From contig CAYPPJ010000002.1 in the NCBI GenBank assembly GCA_964412585.1, forward strand, positions 77,720 to 141,719: a stretch of 64,000 nt of DNA, read 5' to 3'. Below, one piece after another: positions 1 to 64,000 of the stretch. A model generated the notes under the pieces. That model worked only from the letters and a program-made list of their open reading frames with translations, had not been told where the DNA came from and did no database searches. The position numbers were made by a program, and so were the translations under genes. The first letter of the stretch is position 1, and each line of letters opens with the position of its first letter. This DNA comes from an uncultured Candidatus Saccharibacteria bacterium. Lineage in GTDB: Bacteria; Patescibacteriota; Minisyncoccia; Phycocordibacterales; PALSA-1337.

Positions 1-1377
1 TCGAGCTTGAGTAGCTCAAGAGTTTTCTTTTGCAAATATTCTTCTGTATTTAGTTTCGGATCGTCCAGAACCTCTTCCATAAGAGCATTCAAAACTAAAC
101 CTATTTTTGGTCCAGCAGGCATCTCCCCTATTTCCATGATCTTTTTACCATCAATATTGAGCATTGTTACAGATATCGGATCACGCAGGGCCTCTTCAAC
201 CATTGATTTGTATTTTCTCAAACGATAAGGGTCTGCCTTGGGCCTACCAGTCCCTATACGATCGCAAATACGAACGTTCATCAAATCCCAAATATTATCC
301 TTACCCACGTTAGCGACCATCCTGCGCACTGCAGAAAGTGTAATTGCTTCTGTGTCTGTAAAAAACATATGCCAGCGCACAAGGGTTGTGATTTTTTCGA
401 TAGTTACACGTGAAAACTTGAGTCTTTCGAGTATTTTGCGTGTTTCACGTGAACCAACTACCTCATGCCCGTAGAAGGTCGGCTGGCCAGTTACACGTGA
501 AACACCCTTTGTCTGAGGTTTTGCGATATCATGAAAAAGTGCAGAAAGCCTTATTTCTAGGCCCCAATTGCTATCTGCCGCATGCTGAAGACTGCGCAGG
601 AGGTGTTCCCAGACGGTAAAAGCGTGAGCTTGGTTCTGTGAAACTCCAATCCCCCTCTCGAGTTCGGGTATGAAATGTTTAAGGAGGCCGGTTTCATGGA
701 GGAGTTCGATTCCCTTCATAGGGCTTGGTGAGAGCACGATTTTTACAAACTCATCACGGATTCTCTCGAGCGAAACATCTTTGATCGTAGAACTAAGCTC
801 ATGTATTGCTGCCAAAGTTCCCTTTTCGAGCGAAAAGCCGAGTTCCACTGCAAAACGTAGAGCTCGCATCATGCGGAGCGCGTCCTCATTGAAACGGTCT
901 CGGGGATCCCCTACGGTCTGGATGATTTTGTCCTTTATTGCGGCGAATCCCCCGTATAAGTCGATTATGTCCTTTATCGCACCTTTTGAAAGAGACACTG
1001 CTATCGCATTTACCGTGAAGTCTCTGCGCTTGAGGTCATCTTCTATCTTGTCGCTAAAGTGTACTTGGTCTGGATGGCGACGATCGGAGTACCCTGTTTC
1101 GAGGCGGTATGGCGTGACTTCAACATTGCGTAAAGAAATTTCCTCTGTTGCCTCATTGATAACAACCACCGTCCCGAACGTATTTTCGTAAACAGTTTTA
1201 ACAAAAAGCCCTTGAATTTGCTCCGGAGTGGCGTTCGTAGTCACGTCCCAGTCTTTCGGAGTTCTTCCGAGGAATAGATCACGTACACAACCTCCAACCA
1301 GATATGCCTGAAAACCTCCCTTCTCAAGAGTTTCGACAATAGATACAATCTCGCCCGGAATAGGGCTATTTTTCATG
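1..1377 (-). CDS. cca: CCA tRNA nucleotidyltransferase / poly(A)-polymerase-family enzyme with HD domain; its 3' end runs past the window start
   Basis: Minus-strand translation from the start codon (CAT on + at 1375-1377): MKNSPIPGEIVSIVETLEKGGFQAYLVGGCVRDLFLGRTPKDWDVTT..., with the GGxVRD head-domain motif and a downstream HD region. No stop occurs before position 1, which explains why the ORF track lists only + frames here. Confidence 0.7.
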
Positions 1378-1451
1378 CTTTTTGCAGGCATTGCGTAGTT
1401 ATTGTAGTACAATTTGGGCTTTTTTACTAACTAGGTTAGTATGTAGACATT

Positions 1452-1526
1452 GCGCCCGTGGTGAAATGGATATCATATTTGTCTTCGGAACAAACGTTGG
1501 GGGTTCGAATCCCTCCGGGCGCACCA
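1452..1526 (+). tRNA. tRNA-Arg (anticodon TCG)
   Basis: Cloverleaf folded by hand: acceptor GCGCCCG/CGGGCGC, anticodon stem TTTGT/ACAAA with loop CTTCGGA, T-arm GGGGG-TTCGAAT-CCCTC, and an encoded CCA end. Confidence 0.8.
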
Positions 1527-1594
1527 GATCAGAGGAGAATATTTGTGGAAATCGGAAACATACGTTATACTTGCCACGTTACATTATTGAAAAC

Positions 1595-1665
1595 GCGGGT
1601 ATAGTTTAGTGGTAGAATGCGTCCTTGCCAAGGACGAGATGGGAGTTCGATTCTCCCTACCCGCA
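1595..1665 (+). tRNA. tRNA-Gly (anticodon GCC)
   Basis: Acceptor GCGGGTA/TACCCGC, anticodon stem CGTCC/GGACG with loop TTGCCAA, T-arm GGGAG-TTCGATT-CTCCC. Confidence 0.8.
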
Positions 1666-2129
1666 CAGAAATTCCCCTCCTCACATTGGAAATTAATGCA
1701 CCCAGTGCTTTTGTTGCTACCCAGATCCGGCTCGCAGGAATAATAAAGGACATTTTCCAGTATTTCGAACGTTATCCCCGCCTTTTTGATGAATTTGCCA
1801 AAATATGGCTTAAAATCGTTAAAGTATCAGACAAACTGTGTATAACTGTGGATAACTCTGGGGGTAACGGGCATAAAAGACAGAAAATATGGCTTATTAT
1901 CGTTAAAATGGCTCTAACTGGAGGTCTTATATGTATTTTATCAGTAAACCATCCGAGATACCCATATTTTAGGCCATATTCTACCACTCTCGTTTTAAAA
2001 GTCAGGACAAATGTGTTGAAAATCGACAAATATGACTGTTGTAATCCGTGTAAGTAGATAAAGTGCCTTATGTTTCACAAGAAACATTTCACGTGAACCG
2101 TTTAATCATAATATCTCTATGAAATAGTC

Positions 2130-2507
2130 ATGAATACAAGGAAAATTGGCAATTTAGGTGAAGATCTGGCTTGTACCCACCTTATTCGGAGTGGTTATAA
2201 GATTGTTGATCGAAATTACCAAAGAAAGTGGGGTGAAATCGATATTATTGCCACAAAAGACGGAATTACTCACTTTTTTGAGGTGAAAAGTGTGACGGCC
2301 GACTTTTCACGTGTAACAGATGCGCATACTCCAGAGGAAAACGTTCATCGGTATAAGCTAAAGCATATCGGGAGGATGATAGAAACCTATTTGTCCGATA
2401 GAGATGGTGGGGCAATAGGGGAGTTTCAATTTCATGTACTTACTGTACGAATGAATCAGGTTACTCGTACGGCCCAGATAAGGTGGATAAAAAACATAAT
2501 AATCTGA
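2130..2507 (+). CDS. yraN: YraN-family (UPF0102) predicted endonuclease
   Basis: The N-terminal block MNTRKIGNLGEDLACTHLIRSGYKIVDRNYQRKWGEIDIIA...HFFEVKS matches the YraN signature GxxGE...GY.I..RN...GEIDII...EVK. Confidence 0.65.
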   Translation: MNTRKIGNLGEDLACTHLIRSGYKIVDRNYQRKWGEIDIIATKDGITHFFEVKSVTADFSRVTDAHTPEENVHRYKLKHIGRMIETYLSDRDGGAIGEFQFHVLTVRMNQVTRTAQIRWIKNIII

Positions 2508-2564
2508 CGAATCTTTCATTTTCGCTCGTGTATTTTGCAAGCCTGTGCTAGTATTGTCGCATTA

Positions 2565-2637
2565 CGGAGCGTGGTGTAACGGCTAACATTTCTGTTTTGG
2601 GAACAGAAGACTCCGGGTTCGAATCCCGGCGCTCCGA
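2565..2637 (+). tRNA. tRNA-Pro (anticodon TGG)
   Basis: Acceptor CGGAGCG/CGCTCCG, anticodon stem TCTGT/ACAGA with loop TTTGGGA, T-arm CCGGG-TTCGAAT-CCCGG. Confidence 0.8.
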
Positions 2638-2645
2638 CACGAAGG

Positions 2646-3113
2646 GTGGTCATGATATACTATCACGACATGGTTCACGGCATATTTAATTTTTTCGATA
2701 AGCTCGAAGACCGTATACGCGGACATTTGAGCCGTTTTCCTATTCTATACACAATCATCGGTGGTATCGCGATCGTGCTGTTCTGGCGTGGCGTATGGCA
2801 CACAGCGGACATTCTGCAAGCAAAGGGGGGAGTGCTTGGTTTTATTTTCTACGAACCCGTCAATTTGCTTCTTGTGCTCGCGGTATTGCTCGCGACAGGA
2901 CTTTTTGTCTCATATTTTATTGGTGACACGATACTGATCAGTGGTCTGCGCAAAGAAAAAAAGATTCATGAGAAGACGGAAAAGGAAATAAAGGAGGAAG
3001 AGGCGACACTCAATGATATAAAAAAAGTTGTTAAAGAATTGAAAAATGAGGTTGATGAGATCAAAGACGCGGTCAAGGAAGATCATCGGATGCATCACGG
3101 AGAGGGGAAGTAG
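2646..3113 (+). CDS. hypothetical membrane protein with a charged coiled-coil C-terminus
   Basis: ORF with two hydrophobic segments followed by a Lys/Glu-rich tail; no recognisable family. Start could be the internal Met at about 2670. Confidence 0.4.
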   Translation: MVMIYYHDMVHGIFNFFDKLEDRIRGHLSRFPILYTIIGGIAIVLFWRGVWHTADILQAKGGVLGFIFYEPVNLLLVLAVLLATGLFVSYFIGDTILISGLRKEKKIHEKTEKEIKEEEATLNDIKKVVKELKNEVDEIKDAVKEDHRMHHGEGK

Positions 3114-3160
3114 TCGTTGATTTTCAAACCAGCAATTATCTGCTAGGATAGCGAAACAAG

Positions 3161-3231
3161 GCGGGATTAGTTAAATGGTATAATAACAGTTTTCCAAACT
3201 GTGGTCGGGAGTTCGATTCTCCCATCCCGCA
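3161..3231 (+). tRNA. tRNA-Gly (anticodon TCC)
   Basis: Acceptor GCGGGAT/ATCCCGC, anticodon stem ACAGT/ACTGT with loop TTTCCAA, T-arm GGGAG-TTCGATT-CTCCC. Confidence 0.75.
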
Positions 3232-3255
3232 CATTACGAGAATTCTATCTATAAT

Positions 3256-3891
3256 ATGTCCATCAAATTCAACGAAGTTACCTGGTACTCAAAGCTCGGC
3301 GCAATCATTTTATTTATTCTCGTCGTTCCTTGCCTTACGTTCTATATTGGCCGCCAATACGAGGCGACTGTTATCATCACCGAAGGTTTACATACTCCTA
3401 GTGATTCTAGTCTTACCCCACATGCAAAACCAACATCTGTATCTATGACGCCTGTAGGCGACCCACTCAATGCAACTTACACTATTGACGGTGAACAGAT
3501 AACTTTAGTAAATGGCCTCTCATCACAATCAGTTGCGGGGAGTGCTGGTTCGCTCGAGACACGTGCATTTGGCAAGCCAGTCTACGGCGATCTCAATGGT
3601 GATGGTAAGCAAGACGCGATTCTTTTCCTCTATCAAGAGACTTCAGGCACAGGCATATTCTTTTATGTAGCAGCCGCCGTCAATCAGAATGGTTCATACA
3701 AAACTACGAATACCATTTTCCTTGGCGATCGTGTTTCACCAATGAATATAAATATTAAGGATGGGGAGGCAGCAGTAAACTATGTTGTTCGTCGAGATAA
3801 TGCACCAATGACCGAGGCTCCTTCAGTTGGTGTTAGTAAATATATGAAGATCAAGAATGGGGAATTGGTAGAGAATATTTCCGCAAAATAG
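3256..3891 (+). CDS. hypothetical membrane-anchored or secreted protein
   Basis: N-terminal hydrophobic anchor (LGAIILFILVVPCLTFYIG) followed by a soluble domain of unknown family. Confidence 0.45.
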   Translation: MSIKFNEVTWYSKLGAIILFILVVPCLTFYIGRQYEATVIITEGLHTPSDSSLTPHAKPTSVSMTPVGDPLNATYTIDGEQITLVNGLSSQSVAGSAGSLETRAFGKPVYGDLNGDGKQDAILFLYQETSGTGIFFYVAAAVNQNGSYKTTNTIFLGDRVSPMNINIKDGEAAVNYVVRRDNAPMTEAPSVGVSKYMKIKNGELVENISAK

Positions 3892-4659
3892 TTAGAGTGT
3901 TCCTTCCCACAATATCTCAAATACTGATCGGAAGATGTCTACCATGGCTGGTATTGCTACAACGACCGCCAGCGCCTTCACCTCTGGACCGATAATAACA
4001 ATCTTGTCGTCATAAATATCAATAGTGCTCTTGAAATTATATTTTTCAGGCAAATATTTGAATGAACGCAAGAGTTTCGGATCATTCTGACCTTCTTCGG
4101 CGCGTGAATCGTGCGAGAGAAGTAATTTGACCCTGGTGTTTCGAGTTGCGCGCTTTTTGCGGAATGAAACGAGAAAGTCGCGGTCAATATTCAAGAATCC
4201 GGAGACACTGCCGATGATGTAGTACTCGCGATCGCGATATTCATCGAGGATGTTGTTGTAAAACGCTTCAAGCTCGCGTTTTGACTTGATCATGCGTACG
4301 CCATACTCTTTGAGCTCTTGTCCCTGCATGCGTTCGAGTACGGGAATGATCCTGGTGAGTGAGTTGAGCTTGTTCTCATACAGGGAAGTCAGCTTGCTTG
4401 GCCGAATAGGGGTAAAAAACTTCTTGCTACCTTGATCGGAAGCTATGACAACGCCATGCGAGATGAGGCGCTCAAGCAAGGGGTAGGCAGTGGTGCGTTT
4501 GAGGCCCATAGCAGAGGCCAATTGGGTGGCAGAAGCACCACCGAGCTCGATGAGCTTCACATACACAGAAACCTCTTGTTCTGAGAGGCCAAATTCACCC
4601 AAAACGCCTTTAATTTCATCATTATTCATTGTTGTTAAAAAATTACGACAATAATGCAA
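3892..4659 (-). CDS. TrmB-family HTH transcriptional regulator (paralog 1 of 6)
   Basis: N-terminus ...GLSEQEVSVYVKLIELGGASATQLASAMGLKRTTAYPLLERLISHGVV is a TrmB-type winged helix-turn-helix, and the C-terminal domain is shared with the other five paralogs. Start may instead be the Met at 4629. It is divergent from the binding-protein gene at 4754. Confidence 0.6.
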   Translation of the reverse strand: MHYCRNFLTTMNNDEIKGVLGEFGLSEQEVSVYVKLIELGGASATQLASAMGLKRTTAYPLLERLISHGVVIASDQGSKKFFTPIRPSKLTSLYENKLNSLTRIIPVLERMQGQELKEYGVRMIKSKRELEAFYNNILDEYRDREYYIIGSVSGFLNIDRDFLVSFRKKRATRNTRVKLLLSHDSRAEEGQNDPKLLRSFKYLPEKYNFKSTIDIYDDKIVIIGPEVKALAVVVAIPAMVDIFRSVFEILWEGTL

Positions 4660-4717
4660 ATTAAGTATAATATATTCGTAAATAAAGTCAAATTGAACAT
4701 TAATTTGTTAATAAATA

Positions 4718-4746
4718 TTGACAAATGAGGTGGAATGGTATATACT
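4718..4746 (+). promoter_or_regulatory. near-consensus sigma70-type promoter (TTGACA-N17-TATACT) for the binding-protein gene at 4754
   Basis: Read directly: TTGACA at 4718-4723 and TATACT at 4741-4746, ending 7 nt before the ATG. A divergent TTGACT-N16-TATACT (-10 at 4674-4679) on the minus strand serves the regulator. Confidence 0.6.
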
Positions 4747-4753
4747 ATAGGGT

Positions 4754-5875
4754 ATGAAAACAAAAATCATTTCAATTATTGTTGTTTTGGCTATTATTGT
4801 CGTATTAGTGGCGACTTTGGGAGGTAAAACAGCACAATCTATAAAAATAGGTGCTTTGTACCCGCTTACTGGGGGATTGGCTTCATATGGTGAGCCGGCA
4901 TTCAACGCGGCCAAGCTTGCCGTTGAGGATATCAATGCGTCGGGTGGTATTAACGGCGCGCAGCTCGAACTAGTCGCGGAAGATCACGCGTGTGATCCAA
5001 AAGTTGCGGTGTCTGCGTACAACAAATTGGTTAAGACAGAAAATATTCACATCCTCACATCAGTTGCGTGTACGGGAACGGTTCTGGCGTTGGTGCCAAA
5101 TCTTGAGAAAGATAACGTCGTGCTTCTTGGAACAGTGACCAGCGGAAATAAATTAACAAATGTTTCACCAAACTTTTTTCGTAACTGGGCATCAGATCGA
5201 CAAGAGTCAAAGTTGCTCGCTGAACGAATCATCAAAAATAAATACCAAAGTGTAGCGACATTGAACGAAGAAACAGATTATGCGAAAGGCTTGGTCGTGT
5301 CGCTCGGCGAATTTCTCAAAGACTCGGCGGTAAAGATATCGAGCGAATCATTCGCTTCTGGTTCTGCCGATGTGCGTACTCAGCTTGCAAAGTTACAGGC
5401 GCTCAAAACTGACGTCGTGTTCATCAGTGTGCAGACAGTGACGACAGGTGAGATGGTGTTGAAGCAGATCGGACAGCTCAATTTCAAGCCGAAGGTATTA
5501 TTTGTGAATGATAATATTTTGAAAGCGACTTCTCTAGTCAAAGATCATGCGCAATTGCTCGAAGGCGCAATTGGAGGAGACTATGTGTTTGAAGTTGGAG
5601 GCAAAGCCGGTGAATTTCTTGCAAAGTATCGCATGGCATACGGCGCAGATTGCCCGCAGATAAATATCTGTTTGGCCGAATATGACGCTATTCAAATGCT
5701 CGCGGAAGGGCTTAAAACAAAGGGGGATTCATTCTTGCAGGTGAGGCGGTATTTGACGGGCAGTGAATACACTGGGTTAAGTGGAAGGATTTCCTTCGAT
5801 GCCAACCATGATCGCGAGGGCGCGGAGTATTCGTTGTTTGAGATTAGGGGAGGAAAGGTGGAGGTGGTGAAATAA
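4754..5875 (+). CDS. type-1 periplasmic binding protein (LivJ / Leu-Ile-Val-binding-like, Peripla_BP_6 family), membrane-anchored, with no transporter partner
   Basis: N-terminal anchor MKTKIISIIVVLAIIVVLVATLGG, then IKIGALYPLTGGLASYGEPAFNAAKLAVEDINASGGINGAQLELVAEDHACDPKVAVSAYNKLV, the canonical N-terminus of Leu/Ile/Val-binding-type proteins. Confidence 0.7.
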   Translation: MKTKIISIIVVLAIIVVLVATLGGKTAQSIKIGALYPLTGGLASYGEPAFNAAKLAVEDINASGGINGAQLELVAEDHACDPKVAVSAYNKLVKTENIHILTSVACTGTVLALVPNLEKDNVVLLGTVTSGNKLTNVSPNFFRNWASDRQESKLLAERIIKNKYQSVATLNEETDYAKGLVVSLGEFLKDSAVKISSESFASGSADVRTQLAKLQALKTDVVFISVQTVTTGEMVLKQIGQLNFKPKVLFVNDNILKATSLVKDHAQLLEGAIGGDYVFEVGGKAGEFLAKYRMAYGADCPQINICLAEYDAIQMLAEGLKTKGDSFLQVRRYLTGSEYTGLSGRISFDANHDREGAEYSLFEIRGGKVEVVK

Positions 5876-5914
5876 GCAATATGCAAAAAGTGCATAATGC
5901 TTTTACATTAAAAA

Positions 5915-5942
5915 CCCCGTCCGGAAAATCCGAACGGGGTTT
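5915..5942. terminator. bidirectional rho-independent terminator between the convergent genes 4754..5875 and 5956..6699
   Basis: Hairpin CCCCGTCCGG-aaaat-CCGAACGGGG flanked by an A-run on its 5' side and a T-run on its 3' side. Confidence 0.6.
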
Positions 5943-5955
5943 GCGACTCTGGAAG

Positions 5956-6699
5956 TCAGTTGAACTTGTACGAGACGCCGCTCCAGACCATGGCGTCCGT
6001 GCTCCGCTTGTTGCTCATCATCGGCACGTACCAATTCATCCCGAAAACATTTACCGTGAGATGTTTGTTGGCATGCCAGTCGAGGCCGAGGTTGCCGCGC
6101 CAGAAGAATCCGCGTCCCGATCCGATGGTGCCGGTATCATACACTAGCAGTGCTGAAGCGTGCGTACCGACTTTCTCCTGGCAGAAGTTCTTCGAGGTAC
6201 TGACACCCAGACTGAAGAGGTGTCCTCCTTCAAAGCCGCTTCCAGGCAATGGCGTGAAGTTCTCGTATCCAGCTGTGACCGCGAAGTTTGTAAAGCTTCT
6301 GGTCAGGTATATAACTGGATGGAGAATATCACCTCGCCCGAGAGACAGTGCCTTCGGCTCGTCAAAGTAGGTGATGCCCACTTTGAGTGAGAGGTTCTCT
6401 GCGATTTGACCCTTCCAGCCGATGGCGTAGTCAACTTCGTTGCCGAAGCTGCCGTCATCCCATGAGCCTTTGAGACTGCGAGAGACCGCGAGGTCAGCGT
6501 AGATACCATTCGCAAAAGACACGAAGATATCCGACTGAATCACGGGGTCAGACGAGAGCGGATTGCCCGTCTCGAAGCCGAGGTACTGATTGGCGACGTA
6601 CGACGATAACGTGATCGTCGGCCAACTTTTCTCTTCGGCGCGGACAGAGGTGATGGAGACTGCGGACGCGATAAGGGCAAGGAACAATGTGCTTTTCAT
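5956..6699 (-). CDS. secreted beta-rich protein of unknown function on a GC-rich island
   Basis: Signal peptide MKSTLFLALIASAVSITSVRA-EE, followed by alternating hydrophobic/Gly/aromatic beta-strand-like patterning; GC content is clearly above the window average. Confidence 0.4.
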   Translation of the reverse strand: MKSTLFLALIASAVSITSVRAEEKSWPTITLSSYVANQYLGFETGNPLSSDPVIQSDIFVSFANGIYADLAVSRSLKGSWDDGSFGNEVDYAIGWKGQIAENLSLKVGITYFDEPKALSLGRGDILHPVIYLTRSFTNFAVTAGYENFTPLPGSGFEGGHLFSLGVSTSKNFCQEKVGTHASALLVYDTGTIGSGRGFFWRGNLGLDWHANKHLTVNVFGMNWYVPMMSNKRSTDAMVWSGVSYKFN

Positions 6700-6821
6700 A
6701 ATGTGAGGGTCTTTCTTGGTTTGTGATTGTGAATGTTCTGCGTTGTTACTCTATGAGCCCTCGACACCATGTCGTCGGCTCAATGAAGTGGAGGAAGGGT
6801 GGGCTTCCTCCGTGGGGAAGT

Positions 6822-7169
6822 TTAGGAAACCCATCCGGACCGGAAAGCTTTTTCCTTGGGTGGCTTTACACCTTTTCGTAATACGACGAGATGGCCAGTA
6901 GTACTCCCGTCTTTCAAGTGTTTCTTGATGAACTTTGAGATTGGGTTAGGGAGTGGGCCGACTGGATTTCGGTAGGTGTACATCTTGAATTCGTGACGTG
7001 TGCCATCGCTCGATCCGGGACGGCGGCGAGGGTTTCCACCGAGAACAATCCTCGAGGACTCTTCCTCAATTCGATACCATTGTCCGTTGATTTGCACGAC
7101 CCAAGAATGGTCATTGTCATAAGGTTGCGGGACTCCGTTGGGTATTTCAACTCCAGTTGGTGTTTTCAT
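6822..7169 (-). CDS. hypothetical protein on the GC-rich island
   Basis: 115-aa ORF with no recognisable motif, on the same strand and with the same composition as 5956..6699. Confidence 0.3.
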   Translation of the reverse strand: MKTPTGVEIPNGVPQPYDNDHSWVVQINGQWYRIEEESSRIVLGGNPRRRPGSSDGTRHEFKMYTYRNPVGPLPNPISKFIKKHLKDGSTTGHLVVLRKGVKPPKEKAFRSGWVS

Positions 7170-7390
7170 AGTATTGAGTTCGGTTAGGGGATTCAGTTCG
7201 CAGACGATAGTGTCAGCGTGTCACTGTCTCCCCAGTCCCGAACTCAATCTACTGTATTCAAGGTACTTTCCTTTACTTACTTGTATAATTATTGCATAAT
7301 TTGTCCGAATTGTCAATTAAAAAATCACAAATAAAGCCTTGTTTTCCAATATATATTGATAAATAAGGCTAAAAATGTGTCAACAAAGTA

Positions 7391-7418
7391 TTGACAACAT
7401 AGGGGTATCTGCTACACT
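7391..7418 (+). promoter_or_regulatory. sigma70-type promoter TTGACA-N16-TACACT for regulator 7425
   Basis: TTGACA at 7391-7396 and TACACT at 7413-7418, 6 nt before the ATG. Confidence 0.5.
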
Positions 7419-7424
7419 TTAGGC

Positions 7425-8192
7425 ATGATTGATGAAACGTTAAAGAAATTGGGTTTTAGCGACAAGGAGATACTGGTGTATCTGACTATTCTTGAGAATG
7501 GCAAGGTTTTACCAGCTACCATATCCTCTATTACGCACATAAAACGCCCTACGGTATATGCGATAGGCAAAGAATTGGTCAAAAAAGGCATTATTACGCA
7601 GGACGTAGAAGGAGCAGGAGGTTATTTTGTCGCTTTACCGCCACAGCACCTCAATACAATCGTAGAAAAAGAGGAAAGGGATATTATTGCAAAGAAAAAG
7701 ATTATTAAAGAGGCAATTAGTGAACTCGAGAATGTGCCAAAATCCAAATCATACTCAGTTCCGAAGATGCGCTTTATTGATGAGTACAACATAAAAGATT
7801 TTCTTTACAGACAGACGCCTATGTGGGAGGAGAGTATGATTCGTAGTGGAGATCTGACATGGTGGGGATTTCAAGATCATACAATTCTTGAAACTAAGGA
7901 GTATGTTGACTGGATAGATTGGTATTGGAAAATAGGTTCAGAGAAGATTGATCTCAAACTCATTTCAAACGATTCGGCAATTGAGGCTAAGATGGCTGAG
8001 AAGAAATATCCAAGGCGCGCCATCAAATTTTGGAAAAATGAATTTAAATTTACTGCAACCAACTTTATTATGGGGGACTACGTCGTATTTTTCATGACTG
8101 GCCAGCGCCCGCACTATCTAGTTGAGATCCACGATGCTGTGTATGCGCAAAATATGAGACAAGTTTTTAGAAACTTGTGGGAGATTATTTAG
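7425..8192 (+). CDS. TrmB-family HTH transcriptional regulator (paralog 2)
   Basis: N-terminus MIDETLKKLGFSDKEILVYLTILENGKVLPATISSITHIKRPTVYAIGKELVKKGIITQ. The C-terminal domain ends ...VFRNLWEII, as in the other paralogs. Confidence 0.6.
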   Translation: MIDETLKKLGFSDKEILVYLTILENGKVLPATISSITHIKRPTVYAIGKELVKKGIITQDVEGAGGYFVALPPQHLNTIVEKEERDIIAKKKIIKEAISELENVPKSKSYSVPKMRFIDEYNIKDFLYRQTPMWEESMIRSGDLTWWGFQDHTILETKEYVDWIDWYWKIGSEKIDLKLISNDSAIEAKMAEKKYPRRAIKFWKNEFKFTATNFIMGDYVVFFMTGQRPHYLVEIHDAVYAQNMRQVFRNLWEII

Positions 8193-9003
8193 TTTCACTA
8201 TCGAGCCCTTCCAAAAATGCATCAGTATACTGCGGCTCTGCTTTGACTGGCTTAGATAGATCCCATATAGCTTCAAATTGGGTTTTCATGAGATTGGCAA
8301 AGTCTCTGCTGTGAATAATGAAGCCGAATGATTCCTTCTGGGAAGAAATAAAGGCGACCTTGTCTTCGTACATCCAATAGCCCATATCCCAAGCCATATC
8401 CTTTGGTGCAAGACGGATTTCGCGTAGATGTCCGCCACCAACGCCCAGAAAAGGATATTTTTTAAAATCTTGTTTGGATCCGTGTGGATATATCCCGCGA
8501 ATAGAAATGTTTCTTTTAATTCGTTTTTTGTTGAGCTCCTCGAGATAGTCGGCACCAAGGACGTTCAGGACCTCACTCATGGGCCACATAATGGTGGTGT
8601 TAATATTTCGGTGCCACATAATATGATTCATCACTTGTTGCAAACCTTCTTTGCCAGAATAAAACTTGATCTTTGGCTCGGTGAAGCTCGTCTGCTTGAG
8701 TAGGGTAGGTAATAGTTTCTTGAAAGATGCCTTTTCAGTTTCGAGTGAGTCAATTTTTGATTGGAGAAGGTTGGGAATATTATGTACATCATCTACTGAG
8801 AATATTTTTTTATTTTCTTCATCTCGTTCACTGACGAGTCCGTGTTGGATCAGTATTTTAATGTTGTCATACACTGATGGTCGGGGAATACCGAGCCTTT
8901 CTGCAACAAGTCGAGCGGTTGAAGGCCCTTTTTCGAGAAGACTGGTAAAAATCTTTTGGGCCTGAAGAGGCAGATTGAGTTCGTGGAGGATTTTATCAAG
9001 CAT
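8185..9003 (-). CDS. TrmB-family HTH transcriptional regulator (paralog 3); 3' end overlaps paralog 2 by 8 nt
   Basis: N-terminus MLDKILHELNLPLQAQKIFTSLLEKGPSTARLVAERLGIPRPSVYDNIKILIQHGLVSER; C-terminus ...FEAIWDL. Confidence 0.6.
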   Translation of the reverse strand: MLDKILHELNLPLQAQKIFTSLLEKGPSTARLVAERLGIPRPSVYDNIKILIQHGLVSERDEENKKIFSVDDVHNIPNLLQSKIDSLETEKASFKKLLPTLLKQTSFTEPKIKFYSGKEGLQQVMNHIMWHRNINTTIMWPMSEVLNVLGADYLEELNKKRIKRNISIRGIYPHGSKQDFKKYPFLGVGGGHLREIRLAPKDMAWDMGYWMYEDKVAFISSQKESFGFIIHSRDFANLMKTQFEAIWDLSKPVKAEPQYTDAFLEGLDSETK

Positions 9004-9012
9004 AGTATATAT

Positions 9013-9041
9013 TTGTCGATTTTCGCCGACAGATTTACAAT
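9013..9041 (+). promoter_or_regulatory. promoter TTGTCG-N17-TACAAT with an inverted repeat TGTCG-N8-CGACA (9014-9031) inside the spacer; candidate operator between regulator 8185..9003 and the binding-protein gene at 9070
   Basis: Read directly from ATTTGTCGATTTTCGCCGACAGATTTACAAT. Confidence 0.5.
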
Positions 9042-9069
9042 ACCACAGCTTCGGGTTATGCTCAAGCCC

Positions 9070-10155
9070 ATGAAAACAAAAAAGATCATAGCCTTGTGCA
9101 TTGGCCTTATTGTCATTGTGGCCCTTATTATTACCGGTAGGACCAATGGGGGAGAGACGGCTAAAACCATCAGGATTGGCGCTATTTTACCGCTTTCTGG
9201 CACGCAAGCGTTTACCGGTGAAGGCATGAGAGATGCCCTTGAACTTGCGTGGAAGAATGTAAAAGGTACAAAATATTCGTATGAGCTCATTGTGGAAGAT
9301 GGCGCTTTCGACGCAAAAGCCTCTATCAGTGCCGCAAACAAACTGATTAGTATAGACAAGGTCGATGCAATCATTGATGCGTACGCACCCATAGGCAATG
9401 TTGTTGCGCCGATTACTGAAAAAGCCCGTATAGTGCATATTGGTGTCGGGTTTGATCCCAAGGCAGCCGAAGGTGATTACAATTTTATCCTATTTACCAC
9501 TCCGGAAACCGCCGCGAAATCCTTCTTGGCCGAAATGCAGAGACGTAATCTTCACACGCTCGGTATTTTCAGAGTGAATAACTCTGGAATATTCGCCGTG
9601 TATAGCGCAATTAAACTCAATGCACATGAGTACGGTATCACTATTATCTCTGATGAAATGTTTCAGCCGGGCGAACGAGATTTTAAAAGTCTTATCGTAA
9701 AGGGATCGACACCCAAGGCAGATTTGTACGCGTTGCTTGCACTGTCGCCCGAGCTTGAGATCTTGGCAAAACAGCTCTATGAACAAAATATCCATAATCT
9801 GTCCTCGACTATTTACTTTGAATTGGCGAAAGATAAGTCTGTGTTTGAAGGTTTGTGGTCTATCGGGTACGGGAAAGTGGCCTCTGACTTTGAGGCACAG
9901 TATAAATCAACGTATAACCGCGAACTTGGATTTGGGTCTGCTAATGTGTATGACGCGTTCAATGTGATTATGCGTGCAGCTGAGACGTCGGCCGGTACAA
10001 ACAAACCGTCGCCACAGGTTATTGCTTCTCAAATTCAAGGCGTTGGTAATTTCTCTGAAGTACTAGGTGAGCTCCGCGTGAATGATATCGGTATTATTGA
10101 TACACCGACGATGGTGAAGATGGTTAAGGAGGGGAAGATGAAGGTGGTAGAGTAG
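9070..10155 (+). CDS. type-1 periplasmic binding protein (LivJ-like), membrane-anchored, with no transporter partner
   Basis: Start placed at the internal Met (MKTKKIIALCIGLIVIVALIITG); the ORF-track start at 8956 would overlap the divergent regulator. TIRIGAILPLSGTQAFTGEGMRDALELAWKNV is PBP type-1-like. Confidence 0.65.
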   Translation: MKTKKIIALCIGLIVIVALIITGRTNGGETAKTIRIGAILPLSGTQAFTGEGMRDALELAWKNVKGTKYSYELIVEDGAFDAKASISAANKLISIDKVDAIIDAYAPIGNVVAPITEKARIVHIGVGFDPKAAEGDYNFILFTTPETAAKSFLAEMQRRNLHTLGIFRVNNSGIFAVYSAIKLNAHEYGITIISDEMFQPGERDFKSLIVKGSTPKADLYALLALSPELEILAKQLYEQNIHNLSSTIYFELAKDKSVFEGLWSIGYGKVASDFEAQYKSTYNRELGFGSANVYDAFNVIMRAAETSAGTNKPSPQVIASQIQGVGNFSEVLGELRVNDIGIIDTPTMVKMVKEGKMKVVE

Positions 10156-10181
10156 GTGGGACGTTCAGTCTATAGTGATTA

Positions 10182-11261
10182 TTACAACTGTATCTCAACA
10201 GGTTTACCCGCAGTTATCTTATAGAATTTCTGATCGAGGGTGGCCATCCTGTCGACATATCTCATACCACTAAGGGCGCTGTTGGGATTTTTTTCGGTGT
10301 TGCCAAAATACTTGATTACACAGGCGCTATCCTTATTGCACTTTTCCTCTGCGAGGAAGAGGTTTCTAATGTTTTCATAGCCGAAAGCGGCAGCTTCCAT
10401 AAGACCAGCGTCAGCTGATCCGAATTTGTCAGTATATTTCTTGGCAAAAGCAGGTGATATTGGAGAATCGAAGTATATGCTACCTTCGAGAGCAGGTGCG
10501 TAGTTTGCCAGTATCTTATCTGTCATACAATCTGCTTTATGACAGAAAAGCGGAATGTTAATACCCATGTCCGATGCTTGCTTGATGAGAGTATTGGCGT
10601 CTGCTTCGACGACAATGGCAATGATAGAATCGGCACCAAATTGCTTGGCCTTAAGAAGCAGTGTCTTGAAGTCATTACCTGCGATATTGTCGAAAATCAG
10701 TAAGTCGCCATCGCTGTACGATTTCTTGAGTGATGCAATGCACGTCGGTGCAACATCGCCAATCTTTGCGAAGATTGCGATCTTTCGAACTCCATTCTTG
10801 GGTGCGTATTCAACATAACTGTCGCACGCGGTCTTGATGTTCACGAACGATTTTACTGAGAGAGGATTTGTCTCCAAGATTTTTGGTGTCATGGCGCTAT
10901 AGAGCAGCACTTTTCCTGCTGACTGCACAATTGGAGAGGCTGCAAGTCCTAAACTCGAGAATTCCGTATATACCGCGTCAACTTTATCTATAGATACGAG
11001 CTTACTTGCGGCACTGGCCGCTGATTTTGGCGCACTTTGATCGTCTTCGATAATGACGTTGATTGCAGAGTTGCCGTATTCTTTCTGTATATCTTCGACG
11101 GCGAGCTTGATGCCGTTGCTGACCGGCTCAGCCCAGTAAGCTCCCCAGCCGGTGACGGGGAGGACTGCGCCGATACTTACAGATGCCTTTGTACCGCCTC
11201 GTGTTAGGAAGATAAGTATAATAACGATAACTACAGCAATAATACTAAGTGTTTTTTTCAT
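10182..11261 (-). CDS. type-1 periplasmic binding protein (LivJ-like), membrane-anchored, with no transporter partner
   Basis: MKKTLSIIAVVIVIILIFLT anchor, then SIGAVLPVTGWGAYWAEPVSNGIKLAVEDIQKEYG. It is convergent with the gene at 9070 and divergent from regulator 11425. Confidence 0.65.
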   Translation of the reverse strand: MKKTLSIIAVVIVIILIFLTRGGTKASVSIGAVLPVTGWGAYWAEPVSNGIKLAVEDIQKEYGNSAINVIIEDDQSAPKSAASAASKLVSIDKVDAVYTEFSSLGLAASPIVQSAGKVLLYSAMTPKILETNPLSVKSFVNIKTACDSYVEYAPKNGVRKIAIFAKIGDVAPTCIASLKKSYSDGDLLIFDNIAGNDFKTLLLKAKQFGADSIIAIVVEADANTLIKQASDMGINIPLFCHKADCMTDKILANYAPALEGSIYFDSPISPAFAKKYTDKFGSADAGLMEAAAFGYENIRNLFLAEEKCNKDSACVIKYFGNTEKNPNSALSGMRYVDRMATLDQKFYKITAGKPVEIQL

Positions 11262-11388
11262 GATGATTGGTTAATTGTTACGTCAAAACAATATCATAAA
11301 AGGTGGCCTTAGTCTCAAAAAGTAAGACCTCATTTCATTATATGTGTATAATAGGCCCAAGAATAAGGAAAATTTGACCAAAATAGTG

Positions 11389-11418
11389 TTGTCACACAAT
11401 CCGACAGTGTGATATTAT
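11389..11418 (+). promoter_or_regulatory. promoter TTGTCA-N18-TATTAT with inverted repeat TCACAC-N9-GTGTGA (11392-11412) in the spacer; candidate operator for regulator 11425
   Basis: Read directly from TTGTCACACAATCCGACAGTGTGATATTAT, 6 nt before the ATG at 11425. Confidence 0.5.
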
Positions 11419-11424
11419 GCCTCT

Positions 11425-12168
11425 ATGCAAGAGACACTCATTTCATATGGTTTTACCGAGAGACAGGCTGCCATCTATCTGTATTTGCTTGAACAGCACG
11501 ATAGGCCGGCATACGTGATTGCTACAGAAACACGAATACCACGTGCGACTGTATATAAGATTCTAGATGAGCTCAAGAAACAAGGGCTGATCAGCTCGTG
11601 GATCAAGAATGGCGTCAGACATTTCTCTGCTGAAAGCCCTGAATTTTTGCGTAGGGCACTTATTAAAAAACAGGAGCTTATTGATAAGGCGCTTCCAGAC
11701 ATGCTTTCGTTGTTCAAGTCTGATGTGATTTATCCAGCCGCCAAGCTCTATGAAGGCAAAGAGGGAGTAAAGCAGGTGTTTGAAAACATGCTTGATATCA
11801 TTCGAACTCGTAAACTCAAACGGATATATGCGTATAGCGACAATAGTCTAACCGAACAGTTTCCCGTATTTTTCCGTGAATGGCGTACGCGTAAGAACAA
11901 AAGTAGTGGAGGCGCATTTACACACCTCATTGTTCCATATGGTACGCAACTTAACAAAGATTATTTTAGTGATGAATTTCGCGAGACTCGAGTCATGACC
12001 CGTTCGTTTCCGATTGATGGTACGATAGATATTTGTGGATCGTATGTGGCCTTCTTTTCATTTAAAAAAGGGAATATATTCGCCGTAACAATAGATTCCG
12101 AGATAATTTCTGATTTGCTGACCAAATTCTTCCAATATATCTGGGAAACGCTCGAGCCGGGCCGTTAA
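11425..12168 (+). CDS. TrmB-family HTH transcriptional regulator (paralog 4)
   Basis: MQETLISYGFTERQAAIYLYLLEQHDRPAYVIATETRIPRATVYKILDELKKQGLISSW; C-terminus ...FFQYIWETLEP. Confidence 0.6.
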   Translation: MQETLISYGFTERQAAIYLYLLEQHDRPAYVIATETRIPRATVYKILDELKKQGLISSWIKNGVRHFSAESPEFLRRALIKKQELIDKALPDMLSLFKSDVIYPAAKLYEGKEGVKQVFENMLDIIRTRKLKRIYAYSDNSLTEQFPVFFREWRTRKNKSSGGAFTHLIVPYGTQLNKDYFSDEFRETRVMTRSFPIDGTIDICGSYVAFFSFKKGNIFAVTIDSEIISDLLTKFFQYIWETLEPGR

Positions 12169-12171
12169 AAC

Positions 12172-12200
12172 AAAAAACCGCCTCTACGGCGGTCTTTTGC
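12172..12200. terminator. bidirectional terminator between regulator 11425..12168 and hup
   Basis: ACCGCC-tctac-GGCGGT hairpin with an A-run before it and CTTTTG after it. Confidence 0.5.
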
Positions 12201-12262
12201 TAGAGAGAATAGTTCTAATTCGTGGAGAAGCGGTCGATAGTTCACCCCTCCTTGAAGTAGGG

Positions 12263-12535
12263 CTATTTAACTGCGTCCTTCAACGCCTTTGCGGCACGGA
12301 ACTTTGGAACCTTCATAGCTGGGACCTTGATGGCCTCACCAGTACGAGGGTTGCGAGCCTCACGAGCGGCGCGCTGCTTTACAGAGAAGATGCCGAGACC
12401 TGCGATAGATACCTCTTCGCCCTTCTTGAGGGTGTCGACGATGGTATTGATCATGGTCTCAACTGCTTGCTCGGCCTGAACCTTTGTTCCACCGAGTACG
12501 CCATGAACTGCATCTACGATTGCTGCTTTATTCAT
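12263..12535 (-). CDS. hup: DNA-binding protein HU
   Basis: MNKAAIVDAVH...GEEVSIAGLGIFSVKQRAAREARNPRTGEAIKVPAMKVPKFRAAKALKDAVK is canonical HU/IHF-family sequence. Confidence 0.85.
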   Translation of the reverse strand: MNKAAIVDAVHGVLGGTKVQAEQAVETMINTIVDTLKKGEEVSIAGLGIFSVKQRAAREARNPRTGEAIKVPAMKVPKFRAAKALKDAVK

Positions 12536-12648
12536 ATGGTATGTATTAAAGCTAATAAAGTGGTCCCGGCCCGCCGCCTAATGCGGCGGAACGAGTCTCG
12601 AACCATGTCCCAATTATATAGTAAGCCATATTTTGGGCAATAGGCCTT

Positions 12649-12682
12649 AAAAAATTGACACTACCGTAAAAGTAGTGTCAAT
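12649..12682 (-). terminator. rho-independent terminator of rny
   Basis: Perfect 11-bp inverted repeat ATTGACACTAC/GTAGTGTCAAT (12654-12664 and 12672-12682), followed on the minus strand by UUUUU. Confidence 0.65.
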
Positions 12683-12703
12683 TTCTTTATTATGTGATTG
12701 GTA

Positions 12704-14233
12704 TTATCTCGCAAACTCGATCGTTCTCGTCTCTCGAATGACATTCACCTTGATTTCTCCTGGGTATTTGAGATCTTTTTCGATCTTGAGGGCTATATCT
12801 CGAGCGAGATTGCGTGCTGTCAGGTCATCTACCTCCTCTGGTTTGACGAAGATGCGAATCTCACGACCAGCCTGAAGGGCGTAGGCCTTTTCGATACCAG
12901 GGAAGGAGTTTGCCAGGGCCTCAAGGTCGCCAAGACGCTTGATATAGTTCTCTACATTATCGCGACGCGCGCCTGGACGTGAACCAGATATAGCATCTGC
13001 TGTCTGGACAATACGTGACTCAACAGTCTCATACGGATATTCCTCATGATGCGCTTGCATTGCCTTGATAACTTCTTCTGGCGCACCGAACTTCTGAAGG
13101 ATACGACGGCCGATCTCAACGTGGGTACCGACTACTTCGTGGTCGAGAGCCTTGCCGAGATCATGAAGGAGGGCACCTGCTTTGGCAACTTGGACATTGG
13201 CGCCGAGCTCTTCAGCGATCATGCCTGCAATGTGGGCCATCTCCATAGAGTGCTGAAGGACATTCTGACCATAACTGGTGCGGAAATGGAGGCGGCCAAG
13301 GATAAGAAGGATGCGGGGATCAAGTCCCAAAACACCACATTCATAGGCGGCAGCCTCACCTTTTTCCTTGATGGTTTTGTTGATGTCTTGCTTTGCTTTG
13401 TCGACGACAGACTCGATCTTTGCTGGCTGAATACGGCCATCTTTGATGAGTTCGCGGAGCGCGATGGCGGCTGTGTGACGGCGTACTGGATCGAAGGAAG
13501 AAATGGTGATCGCTCCTGGAGTATCATCAACCATGACTTCAACACCAGTAACACGTTCAAATGCTTTGATATTGCGTCCTTCTTTTCCGATAATCTTACC
13601 TTTGACATCGTCACTTGGGATTTCGACAACAGTCGACATGACATCTTGGGAGACTGAAGAAGCAAGACGCTGAATAGAAACAGCGAGGATATCTCGTGCC
13701 TTCCTATCGAGCATTTCTTCTCCTTGGCTTTCTAGCTTGCTCATGCGGACGAGGAGGTCCTGTTCTGATTGCTTTTCAACAATCTTGATGAGCTGTTCTT
13801 TCGCATCTGCAGCCGAAAGCTGGGCGATTTTCTCGAGAGAGGCTTTGCGGTCCTCCTCAAGCTTATCGGCTTTTTCACGAATAGCCTTGATCTCGGCCAC
13901 GCGTGTCTTTATCATCTCGACTTCTTTGTCGATATCGGTCTGGCGCTTGTCCAAAAGGTCCTCCTTTTTGATCAGACGCTCTTCGATCTGGCGTATTTTC
14001 TCTTCTTTCTCTTTGACTTCTTTTCGTACGGTCTCTGCTATCTGTGCGGCTTTGGTTTCAGCGTCAGCGGTGATCTTCTTCGCCTCTTCTTTGGCGGCAA
14101 GGAGCATTTCCTTGATTTCGAGTTCCATCGAACCCTTTTTCCCTAATGAGATGATCAGACGCAGATAGTAACCAATAGCCACACCGACAACTCCAGCGAT
14201 GGAGAGGTAGAGTGCGACTAATTTGAGTGACAT
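12704..14233 (-). CDS. rny: ribonuclease Y (N-terminal TM helix, KH domain, HD domain)
   Basis: MSLKLVALYLSIAGVVGVAIGYYL anchor, then a coiled-coil, a KH motif (KIIGKEGRNIKAFERVTGVEV) and an HD domain (LLHDLGKALDHE). Confidence 0.85.
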   Translation of the reverse strand: MSLKLVALYLSIAGVVGVAIGYYLRLIISLGKKGSMELEIKEMLLAAKEEAKKITADAETKAAQIAETVRKEVKEKEEKIRQIEERLIKKEDLLDKRQTDIDKEVEMIKTRVAEIKAIREKADKLEEDRKASLEKIAQLSAADAKEQLIKIVEKQSEQDLLVRMSKLESQGEEMLDRKARDILAVSIQRLASSVSQDVMSTVVEIPSDDVKGKIIGKEGRNIKAFERVTGVEVMVDDTPGAITISSFDPVRRHTAAIALRELIKDGRIQPAKIESVVDKAKQDINKTIKEKGEAAAYECGVLGLDPRILLILGRLHFRTSYGQNVLQHSMEMAHIAGMIAEELGANVQVAKAGALLHDLGKALDHEVVGTHVEIGRRILQKFGAPEEVIKAMQAHHEEYPYETVESRIVQTADAISGSRPGARRDNVENYIKRLGDLEALANSFPGIEKAYALQAGREIRIFVKPEEVDDLTARNLARDIALKIEKDLKYPGEIKVNVIRETRTIEFAR

Positions 14234-14453
14234 ATGCGGTGTAGACCCGCTCTTTCCGGATTATGGTGAGAGAAACGTATGATGTGGCGCCGACAGCGTG
14301 CTCAGGATGGCTTTATTCATAAGATTTTTCATAAGTTGGATTCACTAGATTCCTTTAAAGCGGTATCAAATTTAAAAGTTGGTAACACCTGCATAATATA
14401 ATTAAATAGGCAAGTATGCAAGGTTTTGTACCAGGCGGTCTGGGTAGGCTATT

Positions 14454-14482
14454 TTGACATTTTCTGTAATAAAAGGTATATT
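14454..14482 (+). promoter_or_regulatory. sigma70-type promoter TTGACA-N17-TATATT upstream of clpP
   Basis: TTGACA at 14454-14459 and TATATT at 14477-14482. Confidence 0.5.
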
Positions 14483-14511
14483 ATAAACCTACTTTTAATC
14501 AATCACCAGCC

Positions 14512-15093
14512 ATGCTTATCCCTACAGTTATCGAAAAATCATCATTCGGCGAACGTGCCTATGACATCTATTCGCGTCTTCTCAAAGAAAACATTGTTTT
14601 CTTGGGCGGCCCGATAGATGATAATGTGGCAAACCTGATCATTGCTCAGCTGTTGTTTTTGCAATCGGAAGATCCAAAGAAAGACATTCAGTTGTACATC
14701 AATTCGCCTGGAGGTTCAGCCTCAGCGACGTTGGCAATGATCGATACGATCAATCATATAAAAAATGATGTCTCGACTGTCTGTGTTGGTATGGCAGCTT
14801 CGGGCGGTGCGTGGTTGCTTTCAGCGGGTACAAAAGGCAAGCGTTTTGCATTACCAAACTCAGAAATCATGATCCACCAACCACTTGGTGGGGCAGAAGG
14901 TCAGGCTACTGATGTTGAGATTCGTGCCAAGCAGATGATCAAGTTGCGTGAACGTCTTGCAAAAATCATGGCAAAAAATTGTGGTCAGACATTGAACAAG
15001 ATTGAGAAAGATATTGACCGCGATTATTTTATGGACGCAGAAGAGGCAAAGAAGTATGGCATCATCGATGCAGTTGTCGCTGGCAAAAAATAA
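14512..15093 (+). CDS. clpP: ATP-dependent Clp protease proteolytic subunit
   Basis: [53 protein letters not shown]...[16 protein letters not shown]...MIHQPLGG carries the catalytic Ser/His motifs of ClpP. Confidence 0.9.
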
Positions 15094-15103
15094 TAATAAG
15101 ATG

Positions 15104-15127
15104 AAGCCGGCCGAGTGCCGGCTTTGT
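15104..15127 (+). terminator. terminator after clpP
   Basis: AGCCGGC-cgagt-GCCGGCT hairpin followed by TTTG. Confidence 0.5.
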
Positions 15128-15136
15128 CGTAACTAT

Positions 15137-15892
15137 ATGAGACTCCATCGCTTCTACATACAGGAATCAATTGGATCACAAAAAGAAATTACTGTTCAAT
15201 CAGATGAATTGATCAACCAGATCACGCGCGTGTTCAGGTTGAAGATAGGTGACGCGGTTATCTTGTTTGATGGTTCGGGCAATGACTATGAGTGTACAAT
15301 TGCGAATTTCGGTGGTGGTGCGGGGCGGGGAACACATGATTCCGCTGGTGAAAAAACTGACCAAAAAATGGTCACTTTTAATGTGGCAAAAAGTATGTCG
15401 AGTCGCTTCATGCCAGTTCGCGAGATTTCCCTATGTGCAGCTGTCGTCAAAAAAGATACCTTTGAATGGATTGCAGAAAAAGCCACGGAGCTTGGCGTGA
15501 CACAGATCATTCCCGTCATGGCCGAGCGCAGTGAAAAGAAAAATCTCAATGAGGACCGTCTCAAGAAAATTGTTATTGAAGCCAGCGAGCAAAGCGGTCG
15601 CGGGTCGGTACCTACCATTCATCCGATCATTTCATTAAAAGAATCCCTGGACTGGATCAAAGAAAAAAATATTTCTGCACTCGCATTTCATACCGAAGGT
15701 CCGCAGTTTGACTCGAAAGTGTTGAGCGATAAAAGTGACAAGCTCGAGATATTTATTGGCCCAGAAGGCGGCTGGTCTCCCGCGGAAGTGGAAATGTTTC
15801 ACAGCTATGAAGTGCCCGTCGTCTGTCTTGGAACCCAGGTTTTACGGGCTGAAACCGCGGTAGTCGCTGCCCTCTCCTTGACGATGCTCTAA
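15137..15892 (+). CDS. rsmE: 16S rRNA (uracil1498-N3)-methyltransferase RsmE
   Basis: MRLHRFYIQ...ITRVFRLKIGDAVILFDGSGNDYECTI and C-terminal ...IGPEGGWSPAEVEM...LGTQVLRAETAVVAAL fit RsmE. Start is placed at the internal Met; the ORF-track start at 15002 would overlap clpP and its terminator. Confidence 0.7.
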   Translation: MRLHRFYIQESIGSQKEITVQSDELINQITRVFRLKIGDAVILFDGSGNDYECTIANFGGGAGRGTHDSAGEKTDQKMVTFNVAKSMSSRFMPVREISLCAAVVKKDTFEWIAEKATELGVTQIIPVMAERSEKKNLNEDRLKKIVIEASEQSGRGSVPTIHPIISLKESLDWIKEKNISALAFHTEGPQFDSKVLSDKSDKLEIFIGPEGGWSPAEVEMFHSYEVPVVCLGTQVLRAETAVVAALSLTML

Positions 15893-15955
15893 AAGTGATG
15901 CTAATTTCAGTTAGCATCCTGTGAGGACAAAAATTTTATGGCATTTATGTTTCAC

Positions 15956-15985
15956 ACAAAAGCCCCAATCAGAGAGGGGCTTTTG
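15956..15985. terminator. bidirectional terminator between rsmE and tig
   Basis: AAAAGCCCC-aatcagaga-GGGGCTTTT. Confidence 0.6.
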
Positions 15986-16008
15986 TGATCGAGAATACGT
16001 ATTATTGA

Positions 16009-17085
16009 TTACTCTATTTTTTCCAAAAATGCGAAGACCTTTTCGTTGGTAAGCACAGTTTCTGCGTAGATAGCTGCACGCTCACGGTCTGCCTCCTTGT
16101 AGTGTTCAACGATGTGGTTTACTTCCTCCTCAATTTCTTTTTTATCAGGAGAAATGTTTTCTTTCTTGGCTATCGCGTTGAGGATCAATTGCAATTTCGC
16201 TTTTTTCTCAGCGTGTGGTCTCCATTCTTTTCGGACTTCTTCAAGTGTCTTCTTTGCATGCGTGAGATAATCATCGAGCTTTACTCCCATACGTTCGACA
16301 TCAGCGGCAAATTGAGCCTGTGTTCGATCGAGTTCGCTTTCGATCATAATGTCCGGCAACTCAACTGTTGTGGCATCGGCGAGGGCATCTGAAATACGGA
16401 TGCGCGCTTTTTCTTTTGCCTCGTCAATTTTTTGTTCCTTGATCATGTCAGAGAGTTTATTTCGGAAATCAGGAATGTCGTTGAAATCACCAAGAGTTTT
16501 TACCCACGCGTCTGTGAGTTCAGGCATTCCGGCTTCGATGGCCTTGTCATGTTCTTCTGGGGTCATCGTGTCATGATCGTGACCTTCGTGAGAAGCATGT
16601 CGTCGGCGAATCTTGAGTACGGCCTCGTCAATATCTTTTTCAGTTACTGCGGTATCTTTGGCATCTGATTTTTGCAGTGCGGCGGATGCCAATTTTTTGT
16701 ATTCAGGAAGTGTAACCTCTGGCACTACAGCGGTCGTTGCAGTGAACTCGAGGGGATTGCCGCTCGCAAGCTTGGTCACTCGAATCTCTGGTTTGCCGAT
16801 AGCATCTATTTTATTATCAATCAAAATATCGAGATACGCGCGAGAAAGTGCAAGCTCTGCCATTTCTTCCAAAATAGCCGACTCGCCAACTTTGGCAATG
16901 AGAATATTTTCAGGGACCATGCCTTTGCGGAAGCCGTCGATGCTGATGGTGTCGTTGATATATTTGAGAGCCTTTGGTCGGTATGTTTCCCATGAGCTGA
17001 CAGGAAGGGAGCCAGTAATCTCCACGCGAGATTTGTCGAGTTTTTTTAGTGCGGCGGTGTCGTATGTTTTTGTGGTTTTAGTCAT
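16009..17085 (-). CDS. tig: trigger factor (short form)
   Basis: Begins at MTKTTKTYDTAALKKLDKSRVEITGSLPV... with the trigger-factor N-terminal ribosome-binding region and a PPIase-like middle (GFRKGMVPENIL). Start is taken at Met 17085 rather than 17121. Confidence 0.7.
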   Translation of the reverse strand: MTKTTKTYDTAALKKLDKSRVEITGSLPVSSWETYRPKALKYINDTISIDGFRKGMVPENILIAKVGESAILEEMAELALSRAYLDILIDNKIDAIGKPEIRVTKLASGNPLEFTATTAVVPEVTLPEYKKLASAALQKSDAKDTAVTEKDIDEAVLKIRRRHASHEGHDHDTMTPEEHDKAIEAGMPELTDAWVKTLGDFNDIPDFRNKLSDMIKEQKIDEAKEKARIRISDALADATTVELPDIMIESELDRTQAQFAADVERMGVKLDDYLTHAKKTLEEVRKEWRPHAEKKAKLQLILNAIAKKENISPDKKEIEEEVNHIVEHYKEADRERAAIYAETVLTNEKVFAFLEKIE

Positions 17086-17132
17086 GGAGAGGAGTCTACA
17101 GGAATAGACTGCAAGAATCAAGAAAACAAAAA

Positions 17133-17156
17133 AACGTCTGAGCGGACGTTTTTTGT
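17133..17156. terminator. bidirectional terminator upstream of tig and downstream of 17175..17510
   Basis: AACGTC-tgagcg-GACGTT flanked by A7 and T7. Confidence 0.6.
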
Positions 17157-17174
17157 TTACGGGTATCTACTCTG

Positions 17175-17510
17175 TTAGAAATTTTGGTTGTCTAAACCTT
17201 TGACTGATGTGTTGAGATCTGCTTCGAGGGAGTCCACATCATCCGAGTTGTTGGTAATCGGAGTTATTGTCTGTTGCGATGAGCTGTTGCTTACTGCTGT
17301 CGATGGAGTACTCTCTGTAGCTACTGAAGAGTCAACTGGCGCTTGTTCCTCGTTGATGCGTGACGCAAAGAGATAGAGTGCGCCGATGACAAGTACGAGA
17401 ACAATAATGAGGACGGCGATGATCGGGCCAACCTTCTTGTGCTCCGGTGCCGGACTCGCTTGCATAGGCGCTGGCTGAGAGACTTGTGGCTGAGGTGAAA
17501 TAGGGTCCAT
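17175..17510 (-). CDS. hypothetical small membrane protein (Pro/Gln-rich N-terminus, one TM helix, Ser/Thr-rich tail)
   Basis: Contains PIIAVLIIVLVLVIGALYLFA. Confidence 0.4.
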   Translation of the reverse strand: MDPISPQPQVSQPAPMQASPAPEHKKVGPIIAVLIIVLVLVIGALYLFASRINEEQAPVDSSVATESTPSTAVSNSSSQQTITPITNNSDDVDSLEADLNTSVKGLDNQNF

Positions 17511-17537
17511 ATGATAGATGATTATGTTGATAATAGG

Positions 17538-18416
17538 TTACTGAGTAGAGGTAGCTGTTGGAGGTGGGGGAATAACAGGAGGAGTGGTTGAAGCGTTGTT
17601 TCCAAGGCCCATAGCCTGTGCAATAGCGCGAACTGTTGCAACAAGTGCCTCGTGGGCAGCTTTGACGGCTTTGATCGCAGCTTCACCTACTTGGCGTGGC
17701 TTTACAAGATCAACTACCGCATCAGTTGAAGAGGCGGTTGGGGTCGGTGCGGTATACGCCTTGAGAGCTTCGACAGCATTGATGGCATCCTGTATTTTTG
17801 CGTCAGCCGAGATAAGAGAACTCTTTGCTTTGGTCATATCGCGTCCTTCAGAGCTGGCCTTTTCAATACGGGATGCAATACGATCACGTATTTGCTTTAA
17901 ATTATTCAAAGAAACGGTGAGCTGTTTGATGATGGCATCTTTGCGGACTTTGAAGATGTCCATACGCATGTCCTTGCGGATCTCGCGACGTTCTCCGGTC
18001 GATGAGGCATTTTTCATATCTTCACGTCCCTCACGGCGGAGATCTCCAACTTCTTCACGGCGATCTTGGCGGATATCCTTTCGTTCAAGACGAGTGGTTG
18101 AAGCGAGGCCTAAAGGAGCGCGCATATCTGGGCGGGTGCTGCTGCCAATGCGACGATTTTCAAGAATGTTCTTATTGCGAAGTTCGACATTGTTTTGGAT
18201 GTTTTCAGCCTTACCACCGCGTCGCTGATCACGGATAATCTTCGGAACATTTGTTCCTGGTCGTGGTGGTGGAGGAACAGTACCTGGGGGTACCTGCTCG
18301 GTGACTGGGGGAGGCGTAGCGTCGTCGTCAGTTCCTTCTTCGGCGCGTACAGCAACAGGAAGAATGGCTACGAGGGCTAGAATAGCAACGACATAGAGAT
18401 AATAGTGTTTTTTCAT
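17538..18416 (-). CDS. hypothetical secreted low-complexity protein (Pro-rich ends, Arg/Glu/Asp-rich core)
   Basis: Signal peptide MKKHYYLYVVAILALVAILPVAVRA, then PPPVTEQVPPGTVPPPPRP... and a C-terminal PPVIPPPPTATSTQ. Confidence 0.45.
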   Translation of the reverse strand: MKKHYYLYVVAILALVAILPVAVRAEEGTDDDATPPPVTEQVPPGTVPPPPRPGTNVPKIIRDQRRGGKAENIQNNVELRNKNILENRRIGSSTRPDMRAPLGLASTTRLERKDIRQDRREEVGDLRREGREDMKNASSTGERREIRKDMRMDIFKVRKDAIIKQLTVSLNNLKQIRDRIASRIEKASSEGRDMTKAKSSLISADAKIQDAINAVEALKAYTAPTPTASSTDAVVDLVKPRQVGEAAIKAVKAAHEALVATVRAIAQAMGLGNNASTTPPVIPPPPTATSTQ

Positions 18417-18514
18417 GTGGTCTAAATTACGAATAATGCCACAAGTTAATGGCAGAAATATTATACCACGATGTTAGTAGAAGGCGGGATGTTGATTGTG
18501 GTGTAATCTGTAGA

Positions 18515-18543
18515 CAAAAAACCGGCAGAAGGCCGGTTTTTTG
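18515..18543. terminator. bidirectional terminator downstream of hppA
   Basis: AAAAA-ACCGGC-agaag-GCCGGT-TTTTT. Confidence 0.6.
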
Positions 18544-18568
18544 CGAGCTAGTTGCCCAAATTTTTCTA

Positions 18569-20551
18569 TTACATCAAGAACGCAACGATAAGCAGTGCCA
18601 CAATGTTCAAGATCTTGATCATTGGGTTGATAGCGGGACCTGCGGTGTCCTTGTATGGGTCACCAACAGTGTCGCCAGTAACAGCTGCCTTGTGAGCATC
18701 TGAACCCTTGCCTCCATGATTGCCTTGTTCGATATGCTTCTTTGCGTTGTCCCATGCACCACCACCTGATGTCATTGAGATGGCCACGAAGAGACCGGTG
18801 ATGATTGAGCCAACAAGGAGACCGCCGAGAGCAACTGGACCGAGGATGAATCCAACGAGGATAGGAGCGAGAACAGGGATGAGAGCAGGGATAATCATTT
18901 CCTTGATAGCTGCTGAGGTGACGATATCGACACAGCGAGCGTAATCAGGCTTTGCAGTACCTTGCATGATACCCTTGATCTCGCGGAACTGGCGGCGAAC
19001 CTCATCAACAACTTTTCCTGCTGCCTTGCCCACAGCTTCCATTGAAAGAGCTGCAAAGTAGTATGGAAGAAGTCCTCCAATAAAGAGACCGACAATGACC
19101 TTCGGATCACTCAAGCTAAATGAAAGTCCTGGGACAGAGTGGGTATATTCTGCAAAGAGAACGAGAGCGGCAAGACCTGCTGAACCGATAGCGTAGCCCT
19201 TGGTAACAGCCTTGGTTGTGTTGCCAACTGCATCCAACGGATCGGTGACGTCGCGAACTTCCTGTGGCAATTCTGCCATTTCTGCGATACCGCCAGCGTT
19301 GTCAGTAATAGGACCATAGGCATCGATTGCGACAATGATACCTGCCATAGAGAGCATAGACATAGCGGCGACTGCAATACCATAGAGGCCTGCAAAGTAA
19401 TATGCGGCGAGGATACCAGCGACGATGGTGATCAAAGGCCATGCGGTTGATTTCATCGAGATCGCTAGACCTTGGATGATGTTTGTTCCGTGGCCAGAGA
19501 CTGATGCCTGCGCAATAGATTTTACTGGGGCGTACTTGGTTGAAGTGTAATATTCAGTGATAACGACGAGGAGAGCGGTAACAATCAAACCAACGAGCGT
19601 ACAACCGAAGAGGTTTGCGACACTGTAAGTGCCATTTCCTGCCATGATCCACTTGGTGATCGGATAGAAGGCGATAGCGGCGAGAATACCTGCTACGGTA
19701 AGACCTTTATACATTGCACCCATAATATTCTGTGACTTGCCCATGCGTACGAACCAGGTGCCAATGATGCTTGCGATGATCGCAATACCACCGAGAGCGA
19801 TAGGGTACATGAGAGCACCATCAAAGCCCTTGAAGAGTGATGCGCCGAGCATCATAGCCGCAATCGTAGTAACGGCATATGTTTCAAAGAGGTCAGCGGC
19901 CATACCTGCACAGTCACCGACGTTATCTCCGACGTTGTCAGCGATAACTCCCGGGTTTCGTGGATCATCTTCAGGAATGCCTGCTTCAACTTTGCCCACG
20001 AGGTCAGTACCGACGTCAGCTGCTTTGGTGAAAATACCACCACCGAGACGAGCAAAGACTGAAATAAGAGATGCGCCGAATGCGAGACCGATAAGTGATG
20101 GAACGTCCTTGGTGATGGCGTAGAAGACGGTCACACCGAGGAGGGCGAGACCGACAACGAAGAGACCAGTCACTGCTCCACCATTGAAGGCGAGAGAGAG
20201 CGCAGCACCGAGACCCTTGCGAGCTGCTTCGGTCGTGCGGATGTTTGAGCGTACCGACACATTCATGCCGATATAACCTGCGAGAGCAGAGAGAACTGCT
20301 CCAACAATGAATCCGATAGCGATGGTAATGCCCAGAGTGAGCCAGAGGACAATGAAGAGGACAACAGCGATGAGAGTGATCGTCTTGTATTGTCTGTTCA
20401 AGTAGGCTTTTGCACCGGCCTGGATGGCGGCTGCAATCTCCTTCATGCGGTCGTTGCCAGTGGGTTTCTTCATGATCGAAGAGATCAAGAATGCGCCGTA
20501 GACGAGAGCGATGATGGAACTGATAAGGGCGAACCAAATATAGGTATTCAT
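18569..20551 (-). CDS. hppA: membrane-bound proton-translocating pyrophosphatase (H+-PPase)
   Basis: 660-aa polytopic protein with [20 protein letters not shown]..., [21 protein letters not shown] and the C-terminal [21 protein letters not shown] signature motifs. Confidence 0.9.
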
Positions 20552-20646
20552 AATGAGTACGTTACGAAGGGTTTTTAATAATTTTTACTCTAACAAAAGC
20601 CGTATGACTATAGTAGAAAATTGGCGAATATGCAAGAAATTTGGGC

Positions 20647-21474
20647 TTACTTTTGATTCGTCCGAACCTGCTTTATCAGTCTATTATGATCAATCTTTCT
20701 ATTACTTACTTTCACAAACTCGAACATATCGCGTAGGAAGAGCATGATTTCTTTGTTGGTAATCTCAATAGCAACCTCTTCACGCCAGTTCACGATGAGC
20801 GCCGTATCTTTAAAAAGCCATATCTCGGCGTCATGATCAAAGAATTGGTCGGGAAAAGTGGTGTAGTCTGCCATACGACCTTCTAGACTCTCGACAGCCG
20901 CTGCATTTTTCTTGAAATCACTTTTTATTTCTTCTCTATATTGCGCATAAGCACTTTCATTCAGGATTCCATCGATAATAAGCCGGTTTTTGATAACTGT
21001 TTTATTAAATTCAACCAATTGCGCCTGCGAAATCTTTTCCAACATGGCATTCCAGGAGCGGTGGTGTTGAATGGCTTTAATGCGCTGGTTCTTATTTTCC
21101 TTAACAACACGCAAATATGCGGGGATGACTTCCTCTTTGCCTACATGAATAATAAATTCGTTTTCTTTCGAGGTACGGATACGGACGCCGCGCTTTTCTT
21201 TGGCTGACATGCGGATGTCGCCAATCACCCGTTCAAATTTTTGCGCGAGCCTATCTCCACTTACGGCAATATAGTTTCTACGCCTCTTGATCTGAATAGG
21301 GGATACCAGACCTTTCTTGGTCAATTTTTCCAAACAGTAAGTAACTCCCGTACGCGATACTCCACTGTCGCGGGTAATGTCGCGTACATTTTTCTCCGTT
21401 GAAAGTACGTTGAGCACGCTGGTTTCTACGGAATTCAGCCCGAGTATTTTCATTGAGTCTTGAGACCAATTCAT
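20647..21474 (-). CDS. TrmB-family HTH transcriptional regulator (paralog 5)
   Basis: ...LNVLSTEKNVRDITRDSGVSRTGVTYCLEKLTKKGLVSP helix-turn-helix; divergent from the binding-protein gene at 21616. Confidence 0.55.
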   Translation of the reverse strand: MNWSQDSMKILGLNSVETSVLNVLSTEKNVRDITRDSGVSRTGVTYCLEKLTKKGLVSPIQIKRRRNYIAVSGDRLAQKFERVIGDIRMSAKEKRGVRIRTSKENEFIIHVGKEEVIPAYLRVVKENKNQRIKAIQHHRSWNAMLEKISQAQLVEFNKTVIKNRLIIDGILNESAYAQYREEIKSDFKKNAAAVESLEGRMADYTTFPDQFFDHDAEIWLFKDTALIVNWREEVAIEITNKEIMLFLRDMFEFVKVSNRKIDHNRLIKQVRTNQK

Positions 21475-21615
21475 GCCATTATCATAGTAAATAACTAATT
21501 TTTAGTCAAATCAATAATACAAAAAATGCCTTAAAATAAGGGTATTATACTAATTTTGCATCCAAAATCGATATTTATATACAACAGATTATTAAACATG
21601 TAAAATATATGCATT

Positions 21616-22722
21616 ATGAATAAATATATAAAAATAGGTATTGGTATCGTGGTTATAGTAGTTGTGATTATTATTGGTGTTACGAATGAAAGTTCACAAA
21701 AAAAGTCAGGTTCGCTCAAGATAGGGGTGATTTCTTCGCTGACTGGTGATTATGGCGCAATCGGAGAAAATACAGTAAAGGGTATTAAAGTCGCGCAGCG
21801 TGTATATGAGAAAAAGACGGGCACAAAAGTGGAGCTTGTTATCGAAGATGATGGAGGTGATGGTGTAAAAGGTCTTTCTGCCTTTAGCAAGCTTACGCAG
21901 GTCAACCATGTCGATGGCATGATTAATTTCTTTACTACGACGATGGACTCGATCTACGCACCAGCAAAGACTCAAGGGTATCCAGTGATGATGGTGGCAT
22001 TTCAGGCGAATAACGTAGCTGACGACTTCGTCTTTCAGATGACGCCAAGTAATGATGATGTCTGGCCAAAGTTTGTAAAGCTTGTGAAGAATGGTGACTA
22101 TGACTTGAGTAATGTCGCACTCGTGTATTCCAAGGCGGCAGCACAAGAATCATTTGTCAAATCATTTGCCTTGAATTATGCAGGCAAAGCTACTCAGTTC
22201 GGTATTTCTTCAGGACAGAATGATTTCCGTTCTGATGCTGCGAAGATTGCCGCATTCAAACCAACGACGGTTGTCTTCTTCATGACGCCGGATGATGGGG
22301 CGCTTCTCACCAAGACGTTGGTACCAATGTTAAGCAAGTCGACAAAGCTTATCTACGACATTCAGTTAGTGACGGGTACCGCGAATTATAAAAAGATTCT
22401 CGGAGGTTTCTCATCTATCGAGGGTGCCATGACCTTGAGTCCAGAAGGTGAGCGTAGTCAGGATTTCATTGACGCATATCATGAGCTTTATCCAAATGAA
22501 GAACCAGGATTTCTTGCGGATTTCGGTTACGACACATTCATGGTCTACATGGAGTCGTATGACGAAGATAATGCAACTTGGATCTCGAACCTTCGCTCGT
22601 ACACCGGAAAAGGCCCGAGCGGACAGATAAAGTTCAACGATAAGGGTATTCGAGCCCCTGATATGGTGGTTAAGAAGGTGGTTGGCGGGGAATTGCAGAC
22701 GACGGCGAGATTGGAGTTCTAA
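21616..22722 (+). CDS. type-1 periplasmic binding protein (LivJ-like), membrane-anchored, with no transporter partner
   Basis: MNKYIKIGIGIVVIVVVIIIGV anchor, then SLKIGVISSLTGDYGAIGENTVKGIKVAQRVYEKKTGTKVELVIEDDGGD. Confidence 0.65.
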   Translation: MNKYIKIGIGIVVIVVVIIIGVTNESSQKKSGSLKIGVISSLTGDYGAIGENTVKGIKVAQRVYEKKTGTKVELVIEDDGGDGVKGLSAFSKLTQVNHVDGMINFFTTTMDSIYAPAKTQGYPVMMVAFQANNVADDFVFQMTPSNDDVWPKFVKLVKNGDYDLSNVALVYSKAAAQESFVKSFALNYAGKATQFGISSGQNDFRSDAAKIAAFKPTTVVFFMTPDDGALLTKTLVPMLSKSTKLIYDIQLVTGTANYKKILGGFSSIEGAMTLSPEGERSQDFIDAYHELYPNEEPGFLADFGYDTFMVYMESYDEDNATWISNLRSYTGKGPSGQIKFNDKGIRAPDMVVKKVVGGELQTTARLEF

Positions 22723-22869
22723 AAGGAACGATAATAATAAACCCTGCGTATAGACGTGGGGTTTATTATTGTTCGATAGATTGCCAAAACAAAATAAATG
22801 TGCTAAAAATATTTTGGAGAAAGTACTGTTGTATTTCCACAACGTCCCCCTATAAGAGATGATAGAAGG

Positions 22870-22890
22870 CTGCATTCGATGCAGTTTTTT
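22870..22890 (+). terminator. rho-independent terminator
   Basis: CTGCAT-tcg-ATGCAG followed by T6. Confidence 0.5.
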
Positions 22891-22949
22891 ATGTCCACGT
22901 TGAAAAATAAACAGATGTACGCTTGCGTACATTTTGTACCTGACACAAC

Positions 22950-24569
22950 ATGAAGACACGATCCATACGGAAACTTGTTACCCTGATGTCGCTCACTTTG
23001 GTGAGTGCGGCGGCATGGGGTGGAATATCAGTCAACCAGAATACGACTATCGGTGAGGCCGTCCCGGCATCGCCGAAGACGTTCAGTCTGATGAGTCTCA
23101 AGTCGGGTGGGGGAGGTGGCATGAAACCATCCAACCTTATCCTGATTACGAATGCCGCCACGCTGAGTGGTCGCCAAGAAAGCGCGCTCGTCTATGATCG
23201 CTACGGCAATGCCTACGGGGCGACTCGCTCGGGCGGTAATTACGGCTTGGGGTTGGTGTACAAGATTGACCCCAGTAATGTCGTAACGACCTTGCGGTCA
23301 CTGCCATCTACGAACACGTCGGGCGAGGGTTATTGGGCTTTCGGCGGCGTGATCTTAATCAACGATGACACCCTCATGGGAACGACCATCGCTGGCAGCT
23401 CGAATAATCTCGGCTGCATGTACACCATCAAGACCTCCGGGTCGGGTTACAAGGAGGTCATGGCCTACAACGGCACCAATGGTGCCAGTCCAAATGACCG
23501 CCTGCTATTTGACGGTCACCAGACTGTCTATAGCACCACCATCCAAGGTGGCGAAGCGGGTGACTATGGAACTGTTGCATCGCACTCAACCAACGGTGTC
23601 GCGAATTGGATCTACAAGCTCCATGGCACCAATGGCAGCCATCCCTATGGTGGACTGATATTCAATGCCGACCGTTCGCGTCTCGTCGGTACTACGGCGA
23701 TTGGTGGAGCAAACGGTTATGGCGTCGTATTCGATATTAGCACCAACGGCACTGATTATCGTGTGCTTTACAACTTGGTCGGTGGTAATGGCGGACAAGG
23801 TCCTGAAAACGCACTGGTCTTGGGCATTGACGGACGGTATTACGGAAGTACATCCGGTACCAATAGCTACATGTTGGGCGGACTCTTCACCATCAGTGCT
23901 GACGGAAGTGGATTTAGTCTCTTCTACAAGTATTCGACTGCCATGGGCGCCCTGTGGGCATTCCCGCAAGAACCCTTGCGCACGAGAAATGGTGATTTCC
24001 TAGTCCCTTCGTACCACGGAGGGATCTACCATACCGGTAATGTGGTGCGGTTTACCACATCACTCGACGTGAATACCGTTGTTGACTTCGATGGGACCAA
24101 TGGCGGTTCAACAACTACGTTGGTGCTCAATCTGTTCAAAGGGACCTATGATGGCGTTCGTCGCCAGCTTGGTTCGCCCGCGATTTACCGCAAGGTCGAG
24201 CTTTCCATTCCAGAAATGACGCAGGTCAGGCAGATTGAGAATTCGCCGAGCAATAACATCATTGCATTTGACTCGGCGGCAGGGCAGACCTATACGCCCC
24301 TGTCTGGTCCAATGCCTGGCATTTCGCTTACCAACCTTGCAACGGTTACTGCAACATCCGCAGTTACCTCCATCACAAATGTTGGGCCACTAGTTGGCGA
24401 TGCGGGCTTCAGGATAATAACCGACTTCACCAACACGCCTGCAGGCTTTAATACGGCCATGGCCAAGGGTGTCTATCTGCCACCGCTTCGACTGGTTAGT
24501 TATTTTCCACCAGTGCCACATTGCACCAATTGCCCGGCGGACACAAATCCGCCACCTGGATTCCCGTGA
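22950..24569 (+). CDS. secreted repeat protein with GloVer-like tandem repeats (choice-of-anchor type) on a GC-rich island
   Basis: Signal peptide MKTRSIRKLVTLMSLTLVSAAAWG. Repeats follow the pattern GxxPxxGLIxxxxxxLYGTTxxGGxxGxGxVFxIxxxGxxYxVL, for example GGANGYGVVFDISTNGTDYRVLYNL and LGGLFTISADGSGFSLFYKYS. Confidence 0.5.
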   Translation: MKTRSIRKLVTLMSLTLVSAAAWGGISVNQNTTIGEAVPASPKTFSLMSLKSGGGGGMKPSNLILITNAATLSGRQESALVYDRYGNAYGATRSGGNYGLGLVYKIDPSNVVTTLRSLPSTNTSGEGYWAFGGVILINDDTLMGTTIAGSSNNLGCMYTIKTSGSGYKEVMAYNGTNGASPNDRLLFDGHQTVYSTTIQGGEAGDYGTVASHSTNGVANWIYKLHGTNGSHPYGGLIFNADRSRLVGTTAIGGANGYGVVFDISTNGTDYRVLYNLVGGNGGQGPENALVLGIDGRYYGSTSGTNSYMLGGLFTISADGSGFSLFYKYSTAMGALWAFPQEPLRTRNGDFLVPSYHGGIYHTGNVVRFTTSLDVNTVVDFDGTNGGSTTTLVLNLFKGTYDGVRRQLGSPAIYRKVELSIPEMTQVRQIENSPSNNIIAFDSAAGQTYTPLSGPMPGISLTNLATVTATSAVTSITNVGPLVGDAGFRIITDFTNTPAGFNTAMAKGVYLPPLRLVSYFPPVPHCTNCPADTNPPPGFP

Positions 24570-24598
24570 CCCAGTAATCCTTTGTTCTTTTTGACCCA

Positions 24599-24628
24599 CC
24601 CAGCGACACTCGCGTCGCTGGGCTTTTT
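24599..24628 (+). terminator. terminator after the repeat-protein gene
   Basis: CCCAGCGAC-actcgc-GTCGCTGGG followed by CTTTTT. Confidence 0.6.
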
Positions 24629-24643
24629 ATTATCTGTATATAC

Positions 24644-24673
24644 TTGACAATATGATATAAGACATGGTATAAT
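24644..24673 (+). promoter_or_regulatory. consensus-like promoter TTGACA-N18-TATAAT for gene 24734
   Basis: TTGACA at 24644-24649 and TATAAT at 24668-24673. Confidence 0.55.
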
Positions 24674-24733
24674 ATACAGGTAACATACCGTGGTCAACAT
24701 TGGTTCCTCTCTCGACAGAAAGTTGAGAAAACC

Positions 24734-25213
24734 ATGAAAACAGTATGTATGCTCGTTGCAATCGCAGCGATGTCCGTCACATCAGTGTTCGCCACGACGC
24801 CGACTCGTCCTCGTGTGGAGGCAGTCCGTCCCGCGTCAAAAACGCCCTCGTATGGCCCCTTAGTGGCCGCCCTCATAGAAAAGGAATCGAGTGGAAGAGA
24901 TTATGCGCTTGGCGATACAAACCTGACCCAGTGGGCCTACGGGCCTCTGCAGATCCGAGAGGATTGTGTCAGGGATGTGAACGAAAGATTCGGTACTCGC
25001 TACACGTCGAAGGACATGTATGGTAACCGAGCCCTGTCCGTGTGGGTGTGCCAGAAATATCTGGAACGCTTTGCAACACGGAAATTACTAGGGCACGAGC
25101 CGACCGACGAAGATCGGGCTCGTATCTGGAATGGAGGTCCCTCCGGATGGAAAAAGAAAAGCACCATCGGATATTGGACCAAAGTTCAAAAAATAATGAC
25201 AAAGTACAAGTAG
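24734..25213 (+). CDS. secreted SLT-domain (family-1 lytic transglycosylase / lysozyme-like) protein
   Basis: Signal peptide, then LIEKESSGRDYALGDTNLTQWAYGPLQIRED, which fits the ES...G(L/P)xQ(I) catalytic motif of soluble lytic transglycosylases. Confidence 0.5.
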   Translation: MKTVCMLVAIAAMSVTSVFATTPTRPRVEAVRPASKTPSYGPLVAALIEKESSGRDYALGDTNLTQWAYGPLQIREDCVRDVNERFGTRYTSKDMYGNRALSVWVCQKYLERFATRKLLGHEPTDEDRARIWNGGPSGWKKKSTIGYWTKVQKIMTKYK

Positions 25214-25328
25214 TCTTAGCGCCGTCCCTGGGAAACCTCGGACGGCGCAATCATTATATTACGGCTCCGTTCACTTCGTTCACGGGTTGCTTTCACTTTT
25301 TCCAAATTAGCGGTATAGTTTCTGTATC

Positions 25329-25550
25329 ATGTCGAATCTGGACCAACAATTTCTTATCTTTCTTGGTAAAAATATTCGCAAACTTCGTGAGCGCAAGAAT
25401 ATTTCGCAGGAACAGTTTGGCACAATGGTTGGCGTACATCGCACGTATGTCGGTATGGTTGAGAGAGGGGAGAAAAACGTCACTATTTTTAGTTTAAGAA
25501 AATTTGCTGAGGCGCTCAATGTGAAGGTGAAGGATTTGATCGATTTTTAG
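25329..25550 (+). CDS. XRE-family (Cro/C1-type) HTH transcriptional regulator
   Basis: LRERKNISQEQFGTMVGVHRTYVGMVERGEKNVTIFSLRKFAEALNV is a classic XRE helix-turn-helix. Confidence 0.75.
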   Translation: MSNLDQQFLIFLGKNIRKLRERKNISQEQFGTMVGVHRTYVGMVERGEKNVTIFSLRKFAEALNVKVKDLIDF

Positions 25551-25689
25551 GCGAGTATATTATTCAGAGACGATCGAACGCTATTTATAGTTATCCCCAC
25601 CTTGCCTAGAAAATGGGCTTGTTTTATTTTTTGTATATCTGTATGCTACTCACAGTTAGCGCTAACTATAGTATTCTATACCCATAGGT

Positions 25690-26012
25690 AGCGCATAAAG
25701 AGAAAGGTTGTCATATGCCAGAAGGCACATGTGAAGGTGATGGTCAGGTCCGGTCCCATAAAGCCGAAAAAAGGGAACCGCCAGACCGCCGATGATTTGC
25801 TTCAGTGAAGCAGAGCCGCTGGGTAGTCGATTCCCAGGGTTCGTTACAACCGCAATACAGTAGCTCCTTGATCCTATGAAGATTATTGAATGCTCAGGCA
25901 ATGGAGGCTCGAACAACACCAGTTCGAGTGGTACCCATGGCGAGTCCACTGGTAATGGTGGAAAGTAAGCCTGATCTGTGACAAGGGCGGCGAATAAAAA
26001 CGCCGCCCCCTT
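25690..26012 (+). ncRNA. candidate structured non-coding RNA of unresolved identity (contains GGUCAGGUCCGG, reminiscent of SRP RNA helix 8)
   Basis: About 320 nt with no credible ORF. Contains multiple strong local hairpins, the 12-mer GGTCAGGTCCGG at 25742-25753, and ACCGCCGATG. It ends in a GGCGGCG...CGCCGCC hairpin. Confidence 0.25.
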
Positions 26013-26034
26013 TAATATATAATGTGTAAACAAT

Positions 26035-26400
26035 ATGAAAAAAACTAATAAAAATAAATACTCTCTAGTTCGTGTTGTGTGGCGCGACTCAAATATGTAT
26101 CGATTTCAGGATTCGATTGAGTATGCGCTTGGCAATTACTCTGTTGAGGCAATAGTGACGGTCGGTTTTCTTCTTGGCTACAACAAGAAAGACCCGATTG
26201 TGACGCGTGAGATTATGAACAAGGGACTCGATCAGAGATGCTCGATTGTTATCCCAAAAGAAAATATTCTTAGTTTTACTAAAATAAAAGGCGACTACAG
26301 TGACCATTGGGAGTGGGCTGAAAAGCGAATGCCAGAGAATCCTGACAAATCATCGCCGAAAAATAAGGCCGCACTCAGCAAAAAAGAAAAACCCGAGTAG
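26035..26400 (+). CDS. hypothetical protein
   Basis: 121-aa ORF with no recognised motif; followed by a terminator. Confidence 0.4.
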   Translation: MKKTNKNKYSLVRVVWRDSNMYRFQDSIEYALGNYSVEAIVTVGFLLGYNKKDPIVTREIMNKGLDQRCSIVIPKENILSFTKIKGDYSDHWEWAEKRMPENPDKSSPKNKAALSKKEKPE

Positions 26401-26419
26401 ACCGGGTTTTTCTTTTTTT
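26390..26419. terminator. bidirectional terminator between 26035..26400 and nusA
   Basis: AACCCG-agtagac-CGGGTT followed by TTTCTTTTTTT. Confidence 0.6.
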
Positions 26420-26431
26420 CTGCGTATAGAT

Positions 26432-27621
26432 TTATTCTGCTTTCTTTTCCTCTGAAGCAGGAGCTTCAGTAGCCTCATCTTCATCACCATCAGCTTCGGC
26501 GAGATCTTCGCCACCTGTTGATTTGATATCAATTTTCCAACCAGTAAGCTTTGCAGCAAGACGAACGTTTTGTCCGCCCTTGCCGATAGCGAGAGACTGT
26601 TCGTCCTCGGTAACAGTGACGATGGCACGATGAGCTTTTTCATCAAGTTCGAGAGAGACGACCTCGGCAGGCGAGAGTGCCTCTTCAATAAAGAGAGCAG
26701 GGTCCTCATTCCATTCAACAATGTCAATTTTTTCTCCTGACAATTCGCTGGTAACGGTAGATACACGAACTCCACGCTGACCAACCATGGAACCGATCGG
26801 GTCAATGTGTGCGTCGTGGGAAACAACGGCAACTTTTGAACGTGAACCAGCCTCACGAGCGATAGCTTTGATCTCAACAGTTCCCGAAGCGATCTCCGGA
26901 GCCTCTGTCTCAAAGAGTTTTGCGAGGAATTTTGGATGTGCGCGTGACAGTTTCAAGACAATACCTTTTGGTGACTCTTCGACGGCGTAGAGATAGGCGC
27001 GAATACGATCGCCAGTTTTCCAGCGCTCGCTTGGAATCTGCTCTTCATAAGGAATGATACCGAGTGCGCGACCCATGTTGATGTGGACCATGCCACGTTC
27101 GACACGCTCGACGGTACCTGCGACAATCTCGCCTTCTTTGGCACCGTATTCACCCATAACTGAAACCTTCTCAGCTTCACGGATCTTTTGGATGATGATT
27201 TGCTTTGCGGTCTGCGCAGCAATGCGACCGAAATCCGCCTTGGTTTCGAGAGGGAAGACAAGCTCGTCACCAATCTCGGCGTTTTTCTTGATCTTCTTTG
27301 CATCTTCGATGAGCATGTGTTGCTCAGGGTTGAAGCGGATCTTGATGTCATCGACGTTGGCGTCTTTGAGGTCAATCTCTTCCTCCTCGTCACCTTCCAT
27401 GATGACTTGGTTGCGGTCAACGACGACTTTCACCTGCCAAAATTCGACGGCACCAGAGTTCTCATCGAATGATGCGCGGACGATCTGGCCTTTCTTGCCA
27501 TACTCTTTCTTGTAGGCAGTCGCGAGAGACATGGCGATAGCTTCCAAGGTCTTTTCCTTTGGAATACCGCGCTCTTCTTCGAGCTGCTGAACGACTGAAT
27601 TGATTACTTTGAGGTCAAACA
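26432..27621 (-). CDS. nusA: transcription termination/antitermination factor NusA
   Basis: Start placed at MFDLKVINSVVQQLEEERGIPKEKTLEAIAMSLATAYKK (NusA N-terminal domain); followed by S1 and KH regions (GEIVAGTVERVERGMVHINMG..., LAIGKGGQNVRLAAKLTGWKIDIKS) and an acidic tail. Confidence 0.85.
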
Positions 27622-27785
27622 TATATGTAGTTGTTATTCTGTTGTTATTAAATTGTATTTCTTCTAACAAATAAGTCCGCCGGTGGGCGAACTGATGACG
27701 AGAGTAAATATAGCATATGTAGGGGTATTTTGCAATACACGAGTTGACTATCTCTTTCAAGTAAGGTTAAATCCTACTAGAAACT

Positions 27786-28163
27786 ATGAAACCACACCCA
27801 GAACCCTTGATTTTGGTCGCGATGACTGCATTTTTGTTGATTGTCACAGCTCACTTTAAAAGGCAGTGCACTGCTTCTCCGCAAGTTGATCCGCTTACCA
27901 AGAAGATCAGGCTTGTCAGTTTTCTGTTGTCGGTCATGATCGCATTGGTGGGAATAACGATTGCTGGATTGCCTTACTTCGACGTTAGTGCTCGGTCGTT
28001 GGCTGCGACGATTGCCGTCATGATTCTTATCGCAAGCGCCTTGTTCGGCATCCAAGCGACTTTACATTCGTATCGTTCGCTCAGGTCCGCGGTACTGCCA
28101 AGCATTTTTTGTGTTTACGGAATTGTTTTGGCGTGGATGGCCTTACGACATCTGCCAGAGTGA
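27786..28163 (+). CDS. hypothetical integral membrane protein (four predicted TM helices)
   Basis: Judged from hydrophobicity pattern only. Confidence 0.4.
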   Translation: MKPHPEPLILVAMTAFLLIVTAHFKRQCTASPQVDPLTKKIRLVSFLLSVMIALVGITIAGLPYFDVSARSLAATIAVMILIASALFGIQATLHSYRSLRSAVLPSIFCVYGIVLAWMALRHLPE

Positions 28164-28190
28164 TATGGTGCGGCAGGAATGACGCAGGCA

Positions 28191-28219
28191 GGGCCCCCTA
28201 TAGGAGTGGGGCCTTTTTT
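28191..28219 (+). terminator. terminator; also overlaps the last codons of the regulator on the minus strand
   Basis: GGCCCC-ctataggagt-GGGGCC followed by T6. Confidence 0.55.
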
Positions 28220-28968
28220 ATTTGTGTTGTTTCAAGGAGTTTCCACATTGACAGGAATAGATTACGCAGCATGTTTGCGATAGCAGGCGACTCAATGATG
28301 ATTGCGTACTCTTCTTTCTCTTTAAAGGAAAAAAAGGCTAGTTTGTTGGCGTATATATCTATCGTGCCATGGATGGGCGAGCCAGAGGGAAGTAAACGAG
28401 TCTCTCGGTAGGAATTTGTCACCAGATCAGGGTCTGATGTCCTATCTCCTGCGCTTGAAGTGATGAGATATGAAAAAATTTTGAGCTGTTCACGGCGTTT
28501 GAGCCACTGAGGAAAGAATTTTGGAAGCATACTCAACATATCGAGGTTAGAAAATGCATGTAGTTCACGAATATTTTCACGATCAAGGGTTTCGAGGATG
28601 TCATCGAAGACGAATTTTACGCCACTTGATCCCATGTAAAGTTTTGCGGCAGGCATAAGCCTGTCGTGGCCACGGAGGCTCATAAGTTCCGGAATTGCAG
28701 AACGAATAAGGGCTTCTTTTTCCTGTTGGATTTTCAATAATCGATTTGGACTCTCGGCAGAGTAGTAAATGACATTGTTTTTCTTCCAAGAAGAGACGTA
28801 ACCTTGTGCTGTAAGGGAATCGAGAGTGTGATATGCGGTTGTACGTGCAATGCCTGTCTCTTTTGCCAGCATGAAAGCCGTCGCTTCGGCGTGTCGTAAC
28901 AATGAAGTGTAGATGGTCGCCTCATTTTCACTGAAACCACATTTTTTGAGGGTATTTTGTATTGACAT
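28198..28968 (-). CDS. TrmB-family HTH transcriptional regulator (paralog 6)
   Basis: MSIQNTLKKCGFSENEATIYTSLLRHAEATAFMLAKETGIARTTAYHTLDSLTAQGYVSSW; C-terminus ...FLSMWKLLE. Confidence 0.6.
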   Translation of the reverse strand: MSIQNTLKKCGFSENEATIYTSLLRHAEATAFMLAKETGIARTTAYHTLDSLTAQGYVSSWKKNNVIYYSAESPNRLLKIQQEKEALIRSAIPELMSLRGHDRLMPAAKLYMGSSGVKFVFDDILETLDRENIRELHAFSNLDMLSMLPKFFPQWLKRREQLKIFSYLITSSAGDRTSDPDLVTNSYRETRLLPSGSPIHGTIDIYANKLAFFSFKEKEEYAIIIESPAIANMLRNLFLSMWKLLETTQIKKAPLL

Positions 28969-28975
28969 GAATACT

Positions 28976-28990
28976 GTCCAAAATTTGGAC
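28976..28990. promoter_or_regulatory. inverted repeat GTCCAAA-a-TTTGGAC, 8 nt upstream of the regulator 28198..28968 start; candidate autoregulatory operator
   Basis: Read directly. Confidence 0.4.
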
Positions 28991-29100
28991 TACTTTTTAT
29001 GCATAAAATATGGCCTTACTATAGTTTATTTTAATCATAAGTGCAAATATGTGTAAAATTAAAGGACTATATTGACATAATTTGTAATAATGTTCTTGTT

Positions 29101-30213
29101 ATGAAAAAAATATCCATTATTACCTGTGTGGCTATCATTATTATTGGTGTGTTGATCTGGAAAGGCCCCAATCAGGAAACGGTCATAAAAATTGGTGTCG
29201 TGGGACCATTTACCGGTAGCGCGGCTAGTTTTGGCGATCTGATGCAACGTGGGTTGGATTTGGGACTGGCATCGCTCACCGATGAACAGAAGTCGCGCAT
29301 TCAGATTATAAAAGAAGATGATGCGTGTAGTGGTAAGAATGCTGTCAGCGCGGTCAAAAAACTCATAGAGGTTGATAAGGTCAATTATATTATTGGCCCG
29401 CTATGTAACGAATCGACATTAGCGACAGAAACTTTATTTGAAGATAACAAGGTTATCTCAGTAAGCATTGGATTGCCCTCAAATAAGATTGCCGAGATGG
29501 GCCCGTACCATTTCTCGTTTTCTCCAGAGATTGAATATCTTATGAAGACGCTTTCGCAGAAAGTTATTGACGAAAATATGCACCGCGTAGCAGTAATCCA
29601 CATAACTTCTGCAATGGAAGAGGAGAACTACTCCAATTTTGTTAAGCACTTCAGGGAATTGGGCGGGGTTATTGTTGCTGACGAGGCGGCACCGAAGGGT
29701 GCAAGTGATTTTCGAGATCTTGTCCTGAAAGTAAAGCAGTCCAAGCCGGACGCGATCGTAATCATGGCGTATCGTGAAGGGGAATTGAACACATTACTTA
29801 AGCAATTATCTGATGCTGGCCTGGGAAATCTGCCGAAATTTGGCATCCATGCGGTTCAAACTCCTGCGGTTCTCAACGTGAAGGATCTTGCCGAGGGACT
29901 TATCTATCCGTATCCTGCCGACAAAACGGCGAATGAGTCGGCTGCTGCCTATGCACGCATGTATCGCGAGAAATATGATGCGGATCCAGATATTTCTTCC
30001 TCGAATACCTATGACTCACTGCGAATATTTGTCACTTCAATCGAGAAATGTGGCTATTCAAATAAAGAATGTGTACGTGATTCAATTGCACAGCTTAAGA
30101 ATTATCAAGGTGCCAACGGAAGCTTGTCACTTGATGAGAGAGGAGTGGGCACGTATAAGGAGATTATGTTGAAGGTGGTTCACGATGGAAAGTTTGAGAA
30201 ACTGCCCGAATAG
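29101..30213 (+). CDS. type-1 periplasmic binding protein (LivJ-like), membrane-anchored, with no transporter partner
   Basis: Start placed at the internal Met (MKKISIITCVAIIIIGVLIW); then VIKIGVVGPFTGSAASFGDLMQRGLDLGLAS. Confidence 0.65.
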   Translation: MKKISIITCVAIIIIGVLIWKGPNQETVIKIGVVGPFTGSAASFGDLMQRGLDLGLASLTDEQKSRIQIIKEDDACSGKNAVSAVKKLIEVDKVNYIIGPLCNESTLATETLFEDNKVISVSIGLPSNKIAEMGPYHFSFSPEIEYLMKTLSQKVIDENMHRVAVIHITSAMEEENYSNFVKHFRELGGVIVADEAAPKGASDFRDLVLKVKQSKPDAIVIMAYREGELNTLLKQLSDAGLGNLPKFGIHAVQTPAVLNVKDLAEGLIYPYPADKTANESAAAYARMYREKYDADPDISSSNTYDSLRIFVTSIEKCGYSNKECVRDSIAQLKNYQGANGSLSLDERGVGTYKEIMLKVVHDGKFEKLPE

Positions 30214-30228
30214 TCTCGGGAGTGGGGA

Positions 30229-32013
30229 ATGCGTCAGTGTGGCGAATTTGCTACAATTACCCCAATGCTCATCGAAGACACCCAGCTCTATAAATTCATC
30301 CTCGACTCTGGCCTCGTCTCAAAAGAGGATCTTGAGAATGCCAAGAAGGAGGCTGACAAAAATGAGAAGCGTCTCGGTGATATTCTCGTGACTGCGGGCA
30401 AAATTACCGCGGACAATCTCCGCCGTATGGAAGCATACGTGCTCGGCATCCCCTTCGTTGACCTCAAAGGAAAGAAAATAGATTTCGATACACTCTCGCT
30501 TATTCCCGAGCCGATCGCGCGTGGTCACAACATTGTTCCATTTAAAAAGACCGATACTACCTTGGAAGTTGCCATGCTAGATGTGAACGATCTTTCAGCT
30601 ATCGATTTCATCAAAAAGAAAGTTAACCTCAAGATTCAGCCACGTCTGACTGATTCTGACTCTCTCAAAGAAGTCTTGGTGCAATATCAAAAGAGTTTGA
30701 AGGCGGAATTTGGCGACCTTATCCAAAAGGAAACCGCGACGCTCAAGACGATTGCGGAAGATAATGGAGAACCGGCATCTGAAGCCGACATGAAAAAGTT
30801 GGCCGAGGATCTGCCTGTGGTGCGTATTGTTGATACTTTGATCAAGCATGCAGCTATTCAGAATGCATCTGATATTCATATTGAACCGATGGATAATCAA
30901 GTGCTCGTTCGCTACCGTATTGATGGACTCCTACATGACGCGATGGTACTGCCGAAGCAGGCGGGCCCCTCTGTGTCTGCACGTATCAAGGTGCTTTCCA
31001 ACTTGAAGCTCGATGAAAAACGTTTGCCGCAGGACGGTCGTTTCAAGGTGGACATGAACAACGAAAAAGTGTCTTTCCGTGTCTCTATTTTGCCGACCTA
31101 TTATGGAGAAAAGATCGTTATGCGTCTCTTGCGTGAGAGTATTTCAGGATTTACGCTGGAGTATTTGAACTTTCATGGCGAAGGATTGGAGCGCATCCAT
31201 CACGCTCTCAAGCAAACAACGGGCATGATTCTGACTACGGGTCCGACTGGTTCCGGTAAAACCACGACGCTCTATACGATGCTGGATTTGCTCAACACAC
31301 CTGACGTAAATATTTCTACCATCGAAGATCCTATCGAATATCAGATCGGCCGCATCAATCAGACCCAGGTTCGTCCGGAGATTGGCTTCTCATTTGCACA
31401 GGGAATACGCACGCTCGTTCGTCAGGACCCAGATATCATCATGGTGGGTGAAATTCGTGATAATGAAACGGCCGCTTTGGCAGTGAACGCGTCGCTCACT
31501 GGTCACTTGGTGCTTTCCACCCTGCACACCAACAGTGCTGCTGGAGCAATTCCACGCCTTTTGGATATGGGAGTCGAGTCATTCTTGCTTGTTTCTACAC
31601 TCAACATTGTCATTGGCCAGCGTCTCGTCCGACGTCTCACTGATTCGAAGGAAAAGTATGATTTGAGCAAGGCTGAATATGCACAGCTTGAGAAAATCGT
31701 TGACATGAATCGTGTGCTCGATGCGTTGAAAGCTGACAAAATTGTAAAACCAAGTGATACCGTCAAGGATCTGACCTTCTGGAAAGCGGTTCCTGCGGGA
31801 GATGATGATGGGTTCAAGGGTCGTGTTGGTATCCACGAGATTCTCAAAGTGAATCAAACTATCAAAGATTTAGTCATGAAGAATGCCACGGCTTCAGAGA
31901 TTGAGGCTCAGGCAAAGAAGGAGGGAATGCTCACGATGTTGGAAGATGGTATCTACAAATGTGTTGCGGGTATGACGACGATTGAAGAGGTGCTTCGTGT
32001 GGTCTCAGAGTAG
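30229..32013 (+). CDS. pilB: type IV pilus assembly ATPase PilB (GspE family)
   Basis: Walker A motif in LTTGPTGSGKTTTLYTML, the His-box/Asp-box region, and a T2SSE N-terminal domain. Start may be the Met at 30265. Confidence 0.85.
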   Translation: MRQCGEFATITPMLIEDTQLYKFILDSGLVSKEDLENAKKEADKNEKRLGDILVTAGKITADNLRRMEAYVLGIPFVDLKGKKIDFDTLSLIPEPIARGHNIVPFKKTDTTLEVAMLDVNDLSAIDFIKKKVNLKIQPRLTDSDSLKEVLVQYQKSLKAEFGDLIQKETATLKTIAEDNGEPASEADMKKLAEDLPVVRIVDTLIKHAAIQNASDIHIEPMDNQVLVRYRIDGLLHDAMVLPKQAGPSVSARIKVLSNLKLDEKRLPQDGRFKVDMNNEKVSFRVSILPTYYGEKIVMRLLRESISGFTLEYLNFHGEGLERIHHALKQTTGMILTTGPTGSGKTTTLYTMLDLLNTPDVNISTIEDPIEYQIGRINQTQVRPEIGFSFAQGIRTLVRQDPDIIMVGEIRDNETAALAVNASLTGHLVLSTLHTNSAAGAIPRLLDMGVESFLLVSTLNIVIGQRLVRRLTDSKEKYDLSKAEYAQLEKIVDMNRVLDALKADKIVKPSDTVKDLTFWKAVPAGDDDGFKGRVGIHEILKVNQTIKDLVMKNATASEIEAQAKKEGMLTMLEDGIYKCVAGMTTIEEVLRVVSE

Positions 32014-32036
32014 TAAATAGCGTAAACTTATACCAA

Positions 32037-33257
32037 ATGTCCCATTTTGTTTTTAAAGCCAAGAAATCTACCGGCGAAATATATTCGAGCGAGAAGGACG
32101 TGGCTGACCGCTACGAACTCTACAAGCTCGTGCGCGAGAGTGGAGATGAGATTGTTGAGATACGCGAAACTGCATCATCGAAGGGTTTGCATAGGGAAAT
32201 TTCATTTGGAGGACTCCTAAGTCGAGTCAAGATGATTGAAAAGATCAACTTTGCTCGCAATCTCGGCTCAATGCTTGAGGCTGGCCTCGCACTCTCACGC
32301 GCGCTGTCGGTCTTGGAACGCCAGGCACGTAATAAAACCTTCAAAAAAATAATTGGCGATCTTATCATTGAAATCAGTAAAGGCTCAACACTTTCTGATT
32401 CCATGGCGAAGTATCCGAAAGCATTTAACAAACTCTTCGTATCTATGGTTCGTGCAGGTGAGCAGAGCGGTACGTTGTCTGATTCGCTCAAAGTGATTTC
32501 GGTGCAGATGGACAAGAGTTTTACACTTGAGCGCAAAGTTAAGGGTGCACTTATTTACCCCGGTGTGATTATGTGTGCAATGGTGCTCATCGCTATATTG
32601 ATGTTCACCTTTGTTGTCCCTACATTGACCAAGACATTCGTCGAGCTCAATGTGACTCTACCTTTGAGTACTCGTATTGTCCTTGGTATCAGTGATGTAT
32701 TCCAAAACTATGGGATCATTGTCTTTTTACTCATACTAATACTAGCGGGGATTTTTAGATGGTGGACAAAAACTGCCTCAGGGAAACACATTCTTCATGC
32801 TGCGGTTTTGAAGATACCTATCATAGGCTCTCTTGTCCAAGAAATTAACACAGCTCGTACTGCGCGCACTCTGTCGTCGCTTCTCGGCTCTGGAGTTGAT
32901 GTGGTGGAGTCCGTAAATATCACTGCGGGAGTTATTCAAAATGTACATTTCCGTGCGGTCCTGGAAAAGGCCCGTGAAGCTATAAAAAAAGGAGAATTGA
33001 TGTCAAAAGTATTTGCCGAGGCGGACAAGCTGTATCCAGTTTTCTTGTCTGAGATGATGAGCGTGGGTGAAGAGACGGGTAAGACGGGAGAGATGTTGAT
33101 TGGTGTCGCGCATTATTACGAGGATGATGTTGAACAAAAGACCAAGGACATGTCGACTGTTATTGAGCCATTTTTGATGATTATCATCGCAGCAGCGGTC
33201 GGGTTCTTTGCTATCTCGATGATCTCACCAATGTACTCGCTTGTCGACGCGGTTTAA
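32037..33257 (+). CDS. pilC: type IV pilus platform protein PilC (GspF family)
   Basis: Two T2SSF repeats and three TM helices; the GspF-type motif ...VGEETGKTGEMLIGVA is present. Confidence 0.8.
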   Translation: MSHFVFKAKKSTGEIYSSEKDVADRYELYKLVRESGDEIVEIRETASSKGLHREISFGGLLSRVKMIEKINFARNLGSMLEAGLALSRALSVLERQARNKTFKKIIGDLIIEISKGSTLSDSMAKYPKAFNKLFVSMVRAGEQSGTLSDSLKVISVQMDKSFTLERKVKGALIYPGVIMCAMVLIAILMFTFVVPTLTKTFVELNVTLPLSTRIVLGISDVFQNYGIIVFLLILILAGIFRWWTKTASGKHILHAAVLKIPIIGSLVQEINTARTARTLSSLLGSGVDVVESVNITAGVIQNVHFRAVLEKAREAIKKGELMSKVFAEADKLYPVFLSEMMSVGEETGKTGEMLIGVAHYYEDDVEQKTKDMSTVIEPFLMIIIAAAVGFFAISMISPMYSLVDAV

Positions 33258-33260
33258 TAC

Positions 33261-35051
33261 ATGAGACGTAATCTATATAATGCATTTACACTCGTAGAAG
33301 TACTTGTCGGTGCGGCTGTCTTTTTGGTCATTGCTTTGGCCGCATATAATGGATATGCCAGTCTCTTTAAATTAGTTAATGCCAGTCAAACAAAAATTAC
33401 TGCACTGAACCTCGCAAATGAGCAGTTTGAAATAGCGCGCAACATACCTTATTCGGACGTAGGTATTGTAGGTGGTATTCCAAAAGGGAAGTTGTCACAC
33501 GTCCAGACGTTAAATCGAGGCGGAATAAACTTTACTGTTACGACGACGGTACGCAACCTTGATTTACCTTTCGACGGCACCATCGGAGGAAATCCAAATG
33601 ACTTGTCCCCAGCAGATAACAAACTTGTTGATATCACAGTTTCTTGTAGCGTGTGTGTCAATTTCAAACCAATCAGTTTGACCGGTCAGGTAGCTCCCAA
33701 AAACCTTGAGACTGCCTCTAATAATGGGGCACTTTTCGTCCGTGTTTTTGATGCCAATGGTCAGCCGGTTCAGGGAGCGTCGGTTCATATTGTGAATGTC
33801 GCGACGTCTACTACAATCATCATCGATGATGTCACTGATTCAACCGGCATGTTGCAAATAGTTGATGTTCCTCCAGGCACCAACGCATATCGTATTACTG
33901 TTTCTAAATCGGGATATTCTACAGATCGCACATATCCACAAGGTGGCACTGACAATCCATCACCATCAAAACCGGATGCGACGGTATTACTTCAGCAGGT
34001 TACTCAAGTGAGTTTTGCTATAGACCGACTCAGTAGTGTGGCCGTTGCGAGCGTGACGCCGCTCTGTGTCGTCGTGCCAAGTTTCGATTTTGCCTTGGTT
34101 GGGTCAAAACTTATTGGCACAAATGTGCCGAAGTTTTCACAGAATATGGTTACAGATGGTGGGGGATTATTGAATCTTACAAATAATATGGAATGGGACA
34201 CGTATACAGTTATTCCTACCGATACGGCATATGATATTGCTGGTCTGAATCCGCTCAATCCGGCGACACTCAATGCAAATTCATCTCAACAAATCCAAAT
34301 TATCGCAATCCCGCGCAATCCTCGCAGTATTCTAGTTACCGTCAAGGATAGTGCAACTCAGTTACCGATATCTGATGCGCAAGTGACTCTTTCAAAGTCG
34401 GGATGGAGTAGTACCCTGACCACCGGTAAAGGATTTATAAACCAGACAGATTGGTCGGGAGGGAGCGGTCAAGCCTCATGGTCAAATACCACAAAATATT
34501 GGGCGGATAGCAGTGGGCTCGATGTGACGACGGTTCCGGGAGTGGTGACACTCGGTCTGGCTTTTGGCTCGTACAATCCATCCGGGTCGTTGCAGTCATC
34601 AACTTTCGATACTGGTTCACCGAGTAATTTTTATACACTGACATGGTCTCCAACCGATCAGCCGGTTGCCGCAGGAACCAATTCAGTAAAATTACAAATC
34701 GCTACCGCAAGCACATCTTCACCATACGACTGGCTCTACTTTGGACCAGATGGAACATCGGCTACCTACTATACTGTCCCAAATACACCAATTCATTCTA
34801 TACACTCAGGTGATCGTTATCTCCGCTACAAGGCCTATCTATCCACCGATACGGCAACATCAACGCCGAGCATTACCGATGTTGCATTCACATTTACTTC
34901 GTCGTGTACTCCTCCAGGCCAGGTCATATTTCCAGGATTATCTTCAGGCTCATACCATGTACACGTCACCAAGACGGGGTATTCTGACTTTGATTATGAT
35001 GTCTCGGCCGCCTCAAATTGGCAGGAGGTACAGGCAGTCATGACCCCATAA
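33261..35051 (+). CDS. large prepilin-type N-terminal cleavage/methylation domain protein (596 aa) with a carboxypeptidase-regulatory-like beta domain
   Basis: N-terminus MRRNLYNAFTLVEVLVGAAVFLVIALAAYNGY has the class-III G/FTLxE prepilin signal; the ...VRVFDANGQPVQGASVHIVNVATSTT... segment is CarboxypepD_reg-like. Confidence 0.6.
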   Translation: MRRNLYNAFTLVEVLVGAAVFLVIALAAYNGYASLFKLVNASQTKITALNLANEQFEIARNIPYSDVGIVGGIPKGKLSHVQTLNRGGINFTVTTTVRNLDLPFDGTIGGNPNDLSPADNKLVDITVSCSVCVNFKPISLTGQVAPKNLETASNNGALFVRVFDANGQPVQGASVHIVNVATSTTIIIDDVTDSTGMLQIVDVPPGTNAYRITVSKSGYSTDRTYPQGGTDNPSPSKPDATVLLQQVTQVSFAIDRLSSVAVASVTPLCVVVPSFDFALVGSKLIGTNVPKFSQNMVTDGGGLLNLTNNMEWDTYTVIPTDTAYDIAGLNPLNPATLNANSSQQIQIIAIPRNPRSILVTVKDSATQLPISDAQVTLSKSGWSSTLTTGKGFINQTDWSGGSGQASWSNTTKYWADSSGLDVTTVPGVVTLGLAFGSYNPSGSLQSSTFDTGSPSNFYTLTWSPTDQPVAAGTNSVKLQIATASTSSPYDWLYFGPDGTSATYYTVPNTPIHSIHSGDRYLRYKAYLSTDTATSTPSITDVAFTFTSSCTPPGQVIFPGLSSGSYHVHVTKTGYSDFDYDVSAASNWQEVQAVMTP

Positions 35052-35076
35052 GTGAAAGAATGGTACAATACTACTC

Positions 35077-35688
35077 ATGAGGGGATTTACGCTCGTTGAA
35101 GTAATATCAACTATTGCCATCTTGGCGGTTATCATGCTTGCTGTGGGTGCATTTCAGTATGATGTTCTTAATTATAATAGGGTAGGAAGTGTAACGCTGA
35201 CAAATATCCAGGAAGTGCAGGCCATTTTAAAGACGATGACACGAGAACTGCGTTCAATGGAATCGGGTGGCGATGGAGCGTATCCTATTGTTGCTGCGTC
35301 TACGAGTACGATTACATTCTATGCCGACGTCAATCATGACAATCTGAAAGAAAAGATTCGTTACTACATAGGAACCACTACATCAACAGTGAATAAAATT
35401 TATCGCGGAGTTATAAATCCAACAGGATCGCCTGCGGTATACAATGCAAATACTGAGACCTTTAAAATATTGGTGACCGGCGTACGACCTTCCACCACAA
35501 CCCCACTATTTCAATATTTTGATGGGATGTATTCAGGTACATCAACACCGATGACGTACCCGCTCAACCTGACATCAATTCGACTTGTAAAAATTACTAT
35601 TCCGATAGACACCGATCCAAATCGATCGCCTATTATACGAGTGTTCACTACTCAGGCCGAGCTTCGTAACCTCAAAGATAATTTATGA
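35077..35688 (+). CDS. prepilin-type minor pilin / pseudopilin
   Basis: MRGFTLVEVISTIAILAVIMLAVGAF N-terminal methylation motif. Confidence 0.6.
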   Translation: MRGFTLVEVISTIAILAVIMLAVGAFQYDVLNYNRVGSVTLTNIQEVQAILKTMTRELRSMESGGDGAYPIVAASTSTITFYADVNHDNLKEKIRYYIGTTTSTVNKIYRGVINPTGSPAVYNANTETFKILVTGVRPSTTTPLFQYFDGMYSGTSTPMTYPLNLTSIRLVKITIPIDTDPNRSPIIRVFTTQAELRNLKDNL

Positions 35689-37178
35689 AGCAAAATCTGT
35701 TGAAAAAAATATATTTACATACAAAAAATAGTACAGGTATCATTCTTGTAAATGTGCTTATATTTGCCGCGATCGCCATCAGTGTGACGAGTGGCTTGGT
35801 AGGCTGGGGTGCGACGGTGCTCAAAACGACTCGCACACTCGATTCTCGCGAACAGGCATTTCAGATTGCCGAGGCGGGAATCGAATACTATCGTTGGCAC
35901 TTGGCTCATGCGCCGACTGACTATCGCGATGGTACCAACGGATCTGGGCCTTATGTGCACAGTGTGAAAGATGCTGATGGTGACACGATCGGTCAATACT
36001 CACTTACGATCACGGCACCACCTGTCGGATCGACGATCGTCAAAGTCCGTTCGACGGGCACTCTGACATCTGACCCTTCGATCTCGAGGACGATATTGGC
36101 AACCTTGGCTATTCCATCTCTGGCTAAGTATGCCGTTGTTGCCAATCAGAATATGCGCTTTGGTGAGGGTACAGAGGTGTTTGGGCCGATACATTCGAAC
36201 GCCGGTGTTCGTTTCGACGGTGTCAGTCACAACCTGATTACAAGTTCAGTGTCTTCCTACAATGACCCTGATAGTGATGATTGTAACAACAACAATTCAT
36301 TTGGCGTACATACGTGCATCAATCCAGATGACCCTTCTCCGCCAGCTGCCGTACCGAGCCGTCCTGATGTATTCATGGCGGGGCGACAATTTCCGGTTCA
36401 GTCCTATGATTTTAATGGTCTAACGATCGATCTGTCGCAGATGAAAACTAATGCCCAATCAAATGGTGTATACCTTCCTGCGTCAGGGTCCCAAGGCTAC
36501 CATATTGTGCTAAAAACAAATGATACGTTTGATGTGTACAAGGTTACCGCTTTGCAGTCGGCCCCCAACAACTGTACGAATAGCAACAACCAGACAGATT
36601 GGGGAACGTGGAGTGTAAAGACGCAAGTACACCCTGTCTCGGGAGCGAATAATTCACCACAGAACTATGCATTTCCTGCTAATGGCGTTATTTTCGTCGA
36701 AGATCATGTGTGGGTTGATGGTGCCGTCAATGGGGCACGTCTGTCGATTGCGGCAGGGAAGTTTCCTGATAACACCTCGACCCGAAAGGACATCATGATA
36801 AATAATGACCTTACTTATACAAGTTACGATGGTACTGATGTCGTTTCTCTTGTTGCACAGAGAAATGTCACTACGGGATTATTCAGTGACGACAATCTTC
36901 GTGTTGATGCGGCACTTGTGGCGCAAAATGGCAGGGTGGGGCGCTTCTACTATGATTCGGATTGCAAATCAGGAGGCACCAACTACTACAACAGAAATTC
37001 GTTGACACTGTATGGCATGATTGCGACCAATCAGCGTTATGGGTTTGCGTATACTGATGGTACTGGCTACGACACGCGAAATATCATCTATGATAGCAAC
37101 TTGTTGTATGGTCCACCCCCATCATTTCCGCTGACCTCAAGTCAGTATCAGACCATTTCTTGGCAGGAAGTACAGTAG
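35685..37178 (+). CDS. PilX-like pilus-associated protein (N-terminal anchor, then a large extracellular domain)
   Basis: N-terminal TM helix followed by ...REQAFQIAEAGIEYYRWHL, which resembles the PilX N-terminal domain. It overlaps the preceding gene by 4 nt, indicating an operon. Confidence 0.45.
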   Translation: MKQNLLKKIYLHTKNSTGIILVNVLIFAAIAISVTSGLVGWGATVLKTTRTLDSREQAFQIAEAGIEYYRWHLAHAPTDYRDGTNGSGPYVHSVKDADGDTIGQYSLTITAPPVGSTIVKVRSTGTLTSDPSISRTILATLAIPSLAKYAVVANQNMRFGEGTEVFGPIHSNAGVRFDGVSHNLITSSVSSYNDPDSDDCNNNNSFGVHTCINPDDPSPPAAVPSRPDVFMAGRQFPVQSYDFNGLTIDLSQMKTNAQSNGVYLPASGSQGYHIVLKTNDTFDVYKVTALQSAPNNCTNSNNQTDWGTWSVKTQVHPVSGANNSPQNYAFPANGVIFVEDHVWVDGAVNGARLSIAAGKFPDNTSTRKDIMINNDLTYTSYDGTDVVSLVAQRNVTTGLFSDDNLRVDAALVAQNGRVGRFYYDSDCKSGGTNYYNRNSLTLYGMIATNQRYGFAYTDGTGYDTRNIIYDSNLLYGPPPSFPLTSSQYQTISWQEVQ

Positions 37179-37214
37179 CGGGAGAATTATCTCAAGGTTT
37201 GGTACAATATCTGC

Positions 37215-37979
37215 ATGTCAAAAAAACTTATTATCGGCAACTGGAAGATGAACCCAGCGACGCTCGATGAGGCCAAGAATATTATTCGTAAGACGCGAGC
37301 AGCTGCTGGCAAGCTTCAGCATACACAAGTAGTAGCTTGTCCTCCGTATGTGTTCATTCCAGCCGCGATTTCAAAACGAGATACCGAAACACTCGAAGTC
37401 GGTGCCCAAACTGTCTCGTTTGAAGAGGGGGGTCCCCATACAGGAGATGTCAGTGCTTCAATGCTCAAAAATCTCGGTGTTCGCTATGTGATTGTCGGTC
37501 ATTCTGAGGAGCGTGCGGCCGGTGATACGGATGAGATGGTCTCAAAGCGTGTTAAAGCAGTCGTTGAGGCAGGTATGAAGGCCGTGTTGTGTGTTGGTGA
37601 AAAGGTGCACGATGAGGGTGGCGCATATCTCAATGCTCTTACAGACCAGATCAAAAATAGTCTTGCTGGCGTACCTGCGCATCTTGCAAAAAATATCGTG
37701 TTAGCCTATGAGCCTATTTGGGCGATTGGAGCAAAGGAGGCAATGCAATCACAGCAGATTCATGAGACGTCTCTTTTTGTGCGCAAAACATTCTCAGATG
37801 TATTTAGTCAAAATCAGGCCATGAAGGCGCTGGTACTCTATGGTGGTTCAGTCAATTTCCGTAACGCTCATGAAATTATGACTATTGGCAAAGTCGATGG
37901 GCTTTTGGTTGGGCGTGAGAGCGTCAATATTCCTGGGTTTGTAGAGTTGTTAAAAGCGGTTGATGCGATTACTGATTAA
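37215..37979 (+). CDS. tpiA: triosephosphate isomerase
   Basis: IIGNWKMNP..., VIVGHSERR..., AYEPIWAIG..., VLYGGSV signature motifs. Confidence 0.9.
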   Translation: MSKKLIIGNWKMNPATLDEAKNIIRKTRAAAGKLQHTQVVACPPYVFIPAAISKRDTETLEVGAQTVSFEEGGPHTGDVSASMLKNLGVRYVIVGHSEERAAGDTDEMVSKRVKAVVEAGMKAVLCVGEKVHDEGGAYLNALTDQIKNSLAGVPAHLAKNIVLAYEPIWAIGAKEAMQSQQIHETSLFVRKTFSDVFSQNQAMKALVLYGGSVNFRNAHEIMTIGKVDGLLVGRESVNIPGFVELLKAVDAITD

Positions 37980-37980
37980 T

Positions 37981-39135
37981 ATGAAAACAATCCGCGATAT
38001 TGAATATGTTGATGGAGTAAAGGTGCTCGTACGCGCCGATTTTAATGTGCCTATCAAGAAGGGGGCAGTGGGAGACGATTTTCGTATTCGTGCGGCACTG
38101 CCGACTATTGATTATTTGAGTAAAAAAGGCGCAGTTGTTATTTTGATAAGTCATCTCGAGTCTATTGATGGTGAAAACCCTTCGCTGGCGCCAGTTGCAA
38201 AGCATTTGGAGAAGCTCGGTCTCGCCGTAACTTTTATTAAAGACTTCAAAAATGCTCATCAGGTTATTGAGGCGGGGATTAAAGCAAAGAAAGCCGGAAG
38301 CGGTGTTATTTTTCTCCTCGAGAATCTGCGTTTTTCAGAGGGTGAAAAGAACAATGATCCAAAGTTTGCCAATGACCTCTCGTCGCTTGCTGATATTTAT
38401 GTGAATGAGGCGTTTCCTGTGTCTCATCGCGCGCATGCATCTATTGTTGGTATTCCTAAATTTTTACCAAGTTATGCTGGACTGCAGTTCGAAAAAGAAG
38501 TCACCCATCTTTCAAAAGCTTTTACGCCTGGCCACCCATTCGTATTTGTCCTTGGTGGTGCAAAATTCGATACGAAACTTCCGCTGATCGCCCGTTTTTC
38601 AACAATGGCAGACACCATTTTTCTTGGAGGAGCTTTGGGAAATGACGCCTTGCTCGCAAAGGGGATTTCAGTCGGTGCCTCAAAGGTTTCAAATGGTACC
38701 GTTGATATTTCAGTCATGGTCAGTCAGTCGAATATTATTGTGCCAATTGATGCCACTATTCAGGATCATTCGGCAAAAGAGATCGGTACTATCGGTGAGA
38801 AAGATGCCATTCTTGATGCGGGCCCAAAGACGCTTAAGTTGGTTGAAGCAAAGATTATGGCTGCGAAGTTCATTCTCTGGAATGGACCGCTGGGCCCCTA
38901 TGAAGATGGATATGTAGAGGGTACAGAGTCTGTGGCGAAGATGATTGCCGACCGTACGCAGGCTGATAAGGACGTTGTTTCGATGGTTGGTGGGGGAGAT
39001 ACTTTGGCGGCTATTGCCAATCTGGGTATTGAAGATAAGTTCACTTTTGTTTCTTCGGGAGGCGGCGCGATGCTTGATTTTCTCGCAAAGGGGACTCTGC
39101 CAGGGATTGAGGCGTTGGGGAGTTCGGGAAATTAA
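37981..39135 (+). CDS. pgk: phosphoglycerate kinase
   Basis: VLVRADFNVP..., the hinge region, and C-terminal ...WNGPLGPYE...SSGGGAML motifs. The start is immediately after the tpiA stop. Confidence 0.9.
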   Translation: MKTIRDIEYVDGVKVLVRADFNVPIKKGAVGDDFRIRAALPTIDYLSKKGAVVILISHLESIDGENPSLAPVAKHLEKLGLAVTFIKDFKNAHQVIEAGIKAKKAGSGVIFLLENLRFSEGEKNNDPKFANDLSSLADIYVNEAFPVSHRAHASIVGIPKFLPSYAGLQFEKEVTHLSKAFTPGHPFVFVLGGAKFDTKLPLIARFSTMADTIFLGGALGNDALLAKGISVGASKVSNGTVDISVMVSQSNIIVPIDATIQDHSAKEIGTIGEKDAILDAGPKTLKLVEAKIMAAKFILWNGPLGPYEDGYVEGTESVAKMIADRTQADKDVVSMVGGGDTLAAIANLGIEDKFTFVSSGGGAMLDFLAKGTLPGIEALGSSGN

Positions 39136-39140
39136 CTACA

Positions 39141-39168
39141 TAAAAGCCCCAGGAGGGGCTTTTATTTT
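39141..39168. terminator. bidirectional terminator between pgk and the phosphatase gene
   Basis: AAAAGCCCC-aggag-GGGCTTTT. Confidence 0.6.
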
Positions 39169-39596
39169 GTGAATAAATCGGGGTTATTTTCTATGAGATT
39201 TTTGATATAGTCTCTCATCTTTCGGTGGAACTCTATATCTGTTCCTTTAAGATCAGGGACTTCCCAGTAGACGAATTTTGGATGAGAGGAAAGATACGAA
39301 GGAATATTTTCTGGTTCTGCCATGACAATGATTCTATCAACGTCAGCTAGCATACCTTCTTCAAGCTGGGTCCGTAGGCTTTTTGAATGGTCAATTCCAA
39401 TTTCTTCTAGTACCGAAAGAACTTTTTCTGCGCCGGGAGTTTCTTTGAGAAGGGTGCCGTGGCGACTGATACCATCTTTACTTACCACTTTTGTTCCTGC
39501 TGAAAATACGTGAGCGGTTGGCACCATGTGCCTAAACAGTGCTTCGGCCACTTGGCTCCTTCCAATATTTGCCCTGCATACGAATAAAATTTTCAT
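39162..39596 (-). CDS. low-molecular-weight protein-tyrosine phosphatase / ArsC-like family protein
   Basis: MKILFVCRANIGRSQVAEALF has the CX5R P-loop of LMW-PTP/arsenate reductase. Start is taken at the Met preceding this motif. Confidence 0.65.
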   Translation of the reverse strand: MKILFVCRANIGRSQVAEALFRHMVPTAHVFSAGTKVVSKDGISRHGTLLKETPGAEKVLSVLEEIGIDHSKSLRTQLEEGMLADVDRIIVMAEPENIPSYLSSHPKFVYWEVPDLKGTDIEFHRKMRDYIKNLIENNPDLFTK

Positions 39597-39600
39597 CTGA

Positions 39601-39963
39601 TTATTGTAGTGCGGCAATCATTTTCTCCTTATTTCCCTCAAAATCATTTTTGTCTCCCGCCGTCTTATCACTCGGAAATACCCAGATGTGGGCATGATGG
39701 ATTTCTTCGCCAACAATCTTGCTCAAAATATGTTCTTGGCCGAACGCCTTTCTCTGGGCCAGTGCAACTTTGCTGACCACATCAAAATAACCAGCGAGAT
39801 TGGTAACATCCCAAACCCAGCGGTAGTGTTTTTTTGGAATGACGAGTGCGTGCCCAGGTGATAGGGGACGAATGTCGAGAAAGGCCATGAATTCGTCATT
39901 TTCATAGATGATGTGGGCAGGGATTTCTTTGGTGACAATCTTGCAGAAGATGCAGGAGTTCAT
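39601..39963 (-). CDS. HIT-family (histidine triad) nucleotide hydrolase
   Basis: MNSCIFCKIVTKEIPAHIIYENDEFMAFLDIRPLSPGHALVIPKKH...EEIHHAHIWVFP contains the HxHxHxx triad. Confidence 0.75.
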   Translation of the reverse strand: MNSCIFCKIVTKEIPAHIIYENDEFMAFLDIRPLSPGHALVIPKKHYRWVWDVTNLAGYFDVVSKVALAQRKAFGQEHILSKIVGEEIHHAHIWVFPSDKTAGDKNDFEGNKEKMIAALQ

Positions 39964-40022
39964 ATTCATATTATATAACAAAAAACGGCACCTAAAGTGC
40001 CGCATGGTACAGCCAGCACTTT

Positions 40023-40460
40023 TCAGTGTCTAGCTTTTTCTTTGAAGTAAATTGTTTTCAGCACTCTCCTAATCTGTCCTTCGCTGCTATTGCGGAACAT
40101 GACGATTGTGTACACGCCATGATCATTTGGTGTACCGAGAGGTCTTTCAAGGAATTGTGTGGAACTTTTTACATCGATCAGTATCGAAAATTCAGCTTTA
40201 CGGCCTCCTGAGTACATGGCGCAAACACGGAGGCGAAAGTCGAAGCCGTTGAGGATATCTTCGTGGCTTGTTGCTCTAGAAATACTTTGAAGCCACGGCG
40301 TGTTTCCTAACAAGATCATGGATGATACTATGCTTTCAAACCTTTTTTCAGATTCATCACCCCTGTGCTGTGACGGATCAGGTATATCCTGTCCGCTAAT
40401 GTACCAACTTCGAACGCGGTTGATGTGTTCGAGATATCTAGCGCGAGACCTGTGTGACAT
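40023..40460 (-). CDS. hypothetical protein
   Basis: 145-aa ORF with no recognised motif. Confidence 0.3.
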   Translation of the reverse strand: MSHRSRARYLEHINRVRSWYISGQDIPDPSQHRGDESEKRFESIVSSMILLGNTPWLQSISRATSHEDILNGFDFRLRVCAMYSGGRKAEFSILIDVKSSTQFLERPLGTPNDHGVYTIVMFRNSSEGQIRRVLKTIYFKEKARH

Positions 40461-40589
40461 AGGCGCCCTTTCTTCCTGCCACGGCTTGTCAGACGTTGAC
40501 TAGCTATCACGTGTCAGTCTGGTCAATAGACTAGTACATAATCATGCATTTGTCGATTTTAGTAAGCCGTATCTGATATACTTCGATTC

Positions 40590-42353
40590 ATGCCCTACAC
40601 TATCCGCCGCCCACTCACTCTCGATGAACGCAACCGCATTGGCGGAGCATCTGATATCGTGGCTCATCTCCTCTTTCATCGTGGTATTACCGAGGCGGAA
40701 ACGGCTGGCAGGTTCCTTCTGCCTGACTATGATAACCATGTTCACGACCCCTTTCTCCTCAAAGACGCCGAGAAGGCAGCGGAAAGGATTATTTCTGCTA
40801 TCCAGAACAATGAACGCATTGCGGTCTATTCCGACTATGACGCTGATGGTATTCCAGCGGCCGTGGTCTACAATGATTTTTTTGCGCGTATTGGCTATAC
40901 CAATTTTTCTATATATATTCCACATCGCCACAATGAAGGGTTTGGCGTGAATGTGGAGGCCGTCGAACAGCTGGCGAGAGAGGGGGTGAAGTTGATGATT
41001 ACTCTCGATTGTGGCATTTCTGATGTTGAGCCGGTTAGGCGCGCCGTCGAATTGGGCATTGATGTCATTATCACCGACCATCATGAGCCGCCCGCTATTC
41101 TCCCGAGTGCGTTCGCTATAATCGATCACAAACAGCTAGATTGCGCCTATCCAGATAAAAATCTGTGCGGATCGGGAGTTGGATTCAAGTTGATTCAGGC
41201 CATTATAAAGAAGGGTAACGAGTTGAAGGGCGAATTTCTCACAGCAATCCAGAAGGCCGGTTTCAAAGATGGTCATGAAAAATGGTCACTCGACATGGTT
41301 GGTATTGCCACTCTTTCTGACATGGTTCCGCTCACTGGAGAAAATCGTATTTTTGCACGATATGGGTTGTCTGTTTTGCGAAAAAGTCCACGTAAAGGTC
41401 TGACACGTCTCTTGGCGAAGTTGAAAATGTCACAACCGCATCTAACTGAAGATGATATTGCGTTCATGATTACGCCGCGCATCAATGCCGCGTCCAGGAT
41501 GGGAGTACCGATGGATGCTTTTAAGTTGCTCGCGGCTGACAATGATCAGGATGCAGAAACATACGCGACTCATCTTGATGAGATAAATAATGAACGAAAG
41601 GGGATTGTGGCGGTGCTCGTCAAAGAGATCAAAAAGAAGGTGCGCGAACGATATGGAGAAACGATTCCTTCGGCGATTGTTCTTGGTAATCCGGATTGGA
41701 AGCCATCATTACTTGGTTTGGTTGCCAATTCGTGTGCCGAAGAATTTGATCGTCCTGTATTCCTTTGGGGTCGCGATGGTGACGATATTATCAAGGGTTC
41801 ATGCCGTTCTGAAGGAAAAAGTAATGTGGTTGAGATAATGCGCGGTATTCCCGCAGAAATATTTCTCCAGTTTGGAGGGCACAAACATTCAGGTGGGTTT
41901 GCGGTATCAAATGAACACGTCCATTTCTTGGAAAAGGAACTCATTGACGCACAAGACGCTATTCAAAAAGGAAAAATTAAAGTAGAAACGGAACCAGATT
42001 TTATTGATGCAGAACTCAAGCTCGATGATATTACCTGGAGATTGCAAGAAGATCTTGATCGCATGTCACCCTTTGGCATGGGTAATCCAAAACCATTATT
42101 CATATTCAAAAAAGTGCGCGCCTCGGATGTGCGCTTGTTCGGTAAGACCAAAGATCATATTGAGCTCGTATTTAAGAAAAATAGTGGGTCACCCGTTTCG
42201 GCTATCGCATTCTTTGCGGGACAGAATGAATGGGCGCAAAAACTACTCGCTGATAAAAATAAAGAAGTTGATCTGGTCGCCTCGATTGAGAAGTCGATGT
42301 TTCGGGGGAGGAAGGAGTTGAGATTGAGGGTGGAGGAGGTTCTTATGAAATAA
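40590..42353 (+). CDS. recJ: single-stranded-DNA-specific exonuclease RecJ
   Basis: DHH motifs (VYSDYDADGIPAAVV, ITDHHEPP), the DHHA1 region (GGHKHSGGF) and a C-terminal OB-like domain. Confidence 0.85.
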   Translation: MPYTIRRPLTLDERNRIGGASDIVAHLLFHRGITEAETAGRFLLPDYDNHVHDPFLLKDAEKAAERIISAIQNNERIAVYSDYDADGIPAAVVYNDFFARIGYTNFSIYIPHRHNEGFGVNVEAVEQLAREGVKLMITLDCGISDVEPVRRAVELGIDVIITDHHEPPAILPSAFAIIDHKQLDCAYPDKNLCGSGVGFKLIQAIIKKGNELKGEFLTAIQKAGFKDGHEKWSLDMVGIATLSDMVPLTGENRIFARYGLSVLRKSPRKGLTRLLAKLKMSQPHLTEDDIAFMITPRINAASRMGVPMDAFKLLAADNDQDAETYATHLDEINNERKGIVAVLVKEIKKKVRERYGETIPSAIVLGNPDWKPSLLGLVANSCAEEFDRPVFLWGRDGDDIIKGSCRSEGKSNVVEIMRGIPAEIFLQFGGHKHSGGFAVSNEHVHFLEKELIDAQDAIQKGKIKVETEPDFIDAELKLDDITWRLQEDLDRMSPFGMGNPKPLFIFKKVRASDVRLFGKTKDHIELVFKKNSGSPVSAIAFFAGQNEWAQKLLADKNKEVDLVASIEKSMFRGRKELRLRVEEVLMK

Positions 42354-42361
42354 AAAAACAT

Positions 42362-42390
42362 GCGTCACTTGTGATGACGCAGTTTGTGTA
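42362..42390 (+). terminator. terminator after recJ
   Basis: TGCGTCA-cttgtga-TGACGCA followed by GTTTGTG. Confidence 0.45.
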
Positions 42391-42409
42391 AGGTTAGAAA
42401 CGGTGGGCC

Positions 42410-43557
<1,148 letters not shown>

Positions 43558-43611
43558 CCCCATATTTGCAGACCTGCTTTGCCTGGTTTAGAAATTTGAA
43601 CACGCAAAGAC

Positions 43612-43654
43612 ATCTTCAGCGAATCTTTATCATTTCTTCAGCGTTTCTTCAGTT
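43612..43654 (+). repeat. 43-bp direct repeat, copy 1 (ATCTTCAGCGAATCTTTATCATTTCTTCAGCGTTTCTTCAGTT), 22 nt upstream of the comEC N-terminal ORF
   Basis: Identical to 45700-45742; contains the internal sub-repeat TCTTCAGCG twice plus TCTTCAG. Confidence 0.8.
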
Positions 43655-43676
43655 GATTTAGCTACACTGCCTCCCT

Positions 43677-45077
43677 ATGAACAAGGGGGTCATCGTTTTT
43701 TGGATGTTGCTGATCGGATGCGCTGTGACGCGTGTGATTTTTTCATTGGATCAAGACCCGCTACACATCGGTGCATGTGAGAAACAATTCGTAACTGGTC
43801 TCGGGACCACCACTGCCGATCCTGAACGTAAAGAGGGTGGGCAAGTCATGATTGTATCGGTGCAGGAGTTATTTGTGGCGACTACTACCGCAGACAGAAC
43901 TGTTCACTCTCTTGGCGATTCGTGCGGTTCTCACATTTTAATCCGACTCAAAACAAAACTGTATCCACGTTTTTCTTACAATGACACTATTACGTTTTCA
44001 GGAAAAATTTCTAAACCGTTTAACTTCAAGAGTGAAACGGGTAGGGCTTTTGATTATGTTGGCTATTTAGCAAAAGACGACGTGTTTTATGAAATAAAAA
44101 GTGCCGTGGTCACGTCAGTGCCGGCAGATGAGCCCAAGAAATTATCTTATGGAGGAATTTCTGGCATTCTTTTTTATATGAAGCGTCGGTTTGTCTCACA
44201 TCTTGAACATATTCTTGGTGAACCCCACGCCGCACTTGCCGCTGGCCTTGTTGTCGGCGAAAAAAGCGCCTTAGGAAAAGATTTGCTGAATGATTTTCGC
44301 ATTGTCGGACTGATCCACATTGTTGTTCTTTCAGGTTTTAACATCACTATCGTTGGGGATGCGATGAGAAAATTACTTTCATTTGTGCCACGCGTATGGG
44401 GAATTGTGGTTGGTGGCATCGGTATTGCATTGTTTGGTGTGATGGTTGGCGGGGGAGCGACAGTGGTTCGTTCTTGCTTCATGGCCGGTATTGCGTTATC
44501 CGCTGATCTTATTCGTCGCGACTATCAGGTCACTCGCGCGCTTATCTTTGCGGGTCTTTTGATGCTGATACAAAATCCAATGATTTTGCTCCATGATCCA
44601 TCGTTTCAGCTCTCATTTTTGGCTACACTTGGACTTATTTTGCTCGCCACCCCTATTGAAAAACGCCTGACCAAGATTCCGGAAAAGTTTGGTATGCGCG
44701 GGATTGTGGCGGCGACTATTGCCACGCAGATTTTTGTTTCGCCGTACATTCTCTATATGATGGGAAGTATTTCTATCATTGGGATGGTTGTGAACATTCT
44801 AGTCCTGCCGGTCATTCCAATAACAATGCTCATAGTATTCCTGACTGGCGCTGCGGGATTTATTTCACTCGATATTTCACAAATATTCGGATGGATCGCG
44901 CACTTATTACTCACCTATGAGCTACACATGGTCGAGTGGTTCGCCCGCATTCCGTTTGCATCAGTAACCCTACCAATGTTTTCGGGCTGGTGGGTGGTGG
45001 GATTTTACGTGGTCTTCTTCGGTGTATTCATATTCTTCAAGCGCGGACAAAAAAGGCGACCTAAGCCGCCTCTTTGA
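43677..45077 (+). CDS. comEC: ComEC/Rec2 competence channel, N-terminal polytopic membrane part (split gene)
   Basis: Competence-domain motifs (...FRIVGLIHIVVLSGFNITIVG...) and multiple TM helices. The expected C-terminal metallo-beta-lactamase domain is missing here and is encoded separately at 45763. Confidence 0.7.
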   Translation: MNKGVIVFWMLLIGCAVTRVIFSLDQDPLHIGACEKQFVTGLGTTTADPERKEGGQVMIVSVQELFVATTTADRTVHSLGDSCGSHILIRLKTKLYPRFSYNDTITFSGKISKPFNFKSETGRAFDYVGYLAKDDVFYEIKSAVVTSVPADEPKKLSYGGISGILFYMKRRFVSHLEHILGEPHAALAAGLVVGEKSALGKDLLNDFRIVGLIHIVVLSGFNITIVGDAMRKLLSFVPRVWGIVVGGIGIALFGVMVGGGATVVRSCFMAGIALSADLIRRDYQVTRALIFAGLLMLIQNPMILLHDPSFQLSFLATLGLILLATPIEKRLTKIPEKFGMRGIVAATIATQIFVSPYILYMMGSISIIGMVVNILVLPVIPITMLIVFLTGAAGFISLDISQIFGWIAHLLLTYELHMVEWFARIPFASVTLPMFSGWWVVGFYVVFFGVFIFFKRGQKRRPKPPL

Positions 45078-45093
45078 TCTGATGCAGCCAATA

Positions 45094-45675
45094 CTACTGA
45101 GCTTTCTCAAAATTCTCCTCAATTACACCCCAGTTGAGATTCTTAAAGAAATCCTCGACGTAGTTTTTCTTGCCTGATGGCTGATAGTCAGCAACAAAGG
45201 AGTGTTCCCACATATCAAGGGCAATGATTGGACTGACGCCAGTCAAATGACCGAAATGTTGTTCATCAACCCAGTACTGAATGAGGGTATCGGTATTTTT
45301 GTCGTACCCAAGCATCGCCCATCCGACACCGCGAGTTGTTGCAAGATTTTTGAAAATGGTCATGAATGTTTCGAAGGATCCGGTCCATTCGACTATTTTC
45401 TTATAGAGTGCCGAGCTCGTGGAGATATCCTGTGGCCCACCTTCAAAAGCACTGAAATAGTATTCGTGGTTGCGCATACCATCAAACTCGAATGCCTGGC
45501 GACGATAGGTCTCACGGCGCGCATATTCAGGGATCGTTTGGTTCTCGACGACCTCGTGGACGAGGTTGAAATGCTTTACATAGCCCTCGTAGAGTTTGAG
45601 GTGCTCTTCGATGGTTTTTTCTGAAATACCAATAAGTTTTGGAATCTTGAATGTTTGTGGGGTGAATGTTTTCAT
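45094..45675 (-). CDS. sodA: Fe/Mn superoxide dismutase
   Basis: LPKLxY-type N-terminus, then HHxxHH..., ...GVGWAML... and DMWEHSF metal-ligand motifs. The start is taken at MKTFTPQ. Confidence 0.85.
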   Translation of the reverse strand: MKTFTPQTFKIPKLIGISEKTIEEHLKLYEGYVKHFNLVHEVVENQTIPEYARRETYRRQAFEFDGMRNHEYYFSAFEGGPQDISTSSALYKKIVEWTGSFETFMTIFKNLATTRGVGWAMLGYDKNTDTLIQYWVDEQHFGHLTGVSPIIALDMWEHSFVADYQPSGKKNYVEDFFKNLNWGVIEENFEKAQ

Positions 45676-45699
45676 GAAGGAATTGTACAACAGAATAGA

Positions 45700-45742
45700 A
45701 TCTTCAGCGAATCTTTATCATTTCTTCAGCGTTTCTTCAGTT
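45700..45742 (+). repeat. 43-bp direct repeat, copy 2, 20 nt upstream of the comEC C-terminal ORF
   Basis: Exact copy of 43612-43654. Confidence 0.8.
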
Positions 45743-45762
45743 TCATTTGATATGGTTTTGAC

Positions 45763-46704
45763 ATGACCACATCAGCACCTATTTTTGTGAAGCCACTCCT
45801 CATTGGGGTAGCGATTACAGCGCTTTGTACTGGCGTCAGCTTGTACGTGTGGCGCGAACAGCATCGCAAGCCAGTGCTCGAGGTGTATGTATTTGCACTG
45901 AAAAGCGGCCGATCGATGTTCATTCGTACTCCCGATGATTACCGTGTTCTCATAGATGGCGGTGCTAATGCTGATATTGTGCGCCAGATTACGCAGATTG
46001 TGCCATTTTATTCACGTCGTATCGACGCAATCATTGCTACCAACACAGATGGCAAGAATGTGTCGGGCCTTATTGATGTTGTTAGTCGTTATGATGTCGG
46101 TCGGACCTATATCCCGCGGCTGACTCTTGAAAATCTAGGGATTGCGACTTCAACTGACGAAATTTACGAGACATTCATCGAAACTCTTGCCGATAAAAAG
46201 ATAGAAACGAGTGAGATTGTAGCGGGGGACACACTTCATCTAGGTGAAGAAGTTATGTTGCACGCTCTGTTTCCGCCACCCGCACATGCGTTTGAATATT
46301 CCAAAGCCAGTGCGCCGGAAATTCTTTTTACTCTCTCATATAGGTCAGCTTCACTGACGTTCATGGGTGATGCGAGCAAGAAAGTACAAAAATACATTAC
46401 CTCATCGAGCAGTGAGATTATCGCCGACTCGGATGTCCTCGTCGTCTCACACGCGGCGGCGTCCGCACATATGTCGACCGAATTGATGGACATTCTACGA
46501 CCCGAGAGTCTCATATATGAAAAAGCAGTATCAAAATCTACCACACAATCCTCGAAGACTTCTTCGAAGAAAAATAAAGTAGTTGATCCGTTGGCAACAG
46601 TTCTTAACGGGAACCGATTTAATCTGAAGGAGATGGGGACTACTCTCATTACTTCAAACGGGGAAGATGTAGAAATTAAAAAAGCCGGCAGTGCCGGATT
46701 TTAA
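45763..46704 (+). CDS. ComEC C-terminal metallo-beta-lactamase-fold domain protein (second part of the split comEC)
   Basis: N-terminal TM helix, then ...MFIRTPDDYRVLIDGGANADIVRQI...IDAIIATNTDGKNVSGL..., typical of the ComEC MBL domain. Confidence 0.6.
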   Translation: MTTSAPIFVKPLLIGVAITALCTGVSLYVWREQHRKPVLEVYVFALKSGRSMFIRTPDDYRVLIDGGANADIVRQITQIVPFYSRRIDAIIATNTDGKNVSGLIDVVSRYDVGRTYIPRLTLENLGIATSTDEIYETFIETLADKKIETSEIVAGDTLHLGEEVMLHALFPPPAHAFEYSKASAPEILFTLSYRSASLTFMGDASKKVQKYITSSSSEIIADSDVLVVSHAAASAHMSTELMDILRPESLIYEKAVSKSTTQSSKTSSKKNKVVDPLATVLNGNRFNLKEMGTTLITSNGEDVEIKKAGSAGF

Positions 46705-46723
46705 GAGAGAAGGCTCTTGTGGG

Positions 46724-46969
46724 TTATTTGATCAACCCAGCTTTCTTGAGAGTCTGATAGGCGCCGTTCTTTTGGAGAGTGCGGAGGCCGCGAGTTGAGA
46801 CATTGATACGAATAGATTTCTTGAGTTCAGGGATGTAAATACTCTTTTTCTGAAGATTTGGGTAACGGCGAATCTTGCCACAGGGATTGAACTGCGTTGC
46901 ACGGGTAGCGTTCGAATATCGTCCTCCGACGACTGAACCGACTTTAGTTATTGCACAGATTTTTGCCAT
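46724..46969 (-). CDS. rpmB: 50S ribosomal protein L28
   Basis: MAKICAITKVGSVVGGRYSNATRATQFNPCGKIRRYPNLQKK... Confidence 0.8.
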   Translation of the reverse strand: MAKICAITKVGSVVGGRYSNATRATQFNPCGKIRRYPNLQKKSIYIPELKKSIRINVSTRGLRTLQKNGAYQTLKKAGLIK

Positions 46970-47021
46970 AAAAGTAGTGAGACGATATGGTATCATAGGG
47001 TTTCAAAGAAATCAAGACATT

Positions 47022-47624
47022 ATGCTCACTATTCTTTCTATCGTAATCCTTATATTCTCAGTCATTGTACACGAAGTCGCTCATGGCTATATGGCTGACA
47101 AGCTGGGTGACCCAACCGCACGTTTGCAGGGGAGGCTTACTCTGAATCCGATCAAGCATATTGACCCGGTAGGTTCTATTATTGTCCCCCTGATCACCTC
47201 TATTGCCGGCTTCACGTTTGGCTGGGCAAAGCCAGTGCCGTACAATCCCTATAACTTGAAGAATAAGCGCAGTGGGGAATTCTTGATTGCTCTTGCTGGC
47301 CCCGCTTCCAACTTGATCATTGCTCTCATTTTTGGGCTTATTGTGCGTTTTACCCAAGAGGGAGTGATGACACCGTTTATAGAAATTGCACTCTACATTG
47401 TGCTTATCAATGTCACCTTGGCAGTTTTCAATCTTATCCCAATCCCACCACTTGATGGGTCCAAACTTCTTTTCTCGCTATTACCACAGCAATATGGCAG
47501 GACTCGCCGTACCTTGGAGATGTACGCTCCATTTCTTATCGTTATCTTCGTTTTCTTTTTGTGGCAATTGATATCACCAATAATATGGCCTATTTTCAAG
47601 GTTTTTACAGGGATTAGTTTGTAA
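47022..47624 (+). CDS. site-2 protease family (peptidase M50) zinc metalloprotease
   Basis: An HEVAHG (HExxH) motif inside the first TM helix, four TM segments and LNLIPIPPLDGSKL (LDG motif). Start is taken at the internal Met because the ORF-track start overlaps rpmB. Confidence 0.7.
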   Translation: MLTILSIVILIFSVIVHEVAHGYMADKLGDPTARLQGRLTLNPIKHIDPVGSIIVPLITSIAGFTFGWAKPVPYNPYNLKNKRSGEFLIALAGPASNLIIALIFGLIVRFTQEGVMTPFIEIALYIVLINVTLAVFNLIPIPPLDGSKLLFSLLPQQYGRTRRTLEMYAPFLIVIFVFFLWQLISPIIWPIFKVFTGISL

Positions 47625-47635
47625 GGTAAAACCCG

Positions 47636-47663
47636 TTGACTATCTTACCAGTTGTGGTATAAT
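47636..47663 (+). promoter_or_regulatory. consensus promoter TTGACT-N16-TATAAT
   Basis: TTGACT at 47636-47641 and TATAAT at 47658-47663. Confidence 0.6.
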
Positions 47664-47669
47664 AGAGAG

Positions 47670-47768
47670 GCATTAGCACAATGCTTTTTTAAGTTTTTCG
47701 GGCGTATAAACTCCGCCCGGTTCCGGAGGGGGGAAGGCGCATGCATTCGCCGACCCCTCTCTTTTTTA
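47670..47768 (+). ncRNA. candidate ~100-nt small RNA or terminated leader (promoter, two to three hairpins, intrinsic terminator) upstream of the str operon
   Basis: Begins just after the promoter at 47636-47663. Hairpins GCATTagcacAATGC and CGGGCG-tataaact-CGCCCG, then a terminator GAGGGGGG...CCCCTC followed by TCTTTTTT (47725-47767). No ORF. Confidence 0.35.
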
Positions 47769-47940
47769 TTTGCATTTATTTGCCAAACCACATTTCCCAT
47801 GCTAAGGTAACCCCACTGTCTTCTAGGGAACTTCTTTGGAAGATCGGTACATTATTACGGCGAGAATGAGTAATCGATACACGCAGGCTTCGGCCACTCA
47901 AGTGTGTGTCGGTGAAGAATTCAGGATCGCCATTAAAGCA

Positions 47941-48013
47941 CAAGAGATTAGTAACTAGTAATTAGAGGATGCATTTTTCTAATTACTCATTACTAATTAC
48001 TATTTACTAACTT
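47941..48013 (+). repeat. AT-rich imperfect-palindrome element, copy A (GAGATTAGTAACTAGTAATTAGAGG...TTCTAATTACTCATTACTAATTACT), abutting the rpsL start
   Basis: Same family as 60911-61007 and 61200-61291; folds as a long hairpin. Confidence 0.7.
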
Positions 48014-48430
48014 ATGCCTACAATAAATCAGCTCACGAAGCGGAATCGTACTCGTTTCACCCGAAAGTCAAAGTCGGTTGCTCTTACGCGTACATTCAAC
48101 ACCATCAAGAACCACCCGGTTTTCTTTCCGGCTCCGTTCAAGCGCGGTGTATGTGTCAAAGTTACTACCAAGACCCCAAAGAAACCTAACTCAGCTATTC
48201 GCAAGATTGCTCGTGTTCGTCTTTCAAATGGCATGGAAGTCACTGCGTATATCCCTGGCGAAGGTCATAACCTCCAGGAACACTCAGTGGTTCTCCTGCG
48301 TGGTGGTCGCGTCAAGGACGTCGGTCTCCGCTATACAGTAGTCCGCGGTGTCTTGGATGCAGCAGGTGTCGAGAAGCGTCGCAAAGGTCGCAGCCAATAC
48401 GGAAACAAGAAGCCAAAGGCAGCTAAGTAG
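48014..48430 (+). CDS. rpsL: 30S ribosomal protein S12
   Basis: MPTINQL..., ...[70 protein letters not shown]... Confidence 0.9.
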
Positions 48431-48457
48431 CCCTTTCGTTCTTAATTTCAAACTACA

Positions 48458-48928
48458 ATGCGAAGAAAAATAAACATCAAAAGAGATTTGCGACCAGATA
48501 TGAACTACCAGTCACTCAAACTGGGCAAGTTTACTAACTACATTATGGAGTCTGGCAAGAAAAATATCGCTCGCGGTATTGTCGCTGACTGTATGACCAT
48601 GATCAAGGAAAAGATGAAGACAGAGACTCCTCTCGAAGTATTCGAGGCGGCGCTCAAGAACACCATGCCGCTCATGGAAGTCCGTTCTCGCCGTGTCGGT
48701 GGTGCAAACTACCAAGTTCCGCGCGAAGTTCGTCCAGAACGTCGCCAATCACTCTCAATGAAATGGATTGTTGAGGCTGCACGCGGCAAAAAGGGTAAGC
48801 CGATCGCAGAAAAGCTCGCTGACGAGATTATTGCTGCAAGCAAGAATGAAGGTGAGGCAATCAAGAAGCGTGAAAACATGCACAAGATGGCAGAAGCCAA
48901 CAAGGCGTTTGCTCACTTTGCGTGGTAA
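48458..48928 (+). CDS. rpsG: 30S ribosomal protein S7
   Basis: ...GKKNIARGIVADCMTMIKEKMKTETPLEVFEAALKNTMPLMEVRSRRVGGANYQVPREVRPERRQSLSMKWIV... is canonical S7. Confidence 0.9.
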   Translation: MRRKINIKRDLRPDMNYQSLKLGKFTNYIMESGKKNIARGIVADCMTMIKEKMKTETPLEVFEAALKNTMPLMEVRSRRVGGANYQVPREVRPERRQSLSMKWIVEAARGKKGKPIAEKLADEIIAASKNEGEAIKKRENMHKMAEANKAFAHFAW

Positions 48929-48955
48929 TAATCACTTTCCACAGGTTTTCTACGA

Positions 48956-48982
48956 TTTGAGGTGCCAAATTGGCACCTCAAA
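48956..48982 (+). terminator. perfect 13-bp inverted repeat TTTGAGGTGCCAA-a-TTGGCACCTCAAA followed by a T-rich tract, between rpsG and the inserted ORF6N gene
   Basis: Read directly. Confidence 0.55.
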
Positions 48983-49003
48983 TTTGTTTATAGGTGATAG
49001 CAT

Positions 49004-49555
49004 TTGAGAATGGTTGAAAAGAAATTGTCCGAAACAAGTTTGGTACTTCCTGTTACTCCAGAATTCATAGAAAGGAGGATATTTTTGGTGCGTGGCAAGA
49101 AGGTTATGCTGAGTCCGGATTTAGCCGAACTATACCAGGTCGAGCCGCGTGTCCTAATCCAAGCAGTTAAAAGGAATCAAAAGAGGTTTCCTGATGATTT
49201 TATGTTTCAATTGTCTGTAGAAGATGTCGATTCTTTGAAATCACAATTTGTGATTTCAAAATCTGGTCAAGGTGGTAGTCGTCACTTGCCCTACGCTTTC
49301 ACCGAGCTCGGTGTCGCTATGCTTTCATCGGTCCTCAAAAGCGACCGGGCCGTCCAGATGAACATCTACATCATGCGCGCATTCGTGAAGTTGCGCGAAA
49401 TGCTGGCTACCCACAAGGATTTAGCAGAAAAGATTGAGGCTTTGGAAAGGGAACAGAAGGAGCAAGGCAAGGATATTACGATTATTTCCAGAATGGTTAG
49501 TAAGTTACTGGCAGAGAAGGAAAAACTGAGGAGTGCGATAGGGTTTGAGGCGTGA
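49004..49555 (+). CDS. ORF6N-domain (KilA-N-like, phage-associated DNA-binding) protein inserted into the str operon
   Basis: LVRGKKVMLSPDLAELYQVEPRVLIQAVKRNQKRFPDDFMFQLS...RHLPYAFTELGVAMLSSVLKSDRAVQMNIYIMRAFVKLRE matches the ORF6N pattern IRGxKVMLDxDLAxLYGVxTxxLNQAVKRNxxRFPxDFMFQLT...YLPYAFTEQGVAMLSSVLxSxxAVxVNIxIMRAFV. Confidence 0.6.
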   Translation: MRMVEKKLSETSLVLPVTPEFIERRIFLVRGKKVMLSPDLAELYQVEPRVLIQAVKRNQKRFPDDFMFQLSVEDVDSLKSQFVISKSGQGGSRHLPYAFTELGVAMLSSVLKSDRAVQMNIYIMRAFVKLREMLATHKDLAEKIEALEREQKEQGKDITIISRMVSKLLAEKEKLRSAIGFEA

Positions 49556-49685
49556 TGACTTTATTTGATTATTTCACCATTTTACTGTACATTACCTCTA
49601 CAAAAAGGCACACTATGCTTTTTAATTTTCACTAAATTTTGGTCCACTTTTATCAATTAACGGCCCAAATTATTAGCATTATTCT

Positions 49686-51830
49686 ATGAACCGCGACTAC
49701 CCGCTCGATAAAGTACGTAACTTCGGTATCATCGCCCACATCGATGCCGGAAAAACCACCACATCGGAACGTATCCTTTACTACACTGGCATGATCCACA
49801 AGATCGGCGAGGTGCACGAAGGGGAGACAACCACTGACTGGATGGAACAGGAGCGCGAGCGCGGTATCACCATTACGGCTGCTGCCATTACTTGTTTCTG
49901 GAACCCAACCTATATGCCAAAGACGGACACTTCAAAAAAGGTCCGCTTCAACATCATCGATACCCCAGGACACATCGACTTCACCGTAGAAGTGAAGCGC
50001 TCTCTCCGCGTGCTCGACGGTGCAGTCGTGGTCTTCGACGGTGTGGCTGGCGTGGAACCTCAGTCAGAGACAAACTGGCGCTATGCCGATGAAGGCAAGG
50101 TCCCTCGTCTCTGTTTCATCAACAAGATGGACCGTATGGGCGCCTCATTTGAACGCTCATACAAATCTATTCTCGAGCGTCTCAACAAGAACGCTGTTCG
50201 TTTCCAGATCCCTATTGGTACCGAGGGTGACCACGTCGGCGTCGTTGACCTCATGAAGATGAAGGCTTATACCTTCTCGGGCGAAAAGGGTATCGATATC
50301 AATGAAGCAGAGATTCCTGCTGACATGCTCGAAGACGCGAAGAAATTCCGTGCAGAGATGGTTGAAAAGATTGTTGAGACCGATGATGCGGCCATGACCA
50401 AGTTCCTCGAGGGAACACAGTTTAGTATCGACGAACTCAAGGCTCTTACTCGAAAGGCGGTCATTCATAACAAGATTTTCCCTGTGTTTACCGGTTCCGC
50501 ACTCAAGAACGTCGGTGTCCAACTTGTCTTGGATGCGGTTGTCGATTATCTCCCATCTCCACTCGATATTCCAGCGGTCAAGGGTATCAACCCAAACACT
50601 GGTGAAGAAGTAGTGCGCCATGCTTCAGATGAGGAGCCGTTTACTGCGCTTGCATTCAAGTTGCAAAACGACCCATTCGTCGGAGCCCTGACATTCTTCC
50701 GTGTATATTCAGGAACGATTGAGGCGGGTACTTATATTTACAATGCGACAACTGGCAAAAAAGAACGTCTCGGTCGTATCGTCCGTCTCCAAGCAGACAA
50801 GCGTGAAGAGGTTAAGAAGGTGTATGCAGGAGAAATTGCTGCGGCTGTCGGTCTCAAGGATGCACTCACTTCTCATACGTTCTGTGACGAAAACAATCCT
50901 ATTGTTCTCGAGCAAATCAAGTTTATGGAGCCAGTGGTCTCTCTCCGTATCGAGCCAAAGACAAAAGCTGATCAGGAAAAGATGGGTATGGCACTTCGCA
51001 AACTTGGTAACGAAGACCCAACGTTCCGCGTTTCCTCAAACCAAGAGACTGGCGAGACTATTATCTCAGGTATGGGAGAACTCCACCTCGAAATCATGGT
51101 TGATCGTATGAAGCGCGAGTTTAGCGTTGAAGCTAATGTCGGTGAACCGCAGGTAGCGTATCGTGAGACCATTCTCAATACTGCAGAAGCAGAACACAAG
51201 TACATCAAGCAGACTGGTGGTAAGGGTCAATACGGTCACGTTCGCATCACTCTCAAGCCGATGGAAAAGTTGGTTGAAGGTGAAAAGGTGCCAAAGAACG
51301 TCAAGCGCTACGATGATTTTGAATTTATCAACTCGATCAAGGGTGGTGTGATTCCAAATGAATTTATTCCAGCAGTTGAAAAGGGTGTTCATGAAGCTAT
51401 GGACCGCGGTATTGTCGCTGGGTTCAAGATGGTGAATGTCTCATGTGAACTCACGTTCGGTTCCTATCACGATGTTGACTCGTCTGAAATTGCCTACAAG
51501 ATTGCCGCATCACAAGCGTTCCAAGAAGCTGCAAAGCGTGCAAAGCCAGTTATTCTCGAGCCTATCATGCGCCTCGAAGTTGTTGCCCCAGAAAAATACA
51601 TGGGTGACATCAATGGTTCTATCGCCTCAAAGCGCGGTATGATCGAGGGTCAGGAGCCAAAGGGTCAGAATATTGCTATCCATGCCAAGGTTCCATTGTC
51701 AGAAATGTTCGGCTACACCACCTCACTTCGTTCGATGACTTCTGGTCAGGGAAGTGCAATGATGGAGTTTGATCACTATGAGGTCGTGCCGGGCAACGTA
51801 GAAAAGGAGATTGTTGAGAAGAGGAAGTAG
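49686..51830 (+). CDS. fusA: translation elongation factor G
   Basis: GIIAHIDAGKTTTSERIL..., DTPGHIDFT..., NKMDR... G-domain motifs plus complete domains II-V. Confidence 0.95.
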   Translation: MNRDYPLDKVRNFGIIAHIDAGKTTTSERILYYTGMIHKIGEVHEGETTTDWMEQERERGITITAAAITCFWNPTYMPKTDTSKKVRFNIIDTPGHIDFTVEVKRSLRVLDGAVVVFDGVAGVEPQSETNWRYADEGKVPRLCFINKMDRMGASFERSYKSILERLNKNAVRFQIPIGTEGDHVGVVDLMKMKAYTFSGEKGIDINEAEIPADMLEDAKKFRAEMVEKIVETDDAAMTKFLEGTQFSIDELKALTRKAVIHNKIFPVFTGSALKNVGVQLVLDAVVDYLPSPLDIPAVKGINPNTGEEVVRHASDEEPFTALAFKLQNDPFVGALTFFRVYSGTIEAGTYIYNATTGKKERLGRIVRLQADKREEVKKVYAGEIAAAVGLKDALTSHTFCDENNPIVLEQIKFMEPVVSLRIEPKTKADQEKMGMALRKLGNEDPTFRVSSNQETGETIISGMGELHLEIMVDRMKREFSVEANVGEPQVAYRETILNTAEAEHKYIKQTGGKGQYGHVRITLKPMEKLVEGEKVPKNVKRYDDFEFINSIKGGVIPNEFIPAVEKGVHEAMDRGIVAGFKMVNVSCELTFGSYHDVDSSEIAYKIAASQAFQEAAKRAKPVILEPIMRLEVVAPEKYMGDINGSIASKRGMIEGQEPKGQNIAIHAKVPLSEMFGYTTSLRSMTSGQGSAMMEFDHYEVVPGNVEKEIVEKRK

Positions 51831-51869
51831 TCGCTCGTAATGAGTGATTAGAGATTAGAAAAGCTTACA

Positions 51870-51906
51870 AAAAACCGCCCAGATTGGATGAAGGGCGGTT
51901 TTTTTG
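51870..51906 (+). terminator. terminator after fusA
   Basis: AAAAACCGCCC-agattggatgaa-GGGCGGTTTTTTTG. Confidence 0.7.
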
Positions 51907-51996
51907 TTGTACACAAGAGGAAAATTATTATGTAAATAGATGCGGTATACTGGGGGCATTAGATTATTCTTGGAATTTATTAAACTAATTATTTTT

Positions 51997-54876
51997 ATGA
52001 AGAAAATCACCAGAATTGCATTAGTGGGTTTTATGGCACTCTCGTCTATTTTTCTGTTCAATAATCAGGTTCGGGCCGAGTTAACACCTTGTTTGGATAA
52101 CTATGTCTATCCTGGACCAGGGCTCGTTCACTTGAGTCCTTGTACCGTGAATATTGATATGGTTGATGGTGCGGGCAATGTACCCATTAACGTCATGCTT
52201 GTGGATCAAAATAGTGGATATGGTGGATATACAGGATATGAGATTGAGCAACCCACAGGGTTTCCGGAATATGGTCTGAGCAAAAATGTAAGTTCGGGTG
52301 TTATTGTAGGTCAGACATCCATTGGTTTCACTGCTATTGATTCGGTGCTTGCTGCTAGTGGTACGCAGCCACGTATATATAATGGCAAAGTTGATATACA
52401 TCTTTTTCGGGGCACTTCATTACCAGACGGGAACAATGTTACTTTGTATATAAATATTAAAGTTTATCCCGCTGGTAGCACGATCCCACCAAAAACTAAT
52501 GTTAACCCAACTCTTTCGGCGATATCTGTAGTAAGTACAAGTGAAGACTATGTGAGTGGGGACGGTTTTAGTCCTGATGGGTGGGCTGATTGGAAGTTGA
52601 ATTTCAATCTTGCGGCAAATTCGGAAAAATCTATAAGACGTATTACTATCGCAAATAATTGGGGGCACGGTAATTATGGTTCTATTGATGCGTGGTCGAC
52701 TGGACTAGCTGCGGCTTACCCCTTGGATGGTATGCCTGTGTACCCATTACTTGTTACTTCTGGAGGTTACACCTTGTCATTAAGAGGAGATATTATACCA
52801 ATATCAAATATCCAAAACCAAACATACACCTTATACGCTCCAGTAGGACCTAGTGGTCCTGCGTGGACGGGGGGTAATCTTTTTGTTGAATTCACTGATG
52901 GCACTAGAATTACTGCTGATTTGCCGGCTTCAAATGCGAAACCGATTAATAAGCCATCAATAAAAACAATAACACCTACTTTGGCCTTGGTGGGTACGCA
53001 GGTAACTCTCACGGGAGTTTTTCCAGATGTGAATTCGATTCGGTTGACCCCCTCACCGAGCGGGAATGGATATCAAGCGATATCTCCAGTTTTTTCGCCC
53101 GACAGTACGCATCTAGATTTTAGTATTCCAAATGAATATTCTTCGTTTAATGGAAATGTTGCAGTTACAGTTACTGACTCAAAAGGACAAATTTCTAATT
53201 CACAGAGTTTGAATATAGTTATGTCGACGAGTACAAACCAAATCGTCTCCCGTCTCGACCCCTCAAGTCCTCCTGCTCGTACCGCCATCATTTCACCCAC
53301 GACTGTTACAGATAACGTAGTTCTTGGTGTATTTGATTTCAAGTCACAGAACAAGGATGCTACACTGCGCTCTATTAAATTCAAAGTATGGACGAGTACG
53401 TCAACGGTACAGACAACTTTCAACACGATCAAGATCAAGGTTGGATCGACGACATACTATCCGAGCAGCATAGCTCAGAGTGGTGCATACGCTGTCGTCA
53501 CATATACAAATCTTGCTGTACCAATGCCCGCTTCACAGTTCGTGCCTATAATTGTGTATGGCACAGTTGCTCCTGATCGCACGGGTGTTATGAATGGCGC
53601 GCGAGTGGCAGTAAACATTCTCGCAAGTAACTCGACAGTATATGCTGACGATGCCACATTTACACAGGTTCCCGTTGCTCAAACAGAACTTACCTCAAGC
53701 GATCTGACCTTCGCCACTGCAGCAACAAAGAGTATTACCCTCAACAAACTCGTTCTTTCTTCGAGCTATCATGTTGGCGATATTATTCCAATCAAATGGA
53801 GCTCAACCAATGTCAACAATGTCGTCATCAACTTGATGAACTACAAAGGCTTGTCAGTTGTGCGCTTCATTGCCTCATCGACTGCGTCAGTAGGGCAGTA
53901 CAATTGGACTGTTCCTTCAAATATTGATTTTAACTACGATACGATCTATACGATTGCGGTATCTGATGCGGCTACGCCAAGCATTATTTCGAAGTCAGGA
54001 AAAATAGAATTGCTCCCAGCCACCCCGAACGCTTCACCTGTGGCCATAAGCAACCAAGTTACGTCATTTGTGCCGTTGGTGACACCAAATGGCACGACGG
54101 GGGGAAATGCAACCTTTGCCTTCACATTGACTGCTGGCAGCAATCCAATATACATCAGTAGGACGGCCTCAGGGGTCATGACGTTGGTTCCAGTAGGCAT
54201 GACAGTCTCAATCAATTCAGTCACTGCCGAACCTGCGGGTGTGAGTGGTGATAGCAATTCTTCCTTTGTTATACCTGCAGGAACATCACGACGATTTACC
54301 TATAACGCATTCCTTGATAATTCCAATGGCACAACAGGTCAGAAACTTGTTTCGATACAATCGATTATCTATGGCATGACAGCGGCAAATCCGAACGGCT
54401 ATCAGATTTCCTCAGGATTGGATAATCTCAAGTTGTCAGTGAACTTGAATAGTAATGGGACACCGCCACCAGTCACTGCATTATCGGCACGTCTTACGGT
54501 AGAGGGTCAGCATACTTACACATACACTGTCGGTCAGACCAATCACATTGCTTGGTTAGGCTCGGGTCCAAGTGGCACGGTATACTCGTCATATTCAAAA
54601 GCTAATGATGTGGGGAAGTGTGGCGAGGGAGCGTGGGTTGCAAACAATGCACAAGGAACATCCAATACCTATCTCACGGGACAATGGGCAGGATGTACGT
54701 GGACTGTTACCTACGTCGCAACAAATCCTGCAACAGGCCAATCTGTTCAGGATAGTGTGACAGTGAGCGTTGTGAGCCAGTCAACTCCACCTCCAACGAG
54801 TACGACGACGTCATATTATCCATCAAATTATGGGGCAGCGATAATAAACGCATTGACTCGTTTGTTGGGATTGTAG
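51997..54876 (+). CDS. very large secreted surface protein (about 960 aa), Thr/Ser/Asn-rich beta-sandwich-like repeats
   Basis: Start placed at MKKITRIALVGFMALSSIFLFNNQVRA (signal peptide). No catalytic motif found; the composition is typical of an adhesin or S-layer-like protein. Confidence 0.45.
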   Translation: MKKITRIALVGFMALSSIFLFNNQVRAELTPCLDNYVYPGPGLVHLSPCTVNIDMVDGAGNVPINVMLVDQNSGYGGYTGYEIEQPTGFPEYGLSKNVSSGVIVGQTSIGFTAIDSVLAASGTQPRIYNGKVDIHLFRGTSLPDGNNVTLYINIKVYPAGSTIPPKTNVNPTLSAISVVSTSEDYVSGDGFSPDGWADWKLNFNLAANSEKSIRRITIANNWGHGNYGSIDAWSTGLAAAYPLDGMPVYPLLVTSGGYTLSLRGDIIPISNIQNQTYTLYAPVGPSGPAWTGGNLFVEFTDGTRITADLPASNAKPINKPSIKTITPTLALVGTQVTLTGVFPDVNSIRLTPSPSGNGYQAISPVFSPDSTHLDFSIPNEYSSFNGNVAVTVTDSKGQISNSQSLNIVMSTSTNQIVSRLDPSSPPARTAIISPTTVTDNVVLGVFDFKSQNKDATLRSIKFKVWTSTSTVQTTFNTIKIKVGSTTYYPSSIAQSGAYAVVTYTNLAVPMPASQFVPIIVYGTVAPDRTGVMNGARVAVNILASNSTVYADDATFTQVPVAQTELTSSDLTFATAATKSITLNKLVLSSSYHVGDIIPIKWSSTNVNNVVINLMNYKGLSVVRFIASSTASVGQYNWTVPSNIDFNYDTIYTIAVSDAATPSIISKSGKIELLPATPNASPVAISNQVTSFVPLVTPNGTTGGNATFAFTLTAGSNPIYISRTASGVMTLVPVGMTVSINSVTAEPAGVSGDSNSSFVIPAGTSRRFTYNAFLDNSNGTTGQKLVSIQSIIYGMTAANPNGYQISSGLDNLKLSVNLNSNGTPPPVTALSARLTVEGQHTYTYTVGQTNHIAWLGSGPSGTVYSSYSKANDVGKCGEGAWVANNAQGTSNTYLTGQWAGCTWTVTYVATNPATGQSVQDSVTVSVVSQSTPPPTSTTTSYYPSNYGAAIINALTRLLGL

Positions 54877-54894
54877 ATTTGGAGTCGTTAGAAA

Positions 54895-54925
54895 AAACTG
54901 TCCGTTCTGCGGGCAGTTTTTTATT
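54895..54925 (+). terminator. terminator after the large surface-protein gene
   Basis: CTGTCCG-ttctg-CGGGCAG (one G-U pair) followed by T6. Confidence 0.5.
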
Positions 54926-55245
54926 GTGGACAACTGGCGAGCCATTGTAGCTGCGAGCCGAGCCGTCCCCTCTATGGGGATAACTCCACTTGGCAAAAAA
55001 ATAAAACACGATATACTTATCCCACTACCCAAGACGTGTCTCGAAAGAGCAGGTCTTTTCTTATTATTGGCGTTCGTTCTTAATCAAAACAATATGTCAC
55101 GATCACACACATCAATGTTCGGGGAAGATGTTAAGTATTTACTCGCACTTTCATTATTGGCATGGATAACATTTACCTTGCCATCAGTGCAGGCAGCTCT
55201 TATAGGCTAACCATCTCTCTGGATTATTAAGTTATTTATTATCAC

Positions 55246-56355
55246 ATGAAAAAATTAATTGTACCGATATCTCTTGTGGTGATGGCCCTCGCGGTCGCAG
55301 CGATGCTCCCAGCATTGGTCTCGGCTGAGACGTCATCAACCCGAGATTCGTGCTACACGTTCTCCAAAAATTTTGGTGTAGGCAGTGAAGGCGAACATGT
55401 CACTCGTCTTACGCAGGCTCTCATCAAAGACGGGGTTCTGTCGAATGTTGAAAAGATTTTCGATGAGGATCTAGCTGGGGCTATAGTCAAATTCCAAAAC
55501 AAATACGGTATTCCAACCACCGGATATGTTGGGCCACTGACTCGCGCCAAGCTCAATTCGCTCTATGGGTGTGGAACTCAAGGAAACTCCACAAGCGTAC
55601 GATATGAATGTCCGCCAGGCTATATTTGCACACCTTCTGGTCAAACTACCAATGCGGTAGTGTGTCCGGCAGGCTATACGTGCTCGCCCAATTCATCGAT
55701 TCCTGAACAGCCCTATGTGTCAGGTATGATCAAGTGTGTGTTCAATGGCTCGATGAAGAATGAGAAGTGTTATTCTACAGACGGTAGGTTCTATTTCAAC
55801 GGTACCGGGTCAACTGGTGGCGTCATCTATGGAAGACTTGGTTCTTCCATGACATGGAAAAGCACCTGCGGTGGCTCTGTTAACACGACTAATGATGGGG
55901 GGAATGCGTATGCAAATTTCACCTGTTCGTCACCACAAGGGACATCAGAACCTACGTCAATATGTCCGACAGGGTATATCTGTACTACCCAAACGGCCCC
56001 TATTCAATCACCAGAAACTCCATTTATTGCGATTACCTCTCCAGTTGGCGGACAAGCCTATGAAGTGGGGAATCGCATGGCGGTTCAATGGCGCAGTAGC
56101 GGTATTCCATCATCACAAAACCTTGATGTTATTCGTCTGCGTAGTGTAGCAACTGGGCAAGAATACTATCTGGCTTCAGGGGTCCCAAACAACGGCGATG
56201 TGCTGCTCTTGGTTCCATCATTGGATGCTGGGCAATACACACTGGAAATAAAATCATCCATACCTGGCTTTTCAGGTGCGGTGATGGCGCAAAGTGCCGT
56301 ATTCGATATCAGCGCAGCAGTCCTACCTGGAAGCCGTGACGCAGTGCGTCAATAA
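55246..56355 (+). CDS. secreted protein with a peptidoglycan-binding (PG_binding_1-like) domain and Cys-rich CPxGYxCT repeats
   Basis: Signal peptide; LTQALIKDGVL...AIVKFQNKYGIPTTGYVGPLTRAKL is PG_binding_1-like; then CPPGYICTPSG, CPAGYTCSP and CPTGYICTT repeats. Confidence 0.5.
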   Translation: MKKLIVPISLVVMALAVAAMLPALVSAETSSTRDSCYTFSKNFGVGSEGEHVTRLTQALIKDGVLSNVEKIFDEDLAGAIVKFQNKYGIPTTGYVGPLTRAKLNSLYGCGTQGNSTSVRYECPPGYICTPSGQTTNAVVCPAGYTCSPNSSIPEQPYVSGMIKCVFNGSMKNEKCYSTDGRFYFNGTGSTGGVIYGRLGSSMTWKSTCGGSVNTTNDGGNAYANFTCSSPQGTSEPTSICPTGYICTTQTAPIQSPETPFIAITSPVGGQAYEVGNRMAVQWRSSGIPSSQNLDVIRLRSVATGQEYYLASGVPNNGDVLLLVPSLDAGQYTLEIKSSIPGFSGAVMAQSAVFDISAAVLPGSRDAVRQ

Positions 56356-56409
56356 CCATATTTACAAACACGGTGCCCAGGTCGACATCGTGCCAAACTT
56401 AACTGAAAT

Positions 56410-56440
56410 CCCCGCACCTTACCGGTTGCGGGGGTTTTTC
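56410..56440 (+). terminator. terminator
   Basis: CCCCGCA-ccttaccggtt-GCGGGG followed by T5. Confidence 0.6.
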
Positions 56441-56460
56441 GTACACGCTACACTGTTCTC

Positions 56461-57057
56461 ATGAATACTCCACAAGCGTTTATATTTATTGGCAGATCAG
56501 GGTGCGGAAAAGGCACGCAGGTTCAGCTCCTCATTGATGTGCTCAAGAGCAAGATGCCTGCGATTGATGCATTGTATATACAGACTGGCCAGCAATTCCG
56601 TGATTTTATTTTAAAAAAGGGGGCAACAGCCCAAAAAGCAAAGGAGATTTATGATGTTGGCGGTCTTGAACCAGAATTCCTTTCTACCTACATGTGGGTC
56701 AAAGAACTTGAGGAAAAATATGTCGGCAATCAGCATGTGATATTTGATGGTACGCCACGAAAGATGCACGAGGCCGGGGTGCTCCATTCGTGTTTTGGTT
56801 TTTACGGCCTCACCAAGCCATGGGTAGTTAATATTGATATTAGCGAAGAAGAATCCGCACGCCGTCTTATGGCCCGAAAGCGTATGGATGACACAGAAGA
56901 AGATGTAAAAAAGCGCCTTGCTTGGTACGAGACAGATGTGGTGCCAACATTGGGTTATTACGACGGCAATCCGGCTTATAATTTCATTAAAATATTTGGA
57001 AATCGCAGCATTGAAGATGTTCACGCTGACATTGTGAAAAAGCTAGGCTTGGTGTAG
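56461..57057 (+). CDS. adk: adenylate kinase family protein (short form lacking a zinc lid)
   Basis: The P-loop FIFIGRSGCGKGTQ (compare GxPGxGKGTQ), ...FDGTPRK... and ...KRLAWYE...LGYY follow the adenylate-kinase layout. Confidence 0.65.
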   Translation: MNTPQAFIFIGRSGCGKGTQVQLLIDVLKSKMPAIDALYIQTGQQFRDFILKKGATAQKAKEIYDVGGLEPEFLSTYMWVKELEEKYVGNQHVIFDGTPRKMHEAGVLHSCFGFYGLTKPWVVNIDISEEESARRLMARKRMDDTEEDVKKRLAWYETDVVPTLGYYDGNPAYNFIKIFGNRSIEDVHADIVKKLGLV

Positions 57058-57066
57058 TTTTAGGCC

Positions 57067-57834
57067 ATGGTCAATATAAAGACAAAGCAGGACATCGCTA
57101 TACTCCGCGAAGGAGGTAAACGTCATGCCTATATTCTCAAGGAACTGGTCAAGATGGCCAAGCCTGGTGTGCACGTGATTGATCTAGATACACGCGCGGC
57201 TGAGCTTATCCGTGAAGGTGGGGACATGCCTGCATTTTTGAACTACCAACCCTATGGCGCCTCTCGCCCATATCCCGCGACGCTCTGTGTTTCTATAAAT
57301 GATGAGATTGTTCACGGTATTCCAACGGAGGGGGACAAGGTCCTCAAGGAGGGAGACATTGTGAGTATTGATCTTGGACTCGTCCATAAAGAACTCATCA
57401 CTGATGCCGCTGTAACCGTTGCGGTAGGTTCTATTTCTCCAGAGCTGAGCGGATTACTCACAAAGACACAGGAAGCTCTCATGGCCGGTATAAAGGCCGC
57501 AAAGGGGGGTGCTCGCGTGGGGGACATTAGTAATGCAATTCAGCGCATTGGAGTGGCCGAAAAGTACGGCATTGTAGAGGAGCTGGCTGGCCACGGTGTT
57601 GGATATCATGTTCACGAAGATCCATATGTCCCAAATTTCGGACGTGCGGGCAAAGGAGAGCTCCTCAAGCCTGGCATGGTCATCGCGATTGAGCCGATGT
57701 TCAATCTTGGTACCAAAAAAATAAAGTTGGACGCCGATGGATATACCTATCGAACTGCAGACGGCAAGCCGAGCGCTCATTTTGAGCACACAGTAGTTAT
57801 CACCAAGAGCGGCGCAGAGATTTTGACCGCGTGA
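57067..57834 (+). CDS. map: type I methionine aminopeptidase
   Basis: Metal ligands in ...IVSIDLGL..., ...GHGVGYHVHE... and ...VIAIEPM.... Confidence 0.9.
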   Translation: MVNIKTKQDIAILREGGKRHAYILKELVKMAKPGVHVIDLDTRAAELIREGGDMPAFLNYQPYGASRPYPATLCVSINDEIVHGIPTEGDKVLKEGDIVSIDLGLVHKELITDAAVTVAVGSISPELSGLLTKTQEALMAGIKAAKGGARVGDISNAIQRIGVAEKYGIVEELAGHGVGYHVHEDPYVPNFGRAGKGELLKPGMVIAIEPMFNLGTKKIKLDADGYTYRTADGKPSAHFEHTVVITKSGAEILTA

Positions 57835-57847
57835 TACACTGTATCCC

Positions 57848-58465
57848 ATGAAAAACTCTACTACAGGTCACCCTAAGCTCGAACGTACGTTAGTTATTAT
57901 CAAGCCAGATGGCATACAGCGCGGACTCATTGCTGAGATTATAAAACGATATGAACAGATTGGCCTCAAGTTGGTGGCAATTAAGATGATGGTCCCTACC
58001 GCTGAGCTGATTGAAAAACACTACACACTTGATCCGGAATGGCGCGTGAAGACGGGGCTCAAAACCATTAAAGGATACGAAGATAAGGGTCTTACACCCC
58101 CACTAACTGATCCGTTGAAGATAACCGAAATCATTTTAAGAAATAATGTGGCATACATGACCAAGGGGCCCATTATAGTCATGATATGGCAAGGTGCTCA
58201 TGCAGTTCAGATCGTGCGTAAATTAACTGGTGGTACGGAACCACTCACGTCAGATGTAGGTACTATTCGAGGTGATTTTGTCCTAGATTCATATAGTATG
58301 AGTGATGGGGATGGGCGAGCGGTTCGCAATCTCGTGCATGCCTCTGGATCTATCAAAGACGCCAATGATGAGATAGCTCATTGGTTCAAAAAAGAGGAGA
58401 TTTTTGACTACACACTCCTCAATGAAGCCATGTTGTACGACCTCAGTCTCGATGGAATCCTCTAA
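57848..58465 (+). CDS. ndk: nucleoside-diphosphate kinase (with an internal insertion)
   Basis: ERTLVIIKPDGIQRGLIAEII..., ...RGDF... and NLVHASGS (the NxxHGSD catalytic His region). Confidence 0.75.
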   Translation: MKNSTTGHPKLERTLVIIKPDGIQRGLIAEIIKRYEQIGLKLVAIKMMVPTAELIEKHYTLDPEWRVKTGLKTIKGYEDKGLTPPLTDPLKITEIILRNNVAYMTKGPIIVMIWQGAHAVQIVRKLTGGTEPLTSDVGTIRGDFVLDSYSMSDGDGRAVRNLVHASGSIKDANDEIAHWFKKEEIFDYTLLNEAMLYDLSLDGIL

Positions 58466-58758
58466 CTTGTGCACGACACACAGTTGTCGTGTTTGTAAAA
58501 CGAATGTTATAACTCACTATCCACTTTTACCGTACGGCAAACAGGAATACAATGAATGCAGGTTGCGGAGTATTAAACCCTATACCAATTTATACGGGAG
58601 CTCGACGAACTTCGGTTCACATTAGGTTGCACCTTGGTGCTAACCTTGAGAGCACCCACCTAGTTTTTCTAGGTTAATCAATACTTCGTAACCTACCCAA
58701 AGATCGTCTCCTCGTGAGATGATTTTTGATTTAGAAGAAAAAAAGTTATACTTACCCA

Positions 58759-59124
58759 ATGCTTTCTTACATACTCGCTCTGGTTGTCCTCGCGGTTGTT
58801 CTTGCAGGTCTTTCTCTCGGTCCTGACGCAACGTATATTAGTATGAAATATTTTGACAGCGTCCTCCATCTGCTGGCAGGTGTCGGTCTCGGATTCTTTT
58901 TTGATGCACTGACTCTCTCGATCGGTTCACGTCGCTGGCACACACGCTGGGGCATAGTGCTCATAGTTTTCGGGGGAGGAATTGCTTGGGAAATATTTGA
59001 GGCTTATTTCAATATTACCGGATTCAAGCTTTGGACAACGATGTATTATCTTGATACGGCAAAGGATTTGTTGCTCGACACAGTCGGTGCATGGGTGGCG
59101 GTGCACATAGTTACGCATAAATAA
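58759..59124 (+). CDS. hypothetical small integral membrane protein
   Basis: Hydrophobicity pattern only. Confidence 0.35.
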   Translation: MLSYILALVVLAVVLAGLSLGPDATYISMKYFDSVLHLLAGVGLGFFFDALTLSIGSRRWHTRWGIVLIVFGGGIAWEIFEAYFNITGFKLWTTMYYLDTAKDLLLDTVGAWVAVHIVTHK

Positions 59125-59129
59125 TTCCC

Positions 59130-60521
59130 ATGTCTATTCCACGAGTTACATTTTATAGTGGTGTTGGAACGGTAACTGGTGCCAATTTTATGTTGGACAC
59201 GGGGAAATCTAAGATTCTCATTGATTGCGGCATGGTCCAGGGAGAAAAATTTGCGATGGAAGAAAACGCGCAGCCGTTTGCCTATGATATCTCATCGATT
59301 GATGCGCTTATTATCACCCATGCTCATCTCGATCATGTTGGCCGTATTCCTAAATTGGTAAAAGATGGATACCAGGGTCCAATATATTCAACTCTAGAGA
59401 CACGACAGCTTGCAGAATTGGTGCTCAATGACGCGGTTGGTATATTGGCAATCGAGGCCAAACAAAATGAAGTTGTGCCAATGTATGGCATTGAAGATGT
59501 GGAGGCTGTGTTTCCTTTATGGAAAACAATTCCGTATCATCAAGATGCACAAATCACAGACGATGTGAGTGTATTTTTGAAGGATGCCGGTCATATTCTC
59601 GGCTCTGCAATGATCGAGGCGCGCATTAGGAAGCAGGGAGAAGGAAATGTTGGAAACGGGGAAATCAAAGTTCTATTTACCGGTGATGTTGGTAATTCAC
59701 CCGCGCCACTTCTCCGAGACACGGAATCAGTCGGAGATGTCGACTATATGGTTACCGAGAGTGTGTACGGAGATAGAAATCATGAAGACAGGGCGACTCG
59801 CTCACAGCAATTTGAAAAAATAGTAAATGACACTCTTGCGCGTGGTGGCACATTGGTCATCCCTGCATTTTCAATAGATCGTACCCAGGTTCTTTTGTAT
59901 GAATTGAATAATCTTGTTGAGCAAAAAAAGATCCCGTCCGTTCCAGTGTTTGTCGACTCACCGATGGCGATAAAAGCGACCGAGGTATATCAGGAGAGTA
60001 CCCAATTATTCAATGACCATGTTAGATCACAGATTGCGGGCGGAGATAATATTTTCAATTTCCCACACCTCCAGTTTACTGTGTCCCAAAATGAGTCGCG
60101 AGACATTGAACGTCTCCAAGGGGCAAAGATTATCCTTGCTGGTTCGGGAATGTCCGTTGGGGGTCGCGTGTTGAGCCATGAAGAAGACTTTTTACCTGAT
60201 CCAAAGAATACAGTCTTACTTGTGGGATATCAGACGACTGGTTCGGTTGGTCGCCAACTTGCAGACGGTGCAAAGAAGGTCACTATTCATGGTCGTACGG
60301 TCAAAGTGAAAGCCCATGTTGAGGCTCTGTACGGCTATTCGGCACACAAAGATAGCGATCACATGGTCGAGTTCGTGGCGACAGCAACAAATCGGCTGCA
60401 AAAGGTATTTGTCGTCATGGGAGAACCAAAAGCCTCGATGCATTTGGCGCAGCGGCTCAATGATGAGTTGGTAGTAAAGGCGATGGTGCCGGAGAGGGGA
60501 GTTGGATACGAGTTGGAATAA
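59130..60521 (+). CDS. metallo-beta-lactamase-fold beta-CASP family hydrolase (RNA-metabolising type)
   Basis: ILIDCG...ITHAHLDHVGRIP (HxHxDH), then downstream Asp/His motifs and a beta-CASP-like C-terminal region. Confidence 0.65.
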   Translation: MSIPRVTFYSGVGTVTGANFMLDTGKSKILIDCGMVQGEKFAMEENAQPFAYDISSIDALIITHAHLDHVGRIPKLVKDGYQGPIYSTLETRQLAELVLNDAVGILAIEAKQNEVVPMYGIEDVEAVFPLWKTIPYHQDAQITDDVSVFLKDAGHILGSAMIEARIRKQGEGNVGNGEIKVLFTGDVGNSPAPLLRDTESVGDVDYMVTESVYGDRNHEDRATRSQQFEKIVNDTLARGGTLVIPAFSIDRTQVLLYELNNLVEQKKIPSVPVFVDSPMAIKATEVYQESTQLFNDHVRSQIAGGDNIFNFPHLQFTVSQNESRDIERLQGAKIILAGSGMSVGGRVLSHEEDFLPDPKNTVLLVGYQTTGSVGRQLADGAKKVTIHGRTVKVKAHVEALYGYSAHKDSDHMVEFVATATNRLQKVFVVMGEPKASMHLAQRLNDELVVKAMVPERGVGYELE

Positions 60522-60536
60522 GTTTTCATCATATAT

Positions 60537-60565
60537 TAAAAACCCCGGAAGACCGGGGTTTTTAA
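60537..60565. terminator. bidirectional terminator between the MBL gene and rplT
   Basis: AAAAACCCCGG-aaga-CCGGGGTTTTT. Confidence 0.7.
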
Positions 60566-60910
60566 TTATTTTACCTTTGAAACTACTCGTGCAAATGTCT
60601 CGGGCTTGAATTCTGCGAGATGAGCCAGAATCTTGCGATCGAGCTCGATGTTCTTTTTCTTTGCTGCTCCGATAAACTTTGAGTATGAGAAGCCCAATGG
60701 ACGAAGGCCGGCATTGATCTTGACGTTGAAAAGACGGCGCATGTCACCCTTTTTGTCGCGGCGATGAGCGAGGGCGTATGCCCCAGCGTGTTGGAGGGCA
60801 TCAATAGCCATGCGCTCCTTCTTTGAGCGACCAAATCGGAAGCCCTTTGCGGCCTTGAGGATGGAACGGCGGTGTTTGAGGGCGTTTACTGCTTTCTTTA
60901 CACGGGTCAT
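60566..60910 (-). CDS. rplT: 50S ribosomal protein L20
   Basis: MTRVKKAVNALKHRRSILKAAKGFRFGRSKKERMAIDALQHAG... Confidence 0.9.
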   Translation of the reverse strand: MTRVKKAVNALKHRRSILKAAKGFRFGRSKKERMAIDALQHAGAYALAHRRDKKGDMRRLFNVKINAGLRPLGFSYSKFIGAAKKKNIELDRKILAHLAEFKPETFARVVSKVK

Positions 60911-61007
60911 GGTAGTAGTTAAGTAATTAGTAATTAGTAACTAGTAATTAGAGAATGATGTGTTTGTTTTTCTAATCTCCAATTACTAGTTACTAATCTC
61001 TTATTGT
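60911..61007 (-). repeat. AT-rich imperfect-palindrome element, copy B, filling the rpmI-rplT intergenic region
   Basis: GTAATTAGTAATTAGTAACTAGTAATTAGAGAATG...TTCTAATCTCCAATTACTAGTTACTAATCTC; the arms pair over about 15 bp perfectly plus additional imperfect pairs. Confidence 0.7.
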
Positions 61008-61199
61008 TTATAAATTGACGAGGAATCGACTCTTGGCCTTATTGTCCATGTGAATGGTATTCATACGGCGCTTGTTGGTGCTGGTGCGAGTTCGCTCACG
61101 TGCGTTGAAGTGGTTTTGGCCAGCCTTGCGCGACAAAATCTTGCCATTTTTGGTGACCTTGAGACGCTTGAGATATGATTTGGTGGTTTTGATACTCAT
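61008..61199 (-). CDS. rpmI: 50S ribosomal protein L35
   Basis: MSIKTTKSYLKRLKVTKNGKILSRKAGQNHF... Confidence 0.85.
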   Translation of the reverse strand: MSIKTTKSYLKRLKVTKNGKILSRKAGQNHFNARERTRTSTNKRRMNTIHMDNKAKSRFLVNL

Positions 61200-61291
61200 A
61201 AATTTAGTAATTAGTAACTGGTAATTGGTAATTAGAGAATCGCAAGCCGTACCTTCTAATTACTATTTACTAGTTACTAATCTCTATGTGA
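61200..61291 (-). repeat. AT-rich imperfect-palindrome element, copy C, filling the infC-rpmI intergenic region
   Basis: TAGTAATTAGTAACTGGTAATTGGTAATTAGAGAATC...TTCTAATTACTATTTACTAGTTACTAATCTC. Confidence 0.7.
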
Positions 61292-61810
61292 TTACTTCTT
61301 TTCTATAACAATACTCAATCCCTTCGGTCCTTTGGTTACGTCCTGCGCGACCTTGTATTCGACGGTCACGAGCTTGAGGAGGCGTTCGAGACGTTCCTTA
61401 AGAAAGTTGAGGTCCATATACTTGGATCGTCCGATGAGGAAGAGGTCTATCTTGACTCGATTACCTTCGCCGAGCCATTCTGAGACTCGCTTGGCCTTGA
61501 GTTCGAGGTCATGCTCGCCAGTTCCAATCTTGACTTGAACTATCTTGAGTTCACTGGTCTGGACTTTGGCTTTGGCAGCTTTCTCCTTCTTCTTTTCATC
61601 GTACAGGTACTTTCCATAATCCATTATCTTCGCAACCGGGGGAATAGCGGTCGGGGAGATTTCGATCAGGTCCAGAGTGCGCTTTTGGGCTTCTGCAAGG
61701 GCGACAGAGAGGGTGATAACACCGAGATTTTCTCCTTCGGCTGTTATAACGCGCAACTCAGGCGCTTTTATCTGATGATTTATTTTGACTCGAATGGCCA
61801 AGTGATTGGG
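61292..61810 (-). CDS. infC: translation initiation factor IF-3 (probable non-AUG start)
   Basis: ...APELRVITAEGENLGVITLSVALAEAQKRTLDLIEIS... with a conserved C-terminal domain. The canonical N-terminus begins inside the ORF with no Met, consistent with the AUU/AUA start common for infC; the 5' coordinate is approximate. Confidence 0.75.
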   Translation of the reverse strand, partial: PNHLAIRVKINHQIKAPELRVITAEGENLGVITLSVALAEAQKRTLDLIEISPTAIPPVAKIMDYGKYLYDEKKKEKAAKAKVQTSELKIVQVKIGTGEHDLELKAKRVSEWLGEGNRVKIDLFLIGRSKYMDLNFLKERLERLLKLVTVEYKVAQDVTKGPKGLSIVIEKK

Positions 61811-61907
61811 ATTACAGGGGTTATTTATAACATACAGCGCTGTATTCTGCAACCCGCGAGCCCTATCCACATTGCGGTTATATGAGGGTGGGGGGTACAA
61901 TAGAGGC

Positions 61908-62222
61908 ATGCCTGGCGAGTCAGTTCAATTCTCACAAACTAAACATCACCGCAAGTCGGTAGCAGCACTTGTTGTGGCGGTGGTCGTGTTTGGTATTATC
62001 ATTGCCAACTATTTGTCTTCTGACAAATCCCAGCAGGAAGTGCAAACATCAGTTAGGTCACAGACTCCACAAGAACGTCTGGTAGCAGTATTGGACGCCT
62101 CACCTGATGTGTCAGTTTCGGTAGATCAAAAAAATCGTGCTGTTAACGAATTGAAAAAAAGTCGAGCCACACTTTCAAATAGTCAAAAGTCAGACATTAT
62201 TAGCTCGTTACAAGAACGTTAA
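61908..62222 (+). CDS. hypothetical small membrane protein
   Basis: Start taken at the internal Met (MPGESVQF...) with one TM helix; it is divergent from infC. Confidence 0.35.
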   Translation: MPGESVQFSQTKHHRKSVAALVVAVVVFGIIIANYLSSDKSQQEVQTSVRSQTPQERLVAVLDASPDVSVSVDQKNRAVNELKKSRATLSNSQKSDIISSLQER

Positions 62223-62232
62223 TATTTTTATT

Positions 62233-63216
62233 ATGAAATCAACATTTGTCTCTCGTGTTGCTACAACTGCAGGCCTTCTCCTGGGCGCATTTGCCTTGTC
62301 AGCTCTCGCTGCCACATGGACTGCTCCGACCGTACCAGCTCCTGGTGGCAATCCAGATGCCCCGATCAATGTTGGTAGTCTATTGCAGAACAAACTTGGC
62401 TGGCTTGGGGTGAAGGGACTCGTGACAACTGACCTTACACTTGCTACGGGTACTCCTGCAGTTGGCAAAGTGTTGACTGCTATTGATGCTTTGGGAAATG
62501 CAACATGGGCTACTCCGGCGGGAGGGAATGAGGGTAACTGGGAGACAGGCGAAATAACCTTGCCATGTCAGGCGTACGCATGGTCAACGAGTCAGAATGT
62601 CACATTCACCAAGATTTTCGCAGTTGCCCCTAAGATTATTACTCAACCTAAATGGGAACGATACACGGGTAATGAAAGTGCGGCATGGTGGGTGACAAAT
62701 GTCACTACGACCGGTTTTACTATGAATTATGGTACGCCGAATAGCGGTTCGTGTTATCCGTCGTCAGGTGGCAACGGTATAATGTGGGTTGCAGTAGGAC
62801 AGGGAAGCGGAGCGCCTTCTGGTGGACATGTGGCAAATAAGTTCACGACCAAGTACACAACACTTATGAGTGACCCAACTTTCTATTCATGGGTTGGGAA
62901 TTCTGGCATGCCTACCAGTGGGGGTAGTGACCGTGGATGGTATATTCGAACATCAGTTTCTCCGACACGATTCGCTGATACTGCCAACAGACTTTGTTCA
63001 TATTTTATGACTAACGGCACTGCCACTGTGTATTCAGGACAGTATACTGGTGGAGACTACGGTAGTGATAACAATAACACTGCTTATTACTGGAATACGG
63101 GCACGAATACGTGGTCATCGGAAGCACATGGTGACGACGGGTCTATCGATATCACATCATTGATTTGTGTCGGTGACGGTGTTCTCGATCGCGGAGTCAA
63201 GTTCTTGGCCCAATAA
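62233..63216 (+). CDS. secreted protein with an H-type-lectin-like domain (tandem paralog 1)
   Basis: Signal peptide ...LSALA-ATW; domain ...NVTFTKIFAVAPKIITQPKWERYTGNESAAWWVTNVTTTGFTMNYG...IMWVAVGQ fits the H-type lectin pattern (VTFxxxFxxxPxV...W..NVTxxGFxxN...W.A.G). Confidence 0.5.
   Translation: MKSTFVSRVATTAGLLLGAFALSALAATWTAPTVPAPGGNPDAPINVGSLLQNKLGWLGVKGLVTTDLTLATGTPAVGKVLTAIDALGNATWATPAGGNEGNWETGEITLPCQAYAWSTSQNVTFTKIFAVAPKIITQPKWERYTGNESAAWWVTNVTTTGFTMNYGTPNSGSCYPSSGGNGIMWVAVGQGSGAPSGGHVANKFTTKYTTLMSDPTFYSWVGNSGMPTSGGSDRGWYIRTSVSPTRFADTANRLCSYFMTNGTATVYSGQYTGGDYGSDNNNTAYYWNTGTNTWSSEAHGDDGSIDITSLICVGDGVLDRGVKFLAQ
62305..62456 (+). repeat. 152-bp block identical to 63318-63469, embedded in otherwise diverged paralogs
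   Basis: Direct comparison of the two N-terminal coding regions; flanking sequence is similar only at the protein level. Confidence 0.85.
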
Positions 63217-63245
63217 TTATTGGTGATATCTTAATTTTATTTACA

Positions 63246-63821
63246 ATGCGCTCTTCTCTTATTACCCGAGTTGTCACACTTGCCAGTCTCCTTGTTGGAG
63301 CTTTCGCGTTCTCTGCACTCGCTGCCACATGGACTGCTCCGACCGTACCAGCTCCTGGTGGCAATCCAGATGCCCCGATCAATGTTGGTAGTCTATTGCA
63401 GAACAAACTTGGCTGGCTTGGGGTGAAGGGACTCGTGACAACTGACCTTACACTTGCTACGGGTACTCCGTCAGCAGGTATGGTGCTTACTGCGCTCGAC
63501 AGTCTCGGTAATGCTGGGTGGGCTACACCGGCAGCTTCTTCTAATATGAGGTATGGTTCAGCAACACTAGCTTGCGCATCCTATCAACATCCAACAATAG
63601 GGACAGTTACTGTAACATTCTCACCAGTGCTTTCATCAGCTCCTTCAGCCGTCATAATCACTCCAAATTGGACAAATTACAGCGGCGATGAAGCACCGTC
63701 GTGGTGGGTAAGTAATGTAACAGCTAGTGGATTTAAGATTAATGTACAGACGACGGGGGAGAATCATTGTAGTGATCACCCAGGTACTGCCGACAAGGTG
63801 TTCTGGGCTGCCATGTACTGA
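63246..63821 (+). CDS. secreted protein with an H-type-lectin-like domain (tandem paralog 2)
   Basis: The same N-terminal 100 aa as paralog 1, then ...GTVTVTFSPVLSSAPSAVIITPNWTNYSGDEAPSWWVSNVTASGFKINVQT...KVFWAAM. Confidence 0.5.
   Translation: MRSSLITRVVTLASLLVGAFAFSALAATWTAPTVPAPGGNPDAPINVGSLLQNKLGWLGVKGLVTTDLTLATGTPSAGMVLTALDSLGNAGWATPAASSNMRYGSATLACASYQHPTIGTVTVTFSPVLSSAPSAVIITPNWTNYSGDEAPSWWVSNVTASGFKINVQTTGENHCSDHPGTADKVFWAAMY
63318..63469 (+). repeat. 152-bp identical block, second copy
   Basis: See 62305-62456. Confidence 0.85.
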
Positions 63822-64000
63822 TTTTAACAAATTTATTCATAACGCTGGATTCTGTTTGTCCCATGCTAAGCAGTGTTGCATTAATATTTTCTATCGTTCT
63901 ACTCATCCCTGGCATAGTGATGGCTCTAGTCCCCGGTCTTCCGGGGCTTTTGTATATGCTTGTGATTGCACTTGTCTTTGGATTTATTGACCAGTTTACG

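Follow-up and report, generated by a model that had tools for sequence, protein, structure and literature searches.

How two neighbouring genes can be identical to the last nucleotide over 152 positions when the codons on either side have drifted far apart is the question raised by this locus. Both genes lie on the forward strand of the window, as the whole 64,000-nt stretch analysed is called here: g1 at 62233–63216 (327 aa) and g2 at 63246–63821 (191 aa). Both ORFs are intact and, as read from the sequence, begin with a typical Sec signal peptide ending in A-L-A|A. According to its ORF and module map, g1 comprises the signal peptide (aa 1–26), an N-terminal module (N-module, aa 27–97), a predicted H-type lectin domain (about aa 100–192) and a further domain, X (aa 200–327). 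For g2, the ORF, a blastp comparison with g1 and the module map indicate a signal peptide, an N-module and a diverged H-type-lectin-like domain. The original prediction had described the first ~100 residues as nearly identical and the C-terminal domains as different; identity is in fact ~82% over the N-terminal 98 aa and drops to 35% between the H-type lectin domains.

The identical block in its diverged surroundings

The exact match itself was confirmed at the DNA level. It spans 152 nt (62305–62456 and 63318–63469, both on the forward strand). The copies lie 1013 nt apart and in register, each covering codons 25–75 of its gene; in g1, this corresponds to the end of the signal peptide and the first ~50 residues of the mature protein. 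Outside the block, g1 and g2 agree at 58% of positions in the signal-peptide codons (72 nt) and at 63% in the 63 nt that follow it, with most differences at third codon positions. Nei–Gojobori pS values of 0.83 in the left flank, 0.02 in the block and 0.75 in the right flank place the higher synonymous divergence on both sides of the tract, as expected of gene conversion, and a run-length calculation based on 70 differences among 294 aligned sites puts the chance of a 152-site gap at 8e-26 or less. Since the sequence on both sides is synonymously saturated, the block is internal, and its origin calls for two breakpoints inside paralogs that are themselves old.

An intergenic repeat of 43 nt is the sole further exact one of at least 40 nt in the window, and tblastn over the 64 kb detected the two family copies only, with no further full or partial ones. 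Additional copies of the block, which had seemed worth seeking, are likewise absent from the window beyond these two. An exact scan for 45 nt of the block in a metagenome contig collection gave 0 matches, as did a scan with the g2 protein, the collection evidently being without these samples.

All sequences used here are short-read metagenome assemblies. In two independent ones, the contig stops with the last nucleotide of copy 2 (L004, at 63469) or within that copy (L006, at 63426), and in the ~99%-identical strain L090 it begins inside copy 1 at 62439, meaning that assemblers treat the block as a repeat. A de Bruijn-graph assembler might thus have collapsed or bubble-popped two similar copies into one consensus, or strains might have been misjoined, and these contig breaks imply that the exact figure of 100% could be slightly inflated by graph simplification. 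Even with a few SNPs popped, however, the two copies would still be almost identical and their flanks saturated. Moreover, both genes are covered in full by four assemblies (L001, L002, L003 and L005) that match the window at every position from 61000 onward, and the mosaic signature recurs in more than 10 genomes that come from unrelated projects and assemblers (see below). The junction between g1-type and g2-type sequence in L090 (around nt 289 of g2) lacks a shared k-mer in the parental sequences and can therefore not be produced by a graph chimera, which together makes an assembly artefact very unlikely. The g1 protein (P0001) is encoded identically on eight contigs, and the g2 protein (P0004) is present on nine.

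Perfect identity would also be expected if the block were kept as a functional nucleotide sequence, for instance because it folds as RNA, acts as a regulatory or recombinase site or encodes a protein in antisense, and antisense ORFs do overlap both copies (62208–62468 and 63197–63406). Yet orthologous blocks from different genomes have diverged at roughly two thirds of their synonymous sites (pS about 0.66), which argues that there is no cross-genome constraint at the nucleotide level, and the tract is located elsewhere in both the related genome L007 and strain L090. Preservation of the block for its nucleotide sequence is hence extremely unlikely. As an RNA element, the block was rejected with a fold z-score of -0.31 and no Rfam match. 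An invertase-type switch can be set aside because the repeats are direct, not inverted.

Gene conversion in relatives and strains

A comparison of the block with the genes of the related genomes L011, L007 and L010 shows paralogs to be closer than orthologues: g1 and g2 are 100% identical, whereas identity to the genes of the three relatives is 64–80%. The same relationship is seen within L007, where the paralogs P0012 and P0002 share an exact 107-nt tract of their own, located at alignment columns 189–296 (versus 72–224 for the window) and 100% identical between the two, compared to 63–69% with the window genes. In strain L090, whose g1 otherwise differs from that of the window by 0.6%, g2 is fully g1-type up to the window-equivalent position 62519, i.e. 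63 nt past the end of the tract in the window, and both copies carry one common variant at the equivalent site of the block (62448 and 63461). The offset tract in L007 and the shifted right end in L090 represent separate events with different tract ends, from which it follows that gene conversion is recurrent.

Paralog pairs in at least nine further Patescibacteria genomes share exact 5′ blocks of 107–1879 nt, mostly followed by an abrupt fall to about 30% identity. Outside the window, the identical block often starts at or before the start codon, a pattern that, given the abrupt end, fits duplication with 3′ replacement equally well. By analogy, the block in g1 and g2 could be a remnant of chimeric gene formation in which a C-terminal cassette was placed behind a duplicated 5′ end, with no conversion between old paralogs. 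For the window, this scenario is quite unlikely, as synonymous saturation is also seen in the signal-peptide codons that precede the block (pS 0.83), and the tract boundary moves between near-identical strains, as seen in L090.

The 152-nt block is a recent gene conversion tract, as originally proposed, and belongs to a process that recurs in relatives; the underlying mechanism is ordinary homologous recombination. It resembles ectopic gene conversion and concerted evolution as known from tuf, rRNA operons and tandem surface-protein genes in that a perfect tract lies inside diverged tandem paralogs, and it shares with bacterial concerted evolution that paralogs within a genome are closer than orthologues and that tract ends vary by strain. 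Unlike in those cases, conversion here is limited to one module and occurs alongside the wholesale replacement of other modules. To go by titles and abstracts, none of the papers found on gene conversion or concerted evolution and CPR concerned the g1/g2 family.

Exchange of C-terminal domains at a fixed locus

The surroundings of the two genes are chromosomal housekeeping genes (infC, rplT, smpB). On the left, the locus is bordered by the conserved rplT-rpmI-infC operon (60566–61909, reverse strand; Pfam Ribosomal_L20, L35p and IF3 in L001), followed, directly upstream of g1, by a gene for a small single-pass membrane protein of 104 aa (61908–62222, forward strand; called in L001–L006). The right border is formed by a DUF456 membrane protein gene on the forward strand, of which the window holds the start (63863–64000) and a longer contig the entire 163 aa (Pfam PF04306 in L001). 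It is this gene, starting at 63863 and unrelated to g1 and g2, that had been taken for the beginning of a possible third paralog at 63920. The resulting order (infC-rpmI-rplT, small membrane protein, family gene(s), DUF456, PLD) has counterparts elsewhere, with rplT-rpmI-infC synteny also in L007, L010, L011, L089, L093 and L098, and a DUF456 gene 3′ of the family genes also in L007, L011, L089, L095 and L098. A promoter and terminator scan of the locus yielded nothing beyond shuffled expectation.

Among relatives, this one syntenic locus exhibits eight different gene contents. The genes of L010 (N-Z) and L093 (N-H) are 96–97% identical over nt 1–267 and their downstream sequence is 97% identical, and in between the C-terminal domains are unrelated, without homology from nt 267 to the stop codon. 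The breakpoint at codon 89 falls exactly at the end of the conserved N-module, and the C-terminal domain has thus been swapped allelically between strains at this position. Cassette exchange, which the original prediction had named as the alternative to gene conversion, therefore takes place as well, and the mosaic variants anticipated among strains are seen both in the differing tract boundary of L090 and in the C-terminal swap between L010 and L093.

A constant N-terminal part joined to variable C-terminal parts could point to dedicated hypervariation, either by a diversity-generating retroelement (DGR; TR/VR) or by silent cassettes of the pilE/pilS type. Patescibacteria are reportedly abundant in DGRs aimed at lectin-fold proteins. 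However, the repeat contains no mismatches, adenine-specific ones included, and is found in the conserved part, unlike a DGR target, and a reverse transcriptase turned up neither in the window, of which the 30 largest ORFs were examined, nor among the neighbours. Silent cassettes were rejected, too, given that g1 and g2 are each full length with their own start codon and signal peptide, and that partial copies are missing from the 64 kb. Hypervariation by dedicated machinery is hence hardly credible for this locus. There is a likeness to Neisseria pilE/pilS, where non-reciprocal recombination also alters part of a gene for a secreted or surface protein and the conserved part provides the homology; the differences are that g1 and g2 come without silent cassettes or a cis element and that conversion makes the conserved part more uniform and does not diversify the variable one. 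Of the suggested variation system for surface antigens or receptor-binding proteins, what stands is recombination-driven diversification rather than demonstrated programmed antigenic variation, since neither silent cassettes nor dedicated variation machinery were found.

Rhs and CdiA-CT polymorphic toxins offer another parallel, with a conserved N-terminal region, replaceable C-terminal modules and a strain-variable locus. Unlike these, g1 and g2 have no toxin domain, their C-terminal domains being lectin-like or of unassigned type, and no downstream immunity gene or demarcation motif (g2 is followed by DUF456, and no small ORF follows g1), and the partner membrane protein is encoded upstream.

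The observations are best explained by gene conversion between tandem paralogs combined with N-module-guided head swapping at a recombination hotspot, a reading to which, taken whole, we assign a probability of roughly 85%. According to this reading, g1 and g2 are old tandem paralogs in a Patescibacteria-wide family of Sec-secreted modular proteins, whose conserved N-terminal module of ~70 aa is followed by interchangeable C-terminal binding-type domains, here presumably two diverged H-type lectin domains plus, in g1, a domain of orphan fold. The block constitutes a non-reciprocal tract, the N-module of one paralog having been partly overwritten by the sequence of the other. At the same time, the conserved N-module serves as the 5′ homology arm for the exchange of whole C-terminal domains between strains, which turns the interval from infC-rpmI-rplT to DUF456/PLD into a hotspot occupied by different heads in each lineage. 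Imported DNA may contribute to this exchange via natural competence, as the presence of comEC and recJ in the window suggests.

Modules, predicted folds and a putative role in glycan recognition

For g1, both Pfam and the predicted fold back the H-type-lectin-like character foreseen for the two C-terminal domains, whereas g2 stays below the threshold. With a gathering score of 24, the H_lectin family (PF09458) matches g1 at aa 120–175 (27.9 bits), and g2 falls short of it with 20.8 bits (E=4e-4), so the C-terminal domain of g2 is best termed H-type-lectin-like. The AF2 model of the H domain of g1 (pLDDT about 60–89) is consistent with the six-stranded beta-sandwich of these lectins, and the top Foldseek match in the PDB is Helix pomatia agglutinin (2ce6, E=2e-4, TMt 0.65), with 3wmp (TMt 0.69), 2ccv, 4q56, SLL-2 and discoidin II as further matches. 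By profile and predicted fold, aa ~100–190 of g1 are thus an H-type lectin domain akin to those of Helix pomatia agglutinin, discoidin I/II and coral SLL-2. Identity to these known lectins is 15–21%, and unlike them the domain shares its chain with an N-module and, in the case of g1, also with a domain of orphan fold.

Weaker Foldseek matches of the H domain include pyocin and phage fibre knobs as well as tailspike domains. In phage and tailocin receptor-binding proteins such as tail fibres and R-pyocin fibres, a constant N-terminus likewise carries swappable C-terminal heads that are exchanged at the conserved part. Unlike phage fibres, g1 and g2 reside among chromosomal housekeeping genes and encode Sec signal peptides, and neither a phage or tailocin cluster nor fibre homology was found for them. 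A phage origin was rejected, with no phage gene nearby and no match in 50,697 phage records; PHROGs returned one weak match only (E=0.0016), and the family concerned has no assigned function.

Domain X of g1 (62818–63213, forward strand; aa 196–327), an extra C-terminal domain that the original prediction did not mention, is predicted to be globular. With a 26-sequence alignment, AF2 modelled its fold confidently (pLDDT 92.7, pTM 0.88), and Foldseek against the PDB and BFVD gave best E values above 1, hmmsearch against the PDB gave nothing and Pfam held no relative. Behind N-modules other than that of g1, the domain is found again in P0002, P0007, P0009, P0010, P0013 and more than 15 further cluster representatives, and a profile search added three sequences. 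More generally, the three parts of g1 match independently among the 541 cluster representatives retrieved by phmmer, and a set of 21 homologues combines N, H, X, M and Y modules in different ways. The best genome matches are Ca. Taylorbacteria and other Patescibacteria, and the organism is a Patescibacterium with Ca. Taylorbacteria as its nearest group.

The full-length AF2 model of g1 is poor outside the H-lectin core (pLDDT 54), with values of 37–66 for the N-module, which has no relative in the PDB, Pfam or NCBIfam; among the matches listed by its profile search are at least 20 short proteins. An anchor motif is not evident in the g1 and g2 proteins, which suggests that they may simply be released. 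The small membrane protein upstream consists of an HHRK motif, a TM helix and a C-terminal tail of ~65 aa with a conserved LSNSQKSDIISSLQ motif at its end, and has no Pfam or NCBIfam family above threshold. Its pairing with the family is conserved: a homologue immediately precedes family genes in L007 (where there are two copies), L010, L011, L089, L091–L093 and L098, and weak homologues lie 5′ of family genes in L026, L027, L028 and L077.

In cultivated Saccharibacteria, only type IV pili and a few envelope proteins that bind glycans have so far been implicated in host attachment, and a cultivated Patescibacterium cannot grow epibiotically without its glycan-binding envelope proteins (PMC10633639). 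The uncharacterised g1/g2 family probably functions in the recognition of host or partner glycans, and its members may be displayed or secreted glycan-binding adhesins for host or partner cell surfaces. Selection on binding specificity would then drive their diversification. Family members might share the N-module as a stalk or as a docking element, a role in which the small membrane protein may also take part; with a low-confidence model of the N-module and no relatives in the databases searched, this assignment is a guess. A bolder and rather doubtful extension holds that the N-module and the small membrane protein form a Patescibacteria-specific display system into which heads (H-lectin, X and others) plug, making the locus a host-range cassette comparable to the swapping of phage receptor-binding proteins. 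If true, recombination at a single locus would set and reset the host cells to which an epibiotic ultrasmall bacterium can attach.

The locus represents a concrete and widely distributed candidate for host recognition by ultrasmall Patescibacteria. The secreted family that it encodes has an N-module kept constant across the phylum and lectin-type heads that can be swapped; its place on the chromosome is fixed, and what is carried there varies between near-identical strains. It also illustrates that homologous recombination between paralogs and between strains actively remodels genes of this family in uncultivated lineages. No paper was found that joins H-type lectins with Patescibacteria or bears the motif strings of the N-module, and both the N-module and domain X, with its confident predicted fold but no structural match, are flagged for structural and functional work. 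Finally, the second half of the N-module bears the motif G-x-VLT-x-D-x-x-G-N-x-x-W, short matches to which occur in Dyadobacter, in three contigs labelled Gammaproteobacteria and, weakly, in one viral contig (IMG/VR).

A conversion tract between tandem paralogs

The tandem genes g1 (62233–63216, 327 aa) and g2 (63246–63821, 191 aa) are intact, co-oriented ORFs with a gap of 29 nt between them. Aligned in register with a 1013-nt offset, they share an exact block of 152 nt, present as direct repeats at 62305–62456 and 63318–63469, precisely where the original prediction had put it, although its '100%' identity is best read as 'identical or nearly so' because bubble-popping could mask a few real differences between the copies. 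The flanking codons do differ, as had been claimed: g1 and g2 are 58% identical over the 72 nt 5′ of the block (signal-peptide codons 1–24) and 63% identical over the 63 nt 3′ of it, with mismatches chiefly at third codon positions. The proportion of synonymous differences (Nei–Gojobori) is 0.83 in the left flank, 0.02 in the block and 0.75 in the right flank. Given 70 differences over 294 aligned g1–g2 sites, a run of 152 sites without a difference has a probability of at most 8e-26. As an internal control, the 64-kb window contains several other paralog sets, yet just one further exact repeat of at least 40 nt, a 43-nt intergenic element.

Selection on the block as a functional nucleotide element was considered and rejected. 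Compared with orthologous or related copies of the conserved N-terminal part of these proteins (the N-module, ~70 aa), the window's block has a pS of ~0.66 and 64–80% nucleotide identity; since orthologues thus differ at about two thirds of synonymous sites, its nucleotide sequence is unconstrained across genomes. Its RNA folding energy is unremarkable (z = −0.31) and it has no Rfam match. Moreover, tracts are shifted elsewhere: in L007, a relative with 81% identity in rplT, the syntenic pair of family genes has an exact 107-nt tract of its own, which occupies alignment columns 189–296 vs 72–224 in the window.

A second shifted tract was found in a strain variant (protein P0174, contig L090, GCA_054403375.1), retrieved via the 90% cluster of g2. 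In the block, the g2 of L090 differs from the window's by 9.9%, and over the next 66 nt by 35%, because g1-type sequence sits there; for the remainder of the two genes, divergence from the window is 0.6% (g1) and 2.4% (g2). Within L090, g1 equals g2 between window-equivalent 62439, where the contig begins, and 62519, i.e. 63 nt past the end of the window's tract, and the two copies carry a common variant relative to the window at a single block site (62448 and 63461). The junction from g1-type to g2-type sequence has no k-mer common to the parental sequences and therefore cannot be a graph chimera. This, together with four independent assemblies that span both genes with zero differences from the window at or after position 61000, makes it very unlikely that the block is an assembly artefact. 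Three other assemblies end at or within the block, as happens when short-read assemblers meet a genuine repeat.

The 152-nt tract was thus made by non-reciprocal homologous recombination between the tandem paralogs, and similar events recur in relatives and strains. Recent gene conversion or cassette exchange, as originally proposed, is borne out by the saturated flanks, the offset L007 tract, the boundary shift in L090 and a C-terminal swap between two further loci (L010 and L093, below). At least nine more genomes of Patescibacteria likewise have paralogs, some in tandem and some on different contigs, that share exact 5′ blocks of 107–1879 nt, most of which end in an abrupt fall to ~30% identity. 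Tract formation would need the general RecA pathway alone.

Domain exchange at a variable locus

The genes lie in a locus with fixed borders, rplT-rpmI-infC on the left and DUF456/PLD/smpB on the right. A possible third paralog beginning at 63920 turned out to be the DUF456 membrane protein gene, which starts at 63863 at the window edge. Between these borders, gene content varies. With TM denoting a small upstream membrane protein, H the H-type lectin domain, X the C-terminal domain of g1 and M, Y, Z, V and Ins other modules, the order is TM, N-H-X, N-H in the window; TM, N-H-other in L089; TM, N-Y in L011; TM, N-M-Y, TM, N-H-Ins-X in L007; TM, N-Z in L010; TM, N-H in L091, L092 and L093; TM, N-V in L098; and a 234-aa protein, N′-M-H-other in L095.

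Comparing strains for mosaic variants, as had been suggested, yielded not only the mosaic g2 of L090 but also unrelated C-terminal domains in L010 and L093. These two are 96–97% identical over gene nucleotides 1–267 and 97% identical downstream of the gene, with no homology from codon 89 to the stop codon: one C-terminal domain has cleanly replaced another as an allele, the N-module serving as left homology arm. C-terminal domains are exchanged through recombination that has its anchor in the conserved N-module, and this locus is a hotspot for recombination. In L089, identity to the window is 98.3% over 57848–60922 and ~85% from 61008 on, a drop implying that the entire locus was imported from a more distant lineage. 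AT-rich palindromic elements of ~90 nt (TAGTAATTAGTAAC-type units) lie on either side of rpmI (60919–61010 and 61203–61294); as the identity of L089 falls across the first of these, a recombination breakpoint may lie there.

New cassettes could plausibly come from the DNA of relatives via natural uptake: recJ, comEC and type IV pilus genes are encoded in the window, and natural competence has been demonstrated in a cultivated Patescibacterium (PMC10633639).

Both sides of the locus also have a 21-nt hairpin-forming, G+C-rich sequence (CCCCGGTCTTCCGGGG core): one copy follows an RNase J-like gene (60538–60558) and the other sits within the DUF456 coding region (63931–63951, encoding PGLPG), probably by coincidence.

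The TM protein (window 61908–62222; L007:8289–8612 and 9660–9989; L011:5648–5980; L098:5633–5989) is a single-pass protein of ~104–118 aa with HHR[KR] ahead of the TM helix and a conserved C-terminal LSNSQKSDII motif, and matches no Pfam or NCBIfam family above threshold. A homologous gene lies directly 5′ of a family gene in all locus versions but L095, and weak homologues hold the same position in the more distant CPR genomes L026, L027, L028 and L077. This arrangement suggests a functional pair, in which the TM protein may anchor the N-module or help to export it.

A modular family of predicted secreted proteins

Both g1 and g2 open with what reads as a typical Sec signal peptide (basic n-region, hydrophobic core, A-L-A|A). 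The predicted pattern of near-identical N-termini and differing C-terminal domains holds, with 91% identity between N-modules (aa 27–97) and just 35% between H-lectin domains. That the latter are H-type-lectin-like holds for g1 in full: Pfam H_lectin matches aa 120–175 in both proteins, with 27.9 bits in g1, above the gathering score of 24, and a sub-threshold 20.8 bits in g2. AF2 models g1 poorly as a whole (pLDDT 54) but reasonably over residues 100–190; Foldseek against the PDB matched the model to Helix pomatia agglutinin (2ce6, E=2e-4, TMt 0.65), coral lectin SLL-2 and discoidin II and, more weakly, to R-pyocin fibre and phage tailspike domains. By HMM and predicted fold, then, g1 belongs to the H-type lectin family. 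The N-module has no above-threshold relative in Pfam or NCBIfam and none in the PDB.

Domain X, the extra C-terminal domain of g1 (62818–63213; aa 196–327, elsewhere taken as aa 200–327), is modelled confidently (pLDDT 92.7, pTM 0.88, 26-sequence alignment). Foldseek found no structural match in the PDB or BFVD (best E > 1), and neither a profile search of PDB sequences nor Pfam returned anything, so the model points to an orphan fold relative to PDB and BFVD. Two of its cysteines are invariant, a DYGSDNNN loop is conserved, and the domain follows differing N-termini across more than 25 cluster representatives.

A search with an N-module profile, covering one genome per GTDB species, yielded 78 loci, the majority from MAGs of Patescibacteria (CPR); the nearest genome is Ca. 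Taylorbacteria nzgw447 (N-module 84% aa identity, rplT 86% nt identity). Exhaustive phmmer against 1.84 billion cluster representatives gave 541 matches at E <= 1e-3, in which the N, H and X parts of g1 match different proteins independently. Modules recombine freely among the 21 closest homologues (N-H-X, N-H, N-H-Ins-X, N-X, N-Y, N-M-Y, N′-M-H and N + unknown), and most C-terminal modules of homologues lack a Pfam assignment. On a contig labelled Gammaproteobacteria (L072, CAYJKP010000003.1, 1709–9479), neighbouring genes share several long exact repeats (731 and 366 nt) and match just the C-terminal half of the N-module (residues 64–96); they may be a similar conversion-prone, fibre-like family outside CPR.

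In how it works, the system parallels ectopic gene conversion between paralogs as well as module exchange in phage receptor-binding proteins. The family being phage genes was rejected after phage-side searches. A polymorphic toxin locus was rejected too. A DGR target was rejected since the repeat is identical and lies in the conserved part, and no RT turned up among the ORFs scanned; a silent-cassette system, since g1 and g2 are both complete, with no further copies of family genes in the 64-kb window.

The family proteins are putative secreted or surface-displayed glycan-binders that would recognise host or partner cell surfaces; the essential proteins of a cultivated epibiont include envelope proteins with polysaccharide-binding domains (PMC10633639). 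The recombination mechanism itself is ordinary. The interest lies in a phylum-wide modular family not yet characterised (our literature search found no publication on it), its orphan-fold domain and its hypervariable locus, which may bear on host recognition by these organisms.

Other features of the window

The 43-nt intergenic repeat (ATCTTCAGCGAATCTTTATCATTTCTTCAGCGTTTCTTCAGTT, with internal TCTTCAGCG repeats; 43612–43654 and 45700–45742) lies directly upstream of comEC (43677–45077) and of an unannotated 313-aa ORF (45763–46704), and is possibly a regulatory site common to both. The window also carries a paralog set that is expanded for a small genome: five genes for TrmB-family regulators and five for Peripla_BP_6 solute-binding proteins, most of them arranged as neighbouring pairs (3892–11261, 20647–22722 and 28198–30213), with no exact repeats of at least 40 nt in common. 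Finally, a 978-aa ORF without a Pfam match (51940–54876) looks like a second strain-variable gene: in two otherwise identical contigs, L003 and L004, differences begin inside it (53358 and 53652), and neither these nor L002 show any past 54478.
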